Assembly: GCA_029858565.1 (NCBI GenBank)
Contig: JAOUEV010000014.1
Location: 1 to 60,283 of the forward strand
Reading direction: 5' to 3'
Source of the DNA: Nitrospirota bacterium
GTDB lineage: Bacteria; Nitrospirota; UBA9217
DNA: 60,283 bases
Shown here in pieces: positions 1 through 60,283 of the stretch. A program made the translations under genes and the position numbers. Below the pieces are notes generated by a model. It saw nothing but the letters and a program-made list of their open reading frames with translations, ran no database searches and was not told the DNA's origin. Positions within the stretch are counted from its first letter, which is position 1. Each line of letters opens with the position of its first letter.

Positions 1-1
1 G

Positions 2-1792
2 GCGCCCAATGCCGACCATGTTTCCGTGCTCGGGGATTTCAACAGTTGGAACAACCACTCCCATCCCCTGGCCCGTCGCTGGGACGGCACCGGTATCTGG
101 GAGGGTTTTGTCCCCGGCATAGGCAATGGATCGTTGTATAAGTACCATGTCATCGGCCGCCACGGCAGCTACCGCATGGACAAGGGCGATCCTTATGCCT
201 TTGCCTGGGAACTGGCCCATCGCACCGGGTCCGCGTCGGTGGTCTGGGACCTGGCCTACCAGTGGCAGGACAGCGAATGGATGAAGAACCGCCATCGCGC
301 GAACGCCCTTGACGCGCCTATGTCCGTGTACGAACTGCACATGGGTTCCTGGAGGCGGGTGCCAGAGGACGGGAACCGTTCACTCAACTACCGGGAGATG
401 GCCGACTGGCTGCCGGCCTATCTTCGGGATACGGGTTTTACCCATGTGGAGTTCATGCCGGTCATGGAACATCCATTTTACGGCTCCTGGGGCTACCAGG
501 TTACCGGTTATTTCGCGCCCACGAGCCGCTACGGCACGCCGCAGGACTTCATGTACCTCCTGGACCGGCTGCACCAGGAGGGGGTCGGCGTGATCATGGA
601 CTGGGTGCCTTCCCATTTCCCCAGCGACGAGCACGGATTGGTCTATTTTGACGGCACCCACCTTTACGAACACGCGGACCCGCGCAAGGGATTCCATCCT
701 GAATGGGGCAGCTGTATCTTCAATTACGGCAGGCACGAGGTGCGGTCGTTCCTCCTGAGCAGCGCGTTGTTCTGGCTCGACCTCTATCATGCCGACGGCC
801 TCAGGATCGATGCCGTTGCCTCCATGCTCTATCTGGATTACGCCCGGAAGGACGGGGACTGGATCCCCAATGAGTTCGGCGGCAAGGAGAACCTTGAGGC
901 CATCCAGTTCCTGCGCAAGATGAACGAGGAGGTCTACCGGGCCTATCCTGATGTGCAGACCATTGCCGAGGAATCAACGGACTGGCCCATGGTCTCCCGT
1001 CCGGTGCATGTGGGCGGCCTGGGCTTCGGCCTGAAGTGGAACATGGGCTGGATGCACGACACCCTGTTCTATATGTCCCGGGAACCCATCTATCGCAAAT
1101 ACCACCAGAACCAGCTCACCTTCAGCATCTGGTACGCCTTTACCGAGAACTTCATGCTCTCGATCTCCCATGACGAGGTGGTGTACGGCAAGGGATCGCT
1201 GATCAACAAGATGCCCGGCGACGACTGGCAGAAATTCGCCAACCTCAGGCTCCTTATGGGATATCTTTACGCGCATCCCGGTAAAAAGCTGCTGTTCATG
1301 GGATCGGAGTTCGGACAATGGGCGGAATGGAACCATGATTCCAGCCTCAATTGGGACCTCTTTTCCCAGCCGCTCAACCGAAGCGCCTGGCGCTGGTTCC
1401 AGGACCTGAACGCGCTGTACAAGAAGGAAGGTGCCCTGTTCGAGTATGATTTCGATCATCGTGGATTCGAATGGATCGACTGCGGGGACTGGGAATCAAG
1501 CGTCCTGTCATTCATCAGGAAAGGCAGATCGCCTGAGGGCACGCTGCTCGTGGCCTGCAATTTCACGCCTGTACCGCGCCACAACTACCGTATCGGCGCG
1601 CCTGTCGGAGGTTTCTGGAAAGAGCTGCTGAACAGCGATGCACTGGAATACGGCGGAAGCGGCATGGGCAACCTGGGCGGCGTGCATGCAGATGACGTGC
1701 CGTGCCACGGACGGCAGCATTCGGTCGTGATCACCATGCCGCCGCTCAGTATGGTCATCTTCAAAGTTTGGAGCGATCAATGCAGGATGTGA
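2..1792 (+). CDS. glgB: 1,4-alpha-glucan branching enzyme (5'-truncated by window edge)
   Basis: Frame is open from base 2 (APNADHVSVLGDFNSW); GH13 motifs YELHMGSW, DWVPSHFP, GLRIDAVASMLY, IAEEST, SHDEVV. Confidence 0.97.
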   Translation, partial: APNADHVSVLGDFNSWNNHSHPLARRWDGTGIWEGFVPGIGNGSLYKYHVIGRHGSYRMDKGDPYAFAWELAHRTGSASVVWDLAYQWQDSEWMKNRHRANALDAPMSVYELHMGSWRRVPEDGNRSLNYREMADWLPAYLRDTGFTHVEFMPVMEHPFYGSWGYQVTGYFAPTSRYGTPQDFMYLLDRLHQEGVGVIMDWVPSHFPSDEHGLVYFDGTHLYEHADPRKGFHPEWGSCIFNYGRHEVRSFLLSSALFWLDLYHADGLRIDAVASMLYLDYARKDGDWIPNEFGGKENLEAIQFLRKMNEEVYRAYPDVQTIAEESTDWPMVSRPVHVGGLGFGLKWNMGWMHDTLFYMSREPIYRKYHQNQLTFSIWYAFTENFMLSISHDEVVYGKGSLINKMPGDDWQKFANLRLLMGYLYAHPGKKLLFMGSEFGQWAEWNHDSSLNWDLFSQPLNRSAWRWFQDLNALYKKEGALFEYDFDHRGFEWIDCGDWESSVLSFIRKGRSPEGTLLVACNFTPVPRHNYRIGAPVGGFWKELLNSDALEYGGSGMGNLGGVHADDVPCHGRQHSVVITMPPLSMVIFKVWSDQCRM

Positions 1793-2829
1793 TGCATAAG
1801 CTGTTGATACCCGCCGCGACCGGTCTCGGGACAGCCGGTGTACTGTTCGTGGTGCGCGGTATCGCGATGCGGCTGCTGCGCAAATGGGCGGACCGCACCG
1901 AGACCATGCTGGACGACATGATCATCGCCGCGATCAAGACACCTTCGGTATTTTGGTGCATCACCGTGGGCATGGGCGTGGGCATATCGGTTTCCGATCT
2001 CCATGCGAAGTACGTTCAGTCCGTCAGCGTGGCAATCCATGTGCTGATCATATTCTCCATCACCATTGCGGCGGCCAATCTTGCCGGACAGCTGCTGACC
2101 CACTATATCAGGCAGACAGACCTGCCGTTCAAGAACACGGGACTGGTCTACGGCATCCTGAACGGCCTGATCTACGTCCTGGGAATTCTGATCATCCTGT
2201 CGGTCCTCGGCATATCGATCGCCCCGCTGATCACCGCGCTGGGCGTGGGAGGCCTTGCGGTCGCTCTCGCGCTCCAGGACACGCTGGCAAACCTGTTCTC
2301 GGGGCTGCATATCCTGCTCGAAAAATCCATTCGCGTGAACGACTTTGTGAAGCTTGAGAACGGCCAGGAGGGGACGATCATCGATATCACCTGGCGCACG
2401 ACCAGGATCAGGCTCCAGCCCAACATCGTGGTGGTCATACCGAACAGCAAACTTGCCCAGAGCGTGGTGATCAACTACTCGCTGCCCGAGGACCGTACCG
2501 CGATCGCCGTACAGGTCGGAGTCGATTATTCGTCCGATCTGGACCATGTGGAATCGGTTCTGCTGGATGAGGTTCAAAAGGCGACTGCTGAAGTGGCCGG
2601 AATGCTGACGGAACCTCAGCCGCTGGTCAGGCTCGACCCGGGTTTCGGCGAAAGCTCGCTTGATTTCACGGTTATCTGCTCGATCAGGGATTACGCTGAA
2701 CGGCCGCAAATGCAGCATGAACTGAGGAAGAGGATCTTCAAACGGTTCAAGAAAGAAAATATCGTTATTCCTTTTCCTCATCGTACGATCGTCATGCAAC
2801 ATGCTGAGAAGGAACGAACAGAAGCTTGA
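1780..2829 (+). CDS. mscS: Small-conductance mechanosensitive channel (MscS family)
   Basis: TM helices, LGVGGLAVALALQDTLANLFSG, ITWRTT, IPNS, IPFP motifs; ATG 1780 follows GGAG and overlaps the glgB stop. Confidence 0.9.
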   Translation: MQDVMHKLLIPAATGLGTAGVLFVVRGIAMRLLRKWADRTETMLDDMIIAAIKTPSVFWCITVGMGVGISVSDLHAKYVQSVSVAIHVLIIFSITIAAANLAGQLLTHYIRQTDLPFKNTGLVYGILNGLIYVLGILIILSVLGISIAPLITALGVGGLAVALALQDTLANLFSGLHILLEKSIRVNDFVKLENGQEGTIIDITWRTTRIRLQPNIVVVIPNSKLAQSVVINYSLPEDRTAIAVQVGVDYSSDLDHVESVLLDEVQKATAEVAGMLTEPQPLVRLDPGFGESSLDFTVICSIRDYAERPQMQHELRKRIFKRFKKENIVIPFPHRTIVMQHAEKERTEA

Positions 2830-2960
2830 AGAACTTCTTCGTGTATATTTAAATAAAGTAGAAATAACAACTGGATACATGGTAATACCGAAATAAAAGA
2901 TCTAATGCATTTCGCGATCCGCTGCCTTATGTCCTTCTGAGCACATTGCTCAAGACCTCC

Positions 2961-5489
2961 ATGAACCAGAGATCATTCTATCCCATTGATACGGTCATTC
3001 CCCGGCTGAAGGAAGCCCTTCAGAGTCATCATTCAGCTGTCCTTCATGCTCCTCCCGGGGCCGGCAAAACAACGCGGGTCCCGCTGGAACTTCTCAATCT
3101 GCTGCCTCCCGGAGAAAAGATCGTGATGCTCGAGCCCCGCAGGATCGCGGCCGTGTCCGCCGCCCGGTGGATGGCCCGGTGCCTTGGAGAAGAAGCAGGA
3201 CAGACCGTAGGGTATGCCATACGTTTCGACACGAAGATATCGGAGCGGACGCGGATCGAGGTCGTGACAGAGGGCGTGCTGACCAGGCGCGTACAGGCTG
3301 ATCCCGGTCTTGAGGGCACGTCGCTTGTGATCTTCGACGAGTTCCATGAACGGAGCCTGCACGCTGATCTGGCCCTGACGCTCTGCCTGGACATCAGAAA
3401 ACAGCTGCGCAGCGATCTCAAGGTCCTGGTCATGTCCGCAACGCTGGAGACCGGACCGCTGGCAGCGCTTCTGGGAGACGCGCCGGTAATATCGTCTTCG
3501 GGCAGGACGTACCCGGTTGAAGAACGGTATCTCGGCGGGCTCCAGGGACCGCTTGCGGAAAAGGTCTCAACAGCGGTCAGGACAGCGATCCGTGAAACGT
3601 CAGGTGATATTCTGGTATTTCTGCCCGGCGCCGGCGAGATCCGCGCCTGTGCTCATGAGCTGAAGCCTCTGGCGGCAGACCAGGACAGCGGCTTGTCGCT
3701 CCATCCGCTCTTCGGCGACCTGCCTTTCGAGGACCAGGAGCGGGCCATCCTGCCATCGCGGGACCGCCGGAAGATCGTGCTCGCGACCAATATCGCGGAA
3801 ACGAGCCTGACGATCGAGGGCGTGCATGTGGTGATCGACAGCGGACTGACCCGGGTCCTGCGCTACGACCCGGCCAGCGGCATGAACCGGCTGATGACCG
3901 TTCCTGCGTCGCGGTCGTCCGCTGAGCAGCGAAAGGGAAGGGCAGGCAGGCTCGGCCCGGGCGTGTGCTACCGGCTCTATGAAAAGATCGCGTTCCAGAG
4001 CATGCCGGAGCATTCCCACCCCGAGATCATGACCTCGGACCTCTCTTCGCTTGTGCTGGAACTCGGCGTTTGGGGAGTTCATGACCCCGGTCAGCTTGCC
4101 TGGCTCACTTCGCCGCCCGAGGAGGCCTGGTCGGCCGGCACGGGTTTGCTCAAGGCGCTCGGCGCTCTTGATGACAACGGACTGGTCACCGGAACAGGCC
4201 GGGAAATGGTCCGCCTGCCGCTGCATCCCCGCCTGGCGAGAATGCTGCTGCGCTCGAAAGAACTGGGCAGCCCGCGGCTCGGATCGGACCTTGCCGCCTT
4301 GCTGACCGAGCGGGATATATTTCGCCATTCCGGTGAGGGAACCGCCATAGATGACCCGGACGTGTCCGAGCGCATTGACAAGCTCCGTCTCTGGCGGCGG
4401 GAGAAGATGGCGGGACGGGCCGATCCTTCAGCCCTGCGTTCCGTGGAACGGACAGCGAAACAGCTCCTGGTGATCCTGGCGGCAGGCAAGGATTCACCTG
4501 ATGGTGACGAGGACCAGGACCTCATATCACGGTTACTGCTGGCGGCGTTCCCTGACCGTATCTGCAGGCGCAGGGAGGATGGAGGCAGGGTGTTCGTCCA
4601 TGCCCAGGGCCGGGGCGTGCGGTTCAAGTCCGCGACCGGCCTTATGAACAGCCCCTACATCATCGCGGTGGCGGCAGATGCCGGAGATAAGGCGGAAGGA
4701 TACATCCATCTCGCAGCTCCCGTGTCCGAAGAGGTGATACGTTCGGAATGCGGGAGGACCATTTTGACCCGGAGAAAAGTGGAGTGGGACCGCAAGGACG
4801 GCAGGATCATTGCCGCGGTCGAGGAGCGGATCGGCTCTTTGCTGCTCTCGTCGCGTCAGTTCAGCGCGACCGATGAGGAGGCCGCGCCGCTGCTGCTTGA
4901 GGCGGTCCGTTCGGACGCGGCGATCCTGAACTTCAGCGCAGGAACGCGGCAGCTCCAGGGAAGGGCTGCGATGCTGCGGAAGGCATTTCCCGAAGGGTCC
5001 TGGCCCGACCTGTCCGATGGACAGCTCCGGGCAACGCCGGAACAGTGGCTGCTTCCCTGGCTGGCCGGCATGCGCACCGTAAACGACCTTCGAAAGATCG
5101 ATCTGGCCGCGGCACTGAGGTCGCTGTTGAGCCGGGAGCAGGTCCGGATGCTGGATGAACTGGCTCCGCTCCAGGTGACCGTTCCCAGCGGCAGCAGGAT
5201 CGCACTGGACTATACGTCCGGCGATATTCCGGTGCTGGCGGTCAAACTGCAGGAGATGTTCGGGCTTGCGGACACGCCGGTGGTCGCACGGGGAAGGGTG
5301 AAGGTCCTGCTGCACCTGCTGTCGCCGGCGCGAAGGCCCGTTCAGATCACCCATGACCTGAAGGGGTTCTGGAACAGCGCGTATCTGGAGGTGAGAAAAG
5401 ACCTGAAGGGACGGTATCCCAAGCATCCCTGGCCGGATGATCCCTGGAATGCCGCGCCTACAAAGAGAACGAACCGCCGCAAGGATTGA
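2961..5489 (+). CDS. hrpB: ATP-dependent RNA helicase HrpB
   Basis: APPGAGKTT, DEFHER, MSAT, QRKGRAGR, and the HrpB C-terminal GRYPKHPWPDDP; alternative start at 2946. Confidence 0.95.
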   Translation: MNQRSFYPIDTVIPRLKEALQSHHSAVLHAPPGAGKTTRVPLELLNLLPPGEKIVMLEPRRIAAVSAARWMARCLGEEAGQTVGYAIRFDTKISERTRIEVVTEGVLTRRVQADPGLEGTSLVIFDEFHERSLHADLALTLCLDIRKQLRSDLKVLVMSATLETGPLAALLGDAPVISSSGRTYPVEERYLGGLQGPLAEKVSTAVRTAIRETSGDILVFLPGAGEIRACAHELKPLAADQDSGLSLHPLFGDLPFEDQERAILPSRDRRKIVLATNIAETSLTIEGVHVVIDSGLTRVLRYDPASGMNRLMTVPASRSSAEQRKGRAGRLGPGVCYRLYEKIAFQSMPEHSHPEIMTSDLSSLVLELGVWGVHDPGQLAWLTSPPEEAWSAGTGLLKALGALDDNGLVTGTGREMVRLPLHPRLARMLLRSKELGSPRLGSDLAALLTERDIFRHSGEGTAIDDPDVSERIDKLRLWRREKMAGRADPSALRSVERTAKQLLVILAAGKDSPDGDEDQDLISRLLLAAFPDRICRRREDGGRVFVHAQGRGVRFKSATGLMNSPYIIAVAADAGDKAEGYIHLAAPVSEEVIRSECGRTILTRRKVEWDRKDGRIIAAVEERIGSLLLSSRQFSATDEEAAPLLLEAVRSDAAILNFSAGTRQLQGRAAMLRKAFPEGSWPDLSDGQLRATPEQWLLPWLAGMRTVNDLRKIDLAAALRSLLSREQVRMLDELAPLQVTVPSGSRIALDYTSGDIPVLAVKLQEMFGLADTPVVARGRVKVLLHLLSPARRPVQITHDLKGFWNSAYLEVRKDLKGRYPKHPWPDDPWNAAPTKRTNRRKD

Positions 5490-5532
5490 TAGGAAGACCT
5501 CGGAAAAAGAACTTCGGGCGCGATGACAGCAG

Positions 5533-6255
5533 TCAGGCCACGAGAGCGTCCCGATCTGTCGGGCCGTGCACGGAAGCGCTCCGTTCCTTGTGAACAAAGG
5601 ATTCGATGGCGTTCTTTGAGGCATCGGAAATGGTCAGGAACCGGATCCCGTACTGATTCCCTGAATTAGCCGACTCCTGCTTTACGACCCGGGCAACCTC
5701 GCCTTCGACGCTGATGCGGGTGCCGTCGGGAAGGTAAAAGGAGCAGGACATGCGGCTGTCTGCGGCAAGGATCTCTTTCGTATTGATCAGCATGCCGTGG
5801 GTGCTGATATTCTCTGATCTGCAGAGAAACGGTTTGTTGTTCCGGTATCCTTCGACGGTCATGTTGAGCACGACGCGGTAGGCCCTGCGGGGAGTGACGT
5901 CAAGGTACTCCCGTACCCTGCTGGCGAGGGTCGCGGTATTCGAGGTAAGCGCCATGAACGCGTTGGCTCCGCTTTTTTCGCACCGCTCGCGGCTCGACGG
6001 TGTGTTGTCGTGCATGACCAGGATCGACACCTTGCGCAGCGCTTCGTTCCGGCGTATCACGTGCTCCATGGTCTCGAAGGTCATGCCGTCCTGGTCGATC
6101 TTGGCGATGATCAGATCAGCCTGTTTGTTGAAGTGGGACCGGAGCATGTCATCGGAGGTCTCGACCGCGTCTACCTCAATGTCCGTCCTGTTCAGGAACT
6201 GCATCATGGTCAGGAACATGGGATGAAGTTCTTTGATGATAATGACCTTTTTCAT
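5533..6255 (-). CDS. Atypical receiver domain + PilZ domain protein
   Basis: N-terminal REC-like fold lacking the acidic pocket and phospho-Asp; C-terminal RRAYR (RxxxR) and NISTHG ([D/N]xSxxG) PilZ motifs. Confidence 0.8.
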   Translation of the reverse strand: MKKVIIIKELHPMFLTMMQFLNRTDIEVDAVETSDDMLRSHFNKQADLIIAKIDQDGMTFETMEHVIRRNEALRKVSILVMHDNTPSSRERCEKSGANAFMALTSNTATLASRVREYLDVTPRRAYRVVLNMTVEGYRNNKPFLCRSENISTHGMLINTKEILAADSRMSCSFYLPDGTRISVEGEVARVVKQESANSGNQYGIRFLTISDASKNAIESFVHKERSASVHGPTDRDALVA

Positions 6256-6530
6256 GGTTGAATCCCTCACGTTTGCCGCAGTTAGAACAATGAATATAGC
6301 TGTCCGGCCATTGCAACCAACTGCACCGGTATGCATCTTCTGCAGTTCCCGGATTCATTAGTGGATAGTATAGCATAGGGGACGGCGGGAAATTTGTTTT
6401 TGCCGATTTTCAGACGGGAGTCATCCGCTAAATCCGTCATGTCATATAGAGAAGCGCGTTCATCATATCCACCAGTAGAAACACGAGGCTACGGCCAGCC
6501 GCCGCAGCGCGCTGCGTAGTGGAATTACTC

Positions 6531-6560
6531 TTGACATCGGACCGCTCTTTATTGTAGATT
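6531..6560 (+). promoter_or_regulatory. Putative sigma70 promoter of the Ehr operon
   Basis: TTGACA (6531-6536), 18-nt spacer, TAGATT (6555-6560). Confidence 0.5.
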
Positions 6561-6646
6561 TTTCTTGCTCATGCCGGATATGGATTGACCGGATGCCCGC
6601 ACAGGTCGCCGGTCGTCGAACTTTGAAAATTGATGGCTCTTGATCA

Positions 6647-6683
6647 GCCCGTTGATCTTCTCCGGGCCTTTTTCGCGTTTTTT
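6647..6683 (+). terminator. Terminator-like hairpin in the 5' leader of the Ehr operon (possible attenuator)
   Basis: GCCCG...CGGGC stem followed by CTTTTTCGCGTTTTTT, just upstream of ATG 6690. Confidence 0.4.
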
Positions 6684-6689
6684 GAAAAC

Positions 6690-8681
6690 ATGGTCGTTCT
6701 GAATACATTTATCGCGGGTTCCGCATGCATCCTGTTCGGTGCAATCGCTTCCCTGACCCTTCTCTCGAAAGCGCGAAACTACAGCTATCTTTTTTCTTCG
6801 GTCGGTTCACTCCTTTTTCTCGCCGCAGGCGGTTATCTTCTCTATGCACCCGCATTCGCAGGCGCAGCAATTCCCGTAACCTCGAACTTCAGTTTCGGAT
6901 TTTCCTTTGATGCGCTCGCCGGTTTTTTCGTCGTTCTTATCTCGATTGTATCCCTTTTCCTGTCCTTTTACTCCGTTGGACTGACCCGCGGCATCAGGCA
7001 CGGCGGTTACCTGTCATTTTTCTACCATCTTCTGCTCCTAAGCATGTATGGCGTCGTCCTTTCCTCCAATATCGTCACCTTTCTGGTGTGCTGGGAGACA
7101 ATGGCAGTTGCATCCTATTTCCTTATCGTATTCGACAGGAACGCAGAGGCGGCAAAGGCAGGACTCTTTACGGTCGTGATGACCCATATCGGCACGGTCT
7201 TTATCATCGCGCTCTTCCTGGTGCTTGCCCGATTCACGGGAAGCATGGAATTCTCGGCGATGCGAAGCGCTGCCGCGTCCATCCCTTCGGGTGCCAGGAA
7301 CCTGATCTTCATCTTCGCGCTGATCGGTTTTGGCACCAAGGCAGGCATCATTCCGCTCCATACGTGGATCCCGCGCGCCTATCCCGTGGCTCCTTCGAAC
7401 GTCACTCCGCTCATGTCCGGAGTCATGATCAAGACCGCCGTGTACGGTTTCTTGCGCATATGTTTGGACGTGCTCGGACCGGGGCCGGAATGGTGGGGGA
7501 TCCTGGTCATAGCGGTCGGCGCCGCATCCGCTGTATTGGGGATCCTCTATGCGGTCATGGAGAGCGACCTCAAGGTCTTTTTGGCCTACTCCAGCGTCGA
7601 GAACGTGGGCATCATCCTCATGGGAATCGGCGCATCCATGACGTTCCGAAACAGCGCCATGCACCCGCTGGCAAGCTTTGCCCTTGCTGCTGCGCTGTTC
7701 CATGCGTTGAATCACGCACTGTTCAAGAGCCTGTTGTTCCAGGGGGCCGGTTCCGTCGTCCATGCGGCGGGTACACGGAACATGGAACAGCTGGGCGGAT
7801 TGCTCAAGAACATGCCCTGGACAGGCGCGCTGTTCCTTGCGGGCACCCTGGCCATTACGGCGCTCCCCCCCCTGAACGGATTCGTGAGCGAATGGCTCAC
7901 CTATCAGGCGCTGCTGCTCGGGTTCAAATCCTCTTCGGTCGTGGTCAAGATCGTTTCACCGCTGGGAGGGGCTGCGCTGGCGCTCACCGGCGCGATCGTT
8001 GCCGCCGGTTTTGTCAAGACGTTCGCGACGACCTTTCTCGGCATGCCGAGGAGCGAACACGCGATCGACGCACGGGAGTCGTCGCCATGGATGATCGCCA
8101 GCATGTCGCTGCTCGCGTTCCTGTGCCTGATCTTCGGAGTATTTCCCGGAATTCCTCTCATGCTGGTCTCACCGGCTGTCTTTTCCATAACCGGATCGTC
8201 CCTCGACCTGGACCTGCACGGCAGCATGGTGACGCCTCAAGCGACAGCTTCGCTGTCGACGACAGCGCTGGCATTGAGTTTGGTGCTGATAGCACTGGCA
8301 GCGATCCTGTTCGTGAGGCTGGCGGGAGGACGCAGAAGAACGGTCATTGCCGATTCCTGGGACTGCGGCATTCCGGCGCTTAACTCGCACATGCAGTACA
8401 CTGCGGCGGCCTTCACCAAGCCGCTCAGGATCATCTATAAGCGTATCTATCTTCCCAACCGAGAGCTGAAGGTTTCCTACATAGTTAAACCTTTTTTTGT
8501 GCGTTCTATCACCTACGGCGGCGAGATCACACCGTTCTTTGAGCGATATGTGTATGAGCCTGTCATGCGCGGAATGCACACTGCGGCGACAAAGATCAAA
8601 CTGCTCCAGTCAGGAAGCCTGCAGCTGTATCTGGGATACATACTGATCACACTGATCGCGCTGCTGATCTTCGGGACCTAG
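6690..8681 (+). CDS. hyfB: Ehr/hydrogenase-4 membrane subunit B (NuoL/MrpA-like antiporter subunit), module 1
   Basis: Multi-TM; FLVCWE, GTKAGIIPLH, LAYSSVEN, NHALFKSLLF, PPLNGFVSEW, WDCG, LQSGSLQLY. Confidence 0.9.
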   Translation: MVVLNTFIAGSACILFGAIASLTLLSKARNYSYLFSSVGSLLFLAAGGYLLYAPAFAGAAIPVTSNFSFGFSFDALAGFFVVLISIVSLFLSFYSVGLTRGIRHGGYLSFFYHLLLLSMYGVVLSSNIVTFLVCWETMAVASYFLIVFDRNAEAAKAGLFTVVMTHIGTVFIIALFLVLARFTGSMEFSAMRSAAASIPSGARNLIFIFALIGFGTKAGIIPLHTWIPRAYPVAPSNVTPLMSGVMIKTAVYGFLRICLDVLGPGPEWWGILVIAVGAASAVLGILYAVMESDLKVFLAYSSVENVGIILMGIGASMTFRNSAMHPLASFALAAALFHALNHALFKSLLFQGAGSVVHAAGTRNMEQLGGLLKNMPWTGALFLAGTLAITALPPLNGFVSEWLTYQALLLGFKSSSVVVKIVSPLGGAALALTGAIVAAGFVKTFATTFLGMPRSEHAIDARESSPWMIASMSLLAFLCLIFGVFPGIPLMLVSPAVFSITGSSLDLDLHGSMVTPQATASLSTTALALSLVLIALAAILFVRLAGGRRRTVIADSWDCGIPALNSHMQYTAAAFTKPLRIIYKRIYLPNRELKVSYIVKPFFVRSITYGGEITPFFERYVYEPVMRGMHTAATKIKLLQSGSLQLYLGYILITLIALLIFGT

Positions 8682-8706
8682 GGAACGACAAAACACCGAC
8701 AACGCC

Positions 8707-9624
8707 ATGGAATATTTGCAGTTATTTATAATCATCTTGTTCTCTCCGCTGGTGAATGGAGTGATCAAGAAAGTGAAAGCGAACATGCAGGGCAGGACCG
8801 GGCCCGGCGTGCTGCAGCCCTATTATGACCTCTTACGCCTTCTGCGCAAGGACATGGTCATTTCACGCGTGACATCATGGATATTCTCGGTCACGCCCTA
8901 TGTCGTTTTCGCGTCCGTTACCGCCGCGGCGCTGTTCGTTCCCGTACTGACGACAAGGACCGCATTCGGCGTGAAAGGCGATGTCATCGCGCTGATCTAT
9001 GTGTTCGCGCTCGGCCGGTTCTTCCTGGCCCTTGCCGGACTTGACGCGGGCACAGCGTTCGGAGGCGAGGGGAGCAGCAGGGAAATGACCGTGGCGATCC
9101 TTGTGGAACCCATGATGATGCTCGCGCTGTTCACCGCGGCCATTACCGCGGGCTCGACGAACATCGCGAGCATATCCGGCGCACATCGAGCCTTGTCCTC
9201 GCCGTCGCACCTGCTGGCGCTGTCGGCGCTGGTGATCGCCATCATCGCAGAGACCGGACGGGTCCCGGTGGATAATCCCGACACCCATCTCGAGCTCACC
9301 ATGATCCATGAGGGCATGATCCTCGAATATTCCGGCAGGTACCTCGCGCTCATGGAGTGGGCACATTACATAAAGCAGATGATCCTGTTCACCGTGGTCG
9401 TGGACATCTTTGTTCCCGTGGGCATTGCGCAGACAGCAGGGTTCTCCGGCATGACGGTGCCTGCAGTGTCCTATGCGGTGAAAATGACCGTTCTGGCAGT
9501 TCTCATGGCAGCAGTTGAATCCACGCGCGCGAAGGTCCGATTCTTTCAGCTTCCTTCGATCCTGGGAGGGGCATTCGTGCTCGCGTTCCTCGCGCTGGTA
9601 ACCCATATCATGATGGGCAAATGA
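8707..9624 (+). CDS. hyfC: Ehr/hydrogenase-4 subunit C (NuoH/HycD-like), module 1
   Basis: QGRTGP..LQPYYDL, GSSRE, AETGRVPVDNPDTHLELTMIHEGMILEYSG. Confidence 0.9.
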   Translation: MEYLQLFIIILFSPLVNGVIKKVKANMQGRTGPGVLQPYYDLLRLLRKDMVISRVTSWIFSVTPYVVFASVTAAALFVPVLTTRTAFGVKGDVIALIYVFALGRFFLALAGLDAGTAFGGEGSSREMTVAILVEPMMMLALFTAAITAGSTNIASISGAHRALSSPSHLLALSALVIAIIAETGRVPVDNPDTHLELTMIHEGMILEYSGRYLALMEWAHYIKQMILFTVVVDIFVPVGIAQTAGFSGMTVPAVSYAVKMTVLAVLMAAVESTRAKVRFFQLPSILGGAFVLAFLALVTHIMMGK

Positions 9625-9652
9625 GCTGACGTACGCCAAGAGGTGCACTGTT

Positions 9653-10312
9653 TTGAAACACTGGCTTGAGACCTACTCCATAATCGATTTCATCTCTGTC
9701 GGGATCCTTTTGACCGCCGTCACGTTGAACGCATTCAAGAGCATCGAATCCTATGTCAAGGCCTATACGATCAACTCCTGGCTTCTGGCGGGATTGATCG
9801 CCGTGGTCGGGGTTCTGGTAAATGAATCCCATCTGTACATGGCCGCGGTGCTCACGGTCCTGACCAAGGGCGTTCTGATCCCGATCATCATCTGGCGCAT
9901 CATTCGCCGGATGCGCGTGGCCCATGAAGTGACGCCCTATATCAGCAATACACTGTCCCTGGCGATATCCGGCATCCTGGTAGCCGTTGTGTACGCTTCG
10001 CTCCAGGGAGGGATATTCGTGACGGGGTTCTCGCGCGACGCGCTCCAGATCTCCATCGCCGTGATCCTGATCAGCCTGTTCATCATGATCACACGAAAGA
10101 AGGCATTGACCATGGTCATGGGGCTGCTGTTCATGGAGAACGGACTGTTCCTTGCCGGGTTTTCCCTGACCTTCGGCATGCCGACGATCATCGAACTGGG
10201 CGTGCTCTTCGATATGCTGATGGGCGTGATCATCCTGGGGATCTTTGCAGTGCAGATCAAGCGGGTCTTCGCGTCCGCTGATCTAGACAAGCTCACGGTG
10301 TTAAAGGGGTAG
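9653..10312 (+). CDS. hyfE: Ehr/hydrogenase-4 subunit E, module 1
   Basis: Multi-TM; TKGVLIP, MENGLFL, GMPTIIELGVLFD; TTG start after GAGG. Confidence 0.88.
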   Translation: MKHWLETYSIIDFISVGILLTAVTLNAFKSIESYVKAYTINSWLLAGLIAVVGVLVNESHLYMAAVLTVLTKGVLIPIIIWRIIRRMRVAHEVTPYISNTLSLAISGILVAVVYASLQGGIFVTGFSRDALQISIAVILISLFIMITRKKALTMVMGLLFMENGLFLAGFSLTFGMPTIIELGVLFDMLMGVIILGIFAVQIKRVFASADLDKLTVLKG

Positions 10313-10316
10313 AACA

Positions 10317-10344
10317 AGTGCGGAGCGCGGAGTGCGGAGTGCGA
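10317..10344 (+). repeat. Short heptamer tandem repeat (AGTGCGG x4, imperfect)
   Basis: AGTGCGG AGCGCGG AGTGCGG AGTGCGA between hyfE and hyfF of module 1. Confidence 0.75.
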
Positions 10345-10370
10345 AATAATAATAAATCGCGGAGAACGGC

Positions 10371-11852
10371 ATGTTAACCGTGCTTTTGATCCCGATAATC
10401 ACAGCCGTGCTGTGCTATCTCGTGAAAAGCCCGAGGTTCATCGGTTACGTCAGCCTCGCGGGGATGTCGGTGCTTGTCGTCGCGGCAGCGAGACTCATCG
10501 CAGCCTCTCTCGCGGCTCCGGTGTACGAGTTGCAGGAAGCGCTGTTCATGGACGCGTTCTCCGCCTACGTGATGGCGCTTATGCTGTTCTACAGTTTCGC
10601 GGCAGCGGTCTACTCGATCAGCTACCTTCAGCATGAGTTCGAGACGGGCTTGATCGATATCCGCGGCATGCGGCGGTACTACGGTCTGTTCCATCTCTTT
10701 GTCTTCACCATGCTGCTGGTGGTCGCGGCGAACAACCTGGCGCTCATGTGGATCGGCATGGAGGCCACGACGATCGTCTCGGCGCTCCTGATCGGCCTTG
10801 GTTTTCACAAACGGCCGCTCGCGGTCGAGGCTGCGTGGAAGTACATTGTTCTCTGCACCGTGGGCATCACCTTCGCGCTTCTCGGCACGTTCATCACCTA
10901 CTACGCGGCATCCTCGGTCGTCGGGCACGAGAGCGCGCTCAACTGGACAGTCCTGTCAGGGATCGCCGCGAAATTGAATCCCGGCACCATGAAACTTGCA
11001 TTCATTTTCATGCTGGTGGGCTACGGCACCAAGGCGGGCCTCGCGCCGGTACATAACTGGCTGCCTGACGCGCAGAGCCAGGCGCCGAGCCCCATAAGCG
11101 CGCTCCTGCCGGGCTGGACCGCGTTCTATGCGATCATGCGTTTCCTGGCTATCGTCAGCCCCTCGACCGGCGTCTCCTTTACCGGCAACCTGCTGGTTAT
11201 CTTCGGTCTCATTTCCATCGGCATCGCAGCGATATTCATCGTGGTTCAGGACAATTACAAACGGTTGCTCTCGTACAGCAGCGTCGAACATATGGGTATC
11301 ATGGCGCTGGGTGTGGGCATCGGCGGGCCCCTGGGTTTTTACGGATCGTTGCTGCACATGCTTGGCAATACCTTTGCCAAGCCGCTCATGTTCTTCACTT
11401 CAGGAAAGATCCAGGCACGGTTCGGGTCAACGAACATCGCCAACGTAACAGGCGTCTTCTCCTCCATGCCGCTCCTCGGGGCGATGACGTTCATCGGAGC
11501 CCTCGCGCTTGCCGGTTCGCCTCCTTTCAACATATTCATCAGTGAGTTCACGATATTGAAGGCTGCGGCTGACAAGGGCATGTGGCTTGTTCTTGGTATT
11601 TTTCTGTTCTTTGCCGCAGTTGTTTTCTACGGAGTGCTTTCCGGATTCGGCAAAATGCTTTTTGGCGATCCTGGCAGGGAAAGCGGTGCCGGATCGCTTG
11701 TGCGGCCCCGAATCCCGGTCACCGTAGGCACTGTTCTCGGCAACGGCATCATGATAGCTATGACTGCTTCGATCGTGGTCATGGGTTTTACCATACCGCA
11801 GTTCATCGACCGGACCATCAGGGCGTGCATAGCCGCCCTGGGAGCTAATTGA
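10371..11852 (+). CDS. hyfF: Ehr/hydrogenase-4 subunit F (NuoM/MrpD-like), module 1
   Basis: MEATT, EAAWKY, GYGTKAGLAPVHNWLPDA, YSSVEHMG, PPFNIFISEF. Confidence 0.88.
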   Translation: MLTVLLIPIITAVLCYLVKSPRFIGYVSLAGMSVLVVAAARLIAASLAAPVYELQEALFMDAFSAYVMALMLFYSFAAAVYSISYLQHEFETGLIDIRGMRRYYGLFHLFVFTMLLVVAANNLALMWIGMEATTIVSALLIGLGFHKRPLAVEAAWKYIVLCTVGITFALLGTFITYYAASSVVGHESALNWTVLSGIAAKLNPGTMKLAFIFMLVGYGTKAGLAPVHNWLPDAQSQAPSPISALLPGWTAFYAIMRFLAIVSPSTGVSFTGNLLVIFGLISIGIAAIFIVVQDNYKRLLSYSSVEHMGIMALGVGIGGPLGFYGSLLHMLGNTFAKPLMFFTSGKIQARFGSTNIANVTGVFSSMPLLGAMTFIGALALAGSPPFNIFISEFTILKAAADKGMWLVLGIFLFFAAVVFYGVLSGFGKMLFGDPGRESGAGSLVRPRIPVTVGTVLGNGIMIAMTASIVVMGFTIPQFIDRTIRACIAALGAN

Positions 11853-11853
11853 T

Positions 11854-13422
11854 ATGAATCCTGCGCTCAAAGAGTCCCGCTCACGGCGTGAATTCCGCAA
11901 CGAGGTGTATCTCGAATACGGAGCAGCGGACTTTCACGATGTCTGCTGCAGTCTGGTGAAGGACCACCGCGCGCTCCTCAGGCTCATGTTCGGCACTGAT
12001 GAGCGATTGCGTGACGGTTCCTTCCGGATCTACGCCGTTTTCTCCATTCCCGGGCAGGACCGGTTCCTGATCCCTGTTCTGCAACTGGGCGACAAGGAAT
12101 CATCCTTTCCCTCGATCACTTCGGAGGTTCCAGCGGCCCAATGGTATGAGCGGGAGATCAGCGACATGTTCGGGTTATCTCCTGAAGGCCATCCGGACAC
12201 GCGCCGTCTGGTGTTCCATGAGGCCTTTCCCGCTGGATCGCACCCCCTGCGCAAGGACTGGAGCATAACGGATGAGGAAAAGGCCGTATGGGGCGAGGGG
12301 AGAAAGATCAATGTGCCTCATCCCTTCATGGAAGTGGCAGGCGAGGGCATTGTCCAGATCCCGGTGGGTCCGGTGCATGCCGGGGTCATCGAGCCGGGTC
12401 ATTTCCGGTTCAGCGCGATCGGTGAAACGATCTTCTTCCTCGAACCGAGACTGTTCTACACCCATAAAGGCACGGAAAAGCATTTCGAAAGCTTCGGGTT
12501 TTCCGACGGGGTGCGGCTTGCGGAACGGGTTTCCGGCACTGATTCCTTTTCCCACGGCGTCGCCTATTGCATGGCCGTCGAGCGGATGATGGGGATCGAG
12601 ATCACGGAAAAGGCCGCGGCGGTCAGAACGCTCGGCATGGAACTCGAGCGATTGTATAATCATATCGGTGATATAGGTTTCCTCTGCGCAGGAACGGCGC
12701 TTGCCGTGGGATACGCCAAGGGAGCAGTCATCCGGGAGGAACTCCAGTGCTTGAACGAACGTCTCACCGGCAGCCGGTATCTGCGCGGGGTCAATGCGGT
12801 CGGCGGCGTGACCACGGATATGCTGGAACACGCCGACGACCTGCTGCGGACACTGGACTCGGTAACGGTCGAGTATAAAAGCATGATGAAGCTCCTGCTT
12901 TCTTCGGTCTCCCATGTGGAACGTCTCGAGAATACCGGGAAGCTGTCCCGGGACATCGCGGCCCGTCTCGGCGTGACCGGCGTGGCCGCGCGGGCCTCCG
13001 GCCTTGCAGATGATGTCAGGAAATCTCATCCGCATCTGCTGTACGATCGGATGATCTTCGAAGCACACACCCTGGAAAAAGGCGATGTGCTCGCGCGGAT
13101 GCTGATCAGGGGGGAGGAGGCCGAGTGCTCCATCTCCATGGTCCACGAGCTCCTGGAAAGCTCGTACAGGGGAGGTCTGACCGTTGCGGTGAAGCGTCCG
13201 GAAGCCTATGCTTCAGCGCTGGGATATGTGGAATCTCCCCGGGGATCGCTGTTCTACTGGGTCATGTCAGACAAAGAAGGAAAGCCGTTCCGCGTGAAAT
13301 TGCGGACGCCGTCCTATTGCAACTGGCCTGCAGTCCCTTTTGCCGTGCACGGCAATATCGTTCCCGATTTTCCGCTGTGCAATAAAAGCTTTAATCTTTC
13401 CTATTCCGGCTGCGACCGGTGA
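11854..13422 (+). CDS. ehrL: Ehr large subunit (HycE/HyfG-like NuoC-NuoD fusion lacking NiFe ligands), module 1
   Basis: WYERE..HPLRKD (NuoC part); GPVHAGVIEPGHFRF, HKGTEK, ELERLYNH, ESPRG; L1 site ERVSGTD and C-terminal NLSYSGCDR lack the CxxC pairs. Confidence 0.88.
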   Translation: MNPALKESRSRREFRNEVYLEYGAADFHDVCCSLVKDHRALLRLMFGTDERLRDGSFRIYAVFSIPGQDRFLIPVLQLGDKESSFPSITSEVPAAQWYEREISDMFGLSPEGHPDTRRLVFHEAFPAGSHPLRKDWSITDEEKAVWGEGRKINVPHPFMEVAGEGIVQIPVGPVHAGVIEPGHFRFSAIGETIFFLEPRLFYTHKGTEKHFESFGFSDGVRLAERVSGTDSFSHGVAYCMAVERMMGIEITEKAAAVRTLGMELERLYNHIGDIGFLCAGTALAVGYAKGAVIREELQCLNERLTGSRYLRGVNAVGGVTTDMLEHADDLLRTLDSVTVEYKSMMKLLLSSVSHVERLENTGKLSRDIAARLGVTGVAARASGLADDVRKSHPHLLYDRMIFEAHTLEKGDVLARMLIRGEEAECSISMVHELLESSYRGGLTVAVKRPEAYASALGYVESPRGSLFYWVMSDKEGKPFRVKLRTPSYCNWPAVPFAVHGNIVPDFPLCNKSFNLSYSGCDR

Positions 13423-13443
13423 AACATTGAGAGAGAGCGACCC

Positions 13444-13968
13444 ATGCTGAAAGAGATATTGAAGAACCTCATAACCAGAAAGCGAACAATAACCTTCCCA
13501 ACGGGATTCCCGATAGAACCCGGGCAGACTGTTAAGCTTGTTGACATTCAAGGGAAACTTGATACAATCTTCAAAAGATCGCTGCGGATCAGGATGGTCG
13601 ACGCGGGTTCCTGCAACGCCTGTGAATGGGAATGTCAGGCCCTCATGAATCCGTTCTATGATCTTCAAAGGCTCGGCATCGACTTTGTGGCATCGCCGAG
13701 ACATGCCGACGTACTGCTGGTGTCCGGTCCGGTCTCCCGTCAGATGGAACTCGCTCTCAAAAAGACCTATTTCGCAACTCCGGAGCCAAGGCGGGTCGTG
13801 GCTTGCGGCGATTGCGCGGTGAACGGCGGCATCTACCGCGGCAGTTACGCGGTGACCGACGGCGTGGCGAACGTCATTCCCGTTGACGCGATCATTCCGG
13901 GCTGCCCGCCGACGCCTTCGGCGATCATGCTGGGCATCGCCCAGCTCATGAACAAAGACGTGAAGTAA
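13444..13968 (+). CDS. ehrS: Ehr small subunit (HycG/HyfI/NuoB-like, 4Fe-4S), module 1
   Basis: GSCNACE, SPRHAD, GDCA, IPGCPP. Confidence 0.9.
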   Translation: MLKEILKNLITRKRTITFPTGFPIEPGQTVKLVDIQGKLDTIFKRSLRIRMVDAGSCNACEWECQALMNPFYDLQRLGIDFVASPRHADVLLVSGPVSRQMELALKKTYFATPEPRRVVACGDCAVNGGIYRGSYAVTDGVANVIPVDAIIPGCPPTPSAIMLGIAQLMNKDVK

Positions 13969-14053
13969 GCATGCAGTGATCAGAGAGCTTGACCTTCACC
14001 AATAGCGCGCCATTTCCGTCCGACGACGCGGGTAAGGGCTGTGAGGTGGAAAC

Positions 14054-16099
14054 TTGGTTATCGATCCTGTCCGTATCATGGCGGCGTCCTTCGCCGCGCT
14101 CGTCCTCCTGCTTGTACTGACGATCTTTCTGCGTCGCAGCCAGCGCCTGCTGATAACGGCGGGGTTCTCCCTTGCCGGCCTCGCATCGTTCCTCGCGGCA
14201 GGCGCGGGATTCCTGACTGTTGCTCAGGGGATGACCTTCCGGATCGTCGTACCCCTCGGGCTGCCTGACCTGCCGTTCCATCTGCGACTCGATGTGCTCT
14301 CCGGCTATTTCTTGATGATCATCGGCCTCCTGGCGCTCTTTGTATCGATCTATTCCATCGGCTATGTGCGCGGTTTTCTCGGGGTGAGGCCGGTAACCAG
14401 CCTCGTGGTCTTCTCTACGTTCTTTCTCGCGGGGATGTTCCTTGTAGTTCTCGCTGACGACGCTTTGTTCTTTATGATCGCCTGGGAATTGATGGCCGGC
14501 GCTTCGTACTACCTGGTCATGTTCGAGGACGAGCGCCTGGAGAACAGAAGGGCGTCGTTCCTCTATCTGCTTGTGGCCCATGTCGGCGCCATCGCGATAC
14601 TCCTGTCCTTTGGTATCCTCGCGGGGCTTACGACGGGGTTTCAGGGATTCGAAGGATACACCTTCGACGCCATGCGCGAGGCGAAGCATCCCCAGGCGCT
14701 CGCAACAGCGGCCTTTCTCCTGGCATTTTTCGGGTTCTCTGCAAAGGCGGGCGTGATCCCGCTCCATATCTGGCTGCCCGAGGCCCATCCGGTCGCTCCG
14801 TCGAACGTATCGGCACTGATGAGCGGAGTGATGCTCAAGACGGCTATTTACGGGATGATGCGCGTCATCTTCGATCTGATCGGCGTGTTTCCCTGGTGGT
14901 GGGGCGCTCTGGTGCTGGTATTCGGGCTGATATCGGCGGTGCTCGGCGTTCTCTATGCGCTGCTGCAGCACGACCTCAAGAAGCTTCTTGCCTATTCGTC
15001 GGTGGAGAATATCGGGATCATCCTGATCAGCATGGGCCTGTCCATGATCTTCGCGTCGTTCGGTCTGACCGTGCTTTCCGCGCTGGCGATGATCGCGGCG
15101 CTCTACCACACCCTGAACCATGCAATGTTCAAGGGACTGCTGTTCATGGGCGCGGGCACGGTGCTTCATGCGACCCATGAGCGGTCCATGGAAAAGATGG
15201 GCGGACTCATCAAATTCATGCCCTGGACGAGCGCCCTGTTCCTCGTCGGCTGCCTCTCCATCGCGGCCCTGCCGCCTTTTAACGGATTTGTGTCCGAGTG
15301 GCTGACCTATCAGGCGTTCCTGCTGTCTCCGGCCCTGACCAACCCGCTGCTGAACCTGCTGGTGCCGCTGGGAGCGGCGCTTCTAGCGCTCACCAGCGCT
15401 CTTGCCGCGGCCCTGTTCGTGAAAGCCTACGGGGTGACTTTTCTCGGTCATCGGCGAAGCCGCCATCCTGCCGTGATCCATGAAGCGCCGTGGTCCATGC
15501 GCATCGCCATGTCGTTGGCGGCACTTGCCTGCCTCGCTCTTGGCATCTTCCCGACCTATCTTATCCACTGGATGGACCCGATAACGAAGTTCCTGGTAGG
15601 GGACACGATATCTTCTTCAGCTGCGGGATTCGGGTGGATGTGGCTGACCCCGATCGCCCATGATAGGGCATCCTATTCAGCTCCCGTGGTGTTCGTGGTC
15701 ATCCTTGCCGTGGTGGCCATCACCTATCTGCTGCTGCATTCACGTGCAGGGACGATACGTCGCGGCCCTCTCTGGGGATGCGGTTTTGAAGGCATCACCA
15801 GCCGTATGCAGTACACGGCAATGTCCTTTTCCATGCCTCTGCGCAGGATATTCGGCTTTCTGTTCAGTATCAAGGAAAAGGTCCATCATCTGCCGCCTAC
15901 GACCCACAGCGCTTTTCCCGGCAGACTGCAGTATCATCTTCGCGTGCGGGACCGGGCGTGGATATGGGTCTATCAGCCGATCTCCGACGCCAGTTTCTGG
16001 ATATCCCGCAGGATCGGCCGGATGCAGCACGGACGGATCCAGGTGTACTTGATCTATTCGTTCGTCACGATCATCGTGCTGCTCATTTTTTCTCGATAG
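14054..16099 (+). CDS. hyfB: Ehr/hydrogenase-4 membrane subunit B, module 2
   Basis: AWELM, KAGVIPLHIWLPEAHP, LAYSSVEN, NHAMFK, PPFNGFVSEW, WGCG; TTG start after GAGGTGG. Confidence 0.9.
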   Translation: MVIDPVRIMAASFAALVLLLVLTIFLRRSQRLLITAGFSLAGLASFLAAGAGFLTVAQGMTFRIVVPLGLPDLPFHLRLDVLSGYFLMIIGLLALFVSIYSIGYVRGFLGVRPVTSLVVFSTFFLAGMFLVVLADDALFFMIAWELMAGASYYLVMFEDERLENRRASFLYLLVAHVGAIAILLSFGILAGLTTGFQGFEGYTFDAMREAKHPQALATAAFLLAFFGFSAKAGVIPLHIWLPEAHPVAPSNVSALMSGVMLKTAIYGMMRVIFDLIGVFPWWWGALVLVFGLISAVLGVLYALLQHDLKKLLAYSSVENIGIILISMGLSMIFASFGLTVLSALAMIAALYHTLNHAMFKGLLFMGAGTVLHATHERSMEKMGGLIKFMPWTSALFLVGCLSIAALPPFNGFVSEWLTYQAFLLSPALTNPLLNLLVPLGAALLALTSALAAALFVKAYGVTFLGHRRSRHPAVIHEAPWSMRIAMSLAALACLALGIFPTYLIHWMDPITKFLVGDTISSSAAGFGWMWLTPIAHDRASYSAPVVFVVILAVVAITYLLLHSRAGTIRRGPLWGCGFEGITSRMQYTAMSFSMPLRRIFGFLFSIKEKVHHLPPTTHSAFPGRLQYHLRVRDRAWIWVYQPISDASFWISRRIGRMQHGRIQVYLIYSFVTIIVLLIFSR

Positions 16100-16122
16100 A
16101 AATACGCAACAGGAGAAAGAAC

Positions 16123-17070
16123 TTGACGATCCCTTCATCGCTTATAGAAACGACCCAGGTGGCGCTGCTGCTCGCGGCCGCACCGCTGTTCACGGGGTGG
16201 GTGAAGATGGTGAAGTGCTGGATGCAGGGCAGGACAGCGCCGAGCCTGCTCCAGCCCTTCCGCGATCTGGCGAAGCTGTTTTCAAAAGACGTGGTGCTGG
16301 CTGAGAATGCCTCCTGGATATTCCGTTTCACACCCTATCTCGTATTCGGCGTCTCGGTCCTGGCAGGGGCGATCATTCCCGTGCTTTCCACGGACCTGCT
16401 GCTGTCGGCAACCGCGGACGTTATCGTCCTGGTCTCGCTCTTTGCCATTGCGCGGTTCTTTACCGCCCTGGCGGGCATGGACATCGGGACCGCGTTCGGG
16501 GGGATGGGCTCAAGCCGTGAAATGACCATCGCGTCCTTGGCAGAACCGGGCATGCTGATGGCCGTGTTCGCGGTATCGCTCGTGGGAAAATCGACATCGC
16601 TCTCTCAGATGACAGCAGTTATTTCCCAGGGCGGACATGCGATGCTGCGGCCGTCGATGGTGTTCGCACTGCTGGCCTTCATTCTCATTGCCCTGGCGGA
16701 AACAGGAAGGATTCCCGTGGACAATCCAGCGACCCATCTGGAGCTTACTATGATCCATGAGGCCATGATCCTGGAATATTCCGGAAGGCATCTCGCGTTG
16801 ATCGAATGGGCGGGGATGATGAAGCTCTATCTCTTCACGGTCCTGGGCATAGCGGCTTTCTTTCCCTGGGGTATCAGCCTGAATAACGACCTTCCGGCCA
16901 TTGCAGGAGCGCTGGTTTTTCTCTTCCTCAAGCTGGGGTTCGTGGGCATGGCTCTTGTGCTGATCGAGACCGGGCTGGCAAAAATGCGGATATTCAGGAT
17001 CACGGAATTCCTGGGAAGCGCGTTCCTGTTCGCCACGCTCGGCATGATGTCGTTCTTCATGCTGGAATAA
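16123..17070 (+). CDS. hyfC: Ehr/hydrogenase-4 subunit C, module 2
   Basis: QGRTAP..QPFRDL, GSSRE, AETGRIPVDNPATHLELTMIHE; TTG 16123 after AGGAG. Confidence 0.88.
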   Translation: MTIPSSLIETTQVALLLAAAPLFTGWVKMVKCWMQGRTAPSLLQPFRDLAKLFSKDVVLAENASWIFRFTPYLVFGVSVLAGAIIPVLSTDLLLSATADVIVLVSLFAIARFFTALAGMDIGTAFGGMGSSREMTIASLAEPGMLMAVFAVSLVGKSTSLSQMTAVISQGGHAMLRPSMVFALLAFILIALAETGRIPVDNPATHLELTMIHEAMILEYSGRHLALIEWAGMMKLYLFTVLGIAAFFPWGISLNNDLPAIAGALVFLFLKLGFVGMALVLIETGLAKMRIFRITEFLGSAFLFATLGMMSFFMLE

Positions 17071-17137
17071 GCGTGACAGCAAGCTGCTTTGTCCCTTGCC
17101 GGACAGGGAATAGCGAGATCATGAGAAAGGTGCAGAT

Positions 17138-17803
17138 ATGAATCCGACTGCTGCTGCGCAACTGAACAGTCTTCTGGCTGCTCTGATCCTTCTTACTGCC
17201 TTTGCGCTGGTGGTGCAAAGACGGATGAACGCGCTGCTCCATATTTTCGCGTGGCAGGGGTTCCTTCTCGCGGTCAGCACGGCCATAGTCGGTTTCGTGG
17301 GCGGGGCCCATCATTTATACATATCCTCGTTCCTGACGCTGGGCATCAAGGTGATCCTTCTGCCCTATATCCTGCATCTGCTGATCCATAAACTGAAGAT
17401 CCGCAAAGAGGTCGACTCGGTGATCAATGTTCCGACGACGATGATGATCGGCATCATCCTGGTCATCTATTCCTATCATTTGACCGCGCCGATCAGGGAA
17501 TTATCGACGCTGGTGACCCGATCGACAATTGCCGTGGCGCTTGCCACGTTCATGCTCGGGTTCCTCATGATGATCACCCGGAAGCACGCGGTCGCCCAGA
17601 TCATCGGTTTCCTTGCCATGGAGAACGGACTTCTTTTCGCCGCAACGAGCGCGACCTACGGCATGCCGCTGGTGGTCGAGCTCGGCGTCGCGCTGGACCT
17701 GCTGATCGCGGCATTCATCTTCGGCATGTTCTTTTTCCATATTTCGACCACTTTCGACAGCCTGGATGTGGACCAGATGGCCAGGTTAAAGGAAGAAGAT
17801 TGA
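17138..17803 (+). CDS. hyfE: Ehr/hydrogenase-4 subunit E, module 2
   Basis: IKVILLP, MENGL, GMPLVVELGVALD. Confidence 0.88.
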   Translation: MNPTAAAQLNSLLAALILLTAFALVVQRRMNALLHIFAWQGFLLAVSTAIVGFVGGAHHLYISSFLTLGIKVILLPYILHLLIHKLKIRKEVDSVINVPTTMMIGIILVIYSYHLTAPIRELSTLVTRSTIAVALATFMLGFLMMITRKHAVAQIIGFLAMENGLLFAATSATYGMPLVVELGVALDLLIAAFIFGMFFFHISTTFDSLDVDQMARLKEED

Positions 17804-17848
17804 TGCGTTGCTTCATCGACAACCCGTTCTCCGGGCATAGAGGTTGAT

Positions 17849-19297
17849 ATGTATCTGCTGATCCTGTTGGTCATCCCACTTGCCGCATCGCTGATCCTGG
17901 CGATCATCGGCGACCGGAAATACGCGCCCGAAGTGAATATCGCCTGCTCGGCGGTCTCCTGCGGGGCGAGTATCGTTCTTGGCCTGCAGGTGTACGAGCA
18001 GGGACCGTTCCTGGCCTGGGACAATTTCTTTTTTGTGGACGCGTTCAGCATCTATCTGTCGGTGCTCACGGCGTTCGTTTCCATGACCACGGCTATCTTC
18101 AGCAGGCGCTATATGCGCCGGGAGCGTGAACACGGGACCATCGGCCACCGCAGAATGCGATTCTATCACGCCATGTATCAGCTCTTTATCTTCGCAATGC
18201 TGCTCTGCCTACTGACCAATAACGTGGGGATCCTCTGGATCGCCATGGAACTTGCCACATTGTCCACGGTCCTGCTCGTATCGCTCTATCGCACGCCCAC
18301 CTCGATCGAGGCTGCCTGGAAGTATTTCATTCTCTGCGGCGTCGGCATATCGCTGGCGCTGTTCGGAACGGTCCTTCTTTACTTTGCCGCGGAAAAGGTC
18401 CTGGGGCCCGGAGGCGCGGCACTGCACTGGACGAACCTGGCGAAGGTCAGCAGCCAGCTGGAGCCGACCATCCTGTCCCTTGCCTTTGTGTTCCTTGTGG
18501 TGGGGTACGGCACGAAAGTGGGGCTGGTCCCCATGCATAACTGGCTTCCCGACGCGCACAGCGAAGGCCCGACGCCCATATCTGCCGTGCTTTCCGGTCT
18601 TTTGCTGAACATCGCTCTCTACGCGCTGGTGCGCTGCAAGGTGCTGGTGGATGGATCCACAGGAACCCACCATTCCGGGAACATCATGATGGGATTCGGG
18701 ATACTCTCGATAATGGTCGCATCCTTCTCGATCCTTCGCCAGAAGGACATCAAACGGATGTTCGCCTATTCCTCGATCGAACATATGGGCATCGCTACGT
18801 TTGCTTTCGGCCTGGGAGGGCCGGTCGCGACATTCGGAGCATTGATGCATATGCTGATGCACAGTCTCACTAAATCAGCGATATTCTTTACCGTGGGCCA
18901 TGCGTCCCAGATGCACCGGACCCAGGAAATGGACAAGATACGGGGCCTTATCCGCGGAAACCCGCTTGTCGGATGGGGACTCGCCCTTGGATGCATGGCG
19001 ATCGTGGGCATGCCTCCCTTCGGTGTATTTACCAGCGAGTTCCTGATCCTGACCGCAACGATCAAGGACGCGCCGCTCATGGCGCCGTTCCTGCTGCTCG
19101 GCCTCACCGTGACGTTCGCGGCACTGTTCAGGAAAGTGCAGCATATGGTCGCGGGAGAGGCGCCTGCATATCAGATAAAACTGAAGGCGGCCCACGTCCC
19201 CGTGGTCCTTCACATGGCGCTTGTTCTCGTCCTGGGATTATATCTGCCCAAATTCCTGTCCGGGTGGTTCCAGGCGGCAGTGGGAGTTCTGAAATAA
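17849..19297 (+). CDS. hyfF: Ehr/hydrogenase-4 subunit F, module 2
   Basis: EAAWKY, GYGTKVGLVPMHNWLPDAHSE, YSSIEHMG, HSLTK, PPFGVFTSEF. Confidence 0.9.
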   Translation: MYLLILLVIPLAASLILAIIGDRKYAPEVNIACSAVSCGASIVLGLQVYEQGPFLAWDNFFFVDAFSIYLSVLTAFVSMTTAIFSRRYMRREREHGTIGHRRMRFYHAMYQLFIFAMLLCLLTNNVGILWIAMELATLSTVLLVSLYRTPTSIEAAWKYFILCGVGISLALFGTVLLYFAAEKVLGPGGAALHWTNLAKVSSQLEPTILSLAFVFLVVGYGTKVGLVPMHNWLPDAHSEGPTPISAVLSGLLLNIALYALVRCKVLVDGSTGTHHSGNIMMGFGILSIMVASFSILRQKDIKRMFAYSSIEHMGIATFAFGLGGPVATFGALMHMLMHSLTKSAIFFTVGHASQMHRTQEMDKIRGLIRGNPLVGWGLALGCMAIVGMPPFGVFTSEFLILTATIKDAPLMAPFLLLGLTVTFAALFRKVQHMVAGEAPAYQIKLKAAHVPVVLHMALVLVLGLYLPKFLSGWFQAAVGVLK

Positions 19298-19337
19298 TGT
19301 ACCGGATATGAAACTTGAAATGAACGGCTGCTGAATC

Positions 19338-20915
19338 ATGGATAAGATCAGACTTAAAAACCTTGTCATGAACGCACTGGGAAGCGACGCCTCCGAGGAT
19401 GACAGCCTTGCGCCGTCAACGGTCATGTCACTTGTCGTTCCCCGGAGCCGTTTCGCTGAGACCGCGCGCATCCTCAAGAAGGAATACGCTCTGCTTGCAG
19501 CGGAATGGGCGTCTGACGAGACCGGGCTGGGCAGGGGATACGGCGTATACGCCTGCTTTCGTCGGGAGAAAGAGTATCTCGTAGTGAAGATGGAAGTGCC
19601 CACGGACGATCCTGTGTTTCCCAGTCTGGTGAAGAAGTATCCCGCGGCATTTCGGTTCGAACGGCAGATCCAGAGCCTTATGGGACTTATGCCAGCCGGC
19701 AATCCGGACAATCGACCCTGGATCAAGCATGAAGATTGGCCGGCAGATGCCTGGCCCCTCAGAAAGACCTTTGACGGAGCGAAAAAGCTGCCCCGTGTAG
19801 CAGGGGAGTATCGCTGGATACGGGCAGAGGGCGAGGGGATCTACGAGATCCCGGTGGGGCCGGTGCATGCGGGCATTATCGAACCGGGGCATTTTCGATT
19901 CCAGGCCATGGGCGAGGATATCATCAATCTGGAAGCGCGGTTGGGCTATGTCCATAAGGGGATCGAGAAGCGCTTCGAGACCCTCTCCTGGGTTGATGCT
20001 TCCCGTCTCGCGGCGCGCGTGTCCGGTGATACGACGGTCGCACATTCGCTGGGCTACGCGCGGGCCGTGGAAGCTCTCGCGGGCTGTATACCCCCGGACC
20101 GGGCGCATTGGCTCCGTGCGCTTTTCCTGGAACGGGAGCGCATCGCGAACCATCTCGGTGATCTGGGCGCGATATGCAATGATGTTGCATTTGCGTTCCT
20201 CTTCTATCAATTCCATAGACTCAAGGAAATCGTGCTTCGCACCAACATGAATCTTTTTGGCCATCGTTTCCTGATGGACCGAATTGTTCCGGGCGGGGTG
20301 ATCGCGGATATCGATCCCGATAAAGCGCAGACCATAATGGAGGAACTGGCGCTGATCGAAAAGGATTTTGAACGCCTTGTGGCGGTCTATGACGATAATT
20401 CATCGCTCGAGGACCGGGTGCGGGATACCGGTGTCCTGCGCTCCGAGGTTGCGCGGGACCTTTGTGTTGTCGGCATTGTTGCGAGGGCCAGCGGATTGAA
20501 CCTCGATTGCCGCATCCATCATCCTTTTCCGCCTTATGACAGGATAGAAGTGAATGTACCGGTGCTTGTTTCCGGCGACGCTCATGCGCGCGCCTGGGTC
20601 AGGGTGGAAGAGGTCCGGGAATCGATCAGGATCATCCGTGAGCTGCTCAGGTCCATGCCTACAGGAAGACTGACAACGCCGATGGACCGTATCATTGCGA
20701 ACAGATCGGGTTTCTCCGCCGTGGAAGGATGGAGAGGCGAGATCATTTACTGGGTCCAGTCCGGCCAGAACGGCGGCATCAACCGCTGCATGGTGCGTGA
20801 TCCCTCAAGCGTTAATTGGCTGGGATTGGAGCAATGCATCCACGGGAATATCGTTCCTGATTTCCCGCTGTGCAACAAGAGCTTTAATCAGTCCTACTCA
20901 GGAAACGATTTATGA
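19338..20915 (+). CDS. ehrL: Ehr large subunit (no NiFe ligands), module 2
   Basis: GPVHAGIIEPGHFRF, HKGIEK, ARVSGDTTVAH, EGWRG, C-terminal PDFPLCNKSFNQSYSGNDL. Confidence 0.88.
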   Translation: MDKIRLKNLVMNALGSDASEDDSLAPSTVMSLVVPRSRFAETARILKKEYALLAAEWASDETGLGRGYGVYACFRREKEYLVVKMEVPTDDPVFPSLVKKYPAAFRFERQIQSLMGLMPAGNPDNRPWIKHEDWPADAWPLRKTFDGAKKLPRVAGEYRWIRAEGEGIYEIPVGPVHAGIIEPGHFRFQAMGEDIINLEARLGYVHKGIEKRFETLSWVDASRLAARVSGDTTVAHSLGYARAVEALAGCIPPDRAHWLRALFLERERIANHLGDLGAICNDVAFAFLFYQFHRLKEIVLRTNMNLFGHRFLMDRIVPGGVIADIDPDKAQTIMEELALIEKDFERLVAVYDDNSSLEDRVRDTGVLRSEVARDLCVVGIVARASGLNLDCRIHHPFPPYDRIEVNVPVLVSGDAHARAWVRVEEVRESIRIIRELLRSMPTGRLTTPMDRIIANRSGFSAVEGWRGEIIYWVQSGQNGGINRCMVRDPSSVNWLGLEQCIHGNIVPDFPLCNKSFNQSYSGNDL

Positions 20916-21421
20916 TCAGGATACTTAAACAAATATTCAGAACCGGCATCAAAACTGAAACAATTCCGCCGGTCCTGGACCCGGAGATCGCAAAGATCGG
21001 CGTCAAGCTCGAAGCGGTCATCAAAAAACGCTTCCGGGGCAGCCTGGCGATCCGCCAGATCGATGCGGGATCCTGCAATGGCTGTGAACTTGAGATACAT
21101 GCCGTGAACAATGTGTTTTACAATTGTGAACGATTCGGCATCCATTTTACCGCATCGCCTCGGTTCGCTGACCTCCTGCTGGTGACCGGTCCGGTCTCCC
21201 GGAACATGGAAATAGCTCTCCGGAGGACCTACGAAGCTACCCCGACTCCGAAGATCGTTGTCGCGGTGGGGGATTGCGGCTGCAATGGCGGCATTTTCGG
21301 CGAGTCTTATGCCACGGTCGGAGCTGTTGACAGCGTTATTCCCGTCGATGCCCGCATTCCAGGCTGTCCGCCGACACCAATAGCGCTTCTGCAGGGTATT
21401 CTCAAGGCCTTGGCCGATTAA
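20912..21421 (+). CDS. ehrS: Ehr small subunit (NuoB-like), module 2
   Basis: GSCNGCELE, SPRFAD, GDCG, IPGCPP; ATGA overlap with the large subunit. Confidence 0.9.
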   Translation: MIRILKQIFRTGIKTETIPPVLDPEIAKIGVKLEAVIKKRFRGSLAIRQIDAGSCNGCELEIHAVNNVFYNCERFGIHFTASPRFADLLLVTGPVSRNMEIALRRTYEATPTPKIVVAVGDCGCNGGIFGESYATVGAVDSVIPVDARIPGCPPTPIALLQGILKALAD

Positions 21422-21480
21422 TGGCTCACAGTGAATGCGGCACCTGATCGTCTGATCACCCCGGTCTTTTCATTTTCCTT

Positions 21481-21509
21481 TTGCTCCTCAGCAGACCTCG
21501 ATTTATAAT
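21481..21509 (+). promoter_or_regulatory. Putative sigma70 promoter
   Basis: TTGCTC, 17-nt spacer, TATAAT upstream of the NlpC/P60 gene. Confidence 0.55.
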
Positions 21510-21562
21510 GGGACCGTGCCTCAGAAATACAGCTCCGCTTGCCAACGAGGAGTAGCCGATCC

Positions 21563-23017
21563 ATGATCCGTTCTTCTTTCACGCTCATCCGGGCAGCTGT
21601 TGTTCTTTCCTTGACAGCGCTGTTTGTCATCGGCACCGCTTTTTCAGCGCCTGTTGTTGATCCTGCTCTGGAAAAGGACATCCTCGATCTATTGGACCGG
21701 GAATGCCTGAGCCTGAACAAGGAAAAGCTCTACGCACTTCTTGCGCAGGATGCCGCGGTATCGTCTTCCTCCACCGATGCCGCTGTCCTTCTTAAGATCA
21801 TGGAGGGCGTGATCAAAAGGACGGATTTCGACGGCATCGCCGAGGGAAAAACCGTTGAGATCATCGGTCTGGTCTACGGAGCCCATAAAAAAGGCGCGCC
21901 CCTTGAGCAGCTTGACGAGATCTTTGATGTTGCGTACGTGAACACCGTCTCGATCGACCAGCTCTATGCAGCTGCGCAGGCTCTCAAAGAGTTCGGCATG
22001 TCCGAGGTTCCCCAGGATATCTATGAGGAGTTCGTGTATCATTCGATCGAGAACGGATGGGACCCCCGGGTGACGCCGGTCCTTGCGCGCGGGCTCATCT
22101 ACGGCGTTGATCGGGGATTGTCGCCCGACAAAGTCGCCTTGATAATCATGCTCGATGTCAAGAACGGCGAATTGAACAGCAAGAAGCCTGACCAGTTGGT
22201 CATGGATGCAATCAAGCTCGTGCGGGAAAAGGAGCCAGCCAGGTGGAGGTCTCCGGATCAGGGCGAGCGTGACAGGGCTGCAAGGATGGACAAAGAGCGC
22301 CTTCTGGAAAAGAAAAAAGAGGAGATCGATAACCAGCTGCAGCAGAAGGAGCGTGCCTTCACGGCCGCCACGACAAAGCTGAAAGAACTGCGCGAATATC
22401 CGGAGCAGCAGACCATTGACCAGAAGAGGATCGACCAGGATCTGGAAGCATTGATCCGGAAACTCCAGGATGAGATCAGCCAGGCCCAGAACAGACAGCG
22501 CGATATAGTGGCGGAACTGGAAACAACGAAGAAAGATGTTGAACAGCGCCAGGCTGTCAAGGACCGTGAAAAGAAGGAAAAGCGGGAGAAGGAACTGGCC
22601 AGAAAGCAGCAGGACATCCAGTCCAGGGGAAAACAGGGACGCCTGAACAAGACAGCGCTCAAAACGGAAGTCGATAAGTACCTGGGCACGCCCTATCGAT
22701 TCGGAGGAGATTCGAGGAACGGCATAGATTGCTCCGCTTTCACCCGGCGTGTCTACCGCGGCCAGGGTGTGGAGCTTCCACGGACCAGCAGGGAGCAGGC
22801 GCGGGTCGGCAATGGCGTTACGTACAGCAATGTCCGCACCGGGGACCTTATCTTCTTTGATACGTCCATAAACGGGAACATTTCCCATGTAGGCGTGCAC
22901 CTGGGGAACAATGTCTTTGCCCATGCCAGCAGCAGTAAGGGCGTGACCAGGAGTTCCCTCAAGGAAAAGTACTATGTTAAGCGCTTTGTAAAAGGCGGAA
23001 GGATCTTTGCTGATTAA
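21563..23017 (+). CDS. Secreted NlpC/P60 (C40) peptidoglycan endopeptidase with N-terminal helical region and coiled coil
   Basis: Signal peptide; charged coiled-coil stretch; YLGTPYRFGG..GIDCSAF..SHVG..FAHAS catalytic Cys-His-His. Confidence 0.88.
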   Translation: MIRSSFTLIRAAVVLSLTALFVIGTAFSAPVVDPALEKDILDLLDRECLSLNKEKLYALLAQDAAVSSSSTDAAVLLKIMEGVIKRTDFDGIAEGKTVEIIGLVYGAHKKGAPLEQLDEIFDVAYVNTVSIDQLYAAAQALKEFGMSEVPQDIYEEFVYHSIENGWDPRVTPVLARGLIYGVDRGLSPDKVALIIMLDVKNGELNSKKPDQLVMDAIKLVREKEPARWRSPDQGERDRAARMDKERLLEKKKEEIDNQLQQKERAFTAATTKLKELREYPEQQTIDQKRIDQDLEALIRKLQDEISQAQNRQRDIVAELETTKKDVEQRQAVKDREKKEKREKELARKQQDIQSRGKQGRLNKTALKTEVDKYLGTPYRFGGDSRNGIDCSAFTRRVYRGQGVELPRTSREQARVGNGVTYSNVRTGDLIFFDTSINGNISHVGVHLGNNVFAHASSSKGVTRSSLKEKYYVKRFVKGGRIFAD

Positions 23018-23039
23018 GGATCGAACGGAGAGGTGACCC

Positions 23040-23543
23040 ATGAAAAAGACCGCCCTTGTGGCATATCTGTTTGCGACGGGACTGGTTATGTTCCTGATAG
23101 GATGCACCACGGGACAGAAGGACCGGGTGCCGAAGAACACTCTCGCGACAGCCCAGGAGACGGTAAGGGCGTTCTGCGATCTTGACGCTGACGGGGTGCG
23201 TTTGAAGAGCGAGACCTGGTCAAGGATCCTTCCGTATATCGCATGGACCGAGGAAGCGGGGTGGGACCGGACCGCGGTCATCGAAGGGTATCGGATCGTG
23301 AAATCCGACAATACTTCGGAAAAGCTTGAGCTGGTGACTGTCGAGTACCAGATCGCTGGCAATCTTTCTCAGGATTATATGCCGGCGAAGCAGATGGAGA
23401 CTGTCATATTCACGGTCCAGAAAACCGGAGACGGGTGGAAGATCAAGGACCCGGATTTCATGCCGCCCCATGTGCTCATGCAGCCTGTGATCAGACATCT
23501 TCGGGAAACCAGGCGGCTTGAGCTTGTTGATAAGATCAAATAG
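23040..23543 (+). CDS. Hypothetical lipoprotein
   Basis: MKK + hydrophobic stretch + LIGC lipobox; SD GAGGTGA. Confidence 0.7.
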   Translation: MKKTALVAYLFATGLVMFLIGCTTGQKDRVPKNTLATAQETVRAFCDLDADGVRLKSETWSRILPYIAWTEEAGWDRTAVIEGYRIVKSDNTSEKLELVTVEYQIAGNLSQDYMPAKQMETVIFTVQKTGDGWKIKDPDFMPPHVLMQPVIRHLRETRRLELVDKIK

Positions 23544-23574
23544 CAGCAGTCTGCTCGATCCTGAAGGAGTGAAC

Positions 23575-24036
23575 ATGCGGAGATATCTCGCGTTAGGTCT
23601 CATCATCTTGTGTACCCTGATCAGTTCTACCATCGTCCACGGGGCAGGGGCTGACGACATCCTGGGTGTCTGGAACAACCAGGAAAAGACCGCCCGGATC
23701 GAGGTCATGAAATGCGGTGACGTATATTGCGGGAAGATCGTGTGGCTTGAGGAACCCAATTACCCGGAAGGCTCGACCGACGGCGTTCCCGGCACGCCGA
23801 AGCTGGATCATAAAAATCCCGTGCCGGAGAAGAGGAAAACCCCGGTCATGGGGCTCCCGATCGTGAACGATATGCGGCCTGACGGTGAAAAGACCTGGTC
23901 GGGCGGAACGGTTTACGACCCGAAGAACGGGAAGACCTACAAAGGCAAGCTGACCCTCATTGACCAAAACCGGCTGGACCTTCGAGGTTATATCGGTATT
24001 TCACTGATCGGCAGAACTGCCCATTGGACAAGATGA
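23575..24036 (+). CDS. DUF2147 domain secreted protein
   Basis: ILGVW, CGKIVW, W.GG.VYDPKNGKTY, LRGYIG..GRT..WTR. Confidence 0.88.
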   Translation: MRRYLALGLIILCTLISSTIVHGAGADDILGVWNNQEKTARIEVMKCGDVYCGKIVWLEEPNYPEGSTDGVPGTPKLDHKNPVPEKRKTPVMGLPIVNDMRPDGEKTWSGGTVYDPKNGKTYKGKLTLIDQNRLDLRGYIGISLIGRTAHWTR

Positions 24037-24174
24037 AGGATAGGCAGTGCTGCGGTCGCGAAGGTGCTTGCACGTTCCCGGGCGGTTCGATGAGATGACT
24101 GCCGCCATATTTCCCCAATAGATTTTTCCAGGCCTCTCTGGTATAGTACATTACGATTCGATCGCAGTAATACC

Positions 24175-25125
24175 ATGAAAACAGCAGCTTTACCCACAAA
24201 ACAGACAGCGCGTCGGTACAACGCCTTTGGGCAGGCGATGAAGGACATTTATGGCCTGCCGGTCTACAAGGTGAACGTTGACGCGGGATTTACCTGTCCG
24301 AACCGAGATGGTTCAGTTTCCGTGGGTGGATGCATCTACTGCAATAACGACAGTTTTCGTCCGAACGCGTGCACCAGTGCGGCGTCAGTCCGGGAACAGG
24401 TGGAAAAGGGGATTCCCTATCTTCGCAGGCGCTACGGCGCGGAAAAGTTCCTGGTCTATTTCCAGCCGTTCACGAACACCTATGCCGATGTCCGGACGCT
24501 GGAGCGGCTCTATCTTGAAGCGCTGGACCATCCCGGAGTCATAGGACTCGCTATCGGCACCCGGCCTGACTGCGTTGACGCTGATAAAATCGCGCTTCTT
24601 GAGGACCTTGCAAAGGACCGCTTCGTCCTCGTCGAATACGGATTGCAGTCGGTCTATGACCGGACCCTCGAATTCATCAACCGCGGCCATGACTACGCCT
24701 GTTTCAAGGAAGCACTGCACATGACCGTTGGCAGGGGGATCAAGGTGGGCGCCCATTTGATATTAGGTTTCCCGACAGAGACGCGGGACGAGATGCTCGC
24801 CATGGCCGACGTCCTGTCGGAACTGCCTGTCGGCTTCCTGAAGGTCCATCAGCTGCAGGTAATCAGGGAGACCGCGTTGGCGGACCTGTTTCGCGACAAA
24901 CCGTTCCCGACCTTTGGGTACGAGGAGTATATCGCAATGGTGGCCGAGTTTCTCGAACGGCTGTCTCCGGACATCGTGATCCAACGGCTCTTTGCATCGG
25001 CGCCCGAGGAGATTCTGATCGCGCCGGTATGGAACAGAACGCGCAGCCAGTTCCTGCTTGATCTGGACAGGTTCATGCAGGAGCGGGAAAGTTATCAGGG
25101 CATGCGTCGCGCGCTTCCCGGCTAG
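24175..25125 (+). CDS. TIGR01212/YhcC-family radical SAM protein
   Basis: DAGFTCPNRDG...GGCIYCNN, YFQPFTNTY, GTRPD, INRGH. Confidence 0.9.
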   Translation: MKTAALPTKQTARRYNAFGQAMKDIYGLPVYKVNVDAGFTCPNRDGSVSVGGCIYCNNDSFRPNACTSAASVREQVEKGIPYLRRRYGAEKFLVYFQPFTNTYADVRTLERLYLEALDHPGVIGLAIGTRPDCVDADKIALLEDLAKDRFVLVEYGLQSVYDRTLEFINRGHDYACFKEALHMTVGRGIKVGAHLILGFPTETRDEMLAMADVLSELPVGFLKVHQLQVIRETALADLFRDKPFPTFGYEEYIAMVAEFLERLSPDIVIQRLFASAPEEILIAPVWNRTRSQFLLDLDRFMQERESYQGMRRALPG

Positions 25126-25180
25126 CCGCTGCCGCGGACAAGCGGCAAGCTCGTTCTGGTAGCCATCATAAGGAGTTGAA

Positions 25181-25849
25181 ATGATAGATCTGCATACACA
25201 TTCATTGTTCAGCGACGGGGTACTGGTCCCATCCGAGCTTGTACGGCGGGCGGTGATGAAGGGATATGAAGTGATCGCAATTACGGACCACGCCGACGCC
25301 TCGAACCTGGATTTCACCATCCCCCGGGTCACGGCTGCATGCCGGGAACTTTCAAAACGATGGAAGATCAAGGCGCTGCCTGGCATCGAGATCACCCATG
25401 TACCGCCGGAGACCTTCGGAGCTCTCACGCGCAAGGCGCGGGAACTGGGAGCGGTGATCGTCGTGGCTCATGGAGAAACGCTGGTGGAGCCGGTGCATCC
25501 GGGAACGAACCGCGCGGCCATCGAGGCGGGAGTGGACATCCTGGCACATCCGGGCCTGATCACCAACGCCGAGGCCGCGCTTGCCGCGAAAAAAGGCGTG
25601 GCCCTGGAGATCACAACACGCAAAGGGCACAGTCTGTCGAACGGACATGTGGCTAAGGCGGCCCTGGCAGCAGGAGCAAGCCTGGTGGTCGACACGGATT
25701 CCCATGAACCGGGTGATCTGGTGGACAAGGCCTATGCCCTGACCGTGCTGCTGGGGGCGGGGCTCACGAAAAAGCAGTCCGAACAGGTCTTCAGGAATTC
25801 CCGGAAACTGGCTGATCAGGCGATAAAACGGTTCGCATCTTTACGATAA
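25181..25849 (+). CDS. PHP-domain phosphatase/hydrolase
   Basis: IDLHTHSLFSDG, ITDH, AHG, AHPG, DTDSH. Confidence 0.88.
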   Translation: MIDLHTHSLFSDGVLVPSELVRRAVMKGYEVIAITDHADASNLDFTIPRVTAACRELSKRWKIKALPGIEITHVPPETFGALTRKARELGAVIVVAHGETLVEPVHPGTNRAAIEAGVDILAHPGLITNAEAALAAKKGVALEITTRKGHSLSNGHVAKAALAAGASLVVDTDSHEPGDLVDKAYALTVLLGAGLTKKQSEQVFRNSRKLADQAIKRFASLR

Positions 25850-25876
25850 TATCGTTCCAAGGAGGAGTGCGGAAGC

Positions 25877-26596
25877 ATGGCAAAGATAAAGAAGAAAAGC
25901 ACGAAGACCCATTTCGATACGACCGAAGAGCTCAGGTCGATCGCCCACAATGTTTCAGATCAGTATATGGCAAGAAAAAAGCTGGTGAACACGGTGCTGC
26001 TGGCGGTCATTGCGCTTAGTGTGGTTGCGGTCATCTACGTCATGATTAACGCGAACCAGGAGAAAAGCGCCGGCATGTTGGTCGAGACAGCCTATGCTTC
26101 CTATAGCGGTTCAGCTGGTTCCGGTCCGAACTACGACAAGGCTCTCCAGGGTTTTCAGGATGTGGTAAAGCAATACGGCAGCACACTGAACGGCGCGATC
26201 GCGCAGTTCTATATCGGCAACACCATGGCACAGATGGGACGGACCGACGATGCCATGAAGGCCTATCTGGAGTGCACAAAACGATATAGCGGGAAGAAAT
26301 TCATCTCAGCCATTGCCTTTCAGCGGATGGGATACCTTTACGACAAGATCGGAAAGCAGGAGGAGGCGATCGCGGCATTCAAGCAGGCAGAGGCATTGTC
26401 CGGAGCGGGCCTGGCGACCGTTGAGCTTGCTCATCTGTACGAAATGACGGGAAAATCCAAAGAAGCCCTGGAAAAGTACAAGGAGTTGACGGATAAACTT
26501 CCCGGGACGACCTTCGCGATGTCGGCACGGTCAAAACTGCCTCCGCCCGACCTGTCGGCTGCAAAGACCGCTCCGTCGGGGACCTCGGCAAAGTGA
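25877..26596 (+). CDS. Single-TM TPR protein (YfgM-like)
   Basis: N-terminal TM helix followed by TPR-like helical repeats. Confidence 0.75.
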   Translation: MAKIKKKSTKTHFDTTEELRSIAHNVSDQYMARKKLVNTVLLAVIALSVVAVIYVMINANQEKSAGMLVETAYASYSGSAGSGPNYDKALQGFQDVVKQYGSTLNGAIAQFYIGNTMAQMGRTDDAMKAYLECTKRYSGKKFISAIAFQRMGYLYDKIGKQEEAIAAFKQAEALSGAGLATVELAHLYEMTGKSKEALEKYKELTDKLPGTTFAMSARSKLPPPDLSAAKTAPSGTSAK

Positions 26597-26641
26597 ATCT
26601 TGCTCCCGTCTTCTCGCAATGCGGAGCAAACTTGAAATAAT

Positions 26642-26678
26642 AAAAAAGGGTCAGGAGAACATCTCCTGACCCTTTTTT
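26642..26678. terminator. Bidirectional intrinsic terminator
   Basis: AAAAAAGGGTCAGGAGA-ACA-TCTCCTGACCCTTTTTT between convergent genes. Confidence 0.9.
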
Positions 26679-26696
26679 GTTCTTATATGACCGCGA

Positions 26697-28034
26697 TCAG
26701 ATCGAATCCACATCCACGACGAGCTTGATCTTCTGTCCTGCCCGAATTGTCCGAAGGCCGTTGTTCCAGCCGCGGATATCAGCAATGGTCACATTGTGTT
26801 TCTTCGCTATCCGTGAAAGGTTGTCGCCGCGGCGGACCCGATAGAGAATCTGCTGTTTCTTTCCCAGCTGCTCCGGCGCCAACGATCCCATATCCGAGGT
26901 TTTCCCGTTCACTTCAAGGGGGATCAGGATATGCTTTCCCGGCACCAGACGGCCCCGCTTCAGACCGTTGATGTCCTTGATCGCTTCGGGATTTGAGTTG
27001 TATTCCTTGGCGATATTGGCCAGGGTGTCGCCTTTTTCCACAAGGTGCCGCTCCCACCGTATCTTCTGATCGTCGGGAACGAGTGCGTAATTGGTCAGGA
27101 AAAGGTCCCTGGTGCCTTTCGGAATGCGAAGGATATATCGCGTTTCATCAGGAGGGGTCACCCATCGCTTCAGCTCCGGGTTCATACCCTTGATCGTCTC
27201 ATAGGTCGTGCCGGCGCAACGGGCTATGACCCGAAGGTCGGAACTCTCCGTGATAAGCACTTCATCGTAGGTAAAGGGATCCACCGGAGGGGTGACAAAC
27301 CCGTAGGCCTCCGGGTTCTTGGCAATGATCGTGGCGGCCATGAACTTGGGGATATAGTTTTTGGTCTCCCGTCGGATATACCTGGACGCCTTCAGATCCC
27401 AGAAATCCTCTGAGCGGGTGCGGAGCACCGCACGCTGGACCTTGCCGGCTCCTGCATTGTAGGAGGCCAGTGCGAGAGGCCAGGAACCAAAGAGGTTGTG
27501 AAGGTCCTTGAGGTGTTCCGCCGCAGCATAGGTCGACTTTATCGGGTCCTTGCGCTCGTCGACCCACCAATCGATCTTGAGACCGTAAAGTTTACCGGTG
27601 TGCGGCATGAACTGCCAGGGCCCCACAGCACGGGCCCAGGAAACAGCGTAGGGGTTGAATCCGCTTTCGATCATGGCGACATAGACAAGATCCTCGGGAA
27701 GGTTCTTTTCCCTGAATATCTCCTGCATGGCGGGAATGTACCTGGCAGACCGCTCCAGCCATTTTTGGAAAACATCGCGGCCTCTTGTTTTGAAGTACTC
27801 GAGATGATTCTCAACGCTGTCGTTCAGGATCATCGGAATCTGATAGGGTTTTGTTTCCAGATACCCGTCGACGTACTCTTCTACCTGGGACAGATCTTCC
27901 TTGGGCGGCTTGTACTCGTTCGGGATCTTCTTGTCCCTGGATGTTTCAGCAGGCACAGCATTGACAGAGAAGGGGATCAATAAGAACGCGAGAGCTGTAA
28001 CTAATGATAAAATTGAGACAAATCTGTATTTCAT
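26697..28034 (-). CDS. mltD: Membrane-bound lytic murein transglycosylase D-like (SLT + 2 LysM)
   Basis: AMIESGFNP, GPWQFM, SYNAG, ETKNY; two LysM domains (VEKGDTL, VRRGDNL). Confidence 0.9.
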   Translation of the reverse strand: MKYRFVSILSLVTALAFLLIPFSVNAVPAETSRDKKIPNEYKPPKEDLSQVEEYVDGYLETKPYQIPMILNDSVENHLEYFKTRGRDVFQKWLERSARYIPAMQEIFREKNLPEDLVYVAMIESGFNPYAVSWARAVGPWQFMPHTGKLYGLKIDWWVDERKDPIKSTYAAAEHLKDLHNLFGSWPLALASYNAGAGKVQRAVLRTRSEDFWDLKASRYIRRETKNYIPKFMAATIIAKNPEAYGFVTPPVDPFTYDEVLITESSDLRVIARCAGTTYETIKGMNPELKRWVTPPDETRYILRIPKGTRDLFLTNYALVPDDQKIRWERHLVEKGDTLANIAKEYNSNPEAIKDINGLKRGRLVPGKHILIPLEVNGKTSDMGSLAPEQLGKKQQILYRVRRGDNLSRIAKKHNVTIADIRGWNNGLRTIRAGQKIKLVVDVDSI

Positions 28035-28182
28035 TTGCCCTCCTAATTGTACATTATTACTCCATCCTTGTGACTAAGTCAAGGACAAAGAGCATAATTA
28101 AAATGGACAATACCGTGTTTTCTGGTATTTATACCAATAGGAGAATCTTGTTTTCCTTACCTCTGTCCGGTATAGTGCTCCC

Positions 28183-28932
28183 ATGATAACGGTTCCTGTT
28201 GACGAGATCTTCGCATCCATTCAGGGTGAAGGGCCCTATGTGGGGCAACGACATATATTCCTCCGCTTCATCGGCTGCGATCTCCAATGCGCTTATTGTG
28301 ACACCCCCGATGGGGTGAAAACGCCGGAAGGATCACTTCGACCGTGCAGAGCGCAGATATCTCCCGATTCCTTTGACCGCGAGGAATTGGTCAATCCTCT
28401 GACCGGAGTGCGGTTGACCGAAGTCTGCGAACGGCTTCGTGTTGCCGGCTCTGTTAAGCCATGGCTCAGTCTGACCGGCGGTGAGCCTTTGCTGCATGCG
28501 GAGTTTCTCGAACAGTGGCTTCCTGCCATGCGCGGAACATACCGGATATACCTGGAAACGAACGGTATCCGTCATGTCGACATGCAGCAGCTGGCATCTC
28601 TGGTGGATCTGGTCAGCATGGATATAAAACTTCCTTCATCAACAGGGCAACGGGAACGCTGGGACGAGCACGGCCTGTTCCTGGACGCGGCCCTGGGAAG
28701 CGATGTGTTCGTCAAGGCAGTGGTGACCGGCGACTGCGATCCTGAGGACCTCTGGCGCGCTGTGCGGCTGGTGGCTGAACGTCGAAAGACAATTCCGTTC
28801 ATTATTCAGCCTGTATCGGGCATGGAGGGACCGAATCCAGAAATGCTGGTCAGGCTCCAGAACAAGGCACTTGCGGTGCTTGACGATGTACGGGTCGTTC
28901 CCCAGGTGCATAAGATGCTCCTGGTGCCTTAA
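28183..28932 (+). CDS. queE: 7-carboxy-7-deazaguanine synthase (radical SAM)
   Basis: EIFASIQGEG, CDLQCAYCDT, TGGEPL, ETNG, PQVHK. Confidence 0.88.
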   Translation: MITVPVDEIFASIQGEGPYVGQRHIFLRFIGCDLQCAYCDTPDGVKTPEGSLRPCRAQISPDSFDREELVNPLTGVRLTEVCERLRVAGSVKPWLSLTGGEPLLHAEFLEQWLPAMRGTYRIYLETNGIRHVDMQQLASLVDLVSMDIKLPSSTGQRERWDEHGLFLDAALGSDVFVKAVVTGDCDPEDLWRAVRLVAERRKTIPFIIQPVSGMEGPNPEMLVRLQNKALAVLDDVRVVPQVHKMLLVP

Positions 28933-28944
28933 GAGGGCACTGAC

Positions 28945-30375
28945 GTGGAACTCTCTCTTCTCAACGCGGTCATTGAAGAACTTACAGCGGTCGTTCCCGG
29001 TTCCCCCGTTGACAAGGTGGTTCCTGTTGAACATGGCGGTCTCGCGCTCTTCCTCCGGAGCGGAATCTCTCGGCCAATGCTTTTGCTGGTGCCTGACCAG
29101 CCCTTTCCCCGGATCCATGTCATATCCCGGAAGCCCGAACCTGCGCACCGACCGGCGGGATTCTATCTTCAGGTAAAGAAACATATTGCCGGTTCCCGTG
29201 TGATCTCGCTTGGCTTATTACGCGGAGACCGCGTCGTGGAGATCAGATGCAGACGCAATACCAGTGAAGTGAACTTGATATTAGAACTGACCGGCAGCAG
29301 GACGAATATGATCCTGACCGATGTCGAAGGAAAGATCATCTCCGTGCTGCATCCGCAGATGCTGGAAAGCGGGGACAAACGGCCTCTCCTGCCAGGCCTG
29401 ATCTATTCACCGCCGGTACAGCATTCCCCGGATAGCAGGTCGCCGCGGCGAACGACAGAGTTTCTTTCAGGTCTTTCGTCTGATGGTTACCTGCCGATAA
29501 ACCGCTCCGTAGAGGAGTGGTACGGTCGGGCACTCGTTGATCGGCAAACCTCTGAGACCAGGAAACGCCTGGAAGGGGTGATCCGCCGCTCCCTCGCAAA
29601 AATCGTACGCAGGATCACTGCTATACAAAAGGACATGGCATCAGCCGATCTCGCGGAAAACTATAAGCAGGAAGGACAACTGATCCTGGCGAACCTTGGC
29701 GCCGTCGGCAGAGGCATGGACATGTGCGAATTGCAGGACCACGAGGGAAAGATGGTGCAAATACCCTTGCATCCCGGGAAGACACCCCTGGAGAATGCTG
29801 AATTGCTGTTCCGCAAGTACAAGAAAGCCAGATCAGGAGCTGCGCTGATACGGGAGCGTCTCGCGCAGTCTGTCAAACAACAGGAAATTCTCCGGTCGCT
29901 CGGAACCGATCTTCCGGATGCACCGAACGACGATCTGATCAGGATCGAGAGCGTGCTCAAAAAGAACGGCTTCGGTGATCGTCCCGTCGGCGAAGGCCGG
30001 AAAACCCTCTCACAACCGTCTGATCCCTACCGGGTCGTGCAGTATGGGGAGTGGGATATCCTTGTGGGAAAGAGTGCGGCAGGGAATGATTATATCACCA
30101 TGACCCTGGCACGGCCTGAAGACCTGTGGTTCCATGCTGAAGGTATCCCCGGATCCCATGTTCTCGTACGTAATCCCCATCGCACTGTGGTCCCCCCGGA
30201 GGTGCTCGCTAAAGCGGCATCTCTTGCAGCATATTACAGCCGCGGGAAAGGGTCTACCAAGGTTCCGGTGGCCTATACACCTGCAAAGTATGTTAAAAAA
30301 CCAAAGGGAGCGAAGCCGGGTATGGTCGTACTGGTGGAGCGAAAATCCGTCATGGCGGTTCCTTCGGCATCTTGA
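28945..30375 (+). CDS. rqcH: NFACT/RqcH (FbpA)-family protein
   Basis: N-terminal DRVV..ELTG..N motif; coiled coil; C-terminal NFACT-R GKSAAGND, WFHA..PGSHV, KPKGAKPG. Confidence 0.8.
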   Translation: MELSLLNAVIEELTAVVPGSPVDKVVPVEHGGLALFLRSGISRPMLLLVPDQPFPRIHVISRKPEPAHRPAGFYLQVKKHIAGSRVISLGLLRGDRVVEIRCRRNTSEVNLILELTGSRTNMILTDVEGKIISVLHPQMLESGDKRPLLPGLIYSPPVQHSPDSRSPRRTTEFLSGLSSDGYLPINRSVEEWYGRALVDRQTSETRKRLEGVIRRSLAKIVRRITAIQKDMASADLAENYKQEGQLILANLGAVGRGMDMCELQDHEGKMVQIPLHPGKTPLENAELLFRKYKKARSGAALIRERLAQSVKQQEILRSLGTDLPDAPNDDLIRIESVLKKNGFGDRPVGEGRKTLSQPSDPYRVVQYGEWDILVGKSAAGNDYITMTLARPEDLWFHAEGIPGSHVLVRNPHRTVVPPEVLAKAASLAAYYSRGKGSTKVPVAYTPAKYVKKPKGAKPGMVVLVERKSVMAVPSAS

Positions 30376-30395
30376 CGGCTTTTGCTGAATGTACC

Positions 30396-30424
30396 TTGAC
30401 AAGATTGGGGCATGTCCCTATAAT
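30396..30424 (+). promoter_or_regulatory. Consensus sigma70 promoter
   Basis: Perfect TTGACA, 17-nt spacer, TATAAT. Confidence 0.8.
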
Positions 30425-30454
30425 AGCGCAATAATTCGAACAACTACCGCCTTC

Positions 30455-30907
30455 ATGGATACTATCGATATACTCCATAAGACCCTCTTGTTCCGGGGCT
30501 GCAACAAGGAAGACCTGGAACTGGTCGCAGGACTGTTCCAGCAAAGAGTGGTCAAGCCGAACATGACCATCTTCACCGAGAAGATGCCTGCCGAAGCGCT
30601 GTACATCATCAAAAGCGGTAGCATCCGGATCACCACCATGGCAGGGGAAGGTGAAGAGGTCGGACTTTTGCACCTGGGGCCCGGCGATTTCTTTGGAGAG
30701 ATCGCGCTGCTGCAGGAATCCAGCAGGGCGGTGACTGCCCGTGCCGAAAGTATGACTGAAGTGCTCATGCTGACGCGGAAGGATTTCCAGGCGCTCATCG
30801 ACCTCGATCCCAGGATCGCCGCCAAGGTCACTCTCTCCATAGCCAGGCTCCTGGCCATGCGCGTCAAGGCATACAGCACCAAGCTTCGGGACATCCTTCT
30901 TTCATGA
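30455..30907 (+). CDS. Stand-alone cyclic nucleotide-binding domain protein
   Basis: LYIIKSG, GPGDFFGEIALL...RAVTARA; no HTH. Confidence 0.88.
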   Translation: MDTIDILHKTLLFRGCNKEDLELVAGLFQQRVVKPNMTIFTEKMPAEALYIIKSGSIRITTMAGEGEEVGLLHLGPGDFFGEIALLQESSRAVTARAESMTEVLMLTRKDFQALIDLDPRIAAKVTLSIARLLAMRVKAYSTKLRDILLS

Positions 30908-31869
30908 TCCTTGCCGGGATCGATATCGGAACTAATACCATACGCCTGCTCGTGGCGGATATCAGCGATCAGGGCCACCGGGAACTTTACTCGGGAAGGC
31001 AGATCACCAGGCTCGGACAGGACCTGGACCGAACAGGGGTTCTGTCTTCTGAAGCCCAGGAAAGGTCGCTTGCGGCCCTGCGGGAGTATACTACGGTGAT
31101 CAACAGGTTCCCCGGGTGCCGGACCATGGTCATTGGCACGAGCGCACTGCGGAACGCCAGGAACGCGGCCGAGTTCATCGATACTGTGCGCGATACGACC
31201 TCGCTCGGGATCAGCGTCATCAGCGGAGAGCAGGAGGCCAGGCTCACGGTTCTCGGCGTCCGTCGCGCGCTTACCCAGGGCAGGGAGACGGAGAGGGATC
31301 CTCTCCGTTCCGCCCTGGTGATCGACATCGGCGGCGGAAGCACCGAACTTATCATTGTCAGAAATGGCGTTCCTGATGCGGTCGCAAGTCTTCCACTTGG
31401 CGCGGTCTATCTTACGGAAAGGTTCGTGCGTCATGACCCGCCTTTGCCGGAAGAGTTAGAGGAACTGAGCAGGGAGATCATGCTCCTTCTTGACGCGTGG
31501 GAAATCGATATTCTCCGCACGCACGCGTTGAGACCGTCGTCACTAGCCGTGCTTGCCGGCACTGCCGGAACGATCACGACCCTGGCTTCCATGGAGCAGC
31601 GGCTTGCAGTCTATGATCCCGCGCGCATCAATGGCTTCATACTGACAAAAGAGGCTCTTGACGGCTGGTCGGACCTTCTTGCCCGGACCAGCGTCAAGGA
31701 CCGTAGGAACATCACCGGCCTTGAACAGGGCCGCGAGGATATTGTTCTTGCGGGCGCTCTGATCGCGCGGGACATCATGGACCGCTACGGCCGGCAGGAG
31801 ATGATCGTAAGCGACTGGGGGCTTCGCGAAGGGATCGTGTTCCATCTGGCCGAACAGGAACGACTGTAG
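30904..31869 (+). CDS. ppx: Ppx/GppA family exopolyphosphatase
   Basis: IDIGTNT, GTSALR, EARL, DIGGGSTE, GLREG. Confidence 0.9.
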   Translation: MILAGIDIGTNTIRLLVADISDQGHRELYSGRQITRLGQDLDRTGVLSSEAQERSLAALREYTTVINRFPGCRTMVIGTSALRNARNAAEFIDTVRDTTSLGISVISGEQEARLTVLGVRRALTQGRETERDPLRSALVIDIGGGSTELIIVRNGVPDAVASLPLGAVYLTERFVRHDPPLPEELEELSREIMLLLDAWEIDILRTHALRPSSLAVLAGTAGTITTLASMEQRLAVYDPARINGFILTKEALDGWSDLLARTSVKDRRNITGLEQGREDIVLAGALIARDIMDRYGRQEMIVSDWGLREGIVFHLAEQERL

Positions 31870-31892
31870 ATGAAAGAAAGGGACGTGCTTTG

Positions 31893-33263
31893 ATGCGAGA
31901 TGCCCGTATTCTTATCATGGATGACGACCCGGTTGATCGGGGCAGGATAGAGACATCCCTGCGCGGAAAAGGCTATGACGTAACAGCAGTCGGTCAGGTC
32001 GATCAGGCCATCGAAGTGCTGCGGCGAGAGCGCTTTGATCTGTTCCTGACGGACTGCAATATTCCCGGAGTTGACGCTCTGCAGACCTCGGGCGAGGCAA
32101 GACGGATCAATCCGGACCTGGCCGTGATCATCATGACCGCATTCGGGACCATCGAGACGGCGGTAAAAGCGATCAAGGCCGGAGCCTATGATTATCTTCC
32201 AAAGCCCATCGACCTTGACCAGTTGACCGTTCTTATCGAGCGTGTTTCTGAACGCCAGAACCTGATACGCGAGAACACCCAGCTTCGGGAACAGCTGATC
32301 GAACGGTACCGTTTCGATGAGATAGCAAGCACGAGCCACGCAATGGAAGAGGTCATTAATCTCGCCGGCAGGGTGGCGGGAAGCACGGCCACGGTTCTGC
32401 TTCGAGGGGAGAGCGGTACGGGCAAGGAACTGATCGCCCGGGCGATACATTACCACAGCCCTCGTTCGGCTCAGGCGCTCATAAAGATCAATTGCGCGGC
32501 CCTTCCGGAAACCCTTCTGGAAAGCGAGCTCTTCGGCCACGAAAAAGGGGCCTTTACGGGCGCATCGGCCCGGCGTGCTGGCCGTTTCGAACTTGCGGAC
32601 AAAGGAACGATCTTCCTCGATGAGATCGGAGATGTCTCGCCGGGTGTCCAGGTGAAGCTGCTGCGCGTACTGCAGGAGCGGGAATTCGAGCGGATCGGCG
32701 GGAACCAGACGATCAAGACCGATGTCCGGGTCATTGCCGCGACCAATCGCGACCTTGAGCAGGCCATACGGGAAGGTCGCTTCCGCGAGGACCTGTACTA
32801 CCGCCTGAACGTGGTCACCATCGCGATCCCTCCGCTGCGCGACCGAAAGGAGGATATTCCCGCGCTGCTTGACCATTTTATCAAGAAGTTCGCAAAGGAC
32901 AATCGAAAGAAGATAGCAGGCGTTTCTGTCGAGGCCCGGGACGTGCTGATGCGGTATTCCTATCCCGGGAATGTGCGTGAACTGGAGAATATCATGGAAC
33001 GGGCGGTGGTCCTTGCGAACGGGACGGTCCTCACCGTCGCTGACTTGCCCCTGCACATGCGGTCCGTCGATAGCGAGGAAAAGATCTGTGTCAAAAAGCA
33101 GGGGTCGTCGCTGAACGATACGCTGGATACGGTCGAACGGGGATTGATCATCAAGGCGCTGAAGGATGCGGATGGCGTCCAGACCCGGGCTGCCGACCGA
33201 CTTGGGATCAGTGAACGGGTACTGCGTTACAAACTGAAGAAATACAAGATCCGTGAATCATGA
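31893..33263 (+). CDS. Sigma54-dependent response regulator (NtrC/AtoC family)
   Basis: REC domain with phospho-Asp, GESGTGKE, GAFTGA, FLDEIG, PGNVREL, C-terminal Fis HTH. Confidence 0.93.
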   Translation: MRDARILIMDDDPVDRGRIETSLRGKGYDVTAVGQVDQAIEVLRRERFDLFLTDCNIPGVDALQTSGEARRINPDLAVIIMTAFGTIETAVKAIKAGAYDYLPKPIDLDQLTVLIERVSERQNLIRENTQLREQLIERYRFDEIASTSHAMEEVINLAGRVAGSTATVLLRGESGTGKELIARAIHYHSPRSAQALIKINCAALPETLLESELFGHEKGAFTGASARRAGRFELADKGTIFLDEIGDVSPGVQVKLLRVLQEREFERIGGNQTIKTDVRVIAATNRDLEQAIREGRFREDLYYRLNVVTIAIPPLRDRKEDIPALLDHFIKKFAKDNRKKIAGVSVEARDVLMRYSYPGNVRELENIMERAVVLANGTVLTVADLPLHMRSVDSEEKICVKKQGSSLNDTLDTVERGLIIKALKDADGVQTRAADRLGISERVLRYKLKKYKIRES

Positions 33264-33293
33264 GTTACTTTTCCGGCCTGCCGACGTATTCCG

Positions 33294-34361
33294 TCAGAAC
33301 TCTCTTTTCACGATATCGTAGGCGGTATTTCTCTGGGCAGCGGCATAGCCCGCGTCCCTGATCAGACTGACGATCTCCTCACGGGACAACCTGAAGGTCA
33401 CTCCCGCCGCTGCAACGACATTCTCCTCGATCATGGTGCTCCCAAAGTCATTTGCCCCGAATTCCAGCGCCACCTGGGCGATCTTCGCTCCCTGGGTGAC
33501 CCAGGATGCCTGGATGTTCGGCACATTGTCCAGCATGACGCGGGAAAGGGCAAGGGTCTTCAGGTACTCCACCGCCGTCGCGGTCCTTCCACCCAGTTCC
33601 GTGTTACCGGGCTGGTAGGTCCAGGGAATGAATGCGGTAAAACCGTGCGTCTCGTCCTGGAGATCCCGCACGCGCACAAGGTGTTGAACGATCTCCTCGC
33701 GTGTTTCCAGGCCGCCGAACATCATGGTCGCGGTCGTCGGCATGCCAAGGCGGTGTGCCTCGCGCATCACGTCCATCCAGTCCCGCCAGCGGATCTTGTT
33801 CGGACTGACCTGCTCCCGCACCCGGTCTACCAGGATCTCGGCTCCGCCGCCGGGGATCGAGTCCAGTCCCGCTTTCTTCAGCCGGATCAGCGTTTCTCCG
33901 ATGGTGATGTTGGCCTTCCGTGCAACGTAGGTTATCTCGGAAGGGGAAAGGGAGTGGACCTGGACAGCGAATCGCGCCTTGATCGATGCAAAGAGGTCCT
34001 CGAAATACTCTATGCCCAGATCGGGATGCACGCCGCCCTGCATCAGGATCTGGGTGCCGCCCAGGGAGATCGTTTCCTCGATCTTCCTGAATATTTCATC
34101 CTTGGTGAGAATATAGGCATCGGGAGATCCCTGCTCGCGGTAAAAGGCGCAGAAGCGGCATTTGTTGACACAGACGTTCGTATAATTGATGTTCCGGTCC
34201 ACGACGAACGTTACCAGCCGTTCCGGATGCAGCCGCTGTTTCACTGCGCTCGCAAGCTCGCCCAGGGTCAAAAGGTCCGCCTCGTTGAAGAGAAAAAGAC
34301 CTTCAGCAGGATCGAGCCTCTTCCCGCTTCGCACCTTTTCGCTGATATCGCTCAATCCCAT
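33294..34361 (-). CDS. mqnC: Cyclic dehypoxanthine futalosine synthase
   Basis: VVDRNINYTNVCVNKCRFCAF, LMQGG, PGGGAEIL, IQASWVTQG. Confidence 0.9.
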   Translation of the reverse strand: MGLSDISEKVRSGKRLDPAEGLFLFNEADLLTLGELASAVKQRLHPERLVTFVVDRNINYTNVCVNKCRFCAFYREQGSPDAYILTKDEIFRKIEETISLGGTQILMQGGVHPDLGIEYFEDLFASIKARFAVQVHSLSPSEITYVARKANITIGETLIRLKKAGLDSIPGGGAEILVDRVREQVSPNKIRWRDWMDVMREAHRLGMPTTATMMFGGLETREEIVQHLVRVRDLQDETHGFTAFIPWTYQPGNTELGGRTATAVEYLKTLALSRVMLDNVPNIQASWVTQGAKIAQVALEFGANDFGSTMIEENVVAAAGVTFRLSREEIVSLIRDAGYAAAQRNTAYDIVKREF

Positions 34362-35425
34362 ATCCGGACCGTTCCGTACAGAGTATCCCGCTCCACCGGC
34401 GTTCTTCCTGCCGTGCAGATGAGATCGATGAGTTCGTTCTTGGTCATGATGCCTTCGGTCGTGCCGCCCGCCATTTTCGTGATCCGCTCCTCAACAACCG
34501 TTCCGTCAATATCATCGACGCCAAAGCTCAGGGAAACCTGTGTGATCTTTTCCCCCAGCATGATCCAATAGGCCTTGATATGGTCTATGTTGTCCAGGAG
34601 AAGCCGGGAAACTGCCAGCGTCTTGAGATCATCGAACCCGGTCGTGAATGCGGCCTTTTTGATCTCCGTGTTCTGTGAATGGAAGCTCAGCGGTATGAAC
34701 GCGTTGAAGCCGCCGGTCCGGTCCTGGAGCTCACGAAGCGTGAGAAGGTGATCGACCCGGTCCTCGATCGATTCAATATGGCCGTAAAGCATCGTTGCGT
34801 TGGACCTGAGCCCTATGCGGTGAGCGGTCTCCATGACCTCGAGCCACCGTGCGCCGGAGATCTTTTCCGCGCAGAGCGTGTTCCTGACGCCGGGTGCGAA
34901 TATCTCTGCCCCGCCTCCAGGAAGCGATCCAAGGCCCGCCTCGTTCAATTTCATCAGCGTATCGCGCACGCTCAGGCCGGAGAGCTTCGACAGATAATCG
35001 ATCTCCACCGCGGTGAACGCCTTGAGGTGGATATGAGGAAACTCTCTCCTGAGCGCATTGAGCATGTCGATGTACCAGGAAAAGGGGAGGTCCGGATGAA
35101 GACCTGACACAATATGGAACTCGCGCACGCCCGGCTGGGCGCTTCGTGCTTTTTGCAGGATGTCCTCGATGGACATCTCGTATGCGCCGGCCTCGCCGCG
35201 GCTCCTGCTGAAAGCGCAGAACTTGCACCGGTTCACGCAGATGTTCGTGGGATTGATGTGCATGTTCTGGACAAAGTAAACGCGGTTCCCGTTCTTTTGC
35301 AGGGCAACGTGGGATGCCATGCGGCCAAGAGCAAGGAGGTCATGGGACCGGAACAACGCGATGCCGTCCTCGCGGGAAAGGCGTTCGCCGGCCAACACTT
35401 TATGGTGAATAAGTTCGATGGGCAT
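34352..35425 (-). CDS. mqnE: Aminofutalosine synthase
   Basis: HINPTNICVNRCKFCAF, HIVSGLHP, KAFTAVE, HIKAYW, GTVVEERI. Confidence 0.9.
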   Translation of the reverse strand: MPIELIHHKVLAGERLSREDGIALFRSHDLLALGRMASHVALQKNGNRVYFVQNMHINPTNICVNRCKFCAFSRSRGEAGAYEMSIEDILQKARSAQPGVREFHIVSGLHPDLPFSWYIDMLNALRREFPHIHLKAFTAVEIDYLSKLSGLSVRDTLMKLNEAGLGSLPGGGAEIFAPGVRNTLCAEKISGARWLEVMETAHRIGLRSNATMLYGHIESIEDRVDHLLTLRELQDRTGGFNAFIPLSFHSQNTEIKKAAFTTGFDDLKTLAVSRLLLDNIDHIKAYWIMLGEKITQVSLSFGVDDIDGTVVEERITKMAGGTTEGIMTKNELIDLICTAGRTPVERDTLYGTVRIWD

Positions 35426-35465
35426 TATGAAGATTACATGCAGTAATGGTTCGCTGTTCGAAGGA

Positions 35466-35774
35466 TCAGTTCTTCTTCGTCAGTGTCCCGGTCGAAGGAT
35501 CGTAATCATATGCATCGCTCTTCAACGGGAGTCCGGTGGCTGACAACAATTCGGCCAGGTCAGCGGGATACCGCCCGTTGGTGACATGGAAATCCTGAAT
35601 GGCCTTTCTGGCGGCATCAGCGTGAGCCTTGTCTTCAACGCTTTTCGCGCTTTTCAGCGAATTGACCATCGTAGTGCCGTATTGCTGAGCCGGATTCTTA
35701 TCATCGGTGCATGCAATAATCGTTGCCATGAGCAACGCGGCAATGAGCACTGCACCTGCGGAGAGCTGTTTCAT
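35466..35774 (-). CDS. Small hypothetical lipoprotein with pseudopilin-core-like motif
   Basis: IIAC lipobox; AIQDFHVTNGRYPADLAEL...YDYDPSTG; SD AGGAGG. Confidence 0.65.
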   Translation of the reverse strand: MKQLSAGAVLIAALLMATIIACTDDKNPAQQYGTTMVNSLKSAKSVEDKAHADAARKAIQDFHVTNGRYPADLAELLSATGLPLKSDAYDYDPSTGTLTKKN

Positions 35775-35829
35775 TGTCCTACCTCCTGTTGGTTCAACGT
35801 TCGGCAATAAAAAACAAGCGTGATCTCGA

Positions 35830-37047
35830 TCATCCACGGTAAATGATCTTTCCGTTGACCATGGTCATAATACTGGATTCCGTTTCCCTGAGCAAGCCGG
35901 AATAGAAGTCTCCGGTATGGTTACGGGGGAGAGGAACCGCGATCACATCGGCCCTTTTCCCAGGTTCAAGGCTCCCGATATCCTTATCCATTCCCAAAGC
36001 TCGCGCCCCTCCTGTCGTTGCCATCACGAGCATGTCCTTTGGCGAAACGCCGCTCTTTCGATGGAGCTTGCAAGCGAACCGCATCTCATCCCAGAGATTA
36101 AGGTTTGCCACGCTTGCGAGGCTGTCAGTGCCAAGACCCACGGGAATGCCGGCATCAAGCATTTTATTGAGCGGCATAACTCCGACACGGAGCGTTCGGT
36201 TGCTGCGCGGACAGTGGGCAACGGCAGCTCCTCTTCGCTTGATCAGCCGAATGTCACTGTCAGTGACATCTACAGCGTGGACGATCAAGGTATTCGGCCC
36301 AAGCATGCTGTAACGATCAAGCAGAGCAATAGAAGAGGGGGCTTGCGCGAGCCATTTACGGTCCCACCTCGCTGCACGATAGAGCGCCACAAGTCCGCTG
36401 TGAGAACGGCGCAGGAGCCTGCCTTCCTCACGGCTCTCCGCAGCGTGGATTGAGAGACGAAGCCTTTTCCGTTCGGATACATCATGTATGACGCGGAATG
36501 CCTGTTCAGAGACCGTATGAGGCGAGTGGGGTGAGAGACCGAACCGGATCAGGGAGTTGTCCTTTTTGATCAATCCACTGGTGTAAATGAACGGTTTTGA
36601 CGGATCCATGGAGATGATCTCCTGGAACACATAGGCGCGAACACCGCTTCCTGGCAAATGCGCGGGACTTATGCCATGGGTGCATATTTCTCCGATCGTT
36701 GTCGTGCCTGTGCTGACAAGAGCGTTGACATTTCGCTTCACAGCAGCGCCATAATCCTCCCGGGTCAGCTCTCTTTTTTCTTTTATCAGGTCAAGCACCC
36801 AGGAACTGTAGGTTCTGGACTTCAGTCGTTCCAGAAGCGGAGGGATCTCCAGATGGGTGTGAACATTGACCAGCCCGGGCATGACAAGAGCGTTCTGAAG
36901 CGTGATAATCCTTTCTGTGGGATAGGATTTACGCAAAACGTCAATGGGACCATGCCCCTGAATCTTCCCGCTTTTAATGAGGATAGCCCATCGGCTTTTG
37001 GGAAACTGTCCTGTTTTAATGAGAATTTTCTCTGCTATAATCAGCAT
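35830..37047 (-). CDS. Metal-dependent amidohydrolase, probable aminodeoxyfutalosine deaminase
   Basis: PGLVNVHTH, SPHS, IHAAES, HCPRSN, LGTDS; clustered with mqnE and mqnC; start could be 37065. Confidence 0.8.
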   Translation of the reverse strand: MLIIAEKILIKTGQFPKSRWAILIKSGKIQGHGPIDVLRKSYPTERIITLQNALVMPGLVNVHTHLEIPPLLERLKSRTYSSWVLDLIKEKRELTREDYGAAVKRNVNALVSTGTTTIGEICTHGISPAHLPGSGVRAYVFQEIISMDPSKPFIYTSGLIKKDNSLIRFGLSPHSPHTVSEQAFRVIHDVSERKRLRLSIHAAESREEGRLLRRSHSGLVALYRAARWDRKWLAQAPSSIALLDRYSMLGPNTLIVHAVDVTDSDIRLIKRRGAAVAHCPRSNRTLRVGVMPLNKMLDAGIPVGLGTDSLASVANLNLWDEMRFACKLHRKSGVSPKDMLVMATTGGARALGMDKDIGSLEPGKRADVIAVPLPRNHTGDFYSGLLRETESSIMTMVNGKIIYRG

Positions 37048-37096
37048 ACACGTACTTCTTACCATTCCTACGTATAAAATGTCAAAGATCTGAAAG

Positions 37097-37140
37097 TGAC
37101 ATAATTTGTCATATAAAGTGACGACATTAGTAACTTGTCG
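37097..37140. promoter_or_regulatory. Inverted repeats, probable enhancer (PilR-type bEBP) sites
   Basis: TGACA-taatt-TGTCA (37097-37111) and CGACA-N9-TGTCG (37122-37140) upstream of a sigma54 promoter. Confidence 0.55.
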
Positions 37141-37183
37141 ATAATAAATGCTACAATCCTGTTGAAATTACAGCTTATTATAT

Positions 37184-37199
37184 TGGCATGGTACGTGCA
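37184..37199 (+). promoter_or_regulatory. Sigma54 (-24/-12) promoter of pilA
   Basis: TGGCATGGTACGTGCA with GG (37185) and GC (37197) correctly spaced. Confidence 0.8.
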
Positions 37200-37335
37200 G
37201 TTATAATTAATGACTAGGGAAATTATTCTGCTTTAGGTCTGAGAGGAGGTGAGAATCCCATAGAAGACCTTGAGCGAACATTGCAGTATGTTGTGTAGTA
37301 ACATAATATTAATAGACTATATGGGAGGTATCACA

Positions 37336-37923
37336 ATGCTTAAGAATAAAAAAGGTTTTACGCTTATCGAACTCCTGATCGTGGTGGCCATCATCGCCAT
37401 TCTGGCGGCCATTGCTATCCCGCAGTTCGCTCAGTATCGTATCAGAGGATATAACGCGAGCGCGAACACTGACCTTCGGAACTGCCGTACATCAGAGGAA
37501 GCCCTTTTTGCTGATTGGCAGCGATATGGATCTTCTGAACTTGCAGTCCTTCCAGGTACAGGTGGTAGCGCAGGCGTTGAAATATTGGGTCCTGGCGCAT
37601 CTCCCAACCTTCCGATTCTCACTCTGACCGATGCTGTTGTAGCGCCTCGCGGAATTGGAATTGCTTTGGGAAATAATGTGCTGATTCATGCCGCAAATGA
37701 TGCTGCATGGGCGTCCTATGTCGTGGAAAGCAAACATGTGCAGGGAGATACACTGTATGCTGCAGACGGTGATTCCACAGCAAACTACAGGCAGACAAAT
37801 TCTACCTGGGTAGCGGCTGCAATCAATGGTAATGCGTGCTGTACGGCAAATACTGCTGTTGCATTCCCGACTTCGGTGACTGGAACCAATGAATATGGAG
37901 CAGCTCCCTGGCTTGCCATGTAA
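37336..37923 (+). CDS. pilA: Type IVa major pilin
   Basis: KKG|FTLIELLIVVAIIAILAAIAIPQF prepilin motif; SD GGAGG; sigma54 promoter; downstream terminator. Confidence 0.92.
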   Translation: MLKNKKGFTLIELLIVVAIIAILAAIAIPQFAQYRIRGYNASANTDLRNCRTSEEALFADWQRYGSSELAVLPGTGGSAGVEILGPGASPNLPILTLTDAVVAPRGIGIALGNNVLIHAANDAAWASYVVESKHVQGDTLYAADGDSTANYRQTNSTWVAAAINGNACCTANTAVAFPTSVTGTNEYGAAPWLAM

Positions 37924-37954
37924 ATCCAGCTAAATTTCCTCGCTTCTTTCATCA

Positions 37955-37988
37955 ACTCGGATCGCACTTGCGGTCCGAGTGTTTTTTT
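37955..37988 (+). terminator. Intrinsic terminator after pilA
   Basis: ACTCGGATCGC-ACTT-GCGGTCCGAGT followed by a T-tract. Confidence 0.8.
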
Positions 37989-38035
37989 ATTATAATATGT
38001 TTTGCGTTTTAGTGGTAAAAAAAAGGGGGGGCTGC

Positions 38036-38785
38036 GTGAAGGCTCTTGAGACTCAAGGCATATCAAAAGGATTTGCTGGAAATATCGGCGTCAAGAGGAT
38101 ACAGGCGCTGTCCGATCTGAACTTGCAGATCGACCAGGGTGAAGTCTTTGGATTTCTCGGCCCAAATGGTGCGGGTAAATCAACGTCTATTAAAATATTA
38201 TTGAATCTCATTTATCCGGACTCCGGTCGCGCAACCATTATGGGCAAGGACGTGAAGGAGAAGGAGGCGCGAAGGCGCGTAGGTTATCTTCCTGAAAACC
38301 CCTATTTCTATGACTATCTGTCCGCCGATGAATTACTCTGGTTCGCCGGACGTGTTTCTGGAATTGACAAAGAAGAGTTGAAAATTCGTGCTGACATGCT
38401 GCTTCACAAGGTAAATCTGCAGAAGGCGCGTTCAAGACATATAAGAACTTACTCAAAAGGGATGGTGCAGCGCGCTGGTCTTGCAATGGCGCTGATTCAT
38501 AATCCGGACATCATTATTCTCGATGAACCCATGAGCGGACTTGATCCCCTCGGAAGAAAGATGGTGGGTGATTTGATACTTGACCTAAAATCCCAGGGGA
38601 AAACGGTTTTCTTCTCCTCCCATATTCTGACAGATATCGAGCGGTTCTGCGACAGGGTTGGCATTATTGTGGGGGGGGAACTGCAACTGATGGATACATT
38701 GGACAACTTGTTAAAGAATAATGCGACGCTTGAGGATATTTTCCTGAAGGTCGTAGAAACAGCAGGCGGAGGGAACGAGGCATGA
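38036..38785 (+). CDS. ABC transporter ATP-binding protein (PilH/XapD-like)
   Basis: GPNGAGKST, YSKGM, LDEP, SSH; directly after the pilin. Confidence 0.88.
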   Translation: MKALETQGISKGFAGNIGVKRIQALSDLNLQIDQGEVFGFLGPNGAGKSTSIKILLNLIYPDSGRATIMGKDVKEKEARRRVGYLPENPYFYDYLSADELLWFAGRVSGIDKEELKIRADMLLHKVNLQKARSRHIRTYSKGMVQRAGLAMALIHNPDIIILDEPMSGLDPLGRKMVGDLILDLKSQGKTVFFSSHILTDIERFCDRVGIIVGGELQLMDTLDNLLKNNATLEDIFLKVVETAGGGNEA

Positions 38786-39594
38786 TAGTACTCTGGCCGA
38801 TAGCGGCAATCACTTTCAAGGAAGGCATCAGGGACAGGGCTCTTTACGGTATAACGCTTTTTGCGCTATCGCTTCTGGGTTTCAGCCTCCTGCTTTCGAA
38901 CATGGCGCCCCGTGATGTCGGGAAGGTGGCTGTGGATATGGCGCTTTCCACTATATCATTCGCTGGTTTGCTCCTCGTCTTGTTCGTGGGAATTAATCTC
39001 ATGGCAAAGGACCTGGACAAGAGAACGATCTACTCGGTCCTGTCCAGGCCTGTTTCCCGATCGGAGTACGTCGTCGGTAAATTCTTCGGGCTGTGCCTCC
39101 TGATCGTCGCAGTTGTGGTTTTCTTGAGCATATTTGCGCTTCTCTCCATCCTCATGCTCAAATTGAGTTACCCGAATTACTTTGAAAAGTTCGCCTGGTC
39201 CCTGGTAATCCTCGCGATCACATTCGAGGGCGCTATGCTGATACTTCTGTCAGCGATCAGTTTTTTCTTCGCTTCCCTGACGTCAACGTCTTTTGTCACG
39301 CTTGTGCTGACGGTCATATCCTACCTTATCGGAAACTCTATCCGTGACGTGAAAGCTCTAGTGGAGTCGCCCGCAGCGGCCGGTATCCAGATATCGCCTG
39401 TCATGGTTAAAACCGTGCAAGCCGCATACTACCTTTTCCCAAATCTCTCTTTGTTCGATGTCAAGATACAGGCTGCCCATGGCCTTCCGATCCCCTTAAA
39501 CTATATTCTCCTGCTTTTATTGTATTTTGTCGTCTATTCCAGCCTGGTGATCACGCTTGCGGCGCTGATTTTCAGGCGCAAGGAGTTCCCCTGA
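38782..39594 (+). CDS. ABC transporter permease (PilI-like)
   Basis: About 6 TM; KRTIYSVLSRPVSRSEYVVGKF; FPNL. Confidence 0.85.
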   Translation: MIVLWPIAAITFKEGIRDRALYGITLFALSLLGFSLLLSNMAPRDVGKVAVDMALSTISFAGLLLVLFVGINLMAKDLDKRTIYSVLSRPVSRSEYVVGKFFGLCLLIVAVVVFLSIFALLSILMLKLSYPNYFEKFAWSLVILAITFEGAMLILLSAISFFFASLTSTSFVTLVLTVISYLIGNSIRDVKALVESPAAAGIQISPVMVKTVQAAYYLFPNLSLFDVKIQAAHGLPIPLNYILLLLLYFVVYSSLVITLAALIFRRKEFP

Positions 39595-40457
39595 TGCGGA
39601 GGCTGTTGACGGCTGTCATATTCATGCTTCTTTGTATTGCGCACGTCGTTATTCTGGAAAAGGCGTCGGAGAGCAGGAATACGCTCCCTGTAGTCAATGA
39701 TACCGAGGAGATGGTTTTACCATCGTCGGTCCTGAAGATATCGTCCGGCGAATTCGACTCGCTCGTATCGGATTACCTTTTCCTCAAAATGCTGGTGTTT
39801 GCTGGTGAAAAAACAGACGAACGCGGAAGTGTGATCATGACTGATCAGGAATGGAGGCTGTTCTATCAAACGCTTGAAGCGTCGAGCGATCTGGATCCCT
39901 ATTTTGTCGATCCCTATTTCATCGGCAATGCGTTTCTGACCTGGGATGGGAACATGATCAAGGAGGCCAACGCTCTTTTGGAGAAGGGGAGCCGCCACCG
40001 CGATTGGGATTGGTCACTGCCTTTTTTTCTAGGGTTTAATCACTTTTTCTTTTTGGATGACAACGAAAAAGCCGGCACATATATGATGGAAGCGGCGCGC
40101 AGACCCGGAGCCAGCCCGAGTTTGGCAGGACTAGCGTCGAAACTTGCGTTCAAAGCCAATCGTGTCGAGACGTCAATCGCTTTTTTGGAAGAGATCCGGA
40201 ATAGCACCGAAGACGAAAGCCTCAGGAAACTCTACGAGACCAGGATTGAAGCGTTGAGGGCGATCCTTGTGTTGGAACAGGCGGTGGACGTTTACCGGAA
40301 AAAATACACGAAAAGGCCTCTGGAAATAGGTGATTTGATAACGGCAAAGATCATAGCGGAAATTCCGGTTGATCCATATGGAGGAAGGTTCTATATCGAC
40401 AAATCGGGATCGATAAAAACGACGAGTGAAAAAGAGTTACTGCCGCATCGCAGATGA
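39594..40457 (+). CDS. Pilus-associated TPR-like membrane protein (PilG/XapA-like)
   Basis: N-terminal TM, LDPYF..PY, W.LPF.LGF, C-terminal PVDPYGG; position in the pilA-ABC cassette. Confidence 0.65.
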   Translation: MRRLLTAVIFMLLCIAHVVILEKASESRNTLPVVNDTEEMVLPSSVLKISSGEFDSLVSDYLFLKMLVFAGEKTDERGSVIMTDQEWRLFYQTLEASSDLDPYFVDPYFIGNAFLTWDGNMIKEANALLEKGSRHRDWDWSLPFFLGFNHFFFLDDNEKAGTYMMEAARRPGASPSLAGLASKLAFKANRVETSIAFLEEIRNSTEDESLRKLYETRIEALRAILVLEQAVDVYRKKYTKRPLEIGDLITAKIIAEIPVDPYGGRFYIDKSGSIKTTSEKELLPHRR

Positions 40458-40510
40458 TGATGCCGCATGCGCATGTTGCGGTTGTTGTATTTAGGTAACG
40501 GGTGTATCGC

Positions 40511-40978
40511 CTACCGTCCCATCCGCTTCTCTTCCTGCCTCATATCCAGCTGTTTCAGCCGTTCTATATTCTTGTTCAGTCGGTCGTTTTCGCGCCTCGC
40601 GTCAAGAATGGCCTTGATAGCGTGACGCCAGTTGCGCGCATCATTGGTCAGTTCGTGATTTGGATACTGCGTAATGAACTCATCAAGCTTTGCAAGGGAC
40701 TGTGCATAGTCTTTCTGCTGGTTGTCCGCCGATACATAGACCATGGCTATGCCGTACAGGGCAAATGCGGACTCCGGTGAGTTTGGATGGTCTTGCATGA
40801 TCTTGCGATACGCATCGATTGCTCCCGTGAAATTCCCGGCTGTTGCAAGTTCGGAAGCATGTTTGACCTGCAGCGCTTCGGCTGACTCCCGAGATCCGGG
40901 ATGGGCGCCGGGAAAGATGGCGCATCCGGCGACAGCCAAGGAGAGAGTAAATATCCCGATCAGGTAAAACTTGGTCAT
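40511..40978 (-). CDS. TPR lipoprotein with C-terminal coiled coil
   Basis: VAGC lipobox; TPR-like helices; C-terminal LNKNIERLKQLD; ATGA overlap with the upstream GGDEF gene. Confidence 0.75.
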   Translation of the reverse strand: MTKFYLIGIFTLSLAVAGCAIFPGAHPGSRESAEALQVKHASELATAGNFTGAIDAYRKIMQDHPNSPESAFALYGIAMVYVSADNQQKDYAQSLAKLDEFITQYPNHELTNDARNWRHAIKAILDARRENDRLNKNIERLKQLDMRQEEKRMGR

Positions 40979-42378
40979 CCGGTCCTCCGTTTGTCGATCA
41001 CATACACGCTCTTGGGTATCGTTTTCGCGTAGTCCTTGAGTTCAGCGGCGATCTCGGATGCTTCAAGCGGGCTGTTGATCTGGCGCCGTTCGTTAGTGAC
41101 GATCGCGATCGATATGGTCATGATCGGGAACTTCATGTCGATTCCTTGACGCGTCTTACCCAATATGTACCCATTCTTCAGGTCTGATTCTTCATAAAAT
41201 TCCTGGATACGTCGGTCAAAGCTGCTGATGACCTCTTCACAGATCGGCCGCATGCGTTCAGGAACGGTTATAACGACGAAATCATCTCCGCCGATATGTC
41301 CGGTGAAATCATCGGACGCGCCCTTTACCTTGACCGCGTGTTCGATAATATGCGCCGTTTCCTTGAGAACTTCGCTGCCCTGGGCATAGCCGTAGCGGTC
41401 ATTATAGGATTTGAAATTATCGAGGTCAAACGTACACAGCGCGAGCGGGAGTTTGTTCTCGATCCTTTTCTTGAGGATATTTTCAATGGCGATCCCGCCG
41501 GGGAGACGGGTCAGGGGACTGGCATCGAGATACATCTCTTCCAGTTTTTTGAGCCGTGCTGCCATATCTACAAAGGCAGTGGAAAGGACCCCGATCTCGT
41601 CGCTGGTCTTGATCTGGGGGTCATAGCTGAAATTGCCTTCAGCGATCTGTCGCGTGGCGACCTTGAGCTTGTTGATAGAAGAGGAAATATGATGCGTTAC
41701 AACAAGGCTGCCGAGGATCCCGAGCAGGATGCTGAGGATCGAAAGCAGTGCCGTCATGAAAAATGCAGACCTTCCGATAAAGCGGATCTGCTCCATTTTC
41801 GTGTCACGGGCCTTGCTTGCCTTGCCCGACTCTCCTCGCAGAAGCTCTATGATCTTTTCAGATTTCTTTTTTAGCTGGCCATTCGATATTTTCTGCGCCT
41901 GCTCCCGCTTTCCAGCCTGAATGAGTCCGACCTCTTTCTGGAAAAAACCGGTATATTCAGTGTACAGGGTCTCGAGTTTGTCGAAAGAGGCATATCCGTG
42001 ATTCGGCAGGGTTTTTATGGTGTTGAACCATTGACGAAATTCTTCGCCGCGCTTCAGGAAGAGGGTCTTCATATCCGGACTATTGAGAATGAGGTAACGC
42101 TTTTCGTAGGTATCCTGGGCAATGATCGCTTCCAGCATTTTGTCCGATGCATCCTGGATGGGAACGTCCACGGTAACGATGCTGTTCGTCAAATTATTGA
42201 GTCGTTGAAGACTGATGAGTGCATAGGACACGACAACAACGGTCAGAAGTACCAGGACCATGTATCCGGCAAGCATTTTGCTCGCGATATCGAGACGACC
42301 GAACAGCTCTTTAGGAGTCAGGAACTCGAGGAATGCGGAGGGAACTATGTCGGTCAATTTTGAAATTCGAAAATTCAC
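40975..42378 (-). CDS. Membrane sensor dinucleotide cyclase (2TM + periplasmic helical domain + HAMP + GGDEF), Hypr-type signature
   Basis: Two TM helices, HAMP (DEIGVLSTAF), DLDNFKSYNDRYGYAQGSEVL, HIGGDDF. Confidence 0.88.
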   Translation of the reverse strand: MNFRISKLTDIVPSAFLEFLTPKELFGRLDIASKMLAGYMVLVLLTVVVVSYALISLQRLNNLTNSIVTVDVPIQDASDKMLEAIIAQDTYEKRYLILNSPDMKTLFLKRGEEFRQWFNTIKTLPNHGYASFDKLETLYTEYTGFFQKEVGLIQAGKREQAQKISNGQLKKKSEKIIELLRGESGKASKARDTKMEQIRFIGRSAFFMTALLSILSILLGILGSLVVTHHISSSINKLKVATRQIAEGNFSYDPQIKTSDEIGVLSTAFVDMAARLKKLEEMYLDASPLTRLPGGIAIENILKKRIENKLPLALCTFDLDNFKSYNDRYGYAQGSEVLKETAHIIEHAVKVKGASDDFTGHIGGDDFVVITVPERMRPICEEVISSFDRRIQEFYEESDLKNGYILGKTRQGIDMKFPIMTISIAIVTNERRQINSPLEASEIAAELKDYAKTIPKSVYVIDKRRTG

Positions 42379-42424
42379 GCCTTTAGCTTAACAAACCTTC
42401 CCAAGAATGTCAAATATTTCATTA

Positions 42425-44434
42425 TTATTCAGGTGATTCGTCCTGGATCGCACTCTCGGGAACATCCTGGATCTGCTCATCGCAGTATCGCCGCGGTTCC
42501 GTCCCGGGAAGAAAAGCTTCTCGCAAGGATACGGTGCATTGTTCGGAACTCAACAGGCCTGACCGTGGATCGATGTTCTTGAAGATGATATTGGCAGGAA
42601 CGGGAAAATCCGCTGGCTCGGTCCCCCTGAGAGCCTGCTTCATGAATGTCATCCAGAGGGGAAGCGCTGCCCGGGCGCCGGTGGCTTTTGAACCGAGGCT
42701 GCGCTGATCATCATAGCCCACCCATACGCCGGCAGCCAGGGTCGGTGTATATCCTATGAACCAGGCATCCCGATAATCATTGGTGGTGCCTGTTTTGCCG
42801 GCGACCGGGCGGCCGAGTTCCCGTGCTTTCCACCCTGTGCCGCGTTCCACGACGCCTTTCAGCAGATTGGTGATAATATACGCTGTTTCCGGCCTCATTG
42901 CTTGAACAGGCGCCGGTTCATTGGAATAGAGTATGCGACCAGTGCTGTCGGTGATCTGGATGATCGCCACCGGATCGAGCCGGATGCCCTGATTGGCAAA
43001 AGTCGCGTAGACCGACGTAAGCTCAAGCAGAGTAATGTCCGAACTACCCAAGGCGAGAGAAGGGACTTCCTTCAACGCGCTATTAATACCCAGTTTTTTT
43101 GCAAATCTCACGGCATCTTCCATCCCTATGTCGGCAAGGAGCCTGACCGTAGGAACATTTAAGGACTGGGCCAGCGCCTTTCTGAGCGTCACGCTACCCT
43201 GGAACGTGCGGGTAAAGTTTTCAGGCATCCACGTGTTTTTTCCGTCCAGCTTAACGGTCAAAGGGGCATCTGTGAGCCGATCTACGGCACTGTAGCCCTT
43301 TTCAATGGCAGCGGCATATACCACGGGTTTAAAGGCCGATCCCGGTTGCCTGAGAGCCTGCCAGGCACGGTTGAACTGACTTTCAGCATAGTCACGTCCC
43401 CCGACCATGGCAAGAATATGCCCGGTAGACGGAGAAATAACCACGAAGGCGGCCTGTACTTTGTATCCATCCGCAGCGGGTCGTTTCGTGTTTTTTTCCA
43501 GAGTTGCGAGCCAGGAGTGGACGCTGTCCTCTGCATAAGATTGAAGCGTATCATCGATGCTCGTATAAATATTCAATCCGCCTGAATAAAGGATGCCGGA
43601 ACCAAACCGCTCCTCCACTTTCTGGCGAATATATTCCACAAAATACGGCGCAGGATTGGGACCTTTCTGGACAAACTTCCGCTGATCAGGAAGGGGGCTC
43701 CGGTCCGCTTCGGACGCAGCCTCCTCAGATATGACCTTTAGCACCGTCATCCGCTGAAGAACATAAGAGCGTCTCTTTCTGGCGCCATCTGGCGAGAGGA
43801 AGGGGGAATAGTATTTTGGCGAGCGGGGCAAGCCGGCAAGAAGTGCGCATTCCGCCAAGGTAAGATCACGGGAATTCTTTCCGAAATAGGTCTGAGCAGC
43901 TGACTCGACGCCGTATGCACCGTTCCCGAAATAGATCTGGTTCAGGTAAAAGGACAGTATCTCTCTTTTTGTGTACCGCTGCTCGATCTTCAGTGCCAGA
44001 AGCATTTCTTTGAGTTTCCGCCGATAGTTCCTTTCCGGTGTCAGAAAGAGCACCTTGGCAAGCTGCTGGGTGAGCGTGCTGCCGCCCTCCAGGATCTTCC
44101 CGGCACGGATGTTCCGATAGGATGCGCGAAGGATGCCGCGGACATCGACACCGAAATGCGAGTTAAAGCGCGCGTCCTCGGTAGCGATCAACGCTTTGAT
44201 AAGCATATCCGGAACATCATTGATGTTCACCGGCGTCCGGTTCTCGAGAAAAAACTCGGCCAACAGCCGGTTAGAGCTTGAGTAGACCCGGGTTGTGATG
44301 CTCGGCTTATATTCTTCGAGCTGATGCACCTCGGGAAGGTCCCATACTGAATAGAGAATGAGGCCGATAGCGCCGCCGATCGCGATTGCCGTGATCACGA
44401 GCGCAAGAAGGCCCAGCGTTGTCCTTATATTCAT
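42425..44434 (-). CDS. mrcA: Class A penicillin-binding protein PBP1A family
   Basis: EDARF..H.G, GGSTLTQQ, RKLKE transglycosylase motifs; SAFK, SLN, KTG transpeptidase motifs. Confidence 0.9.
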   Translation of the reverse strand: MNIRTTLGLLALVITAIAIGGAIGLILYSVWDLPEVHQLEEYKPSITTRVYSSSNRLLAEFFLENRTPVNINDVPDMLIKALIATEDARFNSHFGVDVRGILRASYRNIRAGKILEGGSTLTQQLAKVLFLTPERNYRRKLKEMLLALKIEQRYTKREILSFYLNQIYFGNGAYGVESAAQTYFGKNSRDLTLAECALLAGLPRSPKYYSPFLSPDGARKRRSYVLQRMTVLKVISEEAASEADRSPLPDQRKFVQKGPNPAPYFVEYIRQKVEERFGSGILYSGGLNIYTSIDDTLQSYAEDSVHSWLATLEKNTKRPAADGYKVQAAFVVISPSTGHILAMVGGRDYAESQFNRAWQALRQPGSAFKPVVYAAAIEKGYSAVDRLTDAPLTVKLDGKNTWMPENFTRTFQGSVTLRKALAQSLNVPTVRLLADIGMEDAVRFAKKLGINSALKEVPSLALGSSDITLLELTSVYATFANQGIRLDPVAIIQITDSTGRILYSNEPAPVQAMRPETAYIITNLLKGVVERGTGWKARELGRPVAGKTGTTNDYRDAWFIGYTPTLAAGVWVGYDDQRSLGSKATGARAALPLWMTFMKQALRGTEPADFPVPANIIFKNIDPRSGLLSSEQCTVSLREAFLPGTEPRRYCDEQIQDVPESAIQDESPE

Positions 44435-44533
44435 GGAGTTCATTATACAACTGCTCATGTTGTTTTCACAAGATTGTCTCATGGACGCGGTAAGTAGCGT
44501 GGGATATCGAAAACAAGTGAATTGAAAAATGAC

Positions 44534-44562
44534 TTGCAATTGTTACCGCAATGTGATATTAA
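44534..44562 (+). promoter_or_regulatory. Putative sigma70 promoter of the rimP operon
   Basis: TTGCAA, 17-nt spacer, TATTAA with an extended TG. Confidence 0.5.
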
Positions 44563-44589
44563 GAACCATCACTCTGAGATTTATTTCGG

Positions 44590-44619
44590 GAGTGGGCAGG
44601 TTCCTTGCCCACTCTTTTT
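44590..44619 (+). promoter_or_regulatory. rimP leader terminator/attenuator hairpin
   Basis: GAGTGGGCA...TGCCCACTC + T-tract directly before rimP, matching the widespread rimP-leader hairpin. Confidence 0.75.
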
Positions 44620-44638
44620 ATTTGGCTGCAACCACTAA

Positions 44639-45100
44639 ATGTCTGATATTATTGGTAAAATAAAGCATCACTTGGTCCCTATCCTCGATGCAAAAGGTCT
44701 CACGCTCTGGGATCTTGAGTTTAAGAAGGATGGACCCAAATGGTTGCTCCGTCTCTTCATCGACAGGGAAGGAAGCGGAGTAACTCTCGACGACTGTGAA
44801 TCCGTGAGCAGGGACCTGAGCATGGTGCTTGATGTCGAGGATGCGATACCTCATGCCTACACGCTTGAGGTATCTTCTCCCGGACTGGACCGGACGCTCT
44901 CTCGCTTGGAGCATTACCAGAAATGCCTGGGAAAGCTCATTCGCATCAAGACGTTCCAGGCCATCGATGGTCAAAAGGTATTTCGCGGGGTACTGAAGGA
45001 CCTGCAAGGCACTATCGTGGTGCTCGGAACCGATAGCGGGACAGACCTGACATTGTCAATGGAAAACATCGCGAAAGCTTCGCTTGAGGTGGTTCTGTAG
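44639..45100 (+). CDS. rimP: Ribosome maturation factor RimP
   Basis: LRLFID, VTLDDC, YTLEVSSPGLDR. Confidence 0.95.
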   Translation: MSDIIGKIKHHLVPILDAKGLTLWDLEFKKDGPKWLLRLFIDREGSGVTLDDCESVSRDLSMVLDVEDAIPHAYTLEVSSPGLDRTLSRLEHYQKCLGKLIRIKTFQAIDGQKVFRGVLKDLQGTIVVLGTDSGTDLTLSMENIAKASLEVVL

Positions 45101-45214
45101 TCATGTGGTGCGAAGCTATCGGACGTCCTCATTCCGAGAATCCACATATCGTGCGGTTTTGCAGAACGCACAGCTGACTATCGTCTTTATTTTCATTCAG
45201 GAGGCAGGAGATCT

Positions 45215-46573
45215 ATGGGCCAGGAGTTGATTCAAGTCGTTGATCAGATCAGCAAGGAAAAGGGCATTTCCAAGGAAATGGTGATCGAGGCTGTAGAAAT
45301 GGCGCTGGTTAGCGCGGCGAAAAAGAAATACGGTGCGCAGCGGATCGCAGTGCAGATCGATCCGAAGCGTGGCGATATCCTGATGTATGCCTATAAGAAG
45401 GTGGTTGCCACGGTCGTAAATCCCGAGGAAGAGATCACTCTTGAAGAAGCGCAAGGGCTTTTTCCTGAAGCGCAGATGGACGGCGAGGTGCCTCTCCAAG
45501 TGGAGTTCGAGGGCTTCGGACGTATTGCCGCACAGACAGCTCGCCAGGTGATCGTGCAGAAAGTGCGGGAAGCGGAACGAGATGTGGTGTTCAAGGAGTT
45601 CAACGACAAGATCGGCCAATTGGTGAACGGTATTGTTTTGCGTCATGAGAAAGGCGCCTACTTCATCGATCTCGGAAAGACCGAGGCGGTCCTTCCGGCG
45701 CGGGAACAGGTGCCCCGGGAGAATTACCGGCGCGGTGACAGGATCCGCGCCTATGTGCTGGAAGTAAAAGATACCTCGAAGGGACCACAGGTCGTTCTCT
45801 CCCGCAGCCATCCGGAATTCGTAGCGAAACTGTTCGAGATGGAAGTTCCCGAGATCTACGAGAATATCGTGGAAATCAAAGGAGTGGTCCGCGAGGCTGG
45901 TGATCGTACGAAGATTGCCGTTGCATCAAAGGATTCCCAGGTAGACCCCGTGGGAGCGTGTGTCGGCATGAAGGGCGCCCGGGTGCAGGCAGTCGTTCGG
46001 GAACTTCGCGGTGAAAAGATCGACATCATCCCATGGTCCGAGGATCCCCGGGTATACATTGCAAAAGCCCTTAGCCCTGCGGTCGTCGAAAAGGTCGGCG
46101 TTACCGAGGAAGATCAGGCTGCACTGGCCGTTGTGGCCGATGCGCAGCTTTCGCTCGCTATCGGGAAAAAGGGACAGAACGTTCGTCTTGCCGCAAAGCT
46201 GTCCGGCTGGAAGATCGATATTCTCAGCGAGTCTGAATACGAACAGGAGCGCCAGAAAGAACGGGATCAGGAGATCGAGGCCGCTATTGCCGAGGAAACA
46301 AGAAAGATGGCCGAGGAGACCGGTGAAGCTGAAAGTGCTGCTGCAGAGTCGAGCGACACTGCTGATTCAGCTCTCCCAGAAGAGGCGACAGGTCTTTTGG
46401 GTATCGAAGGTGTCGGTCAGAAGACCGCAGAACAGCTAACTCAGGCAGGCTACGATACCATCGAAAAGGTGGCGGCCATGAACGACGAGGAGATCCTTGC
46501 GGTGCCGGGTATCGGTGACCGTATGGCCCAGAAGATTCTGCTCTCCGCCCGCGCCCTTTTGAACAAGGAATAA
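45215..46573 (+). CDS. nusA: Transcription termination factor NusA
   Basis: FGRIAAQTARQ, S1 and KH domains, GACVG, AIGKKGQNVRLA, C-terminal HhH. Confidence 0.97.
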   Translation: MGQELIQVVDQISKEKGISKEMVIEAVEMALVSAAKKKYGAQRIAVQIDPKRGDILMYAYKKVVATVVNPEEEITLEEAQGLFPEAQMDGEVPLQVEFEGFGRIAAQTARQVIVQKVREAERDVVFKEFNDKIGQLVNGIVLRHEKGAYFIDLGKTEAVLPAREQVPRENYRRGDRIRAYVLEVKDTSKGPQVVLSRSHPEFVAKLFEMEVPEIYENIVEIKGVVREAGDRTKIAVASKDSQVDPVGACVGMKGARVQAVVRELRGEKIDIIPWSEDPRVYIAKALSPAVVEKVGVTEEDQAALAVVADAQLSLAIGKKGQNVRLAAKLSGWKIDILSESEYEQERQKERDQEIEAAIAEETRKMAEETGEAESAAAESSDTADSALPEEATGLLGIEGVGQKTAEQLTQAGYDTIEKVAAMNDEEILAVPGIGDRMAQKILLSARALLNKE

Positions 46574-46589
46574 TAGACGGCTCATTACG

Positions 46590-47177
46590 ATGAAACATCA
46601 ACCGGAACGGACGTGCATCGGTTGCAGAAACACCTTTCCCAAGGATCAGGTGGTCAGGATCATCGCTGGCCCGCAGGGGGTCGTGATCGATTATCGTGAA
46701 AAACTGCCGGGACGGGCCGCCTATGTATGCGCGAAACCGGCATGCATTATTCAGGCCTTGACCCGTGATGTGTTGTCCCGTGCGCTCAAGACAAGGCTGG
46801 CGGTCGTTCCAGACAGAGGCGCTGTTATTACCATGATCGCCGATGCTGCCCAGCAGCGGATCCTTTCGCTGCTCTCCATGGCAGAAAAAGCGGGAAAACT
46901 TGCAACCGGTTCTTCCGCGGTAATCGATGCGCTTCAAAAGAAGCGTGTTCTTCTTCTTTTGTTTGCAGAAGATCTGTCCGAAGGCACCCGGGGGAATATT
47001 GCCGCTGCAGCTGGTGCAGGCATCGTCCGGATGATGACGATGTTCCATAAAAATGAACTGGGCCCGCTGCTCGGCCGCGAAGCTGCCGGTGTCTGTGCAA
47101 TTCTCGACAAAGGATTCGCTGACGCGATCTGGAACGAAAGCGAACGTGTAAAAAACTTGCGAAATGGGCATCAGTAG
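46590..47177 (+). CDS. YlxR (DUF448) - L7Ae (YlxQ) fusion protein
   Basis: [16 protein letters not shown] followed by L7Ae-like [19 protein letters not shown]. Confidence 0.85.
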
Positions 47178-47215
47178 AGTACAATGACGCTGCAGATGAG
47201 GGGGAATGGTATTGT

Positions 47216-49774
47216 ATGACGGTGATCAGGGTACATGAACTGGCAAAAAAACTGGGCGTCGAAAGCAAGGACCTCATATCCGTTCTGGAACGGATGGGCA
47301 TCAAGGACAAGACGCCGACAAGCGGCCTTGATGACAAAGAGACCAAGTCCCTGATCGAAAAGCTCAAGGCTATCCGCAAGGAAAAAGAAAAGCAGAAACA
47401 GGATAAACCTGTCACCGCAGCTTCGCTCGCTTTGTCGAAAGAAGAGCGCTTGAAGAAAGCGGCTGCCCTCATCGGTAAGTTCTCATCGACGCTCGAAAAG
47501 CCCGGCGCAAAACCCAAACCAGCGCCAATTCCTCCGGTGATCAAACCCGTACCTCCTGTGATCGCGCCGGCTTCGGCTGAAGTCGCTGTTTCTGACGCGC
47601 AGAAAACGCCTTCCGCAGAGCAGGTTGCACCGCAGTCGCCGGCCTCGCCTTCACCTGCATCACAGGCGCAGGTTGCAAGACCATCAGCACCGCGGCCTTA
47701 TACTCCCTCAGCTCCCGGACAACGATTTACTCCTCAGCGGCCGGGGATGCCTCCGCGCAGAGGTTCCACTCCCTTTGCGCCGGTGCTCGAACCATCGCTG
47801 TTCAACCAGCCGCCCGTTCCCGGTGCGCCTGCTCCCGGCGGAAAGCCAGCCAAAAAGAAATGGAAAAAAGGTGAAGGCAAGGATGACCGCGATTTCCGCG
47901 AGAAGCCTTCATTCAAAAAACTACCCGATATCAAGACGTTGCCTTCGGGTAAACGCCCTCATCGGAAAGATGAACGTCATGGTCAGCAGACCGACCTGGC
48001 GGACATCACAAAGCCCCGGAAAAAGGTCGTCAAGATCCAGGAAGGATGCACGATCAAGGAGTTCGCGGAAGTACTTGGGCAGAAGGTTGGCGACATCATC
48101 AAGAAGCTCATGACCATGGGCTTCATGGCCACGCAGAACCAGACCATGGATATGGATGCAGCTCTGCTTATCGCAGAAGAGTACGGAGTCAAGGCGGAAG
48201 TGGCGACTATCGAGACCGCGGAAGACGTGCTCGAGGAAAAGGCAGACGCCGCAGAGTCTCAGGTTCCGCGGCCGCCGGTGGTCACGATCATGGGCCATGT
48301 GGACCACGGAAAGACCTCGCTGCTCGACGCCATCCGCGAAGCGAACGTCGTCTCCCGCGAAGCAGGCGGTATAACGCAGCATATCGGCGCCTATCAGGTC
48401 AGCCTGAAAGGCCGTGAGATCACGTTCCTCGACACTCCCGGCCACGAGGCATTCACCGCCATGCGCGCCCGGGGCGCCAAGGTCACCGACATAGTGATCC
48501 TGGTCGTTGCCGCTGACGACGGCGTCATGCCGCAGACCCGCGAGGCCGTGAACCATGCGAAGGCGGCTGGCGTGCCGATCATCGTGGCTATCAACAAGAT
48601 CGACAAGCCCGATGCCAAGCCTGAACGGATCAAGCAGGAATTGTCGGACCTGGAGCTGATCCCCGAGGATTGGGGTGGTCAGACGATCTTCTGCGAGGTG
48701 TCCGCAAAAAAGCGTGTCGGCCTGGAGCACTTGCTCGAAATGATCCTGATCCAGTCTGACGTTCTTGAATTAAAGGCAAATCCCGACAAAATGGCCAGGG
48801 GAACGATCGTCGAAGCGAAACTTGACAAAGGCCGTGGTCCAGTGGCGACGGTCCTCGTACAGTCCGGCACCCTTCGCCAGGGAGATGTTTTTGTTTCCGG
48901 CGCGATGTTCGGCAGAGTCCGCGCGCTCAATAACGACAAGGGTGAGCGCGTCGAAGCAGCAGGACCGGCTGTTCCCGTCGAAGTTATCGGCTTCTCCGGC
49001 GTTCCCGGAGCAGGTGAGCGCTTCGTGGTGCTCGAGGAGGAGCGAAAGGCCCGCGCCATAGCAGAGTTCCGAGCGCATAAACAGCGTACCGCGGAGATGT
49101 CCGCAATGAAGAAGGTGACCCTCGAGGATCTGCACAGCCAGATTCAGGAGGGGACTGTTAAAGAGCTCAATATCGTGCTCAAGGCTGACGTGCAGGGTTC
49201 CGCCGGCGCAATCGTCGACGCATTGGAGAAGCTCTCGACCCCCGCGGTCAAGCTCAAGGTCATCCATAATTCCGTCGGCGCCATCAATGAGACCGACGTG
49301 ATGCTCGCCGCAGCGTCGAATGCAATTATCATCGGATTCAATATCCGTCCCGATTCCAAGGCTGCAGACATTGCCCAGCGGGAAGGCGTCGATATCCGCG
49401 TCTACAACATCATCTACAACATCATCGACGATATCAAGGCCGCAATGGAAGGGCTCCTTGAACCGACGCTCAAGGAACGGATCCTTGGCCACGCCGAGGT
49501 CCGCCAGACCTTCCATGTGTCCAAGGTCGGGACCATTGCAGGCTGCTCGGTCACCGATGGTGTCATGACCCGTCAGAACGACGGTGTCAGGGTACTGCGC
49601 GACAACGTGGTTGTCTATACAGGAAAACTGCACTCCCTTAAACGGTTCAAGGACGATGTTCGCGAGGTCCAATCGGGATACGAGTGCGGCCTTGGCATCG
49701 AGAACTTCAATGATATAAAGATCGGCGATGTTATCGAGGCCTTTGTTGTTGAGAAAATAGCGACAAAACTGTAA
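47216..49774 (+). CDS. infB: Translation initiation factor IF-2
   Basis: [33 protein letters not shown]. Confidence 0.98.
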
Positions 49775-49781
49775 CTTCAGC

Positions 49782-50063
49782 ATGTTCATTGGCGTCTGCA
49801 CCATCGAACTCCACATCCCGGATAGCGGTTCGCTCAAGACGAAGCGTCATTCGCTCAAGAGCCTAAAGGACCGCATCCGGGCAAGGTTTAACGTGTCCGT
49901 GGCTGAGGTGGACGACAACGATCTGTGGCAAAAAGTGACCATGGCGGTTGCTGCGGTCAGCAATGATAAAACCCACCTCAATCAGACCTTGGACCATGTG
50001 CTGGACCTTGTCAGGTCGGTGCCTGAAGTGAGCCTGCTGGATTATCAGATAGAAATCCTATAA
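49782..50063 (+). CDS. DUF503 (YlxP) protein
   Basis: SLKTKR..FNVSVAEVD..DLWQ; conserved position after infB. Confidence 0.88.
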   Translation: MFIGVCTIELHIPDSGSLKTKRHSLKSLKDRIRARFNVSVAEVDDNDLWQKVTMAVAAVSNDKTHLNQTLDHVLDLVRSVPEVSLLDYQIEIL

Positions 50064-50158
50064 ATCCGAGTGCCTTTATTACGCTAGCGCATCATGCAAT
50101 CAGCAGGGAGAGGGAAATATGTCCTGCTCGGATGCACCGAAGGAGCGCAGCGAACACT

Positions 50159-50539
50159 ATGTCAAAACCTTCCTACAAACGTGCAGATCGCGTGAGCGAT
50201 CAAATGCGTCAAGAGATCGCCGATATCCTCATGCGAAAGATCAAGGATCCGCGCATCGGATTCGTCACGATAACCGAAGTGGATGTGTCTGATGATCTCA
50301 GGAACGCAAAGGTCTTTGTGAGCGCTTACGGCTCGGACAAAGATGCTACGCTCAAGGGTCTCCAAAGCGCCGCAGCTTTTATCCGGTCAGAACTGGGGAA
50401 ACGGATGCGGATGCGGTTCGTGCCTGAACTTCTTTTCCGGTACGACGAGACTGTGGAACGCGGCGCACACATCATGGAACTCCTGCATGACATTGAAAAG
50501 AAAGACAAGGGCGGCTCGAACGATGAAGGGAATTCCTGA
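50159..50539 (+). CDS. rbfA: Ribosome-binding factor A
   Basis: RADRV, KDPRIG, DLRNAKVF, PELLF.YD. Confidence 0.95.
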   Translation: MSKPSYKRADRVSDQMRQEIADILMRKIKDPRIGFVTITEVDVSDDLRNAKVFVSAYGSDKDATLKGLQSAAAFIRSELGKRMRMRFVPELLFRYDETVERGAHIMELLHDIEKKDKGGSNDEGNS

Positions 50540-51503
50540 TATTATCGCGGCCCTCAGGCCGTGCCAATCGGTCCTTATTTCGGTCCATAAAAATCCGGAT
50601 GGTGACGCACTGGGCTCCCAACTCGCGCTTATGCGTGCTCTGGAGCGATCAGGGAAAAGGGTACATGCACATAATCTGGACCCGGTACCTGAAATCTATC
50701 GTTTTCTCCCTGGAGTAGAACGGATTACCTCCGGCGCGAAGGTGGCAGGATCCTACGATGCCTTCATGGTCCTTGACGCGGATCCGCCCAGGACCGGCTT
50801 GTTCGACGGGATCTATCCGGCACCCACTCTGATCAACATAGACCACCATGTCACGAATCCACTGGCATGGCCTCTCACCTGGCTAGATCCCCATGCAACT
50901 GCTACAGGTGAAATGATTTATCATCTTGTGCAGGAAATGGGGACCGATATCGACCGGGAAATGGCGCTGTGCCTGTACACCGCGATTTTTACCGATACCG
51001 GTTCTTTCCGTTACACCAATACGACCCCCTCCTGCATGCGCATTGCCGCTGATCTCATCGAAAAGGGCGCAGACACATGGCTCGTGACGGAAAATGTCTA
51101 TGAATCCTATACCTACCGGCGGATAAAGCTGCTCGGGATTGTTCTTTCCGGCATGGTGCGCCACAATGACGACAGAATCGCTCATGTGCTGGTAACCGAG
51201 GAAATGTACCAGCAGACTGGTGCAAGCGCAGAAGATACTGATAATTTCGTTAATTATGTTCGTGCGGTAAAAGGCGTCGAGGTTGCCATCCTCTTTCGTC
51301 AGACCGGAAAGAACCAGTACAAGATCAGCCTGCGATCCAAGGGCAGGGTGGACCTGTCCGCAATGGCTCAAGCACTTGGCGGGGGAGGTCATAAGAACGC
51401 GGCCGGCGGCGTCCTTGACGGATCCTTCGACGAAGTCTGTCGCAAGGTCGTAACCGCTGCTGAAAAGGTCTTGGCAGATCAGCTTGGTGCACCCCGGGCC
51501 TGA
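50523..51503 (+). CDS. nrnA: DHH/DHHA1 oligoribonuclease / PAP phosphatase
   Basis: HKNPDGDALGS, IDHH, TDTGSF, SLRS, GGGGHKNAAG. Confidence 0.9.
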   Translation: MKGIPDIIAALRPCQSVLISVHKNPDGDALGSQLALMRALERSGKRVHAHNLDPVPEIYRFLPGVERITSGAKVAGSYDAFMVLDADPPRTGLFDGIYPAPTLINIDHHVTNPLAWPLTWLDPHATATGEMIYHLVQEMGTDIDREMALCLYTAIFTDTGSFRYTNTTPSCMRIAADLIEKGADTWLVTENVYESYTYRRIKLLGIVLSGMVRHNDDRIAHVLVTEEMYQQTGASAEDTDNFVNYVRAVKGVEVAILFRQTGKNQYKISLRSKGRVDLSAMAQALGGGGHKNAAGGVLDGSFDEVCRKVVTAAEKVLADQLGAPRA

Positions 51504-51505
51504 GC

Positions 51506-52390
51506 ATGAACGGGGTTCTCATCATCAACAAACCACGAGGATGGACGTCTCACGACGTGGTAGCCAAGGTGCGGCGCCTTCTCGGCGTTGCCAAGGCCGG
51601 CCACACCGGGACCTTGGACCCCCTTGCCACCGGGGTACTCGTTGTATGTGTCGGCAAGGCCACGCGACTGGCACGCTATCTGGAATCTGATGACAAGGAA
51701 TACGAAGCAGAGATCCGCCTGGGAACGATCACCGATACCCTGGACACTGACGGCCGGATCTTGGAAACGAAAGTATACGAATCCCCTTCTGAAAAGTCCG
51801 TACGTGAGGCGCTCAACGCTTTTACTGGTGTTATCAAGCAGCGACCTCCTTCATTCTCAGCCATCAAGATCCATGGCATACCATCCCATCGTCTCGCACG
51901 ATCGGGAGATGCGAGAGAACTGCCTGAGCGGCAGGTAACGATCTTTTCACTGGAACTGCTTCATTACCAAGACCCCTGCATCCGGGTTGCTGTTCGTTGC
52001 TCCAAAGGCACCTACATCCGTTCCTTAGCAGCTGACATAGGCGACAGATTGGGCGCCGGAGCATGCCTGTCTGTGCTGATCCGGACAAAGGCTGGGGCAT
52101 TCGGACTTGAACGTGCTATTACGATCGAGCAGCTGGCAGATCTTGTCGTTAAGAACGAAACACAAAGGGTACTGCTGCCTCCGGCCGAGGTTCTCAATGG
52201 CTTTTCATCCCTGAAAATGTCCGAGCAAGAGTGCCGTCTGGTCGCCCATGGAAATGCGGTTACGATAACGGACGATCGTGGAGAGATCGGAAATGAGGAG
52301 CAGGTGTGCCTCCTCGACCGGTCCGGCAGCCTTATTGCCGTTGGCAAACGGTCCGGAAGCACGATCCAGCCAGAAGTTGTACTTGTCTGA
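51506..52390 (+). CDS. truB: tRNA pseudouridine(55) synthase
   Basis: KPRGWTSHD, GHTGTLDPLATG, CSKGTYIRSL. Confidence 0.96.
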   Translation: MNGVLIINKPRGWTSHDVVAKVRRLLGVAKAGHTGTLDPLATGVLVVCVGKATRLARYLESDDKEYEAEIRLGTITDTLDTDGRILETKVYESPSEKSVREALNAFTGVIKQRPPSFSAIKIHGIPSHRLARSGDARELPERQVTIFSLELLHYQDPCIRVAVRCSKGTYIRSLAADIGDRLGAGACLSVLIRTKAGAFGLERAITIEQLADLVVKNETQRVLLPPAEVLNGFSSLKMSEQECRLVAHGNAVTITDDRGEIGNEEQVCLLDRSGSLIAVGKRSGSTIQPEVVLV

Positions 52391-52491
52391 TTTATTCATA
52401 AACAAGCATAAAACACTTTACAACAGCTTGTAAATATGATATTTTACATCGCTTCAAAGCTTCACAAATTCAACGGAAAGGGGGGTGACTG

Positions 52492-52755
52492 ATGGACAAG
52501 GACAAGAAATCAAACCTGATATCTACCTACCGCAGACACGCCTCGGATACCGGTTCCCCGGAGGTTCAGATCGCGCTCTTGAGCGGGCGTATCAACCACC
52601 TTACCGAGCATCTGCAGGCGCACAAGCAGGACCATCACTCGCGGCGGGGTCTTCTCAAGATGGTCGGACAGCGTCGTCGCCATTTGGAATACCTGCGAGT
52701 GAACGATATGGATCGTTATCGTCAGATCGTCGAGAAGCTCGGCTTGCGCAAATAG
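52492..52755 (+). CDS. rpsO: 30S ribosomal protein S15
   Basis: [28 protein letters not shown]. Confidence 0.97.
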
Positions 52756-52796
52756 GCAAACGACAACTTTCACGTTGGCACAAGAAATGAGGATGA

Positions 52797-54887
52797 ATGG
52801 CAACAACCGTAGAAGCTGAAATTGGTGGAAAGCGATTGATCCTTGAAACCGGGATCATGGCAAAACAGGCAAGCGGCGCTGTCGTCGCACGATACGGTGA
52901 TACCGTCGTGCTGGCGACTGCGGTCGCATCCAAAGTGGAACGGGAGAACGTTGATTTTCTTCCGCTCACGGTGGATTACCAGGAAAAGGCCTATTCGGCA
53001 GGCAGGATCCCGGGTGGTTTTTTCAAGCGCGAGGGCCGTCAGTCGGAGAAAGAGATCCTTACGTCGCGGCTCATTGACAGGCCAATGCGGCCGCTGTTCC
53101 CGGACGGATACTATTTCGATACGCAGATCATTGCTTCTGTCCTGTCCATTGGTGATGAAAGCTCCATGGACCTGATGGGCATGATCGCGTCATCTGCAGC
53201 GACATCGATCTCCGACGTCCCTTTTAACGGTCCTATCGGCGCTGTCCGGATAGGATTTATAGAAGGGAAATTCATCGTCAACCCCGGGATCAAGGAGATC
53301 GAAGCATCATCCCTCAATCTCGTTGTCGCGGGGACTGCTGATGCCATCATGATGGTCGAAGGCGGCGCGAAAGAGCTGAGCGAGGATCAGATGCTGGAGG
53401 CCCTCGAAACTGCACATCAGGAGATCAAAAAGATCGTGGCGCTGCAGAAAGACCTGATGAGCAAGGTCGGGAAGACCAAGCGGGTCGTTAAGACCGTTGA
53501 GCTCGACAAGGACCTTGAGAAGGAAGTGGCTGCTCTTGCCATGGATCGCCTCAAGACAGCGATCGTAATCCCGGACAAGATGGAACGCCAAAAGACCCTG
53601 GACGTCCTTCTCGGCGAGATCAAGGAAAAGCTGAAAAAAGAGGACGATCCTACGCGCAAGCTTCAGATCTCCAAGATCTTCGTCAACATAGAGAAAGATG
53701 AAGTTCGCAGGATCATCCTTGAGAAGAACGTCCGTGCCGATGGAAGAAAGCCTACAGAAATACGGCCTATCAGCAGCATGGTGGGACTGCTTCCCCGGAC
53801 CCATGGATCCGCACTCTTTACTAGGGGAGAGACCCAGGCGCTCGCCGTAGCGACACTGGGGACGTCGGAAGATGAACAGCGCATTGACGCATTGGAAGGC
53901 GAATATTACAAGACCTTCATGCTCCACTACAACTTCCCGCCATTCAGCGTAGGTGAAACCAAGCCGTTACGCGGACCCGGGAGAAGGGAAGTAGGACATG
54001 GAGCTCTCGCCGAGCGTGCATTACGTCCGGTGATCCCGACCAAGCAGGAGTTCCCTTATACCATCCGCCTGGTCTCCGATGTGCTCGAATCGAACGGTTC
54101 ATCATCCATGGCCACGGTATGCGGCGGAACGTTATCGCTCATGGATGCCGGCGTACCGATCAAAGCGCCTGTTGCAGGCATCGCAATGGGATTGATCAAG
54201 GAAGGCGACAAGGTGATCGTGCTTTCCGACATCCTCGGACTCGAGGACCATCTCGGTGACATGGATTTCAAGGTCACGGGAACGAGCAAGGGCATCACTG
54301 CCCTCCAAATGGATATGAAAATCGAAGGGATCACGATCGAGGTTATGCGTTCGGCCCTCAAACAAGCACAGGAAGGGCGACTTCATATTCTCGGCAAAAT
54401 GCTCGAGACGCTTGCCGTTCCGCGGACGAATCTTAATCCCCACGCTCCCCGTATCATATCGATGAAGATCAATACGGAGAAGATCAAGGATGTCATCGGC
54501 ACTGGCGGAAAGGTTATCCGCAGTATCGTTGAGCAGACCGGTGCAAAGATCGATATCGAGGATGATGGAACGATCAATATCGCGTCATCGGATGAAGCCG
54601 CAGCGAATAAGGCCAAGGAGATCATCCGGGGGATCGTCCAGGAAGCAGAAGTTGGCAAGCTCTACATGGGCAAGGTTCGCAAGATCATGGACTTCGGCGC
54701 TTTTGTTGAGATCTTCCCGGGAACCGACGGATTGCTGCACATTTCGCAGATCTCAGAAAAACGCCTGGAAAAAGTGACGGACGAGCTCAAGGAAGGTGAC
54801 GAGGTCCTTGTTAAGGTCCTCGAGATCGACCGTCAGGGGAAAATACGTCTTTCGCGCAAGGAAGCAATGCGGGAAAAGAACAAGTGA
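52797..54887 (+). CDS. pnp: Polyribonucleotide nucleotidyltransferase
   Basis: RLIDR, HGSALFTRGETQ, SNGSSSM, DMDFK, KH and S1 domains. Confidence 0.98.
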   Translation: MATTVEAEIGGKRLILETGIMAKQASGAVVARYGDTVVLATAVASKVERENVDFLPLTVDYQEKAYSAGRIPGGFFKREGRQSEKEILTSRLIDRPMRPLFPDGYYFDTQIIASVLSIGDESSMDLMGMIASSAATSISDVPFNGPIGAVRIGFIEGKFIVNPGIKEIEASSLNLVVAGTADAIMMVEGGAKELSEDQMLEALETAHQEIKKIVALQKDLMSKVGKTKRVVKTVELDKDLEKEVAALAMDRLKTAIVIPDKMERQKTLDVLLGEIKEKLKKEDDPTRKLQISKIFVNIEKDEVRRIILEKNVRADGRKPTEIRPISSMVGLLPRTHGSALFTRGETQALAVATLGTSEDEQRIDALEGEYYKTFMLHYNFPPFSVGETKPLRGPGRREVGHGALAERALRPVIPTKQEFPYTIRLVSDVLESNGSSSMATVCGGTLSLMDAGVPIKAPVAGIAMGLIKEGDKVIVLSDILGLEDHLGDMDFKVTGTSKGITALQMDMKIEGITIEVMRSALKQAQEGRLHILGKMLETLAVPRTNLNPHAPRIISMKINTEKIKDVIGTGGKVIRSIVEQTGAKIDIEDDGTINIASSDEAAANKAKEIIRGIVQEAEVGKLYMGKVRKIMDFGAFVEIFPGTDGLLHISQISEKRLEKVTDELKEGDEVLVKVLEIDRQGKIRLSRKEAMREKNK

Positions 54888-54924
54888 TACCAAGAACTGA
54901 TGCGAAGAACATAGTCGTAATGCC

Positions 54925-54964
54925 AAGGAAGCAGGATACGTAATAAATCCTGTTTCCTTTTTTT
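54925..54964 (+). terminator. Intrinsic terminator after pnp
   Basis: AAGGAAGCAGGAT...ATCCTGTTTCCTT + T-tract. Confidence 0.8.
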
Positions 54965-54989
54965 ATTTGCACTTACAGGAGCGGATGGT

Positions 54990-56216
54990 TTGAGCAAGTA
55001 CGACGCGGTCATAATCGGTGCTGGCATTGCGGGTCTGTCCGTTGCCGCGAGATTGGGGCGCAAAGGGAAGCGCGTGGTCATTATCGATCCTGCGACAGCC
55101 GTTGGCGGGAACTCCCTGGATGTTTCTCTTGATGGATTATACTATTCGCCTGGCCCCGCCGCTTGTTTCGGCTTTGAACAAAATGGCCCGCTGAGAAATT
55201 TATGTTCCGAGCTCGGCATAACCCTGAAATTTCACCATGACAAGGCCCCGTATCAGATTGTGCTGCCGGATCACCGGATAACGGTATTTCCTGATAAGGA
55301 CCATACGATCCAGGAACTGAGCAGGGAGTTCCCGAGAGAGATGGAAAACGTCCGGAAAATATACCGCGAACTGCTCGGAGTCTTTAATGCTTCAAAAAAA
55401 AGCAGAGTGAAAGCGTACCTTGCTGAGCGGCGTTCCGCTAAAGAGTTTCTCGCTCCATTTCACTTGAGCCGTGGACTGACGGCTTTCTTCAATGTGCAAG
55501 CGCTTATTTTCTTTGGCATGCCGGTCGCCAGCCTCCGCCTTTCCTCTTTAGCTCTTTTAATCAGCACATTTCCCCAGACCGTCAATGATGGCCTTTCCGG
55601 ATTAGCAGCATCTCTTGGGAATATCATCTCGGGAACAAGCGGAACGATCAGATTGGGGGAGCCGTGGCCCCAACTCACTGGCCGTTCGAATATCGTCACG
55701 GGAGTTGTAACAGGGTCCGGAACCCTTGAGGCCAGATCGGTAATTATTAATACTCTGGAGCAAGGATCTGAACGAAGATGGCTTATCGGCATTCGTCCGG
55801 ACGTCGTCCCGGTTTGCATGCGCGATACTGTTGTTTATCTTCCTGATTATGATAAACCGTTTAACGTTATGACAATGACGATGCCCGACAATACATCGGG
55901 CAGTGCAGGGAATGACCTGCGTGCGCTGCGTGTTTCATTCTACGGTCCGGAATCAACTACGGCTTCTGATATTCTTTTGGAAAGAATTTGCGCCATTATA
56001 CCCTTTCTCAGGAATCATCTCATGACCGGAGGGGAAGAGGATCTGTCGGCGCTATCATATCCCGCGGAGAAACTTCCCGCGCATCATACGGCATCGCGGC
56101 ATGAACTAACTCTCGCGGAAGGCTGTAAACGAATTAAAAATGTTATTTTCATCCCAGACCGCAACCCTGGCCTTGGTCAGACCGTGATGGAAGCTCATCG
56201 GCTGGCAAGAGGATGA
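54990..56216 (+). CDS. FAD-dependent oxidoreductase (phytoene dehydrogenase-like N-terminus)
   Basis: YDAVIIGAGIAGL Rossmann motif; TTG start after AGGAG; divergent C-terminal half. Confidence 0.7.
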   Translation: MSKYDAVIIGAGIAGLSVAARLGRKGKRVVIIDPATAVGGNSLDVSLDGLYYSPGPAACFGFEQNGPLRNLCSELGITLKFHHDKAPYQIVLPDHRITVFPDKDHTIQELSREFPREMENVRKIYRELLGVFNASKKSRVKAYLAERRSAKEFLAPFHLSRGLTAFFNVQALIFFGMPVASLRLSSLALLISTFPQTVNDGLSGLAASLGNIISGTSGTIRLGEPWPQLTGRSNIVTGVVTGSGTLEARSVIINTLEQGSERRWLIGIRPDVVPVCMRDTVVYLPDYDKPFNVMTMTMPDNTSGSAGNDLRALRVSFYGPESTTASDILLERICAIIPFLRNHLMTGGEEDLSALSYPAEKLPAHHTASRHELTLAEGCKRIKNVIFIPDRNPGLGQTVMEAHRLARG

Positions 56217-56217
56217 C

Positions 56218-57378
56218 ATGATGATACCCCGACCTCTGCATCATACCTTGCCTCTGATCCGTATATATAACTGTTTGTCCGTGCTTGCCGTCCTTCTATT
56301 CCTGTCAGCGGCTGTAGCCGATGCTGCTGCTGAGCCAATAAACGCTTTGCTGCTCAGAGATATTCCGCCATCTTACAGTGAATGCGACAGGTTCCTGAGT
56401 TCTTTGCAGGATACCGGCGCAAATACCGTGATCATCGAGCTTCCATTTCTTAGCGATGACAGACCGGACCTGTTCAGCCTCCACAACCTGGTATACTTGG
56501 CTCACCGCGCCGGTCTCAAGATCTTGGTGATCCTTCCCATTCGACAGTATCCATCTATACTCACCCAACATCCCGAGTGGGCAGACAGGGAGTACGATCC
56601 CAATAGCGGCTCAATCCGCGAAATACGGAAACTTGATCTATTCGTTGATGATGCTGTCAAATATATGGCGTCAATAGCGGCGAACCTGTCTGAGTACTCC
56701 ATTGACGGCATTCTGCTCAGCGATGACTTCATGTATGGAACATTTGAGGGCATGAGTAAACAGGCAATTCAGGAAAGTGAGAAACGTCTCGGCACCGACG
56801 TAAAACCGAAGGTACTCTTCAAGCGGAATGAGAAACCTGCTGGAAACAGTCTTTCCGATCAATACGGGGCACAATTTCAATCATGGGTGGCCATAAAGCG
56901 TGATCGTATGCTTGAAACCTATGACACGATCCGAAAAGCCGTTCAGTCTGCGGCCAAAAGACCGATAATAACCGGTGTCACAGTGCCTGTTATTCTTCCT
57001 ATTTCGAGCGCAGAGGAACTGCTTACCCGATACGCGTTCGATATGAGCGGGTTGAAAAGACTGAACGTTGATCTTTATTGGACTGTGATCGAAGTGCGTA
57101 ATTATCGTGATACGCCGGGCATGAGCTACAAACAATCACTCGAATTATTATCAAGAGCTGTTCATTCGGCGGTGACTTCGATTCGTGATGAGAGTAAAAC
57201 GGTAATTATCATCCCCGCGGCGGCGGCAGGTGGGTACACCGTGACACTGTCTGAACTGGAGGAGTCTACGAGTTTACTGAAGCACAATCGAGAGATAGGG
57301 CTTGGATATGCGATGACACCGCTGAAAAGGCCGGCATCGTTATTCCTGCAAAAGATGTTCCGACGAATCGACCGATAA
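56218..57378 (+). CDS. Secreted glycoside hydrolase-like protein resembling the PgaB C-terminal (GH153) domain
   Basis: Signal peptide; GANTVII, AHRAGLKI, LDLF, IDGILLSDD (cf. PgaB DGILFHDD). Confidence 0.55.
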   Translation: MMIPRPLHHTLPLIRIYNCLSVLAVLLFLSAAVADAAAEPINALLLRDIPPSYSECDRFLSSLQDTGANTVIIELPFLSDDRPDLFSLHNLVYLAHRAGLKILVILPIRQYPSILTQHPEWADREYDPNSGSIREIRKLDLFVDDAVKYMASIAANLSEYSIDGILLSDDFMYGTFEGMSKQAIQESEKRLGTDVKPKVLFKRNEKPAGNSLSDQYGAQFQSWVAIKRDRMLETYDTIRKAVQSAAKRPIITGVTVPVILPISSAEELLTRYAFDMSGLKRLNVDLYWTVIEVRNYRDTPGMSYKQSLELLSRAVHSAVTSIRDESKTVIIIPAAAAGGYTVTLSELEESTSLLKHNREIGLGYAMTPLKRPASLFLQKMFRRIDR

Positions 57379-57431
57379 TACCGCCCGTCACACTATAGTC
57401 ACGGACCTCCGGAGATATGATGCCATGGAGA

Positions 57432-59873
57432 TCAGACTTTCGCGAGCACGCTCAATTCCGCTTCCTGAAAGACAATGCTCCCATCTTTCAGGGATACCGA
57501 TATCTTATGCATATCCCGGAAACGTCCTCGCAGCATCTCTTCGGATAGCGGGTCTGTTATATACTTCTGGATCGCCCGGCGAAGGGGACGAGCCCCGTAG
57601 GTGGGCTGAAAATTCTCCTGTATCAACCACTCTTTGACAGCCACGTCAACAACCACCTGGATGTTCATGTTCTGCAACAGCTGATCATTCAACTCCTTCA
57701 CCAACATATCGACGATCAGCATCAGATGGTCGTCTGCGAGCGGATGGAAAACCACGATATCGTCGATCCTGTTCAGGAACTCAGGATTGAATGATTTCTT
57801 CAGCTCCGTTATGACGTTGCCCTTCATCTTGGCGTATTGATCGGTTGTCGTGTCCTGACGGAATCCCAGCGACGTATCCTTGTCGATCATCCTGGCGCCA
57901 AGGTTCGACGTCATGATGATCACCGTGTTCTTGAAGTCAACTTTTCTCCCGACGCTGTCGGTGAGATACCCGTCATCAAGGACCTGTAAGAGCATATTGA
58001 AAATATCTGGATGCGCCTTTTCTATCTCATCGAACAGAACTACCGAGTAGGGACGCCGCCTTATTTTTTCCGTCAGCTGTCCGCCTTCGTCATAGCCCAC
58101 ATATCCCGGAGGAGATCCGACAAGTCGTGATGAACTGAACTTTTCCATGTATTCCGACATGTCGACCCGTATCAGAGCGTCCTCACTATCGAACAGGAAG
58201 GTTGCAAGGGAACGGGCAAGTTCCGTTTTCCCAACGCCGGTGGGTCCCAGAAATATAAACGACCCGATCGGTTGTTTTCGTGATTTGAGCCCTACACGAG
58301 ACCGTCGAATCGAACGGGATACGGCAACGATCGCCTCATCCTGTCCGACGATGCGTTTATGAAGTTCCTCTTCCATCCGGAGAAGGCGCGATGCCTCTTT
58401 TTCCTCAAGCTTGATGAGCGGAATTCCGGTGATATGTGAAACAATCACTGCGACATCCTCTTCCGTGATGAGCGGGACGTTCTTCTCGTTGGTATCTTTC
58501 CAGTCCTTGTGGATCGCATCCAGGCTCTCGCGGAGCTTATCCTCCTCTTCGTGAATAGCCTCCACTCGAACATAATCCTTGATCCGCGTAAACAGGCTTT
58601 TCTCCTGTTCAAGCTTTTTCAATCGCTTTTCTATGTTCTTGATCTCTGCAGGATACGTGTAGCGGGTCAGTTTGGCCTTAGCCCCGGCCTCATCGATCAC
58701 GTCAATTGCCTTGTCCGGCATGAATCGGTCCGTTATGTACCGCTCTGCGAGATTTGCCGATGCGACGACAGCTTCGTCGGATATCTTGATCTTGTGATGG
58801 GCCTCGTATTTAGGACGAAGCCCCTTGATGATGCTGATCGTTTCTTCCACGCTGGGCGGCTGCACGAATATCGGCTGGAACCGTCGCTTCAACGCACCGT
58901 CCTTTTCAATGTGCTTGCGGAACTCGTCAAGGGTGGTGGCACCGATGCACTGTATCTCCCCGCGTGCCAGCGCCGGTTTAAGCATGCTGGAAGCGTCGAT
59001 CGAGCCTTCCGCCGCACCGGCACCCACAAGCGTATGCAGTTCATCAATGAACAGGATGATGTTATCGGCCTGAGCGATCTCCTTCATGACGATCTTCAGC
59101 CGCTCTTCGAACTGCCCCCGGTACTTTGTTCCCGCGATCAGCGCCCCGAGATCGAGTGACACGACACGGCGGTTGAGCATGTTCTCGGGCACATCGGAAC
59201 CGATGATGCGCTGGGCCAAGCCTTCCACGATGGCTGTTTTTCCGATGCCGGCCTCTCCGATGATAACGGGATTGTTTTTCGTTCTCCGGGAGAGTATCTG
59301 CAGGAGCCGATCAATTTCCTTTTCCCTGCCGATGACAGGATCGAGCTTGTTGTTCTTTGCCAGCTGGGTAAGGTCTCTGCTGAACTCATCAAGGGCGGGT
59401 GTAGGACTTTTCTTTGCCGTAACCTGGGTAGCTGCACGGCGGAGGTAATTGATCACCAACTGCCGGGAACCGAGAAGGTTCACGCCGAAGCTGCGAAGGA
59501 TCTTTCCGCCGATGCCTTCTTCTTCACGGATCAATCCCAGGAGAAGATGCTCGCTGCCTATGTAATTATGTCCGAGCAATCGGGCTTCTTCGACAGCGTA
59601 CTCCAGGACCTTTTTCGCACGAGGCGTGAACGGTATATCTCCAAAGGTAAGAGTGTTCCCGCTCGAAGGGAGATTTCGCTCTACCTCCATCCGGACCTGA
59701 TCGATATCGATACCCATCTTCCTGAGGACCGAAACGGGGATGCCATCCTCCTCACGCAGTGTACCAAGAAGAATGTGCTCCGTCCCCAGATAGTCGTTCT
59801 GAAGACGCTCGGCCTCCTCACGGGCATAAACGATTACTTTTCTTCCGCGTTCGGTAAACTTCTCAAACATCAT
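57432..59873 (-). CDS. clpC: ATP-dependent Clp protease ATP-binding subunit ClpC
   Basis: MFEKFT Clp-N repeats, [36 protein letters not shown]. Confidence 0.95.
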
Positions 59874-60005
59874 GCAGTTGACCGCCTTTGCAGGATATAA
59901 GCCAATCTGTATCTGTTTAAAACTATACACCATTCATCTGACCAAATCAAGAGCTCCTTGTGCTTGTGCTTGACTTTGATCTGTGTTCGAGGTACTTTGG
60001 CAACC

Positions 60006-60283
60006 ATGATGCGAAAAGCCACGATAGCAGATGTAAAACCAATCCAGATCATTGTGAATCATTATGCAGATCAAGGCCAGATGCTGCCCCGCTCGCTGAA
60101 TGAACTGTATGAGAACTTGAGGGACTTCTGGATATATGAAGAACCGGCGGGTATGATAACAGGTGTCTGCGCGCTGCATATCAGCTGGGACGGCCTTGCA
60201 GAGATACGGTCGCTCGCTGTGAAGAGCGGCCATACAGGAAAAGGGATTGGGGCAGCACTCGTAAAAAACTACCTACAAAAAAC
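60006..60283 (+). CDS. GNAT N-acetyltransferase, short ArgA-like (3'-truncated)
   Basis: Read manually, absent from the ORF track: MMRKATIADVKPIQIIVNHYADQGQMLPRSLNELYENLRDF...LAEIRSLAV...GKGIG. Confidence 0.85.
   Translation, partial: MMRKATIADVKPIQIIVNHYADQGQMLPRSLNELYENLRDFWIYEEPAGMITGVCALHISWDGLAEIRSLAVKSGHTGKGIGAALVKNYLQK

Follow-up and report, generated by a model that had tools for sequence, protein, structure and literature searches.

Two anciently diverged Ehr modules stand head to tail in a Nitrospirota genome and recur as a tandem within its family

The window, i.e. the whole stretch of 60,283 nucleotides that was analysed, carries two complete six-gene Ehr-type sets on its forward strand, set 1 at 6690-13968 and set 2 at 14054-21421. 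Pfam and NCBIfam matches gave the subunit order B, C, E, F, large and small for both, with Proton_antipo_M (HyfB-like), NADHdh (NuoH/HycD-like), a HyfE-like family, again Proton_antipo_M (HyfF-like), Complex1_30kDa plus Complex1_49kDa (fused NuoCD/HycE-like) and Oxidored_q6 (NuoB/HycG-like) following one another in each set. These matches and the open reading frames beneath them confirmed an earlier note, made from the letters alone, in which the same six-gene set was seen twice in the same order. Gaps within the sets range from -4 to 67 bp, the negative value reflecting a 4-base overlap of the S2 start with the L2 stop, as against 85 bp between the sets. The features are as follows.

6531..6560, + strand: sigma-70-like match TTGACA-18-TAGATT, 10/12, a consensus match only; candidate cluster promoter
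6690..8681, + strand: B1, HyfB/NuoL-like antiporter-like subunit, set 1 (NF005086, 635 bits, cut-off 667)
8707..9624, + strand: C1, HycD/NuoH-like, set 1 (7z0s_D, E 9e-54)
9653..10312, + strand: E1, HyfE-like small membrane subunit, set 1 (NF008556, E 8.5e-26, under cut-off)
10371..11852, + strand: F1, HyfF/NuoN-like antiporter-like subunit, set 1 (Pfam/NCBIfam families)
11854..13422, + strand: L1, fused NuoC-NuoD / HycE-like large subunit, set 1 (7z0s_E, E 1.5e-79)
13444..13968, + strand: S1, NuoB/HycG-like small subunit, set 1 (four Cys at HycG cluster-ligand positions)
13541..13568, + strand: sigma-70-like match TTGACA-16-TACAAT, 11/12, with TG before the second hexamer, a consensus match only
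13969..14053, + strand: 85 bp spacer between the sets, from S1 stop to B2 start, with no terminator-like site
14054..16099, + strand: B2, HyfB/NuoL-like antiporter-like subunit, set 2 (NF005086, 810 bits, cut-off of 667 passed)
16123..17070, + strand: C2, HycD/NuoH-like, set 2 (TTG start, GGAG-like site upstream)
17138..17803, + strand: E2, HyfE-like, set 2 (family match)
17849..19297, + strand: F2, HyfF-like antiporter-like subunit, set 2 (NF005045, 769 bits, cut-off of 543 passed)
19338..20915, + strand: L2, fused NuoC-NuoD / HycE-like large subunit, set 2 (family match; no NiFe Cys)
20912..21421, + strand: S2, NuoB/HycG-like small subunit, set 2 (four Cys kept)

Each module has the genes for a complete complex of six subunits. 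The peripheral head comprises a NuoB/HycG-like subunit, which carries one [4Fe-4S] cluster, and a fused NuoCD/HycE-like subunit, which lacks the NiFe site; the membrane arm combines a HycD/NuoH-like, a HyfE-like and two antiporter-like subunits. Alignment to E. coli HycE (7z0s_E) and inspection of the motif columns found none of the four NiFe cysteine ligands in L1 (0/4) or in L2 (0/4), the HycE motifs RVCGICGFAH and DPCYSCTDR being replaced by RVSGTDSFSH and NLSYSGCDR in L1 and by RVSGDTTVAH and NQSYSGNDL in L2. The CxxC, GxC and GCPP motifs of S1 all aligned with those of HycG, the proximal [4Fe-4S] ligands being retained, and S2 had the same ligand motifs. The former NiFe pocket kept the Glu of the beta1-beta2 loop and the canopy Arg and was devoid of the quinone His and Tyr of complex I (His38 and Tyr87 of Nqo4), at whose aligned places L1 has Ile179 and Gly228. 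The canopy Asp (HycE Asp529), termed strictly conserved in the passages of PMC9474812 that concern it, was Asn in both L1 and L2. With neither the four NiFe cysteines nor this Asp, both sets fall outside the functional group 4 [NiFe] hydrogenases. In the membrane arm, the TMH5 Glu, TMH7 Lys, TMH11 His/Lys and TMH12 Glu were invariant across B1, B2, F1 and F2, B1 also having a TMH8 Lys, and B2 a Lys where HycC has Leu208; the roles of such charged residues in antiporter-like subunits are treated in passages of PMC9474812. C1 kept the equivalents of HycD R108, E130, E138, E189, E203, E206 and Y102, and C2, read against the C1 alignment, retained the E-channel residues except for a Ser in place of Y102.

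Among the cluster's families and in its flanks, neither a ferredoxin-like subunit (HycB/HycF/NuoI) nor a gene for hydrogenase maturation was found; together with the six-gene composition, the missing NiFe motifs and the kept [4Fe-4S] ligands, this marks both sets as Ehr-type. The flanks of the cluster encode a PilZ response regulator, an HrpB helicase and an NlpC/P60 protein, the downstream NlpC/P60 gene being common to the window and to the set-2-only loci L056, L057 and L058. A linked redox partner was not found in the flanks of 10 tandem, 7 set-1-only and 6 set-2-only loci, where GlnE, TauE, SulP, NhaA, MscS, an alpha/beta hydrolase and NlpC/P60 were the variable neighbours; a cytochrome c7 gene followed S2 in two loci. 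Because no gene for an electron donor or acceptor is linked, a redox role is conjecture. Ordinary nuo clusters occur elsewhere in the genome, a MAG of an uncultured, Thermodesulfovibrionales-like Nitrospirota bacterium. A TGA within a NuoD-like match on contig C142 proved to be only the nuoC stop.

The amino-acid identity of the paralogues (BLASTP) was 42% for B, 46% for C, 33% for E, 39% for F, 39% for the large and 51% for the small subunit, with E-values of 1e-32 to 1e-131, and only short patches of 66-85% aligned between the sets at the DNA level. These values denote a similarity far beyond chance that is not that of a recent repeat. In a large-subunit tree of 62 rows (IQ-TREE, a quick search with weak deep nodes), the L1 clade (SH-aLRT 100) was placed within a 24-row set (96) that takes in every one of the ten four-Cys rows; the L2 clade was part of a distinct set of 12 rows (99). 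Set 1 thus shares its side of the tree with the true four-cysteine hydrogenases. Each set groups with representatives that lack the cysteines, and the relatives in the set-2 clade bear names from Thermodesulfovibrio, Burkholderia and Falsiroseomonas. The AU test rejected L1 and L2 as one clade (delta lnL 92.6, p 0.00175), a clade spelled out after the first tree had been seen, the question of sister paralogues itself having been posed beforehand. Two further readings of the trees were dropped: a four-Cys Planctomycetota representative (P0122) was sister to set 1 in FastTree only and not reproduced by IQ-TREE, and separate losses of the NiFe ligands by set 1 and set 2 were unsupported, one change sufficing on the 62-row tree.

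The earlier note had held the paralogues to be divergent throughout, with neither a recent duplication nor an assembly repeat behind them, and had called for a phylogeny to decide between sister paralogues and separate clades; the identities and the AU test uphold the former, and the large subunits do fall into separate clades. The S1-B2 junction recurs in many independent MAGs and is bridged (13915-14101) by a 187-base contig derived from a different study's run, which likewise speaks against an assembly repeat. A recent tandem duplication or assembly artefact, to which the twofold gene order might point, thus has practically no probability left and is already refuted by the 33-51% identities, the rejected sisterhood and the bridging contig. 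These results indicate that two separate lineages of Ehr were brought side by side here and that the pair did not arise by local duplication.

Distribution in the family was counted by hand from match tables of 64 family genomes. An L2-type match was present in 53/64 and an L1-type match in 27/64, and in 15 of the latter 27 L1 lay upstream of L2 on the same contig and strand. Among 28 related loci fetched as named contigs, 11 were tandem, 9 had set 1 alone and 8 were not assessable; set 1 preceded set 2 in 11/11 assessable named family contigs, and the S1-B2 gap measured 54-89 bp in 14/17 distinct loci. Set 2 stood alone in 5/5 family loci fetched for that purpose and does so in most of the family, and set 1 occurs alone in other families. 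None of 80 metagenome loci had two sets, and none of five two-copy genomes checked outside the window's family combined set-1 and set-2 types, in keeping with the view of the earlier note that Ehr is mainly single-copy; the survey for tandem pairs that it proposed found the order recurring within the family (15/64 genomes, on one contig) and the types standing alone elsewhere. The tandem arrangement is a family-level trait, not peculiar to this genome. No paper describing tandem Ehr pairs was found in a literature search of main texts. Other arrangements also occur in the family: in G024 a third Ehr type, the ferredoxin-fused set 3, lies directly upstream of set 2 in the place of set 1, in G240 three Ehr modules are clustered, and in G100 set 1 is reduced to a remnant upstream of an intact set 2, so that some lineages can dispense with set 1.

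The G100 remnant is one of several observations that could be taken to mean that one module is a decaying duplicate. One large-subunit gene is split or carries a stop in six few-contig MAGs (L2-type in G014, G240, G212 and G243, L1-type in G249 and G121), which may be assembly error or decay, and set 1 evolves somewhat faster than set 2. In the window, however, all 12 frames are open, both sets have their cluster ligands and coupling residues intact, and dN (0.085-0.33) was well below dS (>1.2) for all 12 genes against three tandem relatives, the ratios of 0.03-0.22 being only rough because dS is saturated. The substitution pattern indicates purifying selection on all 12 genes; decay is thus very improbable, neither module showing signs of it here.

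Co-transcription of the 12 genes is inferred from the conserved order and from a gap that is short and free of terminator-like sites. The terminator scan found none in 13969-14053, in line with the earlier note, which saw no evident terminator, and the fold of this 85 bp gap is no more stable than that of shuffles (z -0.09). Sigma-70-like matches lie about 130 bp upstream of B1 (6531..6560) and, as a strong match, within S1 (13541..13568), the latter a possible internal promoter for set 2. No match to a sigma-54 consensus motif occurred near either set start, and the window had fewer matches than shuffles. In 13 tandem loci the S1-B2 spacer contains a conserved block, some 33 nt long and immediately ahead of the B2 ribosome-binding site; absent from the window itself, this block could serve as a promoter or other regulatory element. 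A loose regular expression written for it, too strict for counting members, matched only at 5 junctions in the 1.85 Mb of fetched loci, and the consensus fold of the spacer from the 13 loci revealed no structure. A search of Rfam with positions 5400-22600 of the window, at E up to 1, returned nothing, and 14 related loci had no hit reaching the gathering score.

In relatives where set 2 occurs by itself it must have had a promoter of its own, which together with the match inside S1 makes independent transcription possible. The two sets could hence be neighbouring independent operons, set 2 with its own promoter and their proximity reflecting shared chromosomal history only, a reading that accommodates set 1 alone in other families, the spacer block ahead of B2 and the loss of set 1 in G100, which left set 2 unharmed. 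We consider it possible but doubtful, given that order and short gap are kept in 14/17 distinct loci, that the gap has no terminator-like site, that family set 1 always has set 2 downstream where the contig permits (11/11 named loci, 15 same-contig genomes), and that the third Ehr type of G024 occupies the same place directly upstream of set 2.

The same conservation of adjacency and order, the different partner of set 2 in G024, the three modules in G240 and the lack of a NuoI/HycF-like input subunit in either set would also suit an obligate pair or hybrid supercomplex, with the modules in one particle or redox loop and neither working alone in this lineage. This is decidedly unlikely, as each set encodes all six subunits and either type occurs alone in many genomes. 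A related proposal starts from the partner modules of set 2 (set 1 in at least 15 genomes, the ferredoxin-fused set 3 in G024, both in G240) and sees in the family set-2 operon a docking point at which another Ehr module, not orthologous to it, is added because the complexes form an obligate pair; it too is unlikely. The pair would then be a two-headed supercomplex or, alternatively, a redox loop without NuoI-type input subunit whose modules run in opposite directions, so that electrons pass between two pools or ion gradients are interconverted.

The reading that we favour, and hold to be probable, is that two distinct, intact Ehr modules were juxtaposed head to tail, are mostly read as one transcript and form two separate, complementary complexes. 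A set-1-type module would have been placed upstream of a resident set-2 operon, or the pair may be ancestral with later set-1 losses. The 12 genes would mostly be transcribed from a promoter upstream of B1, and their products would assemble as two separate ion-translocating complexes, presumably differing in redox partner, ion or direction and thus complementary, not redundant.

Ehr complexes, related to complex I and to membrane hydrogenases, are widespread and have no known substrate or role. The occurrence of two Ehr types (three in one genus) in one tight locus, in fixed order and under purifying selection, speaks against Ehr subtypes being interchangeable. The tandem is a useful, not revolutionary, clue; alone it does not reveal Ehr function, and its carriers are uncultured. 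Natural comparisons are available between genomes that hold both sets, only set 2, only set 1 or a remnant of set 1, and since set 2 groups with Ehr of Burkholderia and Falsiroseomonas, which can be cultured, the set-2 type becomes accessible to genetics.

The conserved tandem of two anciently diverged Ehr types is a real variant within the known Ehr kind. The energy-converting-hydrogenase-related complex was named in Geobacter sulfurreducens (GSU0739-0745), and passages of PMC7894505, PMC3569383, PMC4378227 and PMC6349859 describe it as having NuoL-, NuoH-, HyfE- and NuoN/M-like, large and small subunits, no NiFe Cys and an unknown function. Compared by this description only, it has the same subunit kinds and Cys-less large subunit as both sets, whereas the window combines two non-sister Ehr types in one cluster. 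In Nitrospirales (Nitrospira), Ehr is portrayed in passages of PMC12342949 and PMC10284858 as six genes without Cys, of a function called unknown and present in about half of the genomes analysed; this type belongs to the same phylum as the window but forms a third clade in the tree, shows 42-47% identity to L1 and occurred as a single copy in both loci fetched (L052, L053). The E. coli formate hydrogenlyase (Hyc, PDB 7Z0S) provided, for the four subunits searched, the best matches of known structure (HycE with L1, E 1.5e-79; HycC with B2, 8e-65; HycD with C1, 9e-54; HycG with S1, 3e-33), and the gene order resembles that of E. coli hydrogenase-4 (Hyf), with E-channel and antiporter residues retained. 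Unlike Hyc and Hyf, however, the window sets have no NiFe ligands, HycB/HycF ferredoxin-like subunits, FdhF or maturation genes, and they differ from HycE and HycC in the Asn for canopy Asp529 and in the TMH7 Lys at Leu208. Complex I (Q-module and membrane arm) shares homologous NuoB, NuoCD, NuoH and NuoL/M/N and the same charged coupling residues with the window cluster, which in contrast is without NuoI, NuoEFG, NuoA, NuoJ and the quinone-site His/Tyr.

Twelve open frames lie on the forward strand between positions 6690 and 21421 of the window, in two runs of six, and the ORF predictions together with Pfam and NCBIfam matches confirmed the claim of the earlier note that a six-gene Ehr set (a hydrogenase-like membrane complex without the NiFe site) occurs twice in identical order. 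Genes are designated here by subunit letter and set number, in the following arrangement.

6690-13968, forward strand: set 1 (B1, C1, E1, F1, L1, S1)
14054-21421, forward strand: set 2 (B2, C2, E2, F2, L2, S2)
B, first in each set: HyfB/NuoL-like antiporter-like subunit (PF00361)
C, second in each set: NuoH/HycD-like subunit (PF00146)
E, third in each set: HyfE-like subunit
F, fourth in each set: HyfF-like antiporter-like subunit (PF00361)
L, fifth in each set: large subunit, fused NuoC and NuoD, HycE-like (PF00329 and PF00346)
S, sixth in each set: small subunit, NuoB/HycG-like (PF01058)

Against the curated NCBIfam models of hydrogenase-4, B2 scored 810 bits (cut-off for subunit B, 667) and F2 769 bits (cut-off for subunit F, 543), and set 1 fell under both cut-offs (B1, 635 bits; F1, 418 bits). 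Genes within a set are separated by -4 to 67 bp. No homologues of HycB, HycF or NuoI were found in the cluster, and the ordinary nuo clusters of the same assembly (3.9 Mb, 144 contigs) are on other contigs. Close homologues and related contigs came from Nitrospirota and Thermodesulfovibrionales metagenome-assembled genomes (MAGs).

The two sets belong to different Ehr lineages. The top 150 representatives of 13746 hits from a whole-library profile search (E ≤0.001) were length-filtered and supplemented with the sequences of the loci; among the resulting 135 rows, 104 had none of the NiFe cysteines and 21 had all four. In the 62-row quick tree built with IQ-TREE, the set-1 clade (SH-aLRT 100) lay inside a 24-row set (96) to which all ten rows with four cysteines also belonged. 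The set-2 clade lay inside a separate 12-row set (99), and the Nitrospira Ehr formed a third clade. A single clade of set-1 and set-2 rows was rejected by the AU test (delta lnL 92.6, p 0.00175), which favors separate clades over sister paralogues. With amino-acid identities of 33-51% (B 42%, C 46%, E 33%, F 39%, large 39%, small 51%), this rejection upholds the view that the paralogues differ throughout and do not stem from a recent duplication; alignable patches at the DNA level were short only. Set-2 kin, by cluster names, included Thermodesulfovibrio, Burkholderia and Falsiroseomonas, and the same naming puts in Planctomycetota the representative that, among those with four cysteines, is most identical to L1 (48%). 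Because a single change of cysteine state suffices on the 62-row tree, independent losses of the NiFe cysteines in set 1 and set 2 are not claimed.

Within the window's family of uncultured Nitrospirota (64 genomes including its own, counted by hand from match tables), an L2-type match (at least 64% identity) was present in 53 genomes and an L1-type match (at least 69% to L1) in 27. In 15 of these 27 genomes the L1 type lay upstream of the L2 type on the same strand of a shared contig, 7.3-8.6 kb away except in G088 (14.3 kb), where an insertion of 6.4 kb separates E2 from F2. Nine others had the two types on separate contigs and three had the L1 type alone, one of which (G255) is represented by a contig that stops within a set-2-type B gene. 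Among the 28 named contigs found with L1, 11 carried set 1 followed by set 2, nine carried set 1 and 1.7-9.4 kb of downstream DNA with no set 2, and eight were fragmentary or ended too early. Conversely, none of the five family loci fetched as set-2-only had set 1 within 6-9 kb upstream. In other Nitrospirota families, set 1 was found alone in 12 loci (L1 identity 55-67%), and none of the five two-match genomes outside the family combined both types. The juxtaposition of two different Ehr lineages is real and conserved at the family level, and no description of tandem Ehr pairs was found in the literature searched.

The survey of genomes that the earlier note had called for was extended to metagenome contigs, which were scanned with a profile built from diverse Ehr large subunits. 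Of at least 597 hits the best 80 were taken, a sample skewed to set-2-like loci, and none of these 80 loci had a second large-subunit or a second small-subunit gene. The full six-gene set was present in 33 of these best 80 loci, 18 of them with at least 1.5 kb free on each side. Four of the 80 (L116, L118, L128 and L144) had the small subunit first, in the order S-B-C-E-F-L. A lone L1-type fragment (L031:9986-11014; residues 185-521, 72% identity) was found on a Thermodesulfovibrionales MAG contig with no further Ehr genes detected in the 10 kb flanking it on each side, and may be a remnant or come from an error-rich assembly. A complete set 1 (L020, CAZGQO010000027.1; L1 73% identical), on a contig ending directly after S1, was filed under an 'uncultured Ignavibacteriaceae' bin, which could reflect a binning error or a transfer.

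A third Cys-less module, 42-45% identical to set 1 and set 2 and with an N-terminal two-cluster ferredoxin-like domain fused to its small subunit, was detected in genus g8, in two of the 401 phylum genomes searched.

L148:7173-14628 (genome G024): third module, directly upstream of set 2
L147:1407-10495 (genome G240): third module, divergent from set 1-set 2

Compared with three tandem relatives, all 12 genes had dN (0.085-0.33) below a saturated dS (>1.2), with dN/dS ratios of 0.03-0.22 to be read with that saturation in mind, and set 1 was evolving somewhat faster than set 2. Neither module is decaying in the window, and by sequence criteria both sets are functional. In G100 an intact set 2 is directly preceded by what is left of set 1 (L060:8421-9326), a 47-residue stretch from the L1 C-terminus and an S1 with a frameshift; this represents a natural deletion of set 1. 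One large-subunit gene is split or carries a stop in six few-contig MAGs, possibly from assembly error.

The 85-bp gap between S1 and B2 (13969-14053) had no terminator-like site in a terminator scan, as the first reading had suggested, and no stable fold better than those of shuffles; the junction is bridged (13915-14101) by a contig from another study's run. Across 17 distinct loci the gap measured 54-89 bp in 14 and 184-219 bp in three. Matches resembling sigma-70 promoters were located as follows.

6531-6560: sigma-70-like match upstream of B1
13541-13568: sigma-70-like match inside S1

We infer that the two sets are probably co-transcribed and may be functionally coupled. Ehr function is given as unknown in PMC12342949, PMC10284858, PMC6349859 and PMC7894505. 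Just 5' of the B2 ribosome-binding site, 13 loci (L011, L012, L013, L016, L017, L018, L019, L035, L060, L062, L064, L065 and L066) share a conserved stretch of about 33 nt (with CTGAT ... AAGATGCA.GGAT) that has neither a consensus fold nor a match in Rfam. The set-2-only loci and the spacer of the window lack it; the window's spacer resembles those of three further tandem loci and of one set-2-only locus.

The flanks in the window are unrelated: on the upstream side are GlgB, MscS, the helicase HrpB and a PilZ response regulator on the other strand, and on the downstream side is an NlpC/P60 protein. No linked redox partner gene was found in the flanks and neighbors vary between loci, several of them transporting ions or solutes (NhaA immediately upstream in two tandem loci; elsewhere TauE, SulP, MscS, Na/H and Na/Ca exchangers). 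NlpC/P60 also follows S2 in three set-2-only loci, which fits a neighborhood that stayed stable while set 1 was gained or lost. Positions 36001-42000 have a G+C content of 0.49-0.51, compared with 0.54-0.62 in the rest of the window. Between E2 and F2 the window has a spacer of only 45 bp (17804-17848); three family genomes have an insertion of 3.4-6.4 kb at this place, oriented like the operon.

L055:9970-13339 (G019): E2-F2 insertion
L065:5107-11571 (G088): E2-F2 insertion
L059:6522-11600 (G230): E2-F2 insertion

A DUF3368 ORF comes first in each insertion, and the cargo behind it varies (SDH-type protease, T5orf172/MUG113, FRG domain); the spacer resembles a hot spot, within the Ehr operon, where a small mobile or defence cassette inserts.

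Cysteine positions in L1 were referenced to E. coli HycE (PDB 7Z0S, E 1.5e-79). L1 has Ser and Asp at the N-terminal Cys pair and Ser and Gly at the C-terminal pair; in L2 the four places hold Ser, Thr, Ser and Gly. Residue roles were taken from the structural study of FHL (PMC9474812). L1 and L2 both have the Glu of the beta1-beta2 loop (HycE Glu193) and the canopy Arg (Arg478), and Asn-His occupies Ser283/His284 in both sets. The canopy Asp529, termed strictly conserved in that study, is Asn in both. All four cluster cysteines of HycG are in place in S1, and S2 has the same motifs. At the places aligned to the quinone-site His and Tyr of complex I Nqo4, L1 has Ile and Gly. C1 retains equivalents of HycD Arg108, Glu130, Glu138, Glu189, Glu203, Glu206 and Tyr102; C2 retains them too, apart from Tyr102, which is replaced by Ser. 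B1, B2, F1 and F2 all have Glu in TMH5, Lys in TMH7, His and Lys in TMH11, and Glu in TMH12, without variation; among these four antiporter-like subunits only B1 and B2 have the TMH8 Lys, and B2 differs from E. coli FHL in having Lys in place of HycC Leu208.

Follow-up and report, generated by a model that had tools for sequence, protein, structure and literature searches.

Signaling by cGAMP made by GGDEF enzymes has been described mainly in Deltaproteobacteria, namely in Geobacter, Myxococcus, and Bdellovibrio. A membrane cyclase that combines a periplasmic sensor with a HAMP domain and takes its input from envelope proteins, including a co-encoded lipoprotein, is familiar from the YfiBNR system; there, YfiN (TpbB, DgcN) is a canonical c-di-GMP cyclase with another sensor fold, and it works with YfiR and the OmpA-like YfiB rather than with a TPR lipoprotein. 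The founding Hypr enzyme, GacA (GSU1658 and its Gmet homolog; PDB 5VS9 and 6D9M), carries Ser at the base-selecting position (PMC6456294). In the GGD[D/E]F motif, the third residue, Asp, binds metal and the fourth, Glu, acts as general base, and under the Goldilocks rule Ser at the base-selecting position must be accompanied by Asp in third place of the motif (PMC6456294).

A second cGAMP synthase of Geobacter, the transmembrane HAMP enzyme GSU1937 with Ser and a GGDDF motif, was reported in 2022 (PMC8835794). When GSU1937 was deleted, the signal of a cGAMP reporter fell by about 25% with fumarate and 70% with Fe(III) citrate, and a GacA-GSU1937 domain fusion displayed cGAMP and c-di-GMP synthase activity that was abolished by a GADDF mutation (PMC8835794). 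In E. coli the c-di-GMP output of the active fusion was similar to that of GacA, and full-length GSU1937 and three of the four fusions were inactive (PMC8835794). That paper mentions homologs of GSU1937 only "within Deltaproteobacteria". On the receiving side, A20 is a mark of cGAMP riboswitches, some of which bind c-di-GMP too (PMC6140456).

Here we describe a gene of this type in a Nitrospirota bacterium (assembly GCA_029858565.1). The window, meaning the whole stretch of DNA that was analyzed, comprises the 60,283 nucleotides at positions 1 to 60,283 of contig JAOUEV010000014.1. The gene probably encodes an inner-membrane, cGAMP-making sensor, the Nitrospirota counterpart of the GSU1937-type second Hypr enzyme. 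The enzyme type is already known from Geobacter and is not a new kind (PMC8835794); the contrast with the receiver-domain GacA, drawn in the original prediction, is likewise not new, GSU1937 being a published transmembrane HAMP precedent. What is new is the phylum, the predicted operon that joins a PBP1A gene, the cyclase, and a lipoprotein gene, and the occurrence of Ser and Asn paralogs.

Architecture of the Cyclase

Two hydrophobic segments and a Pfam HAMP domain were found in the protein (Table 1), in agreement with the membrane-anchored HAMP-GGDEF arrangement predicted from the sequence, and the N-terminus is kept from residue 1 among homologs of equal length. The periplasmic region matches Pfam TarH at E 2.3e-4, under the TarH cut-off, and homologs of the cyclase are annotated with PF05227 (CHASE3) and PF12729 in precomputed domain assignments. 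Pfam placed neither an EAL nor an HD-GYP domain in the protein. The NCBIfam model TIGR00254 matched at 53.8 bits, and the NCBIfam search returned no family specific to the cyclase clade. Membership of the YfiN family was considered and rejected, since the NF007423 score of 47 bits falls far short of the cut-off, 325. An AlphaFold2 (AF2) model of the GGDEF domain (pLDDT 95.2) has the full GGDEF fold; Foldseek matched it to GGDEF domains, the lowest E value being 3e-12, with GacA (6d9m) at rank 43 and 7a7e among the fold matches.

Table 1. Features of the cyclase locus and of the A-type riboswitch. Positions are those of the window except for the riboswitch, which lies on another contig (C100) of the same genome (G000).
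Feature	Position	Strand	Basis or detail
Cyclase gene	40975..42378	-	GTG start, 467 aa; ORF list
TM1	42208..42264	-	Residues 39-57; hydropathy mean 2.5, 19-residue window
Periplasmic sensor, four-helix-bundle / CHASE3 / TarH type	41755..42207	-	Residues 58-208
TM2	41698..41754	-	Residues 209-227; hydropathy 2.44
HAMP domain	41548..41700	-	Residues 227-277; Pfam PF00672, E 2.2e-12, 47.5 bits
GGDEF-fold cyclase domain, GGDDF clade	40984..41517	-	Residues 288-465; Pfam GGDEF 51.8 bits
DLDNFK, metal and phosphate loop	41410..41427	-	Residues 318-323; motif location
Ser335 codon AGC, base-selecting position (PleD D344 / GacA S348)	41374..41376	-	Alignments
GGDDF	41278..41292	-	Residues 363-367; motif location
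TPR lipoprotein gene	40511..40978	-	155 aa, lipobox VAGC; ORF list, domain search
Class A penicillin-binding protein (PBP1A family)	42425..44539	-	Pfam Transgly, Transpeptidase; TIGR02074 666.6 bits
Type IV pilin	37333..37923	+	196 aa, GFTLIEL N-terminus; N_methyl
ABC ATPase, ABC-2 permease, and 287-aa protein of no family	37979..40457	+	Domain search
GEMM-I element with A at the G20 position	G000:C100:8228-8329		RF01051, 54.8 bits vs gathering 35

Active-Site Residues

The base-recognition helix NDRYGYAQG-S-EVL occupies residues 326-338, and its Ser codon lies exactly where it had been read. The register proposed for this Ser, that of PleD D344 and GacA S348, agrees with phmmer and MAFFT alignments alike. 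In the phmmer search against PDB chains, NDRYGYAQGSEVL pairs with NDTYGHLAGDEVI of 3ign and with NDSYGHPGGDYVL of 6hbz, Ser335 resting on the conserved Asp in both, and it falls on Asp in five solved cyclases. The PleD chain 1w25 was matched over query residues 299-373 and chain residues 307-376; the conserved Asp is the residue known as D344 in PleD. With MAFFT, the same column holds Ser in a GacA-like protein of Rec type from Geobacter (HGHLMGSKVL), Thr in another Geobacter GGDEF, and Asp in canonical cyclases.

The metal motifs had been described as intact, which stands for DLDNFK; GGDDF is a variant, with Asp366 as the fourth motif residue in place of the general-base Glu. Natural enzymes with Ser or Thr at the base-selecting position have been reported exclusively with GGDE[F/Y], and Asp366 departs from that pattern, as does the motif of GSU1937, a fusion of which was reportedly active (PMC8835794). 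The Goldilocks rule nevertheless holds for GGDDF, and Asn326, on the sugar face, is kept. The predicted absence of an RxxD site ahead of GGDDF was borne out: the I-site position, five before the motif, reads ASDD (residues 354-357), which has no Arg. At the cross-dimer Tyr/Arg column stands Gly295 (LPGG----IAIE, against LFNYRYLD in the GacA-like protein and NRR in canonical cyclases), an approximate placement because the NRR loop carries a four-residue gap.

Thus read, the protein shares with GacA the Ser at the base-selecting position, the third motif Asp, the sugar-face Asn, a replaced cross-dimer Arg, and the GGDEF fold. GacA, in contrast, is soluble with a receiver domain where the window protein has a membrane sensor, has GGDEF with the general-base Glu where the latter has GGDDF, retains an RxxD I-site in place of ASDD, and carries Tyr rather than Gly at the cross-dimer position. 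Of the features that define Hypr enzymes, Ser at D344/S348, Asp as third motif residue, and a non-Arg cross-dimer residue are present, and the fourth motif Glu and common descent with GacA are not. From canonical cyclases of the PleD/WspR kind the protein differs in GGDDF, Ser335, Gly295, and ASDD, and only domain-level models match it.

Relationship to Geobacter and the GGDDF Clade

For the comparison with Geobacter we used the corresponding gene from genomes of Geobacter sp., which is neither from strain PCA nor the GSU1937 sequence itself. The window protein and this transmembrane-HAMP (TM-HAMP) Ser+GGDDF protein are 37-40% identical over their full length and are reciprocal best hits (E 3.9e-86 and 1.6e-86, residues 24-466); together with the downstream TPR gene, these hits indicate orthology to the Geobacter gene. 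Among 18 GGDEF domains typed in that Geobacter genome, two have Ser, one GacA-like (LFNYR, GGDEF) and the other the TM-HAMP protein, which is the sole Ser+GGDDF domain; the pair fits GacA and GSU1937 as they are described in PMC8835794. The window protein resembles GSU1937 in an N-terminus made up of TM segments and HAMP, in the Ser that corresponds to S348, in GGDDF, and in the lack of EAL and HD-GYP domains. In both the window and the GSU1937-type Geobacter locus, the cyclase 3' end overlaps a TPR lipoprotein gene, and the two lipoprotein genes are homologous. The window protein differs in coming from another phylum, in two Gly residues that replace the Asn found in the Geobacter protein at the cross-dimer position and the Ala that precedes its Ser, and in the PBP1A gene upstream, which occurs only in the Nitrospirota family.

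The cyclase was matched in 23 of 27 sampled genomes of this family. A motif search found Ser together with GGDDF in 118 of the 120 closest homologs (the other two gave no motif match), so the combination is not due to chance, and Ser is present in 26 of the 29 best matches from Nitrospirota genomes. The catalytic-type residues D318, K323, D327, G363, G364, D365, D366, R410, K448, and K452 are each at least 92% conserved across the clade; for D318, F322, and K323, conservation is 98% or higher in each of its three types. In a FastTree phylogeny that included 39 canonical domains, the 54 domains of the GGDDF clade formed a monophyletic group (support 0.93) to which the GacA-like domain did not belong. 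Ser thus arose independently of GacA, and rules derived from GacA may not transfer to a clade that stands apart from it. In the MAFFT alignment the clade is further set off by 15 inserted residues and by an "NRR" loop of reduced length.

Position 335 is variable within the clade. Asp occupies it in 62 of 137 representatives of the wider clade and almost never in the four-helix-bundle/HAMP subfamily, where Ser and Asn dominate. The two types interleave in a tree built with no outgroup, and Ser and Asn paralogs coexist in the genome of the window, the Asn paralog lying on contig C108. The sugar-face Asn has been lost in 16 of 44 Ser-type representatives. The Geobacter homolog gave a weak match to Pfam Cas10-Cmr2_palm2 (E 4.4e-4, under cut-off).

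Neighboring Genes

Four bases are shared between the start of the TPR lipoprotein gene and the stop of the cyclase. The lipoprotein gene lies downstream of the cyclase in 25 of 29 loci of relatives and, by profile search, in 14 of 19 full-length distant loci among the matches listed; its Geobacter homolog was matched at E 6e-9. In its AF2 model the lipoprotein folds into two TPR hairpins plus a helix of 42 aa at the C-terminus; Foldseek gave generic TPR matches only for this model (BamD 3e-3, YbgF 1e-2), and the NCBIfam models for BamD and YbgF scored under their cut-offs. Prediction of a complex between the sensor (58-208) and the lipoprotein (20-155) gave scores of 0.59, 0.02, and 0.04, the mark being 0.32, which speaks neither for nor against contact.

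The PBP1A gene is located 46 bases upstream of the cyclase on the same strand and adjoins it in 15 of 29 loci of relatives. The window PBP1A, TPR, RimP, NusA, ABC, and pilin proteins were used as tblastn queries against 80 distant loci drawn among the matches listed, a set to which G. sulfurreducens does not belong, and neither PBP1A nor TPR had a match at 1e-5 in these loci; the absence of PBP1A from them indicates that its adjacency to the cyclase is confined to the Nitrospirota family. A scan of 40300-44800 for promoters and terminators yielded counts no higher than in shuffled sequence.

Convergent to the cyclase operon is a pilin cassette whose likeness to Geobacter, proposed earlier, is supported by homology: the pilin shares 67% identity with a short pilin of Geobacter over 63 aa, and the ABC ATPase, permease, and 287-aa protein have homologs in Geobacter G002 (49, 27, and 32% identity) that adjoin two pilin genes. 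The proximity of cyclase and pilin, also pointed out earlier, holds within the window and does not extend to Geobacter, in which the cyclase lies away from the pilin cassette. The conserved neighbor of the cyclase is the TPR lipoprotein, not the pilin.

Riboswitches and Other Cyclases in the Genome

Rfam gave no match at gathering scores in the window, and the riboswitches of this genome are on other contigs. The search for GEMM-Ib elements that had been proposed returned three GEMM-I riboswitches, one A-type and two G-type. The A-type element, on C100, has A at model position 11, which probably corresponds to G20 of Vc2; in a Geobacter control genome, 15 of 19 GEMM-I elements have A at this position. 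With its GEMM-I fold and A20, the C100 element is a candidate cGAMP (GEMM-Ib) riboswitch. Its 3' end is common to a terminator hairpin (-29.3 kcal/mol, z -5.4), and it is apparently an ON switch ahead of surface lipoprotein genes. Compared with Geobacter GEMM-Ib elements such as Gs1761 (PMC6140456), it carries a long P3 insertion, and where it has "AGCAAACC" the Geobacter elements carry "ACUAAACC".

GEMM-I elements were present in 30 of 31 genomes. In two genomes of the same family, G059 (97% complete) and G121 (95%), a search at E<=1e-12 returned no match to the GGDDF clade, and the best GEMM-I element of each is A-type; a strict link between the gene and A20 riboswitches was therefore rejected. 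Two GAF-GGDEF genes in the genome of the window also carry Ser, with an NYR motif, and from their sequences may be alternative sources of cGAMP. Since A20 occurs in genomes in which the gene family was not found and two other Ser genes are present, the riboswitch cannot be attributed to the window gene. The genome further encodes about 20 Asp-type GGDEF domains, and no SMODS-type cyclase was found in it.

Proposed Function and Alternatives

We infer the product, the signal, and the riboswitch link of the enzyme as follows. The cyclase, presumably a dimer in the inner membrane and in this lineage co-transcribed with a class A PBP, would be driven by its periplasmic four-helix-bundle sensor, held between two TM helices, which would act through HAMP on the GGDEF-fold domain. 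ATP and GTP would be converted to 3',3'-cGAMP, probably with some c-di-GMP, upon an envelope cue that may involve the co-translated TPR lipoprotein, and the cGAMP would act on A20-type GEMM-I riboswitches such as the C100 element.

It is unlikely that the enzyme is effectively a diguanylate cyclase that makes mainly c-di-GMP in the cell, Ser335 only loosening its specificity. Production of c-di-GMP by the GSU1937 fusion in E. coli, comparable to GacA, would fit this (PMC8835794), as would the GSU3350 D-to-S mutant, which stayed a pure diguanylate cyclase (PMC6456294); the frequency of Asp across the wider clade, from which the ancestral chemistry may have been c-di-GMP, and the G-type majority among the GEMM-I elements of the genome point the same way. 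However, the near-absence of Asp in the four-helix-bundle/HAMP subfamily argues for selection against guanine-only recognition, the reporter lowered by deletion of GSU1937 is cGAMP-selective (PMC8835794), and the genome is already supplied with Asp-type domains. A different product, whether c-di-AMP, a linear dinucleotide, or one from another purine NTP, with Ser and Asn as specificity classes outside the GacA rules, appears quite improbable: the sole member tested gave cGAMP and c-di-GMP signals, albeit with biosensors blind to other products (PMC8835794), and the window protein keeps its Asn326. This would nonetheless be in keeping with the separation of the clade from canonical GGDEFs, its insertion and shortened loop, the GGDDF motif as found in Cas10 palm domains together with the sub-cut-off Cas10-Cmr2_palm2 match in Geobacter, the loss of the sugar-face Asn from many Ser-type representatives, and the presence of Ser and Asn paralogs in one genome; Hypr enzymes also accept further purine NTPs (PMC6456294).

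Very little probability is given to a catalytically dead GGDEF that would bind nucleotides as a receptor or act as a scaffold in the membrane. Domains with variant motifs of the GGDDF sort usually lack activity, as in PA3258, and full-length GSU1937 was inactive in E. coli (PMC8835794); the Pfam GGDEF match, moreover, spans only positions 5-113 of 161. Against this, the residues for metal and phosphate and those of the motif hardly vary from phylum to phylum, AF2 gives a complete GGDEF fold (pLDDT 95), the activity of the GSU1937 fusion depended on an intact motif (PMC8835794), and a c-di-GMP receptor role would find no I-site in the protein. Production of cGAMP by a GSU1937-type sensor remains the reading that we favor.

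Implications for cGAMP Signaling

The locus, the A20-type riboswitches, and GacB-like genes together suggest that a full cGAMP pathway is also present in a Nitrospirota family. Among the matches listed in a literature search, no title or abstract held the terms Nitrospir-, cGAMP, and riboswitch. Together with the PBP1A operon of the Nitrospirota family, the conserved lipoprotein partner offers a concrete, testable idea of the signal read by the poorly understood GSU1937-type enzymes, and the variation between Ser, Asn, and Asp inside one clade constitutes a natural experiment on nucleotide choice by GGDEF domains.

More speculatively, the cyclase and lipoprotein may form an envelope-coupled module shared across phyla, in which a toggle between Ser and Asn yields different dinucleotides and the cGAMP of Nitrospirota reports the state of the envelope; we consider this combination possible but rather unlikely. 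If true, the Asn form would represent a class of specificity that has not been described before, making another dinucleotide than the Ser paralog in the same cell, and the Ser form would be tied to the PBP1A operon in Nitrospirota, where cGAMP would report on the state of peptidoglycan or the envelope rather than on metal respiration.

Register of the Hypr-type serine

The cyclase gene is the sole long open reading frame at its position, and the domains and motifs that it encodes are listed in the table. Between two hydrophobic segments of the protein (residues 39-57 and 209-227) lie about 150 periplasmic residues; Pfam gives a sub-threshold match to TarH at residues 26-174, and close homologs carry precomputed CHASE3 and 4HB_MCP hits in this periplasmic region. 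ASDD occupies the I-site position. In phmmer matches to PDB chains, the base-recognition stretch NDRYGYAQGSEVL aligned without gaps to NDxYGHxxGDxxL of the solved cyclases 3ign, 6hbz, 8qj3, and 4yme, from which the register was read, indicating that Ser335 sits on the conserved Asp; 6d9m (a GacA fusion) and 1w25 (PleD) were also among the matches. The register was also tested in an alignment (A2) with GGDEF domains drawn from one Geobacter genome, where Ser335 shares a column with the Ser of a GacA-like protein (LFNYR ... HGHLMGSKVL ... GGDEF), with Thr in another Geobacter protein and with Asp in canonical cyclases. The Hypr-type Ser is thereby confirmed, the codon having been placed correctly in the original prediction. 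An AlphaFold2 model of residues 276-467 (pLDDT 95.2) matched GGDEF domains, 6d9m included.

Features of the window, of other contigs of its genome (G000) and of a Geobacter locus (L numbers denote extracted loci)
Feature	Location	Strand	Details
Pilin gene	37333-37923		In a cassette with an ABC ATPase, an ABC-2 permease and a 287-aa protein of no family
TPR lipoprotein gene	40511-40978	-	155 aa; lipobox VAGC; TPR_6/YfiO-type repeats
Cyclase gene	40975..42378	-	467 aa; GTG start
HAMP	residues 227-277		Pfam E 2.2e-12
GGDEF	residues 288-397		Pfam 51.8 bits; profile positions 5-113 of 161 only
DLDNFK	residues 318-323
Base-recognition stretch	residues 326-338		NDRYGYAQGSEVL
Ser335 codon	41374-41376	-	AGC
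GGDDF	residues 363-367
Class A PBP gene	42425-44539		TIGR02074, 666.6 bits; 46 bases upstream of the cyclase gene
C108 paralog	G000:C108:5271-6590 = L029 592-2040	+	Asn-type; YGYEHG-N-IVI; GGDDF
A-type GEMM-I	G000:C100:8228-8329 = L001 1501-1602	-	RF01051
C89 Ser-bearing GGDEF gene	L019 832-2052
C85 Ser-bearing GGDEF gene	L023 955-2043
Geobacter sp. GAF-HisKA-HATPase-GAF-HD_5 gene	L035 9968-12382		HD-GYP type

Relation to GSU1937 and the published rules

In Hypr enzymes, Ser348 reads either purine and is functional only if the third residue of the GGDEF motif is Asp, the fourth-residue Glu acts as a cross-dimer general base, and another residue stands in for the cross-dimer Arg that 94% of cyclases have (PMC6456294, in excerpt). 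The window protein follows the Ser, third-Asp, and non-Arg rules and departs from the fourth-residue Glu rule, as does GSU1937. The latter is described as the only other Geobacter sulfurreducens GGDEF protein bearing the Hypr serine, with "transmembrane HAMP domains" and a GGDDF motif, lacking EAL and HD-GYP domains, and having "many homologues within Deltaproteobacteria" (PMC8835794, in excerpt). According to the same excerpt, deleting it weakened the signal of a cGAMP reporter (by about 25% on fumarate, about 70% on Fe(III) citrate), and one of four GacA-GSU1937 fusions displayed cGAMP and c-di-GMP synthase activity that was abolished by a GADDF mutation (PMC8835794).

The top match of the window protein in each of two Geobacter genomes is a TM-HAMP GGDDF gene (E 3.9e-86 each, 37% and 40% identity), and a reverse search of the window's genome with the Geobacter protein returned the window gene first (E 1.6e-86) and a paralog on contig C108 second (E 1.5e-76). 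Typing of 18 GGDEF domains in one Geobacter genome (G001) gave 15 Asp, one Thr, and two Ser, the latter being the GacA-like domain and the TM-HAMP GGDDF domain, which fits the published description of the Ser proteins (PMC8835794, in excerpt). From that paper's description of GSU1937, we infer that it is the matching Geobacter gene. The window protein belongs, as a Nitrospirota representative, to the GSU1937-type Hypr GGDDF enzymes, its product being predicted from sequence. The original prediction of a transmembrane, HAMP-controlled cGAMP synthase is hence right in kind, but the kind itself is not new, the GSU1937 type having already been published.

The GGDDF clade and its Ser and Asn types

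A search of 1.84 billion representative proteins returned 804 at E≤1e-30, one full-length Ser-type representative being a Geoalkalibacter protein. Among the matches listed in a genome scan, full-length relatives (32-46% identity over 414-448 residues) occur in Geobacter sp., Geomonas, Syntrophus, Smithella, and Nitrospirota assemblies, and 16 of 19 full-length distant loci carry Ser at the base-selecting position, with Asn in the other three. Matches at E≤1e-40 occur in 62 of the 151 genomes sampled from the phylum and in 23 of the 27 from the window's family.

Of the best 150 representatives, 137 have a full domain; 62 of these carry Asp at the base-selecting position, 44 carry Ser, 30 Asn, and one Gly. 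GGDDF is the motif of 121 of them and GGDDY that of 13. Conservation of the likely active-site residues is 92% or more in each of the Ser, Asn, and Asp types. The sugar-face Asn is lost in 16 of the 44 Ser types (to Gly, Ser, Ala, Val, or Thr) and never in Asp or Asn types, which hints at a further change in substrate recognition. Proteins of the four-helix-bundle/HAMP architecture carry Ser or Asn, two forms that are interleaved in an unrooted tree, and the Asp types are built differently. The GGDDF clade was monophyletic against 39 canonical domains of two genomes (support 0.93), with GacA-like and GAF-type Ser domains falling outside it, indicating that the Ser of the clade arose independently of GacA. 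Ser and Asn forms stand side by side in several related genomes; in the window's own, the C108 paralog shares the architecture of the window protein at 47% identity.

Gene neighborhood

The TPR lipoprotein gene overlaps the cyclase stop by four bases, and tblastn places it after the cyclase in 25 of the 29 best-hit loci from other Nitrospirota genomes. In a profile search of 19 distant full-length loci, Geobacter included, it came immediately after the cyclase on the same strand in 14 and lay elsewhere in one, and was not found in four; that of Geobacter locus L035 has the same overlap with its cyclase gene, and its product aligns to the window lipoprotein (E 6e-9). In the lipoprotein model (pLDDT 88), two TPR hairpins are followed by a C-terminal helix of 42 residues, the conserved C-terminal motif being N..IE.LK.LD.R.EE.R, and Foldseek returned generic TPR matches and no specific fold relatives. 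Structural look-alikes in an Atlas search include clusters with the same TPR module fused to a YkuD L,D-transpeptidase domain, a lead toward a peptidoglycan link. Directly after the cyclase and lipoprotein pair of L035 lies a GAF-HisKA-HATPase-GAF-HD_5 gene, whose product may be a partner of the module, acting as a phosphodiesterase or kinase. The class A PBP gene adjoins the cyclase in 15 of 29 best-hit loci, all from the window's own taxonomic family, and in none of 80 distant loci.

Homologs of all four pilin cassette proteins cluster in one Geobacter genome (G002), with identities of 67% over 63 residues for the pilin N-terminus, 49% for the ATPase, 27% for the permease, and 32% for the 287-aa protein, bearing out the description of the cassette as Geobacter-like. 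The 287-aa gene is convergent to the cyclase operon in 11 of 29 best-hit Nitrospirota loci; in Geobacter, the cyclase lies away from the cassette. A functional tie between pili and cGAMP has published support, since pilA-C and xap insertions lowered a cGAMP reporter and pilB insertions raised it (PMC8835794, in excerpt); the adjacency of cyclase and pilin in the window adds little to it. A row of genes for a small cNMP-binding protein, a Ppx/GppA phosphatase, and a PilR-like sigma-54 response regulator (Rec-AAA-HTH_8) is found at 30389-33263 (+ strand), some 4 kb upstream of the pilin.

GEMM-I riboswitches and other Ser-bearing GGDEF genes

No Rfam riboswitch was found in the window. Three RF01051 matches above the gathering score are present in its genome. 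Model position 11, which is unpaired and immediately precedes the G-C pair before AAA, is A in the contig C100 element and G in the other two. We take this position to be Vc2 G20, as mapped on the Vc2 sequence. As a control, A was present there in 15 of 19 GEMM-I elements of Geobacter G001, as expected for the Geobacter cGAMP class. In cGAMP riboswitches A replaces G20, and some A20 elements bind both ligands (PMC6140456, in excerpt). The genome search for GEMM-Ib elements proposed originally has thus yielded one A-type among three. The 3' end of the C100 aptamer is shared with a strong hairpin (-29.3 kcal/mol, z -5.4) followed by a U tract, which suggests an ON switch; two CarboxypepD_reg-like lipoprotein genes lie downstream, an arrangement kept in two of nine A-type loci checked. 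The 5' sequence of the element, CUUUGCUCAGAGCAAACC, is seen again among best hits from several genera of the family. GEMM-I elements are present in 30 of 31 genomes of that family, the best per genome being A-type in 10 of 30.

Several observations speak against a simple link between these riboswitches and the window gene. No GGDDF-clade domain was found at E≤1e-12 in two family genomes (G059, 97% complete; G121, 95% complete), and the best GEMM-I of each is A-type. In a third (G017, 100% complete), the only four-helix-bundle/HAMP/GGDDF gene is Asn-type and the single GEMM-I A-type; a GAF-type Ser gene is also present. The window's genome itself contains two more Ser-bearing GGDEF genes, on contigs C89 and C85 (LTGL.NYR ... 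NDRYGHLEGS ... GGEEF, with the GacA-like "NYR" cross-dimer Tyr), and no SMODS-type cyclase was found in it. The two Ser-bearing genes resemble in architecture GacB, a GAF-GGDEF Hypr enzyme of Myxococcus (10.1101/600031, in excerpt), by likeness to which their long N-terminal region reads as GAF-like. Matches at 62-67% identity occur in all five family genomes tested, with the same motifs in four. The GGEEF of the two genes goes against the published Ser/GGDEF rule, the combination of Ser and GGEEF being described as inactive and absent in nature (PMC6456294, in excerpt). Given the A-type elements in genomes without a clade match, and the other Ser genes, the A-type riboswitch supports cGAMP signaling in the lineage and not the window gene in particular.

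The novel features are the phylum in which the enzyme occurs, its conserved lipoprotein partner, the operon with PBP1A, the Ser/Asn paralogy, and the A-type riboswitches that accompany it.
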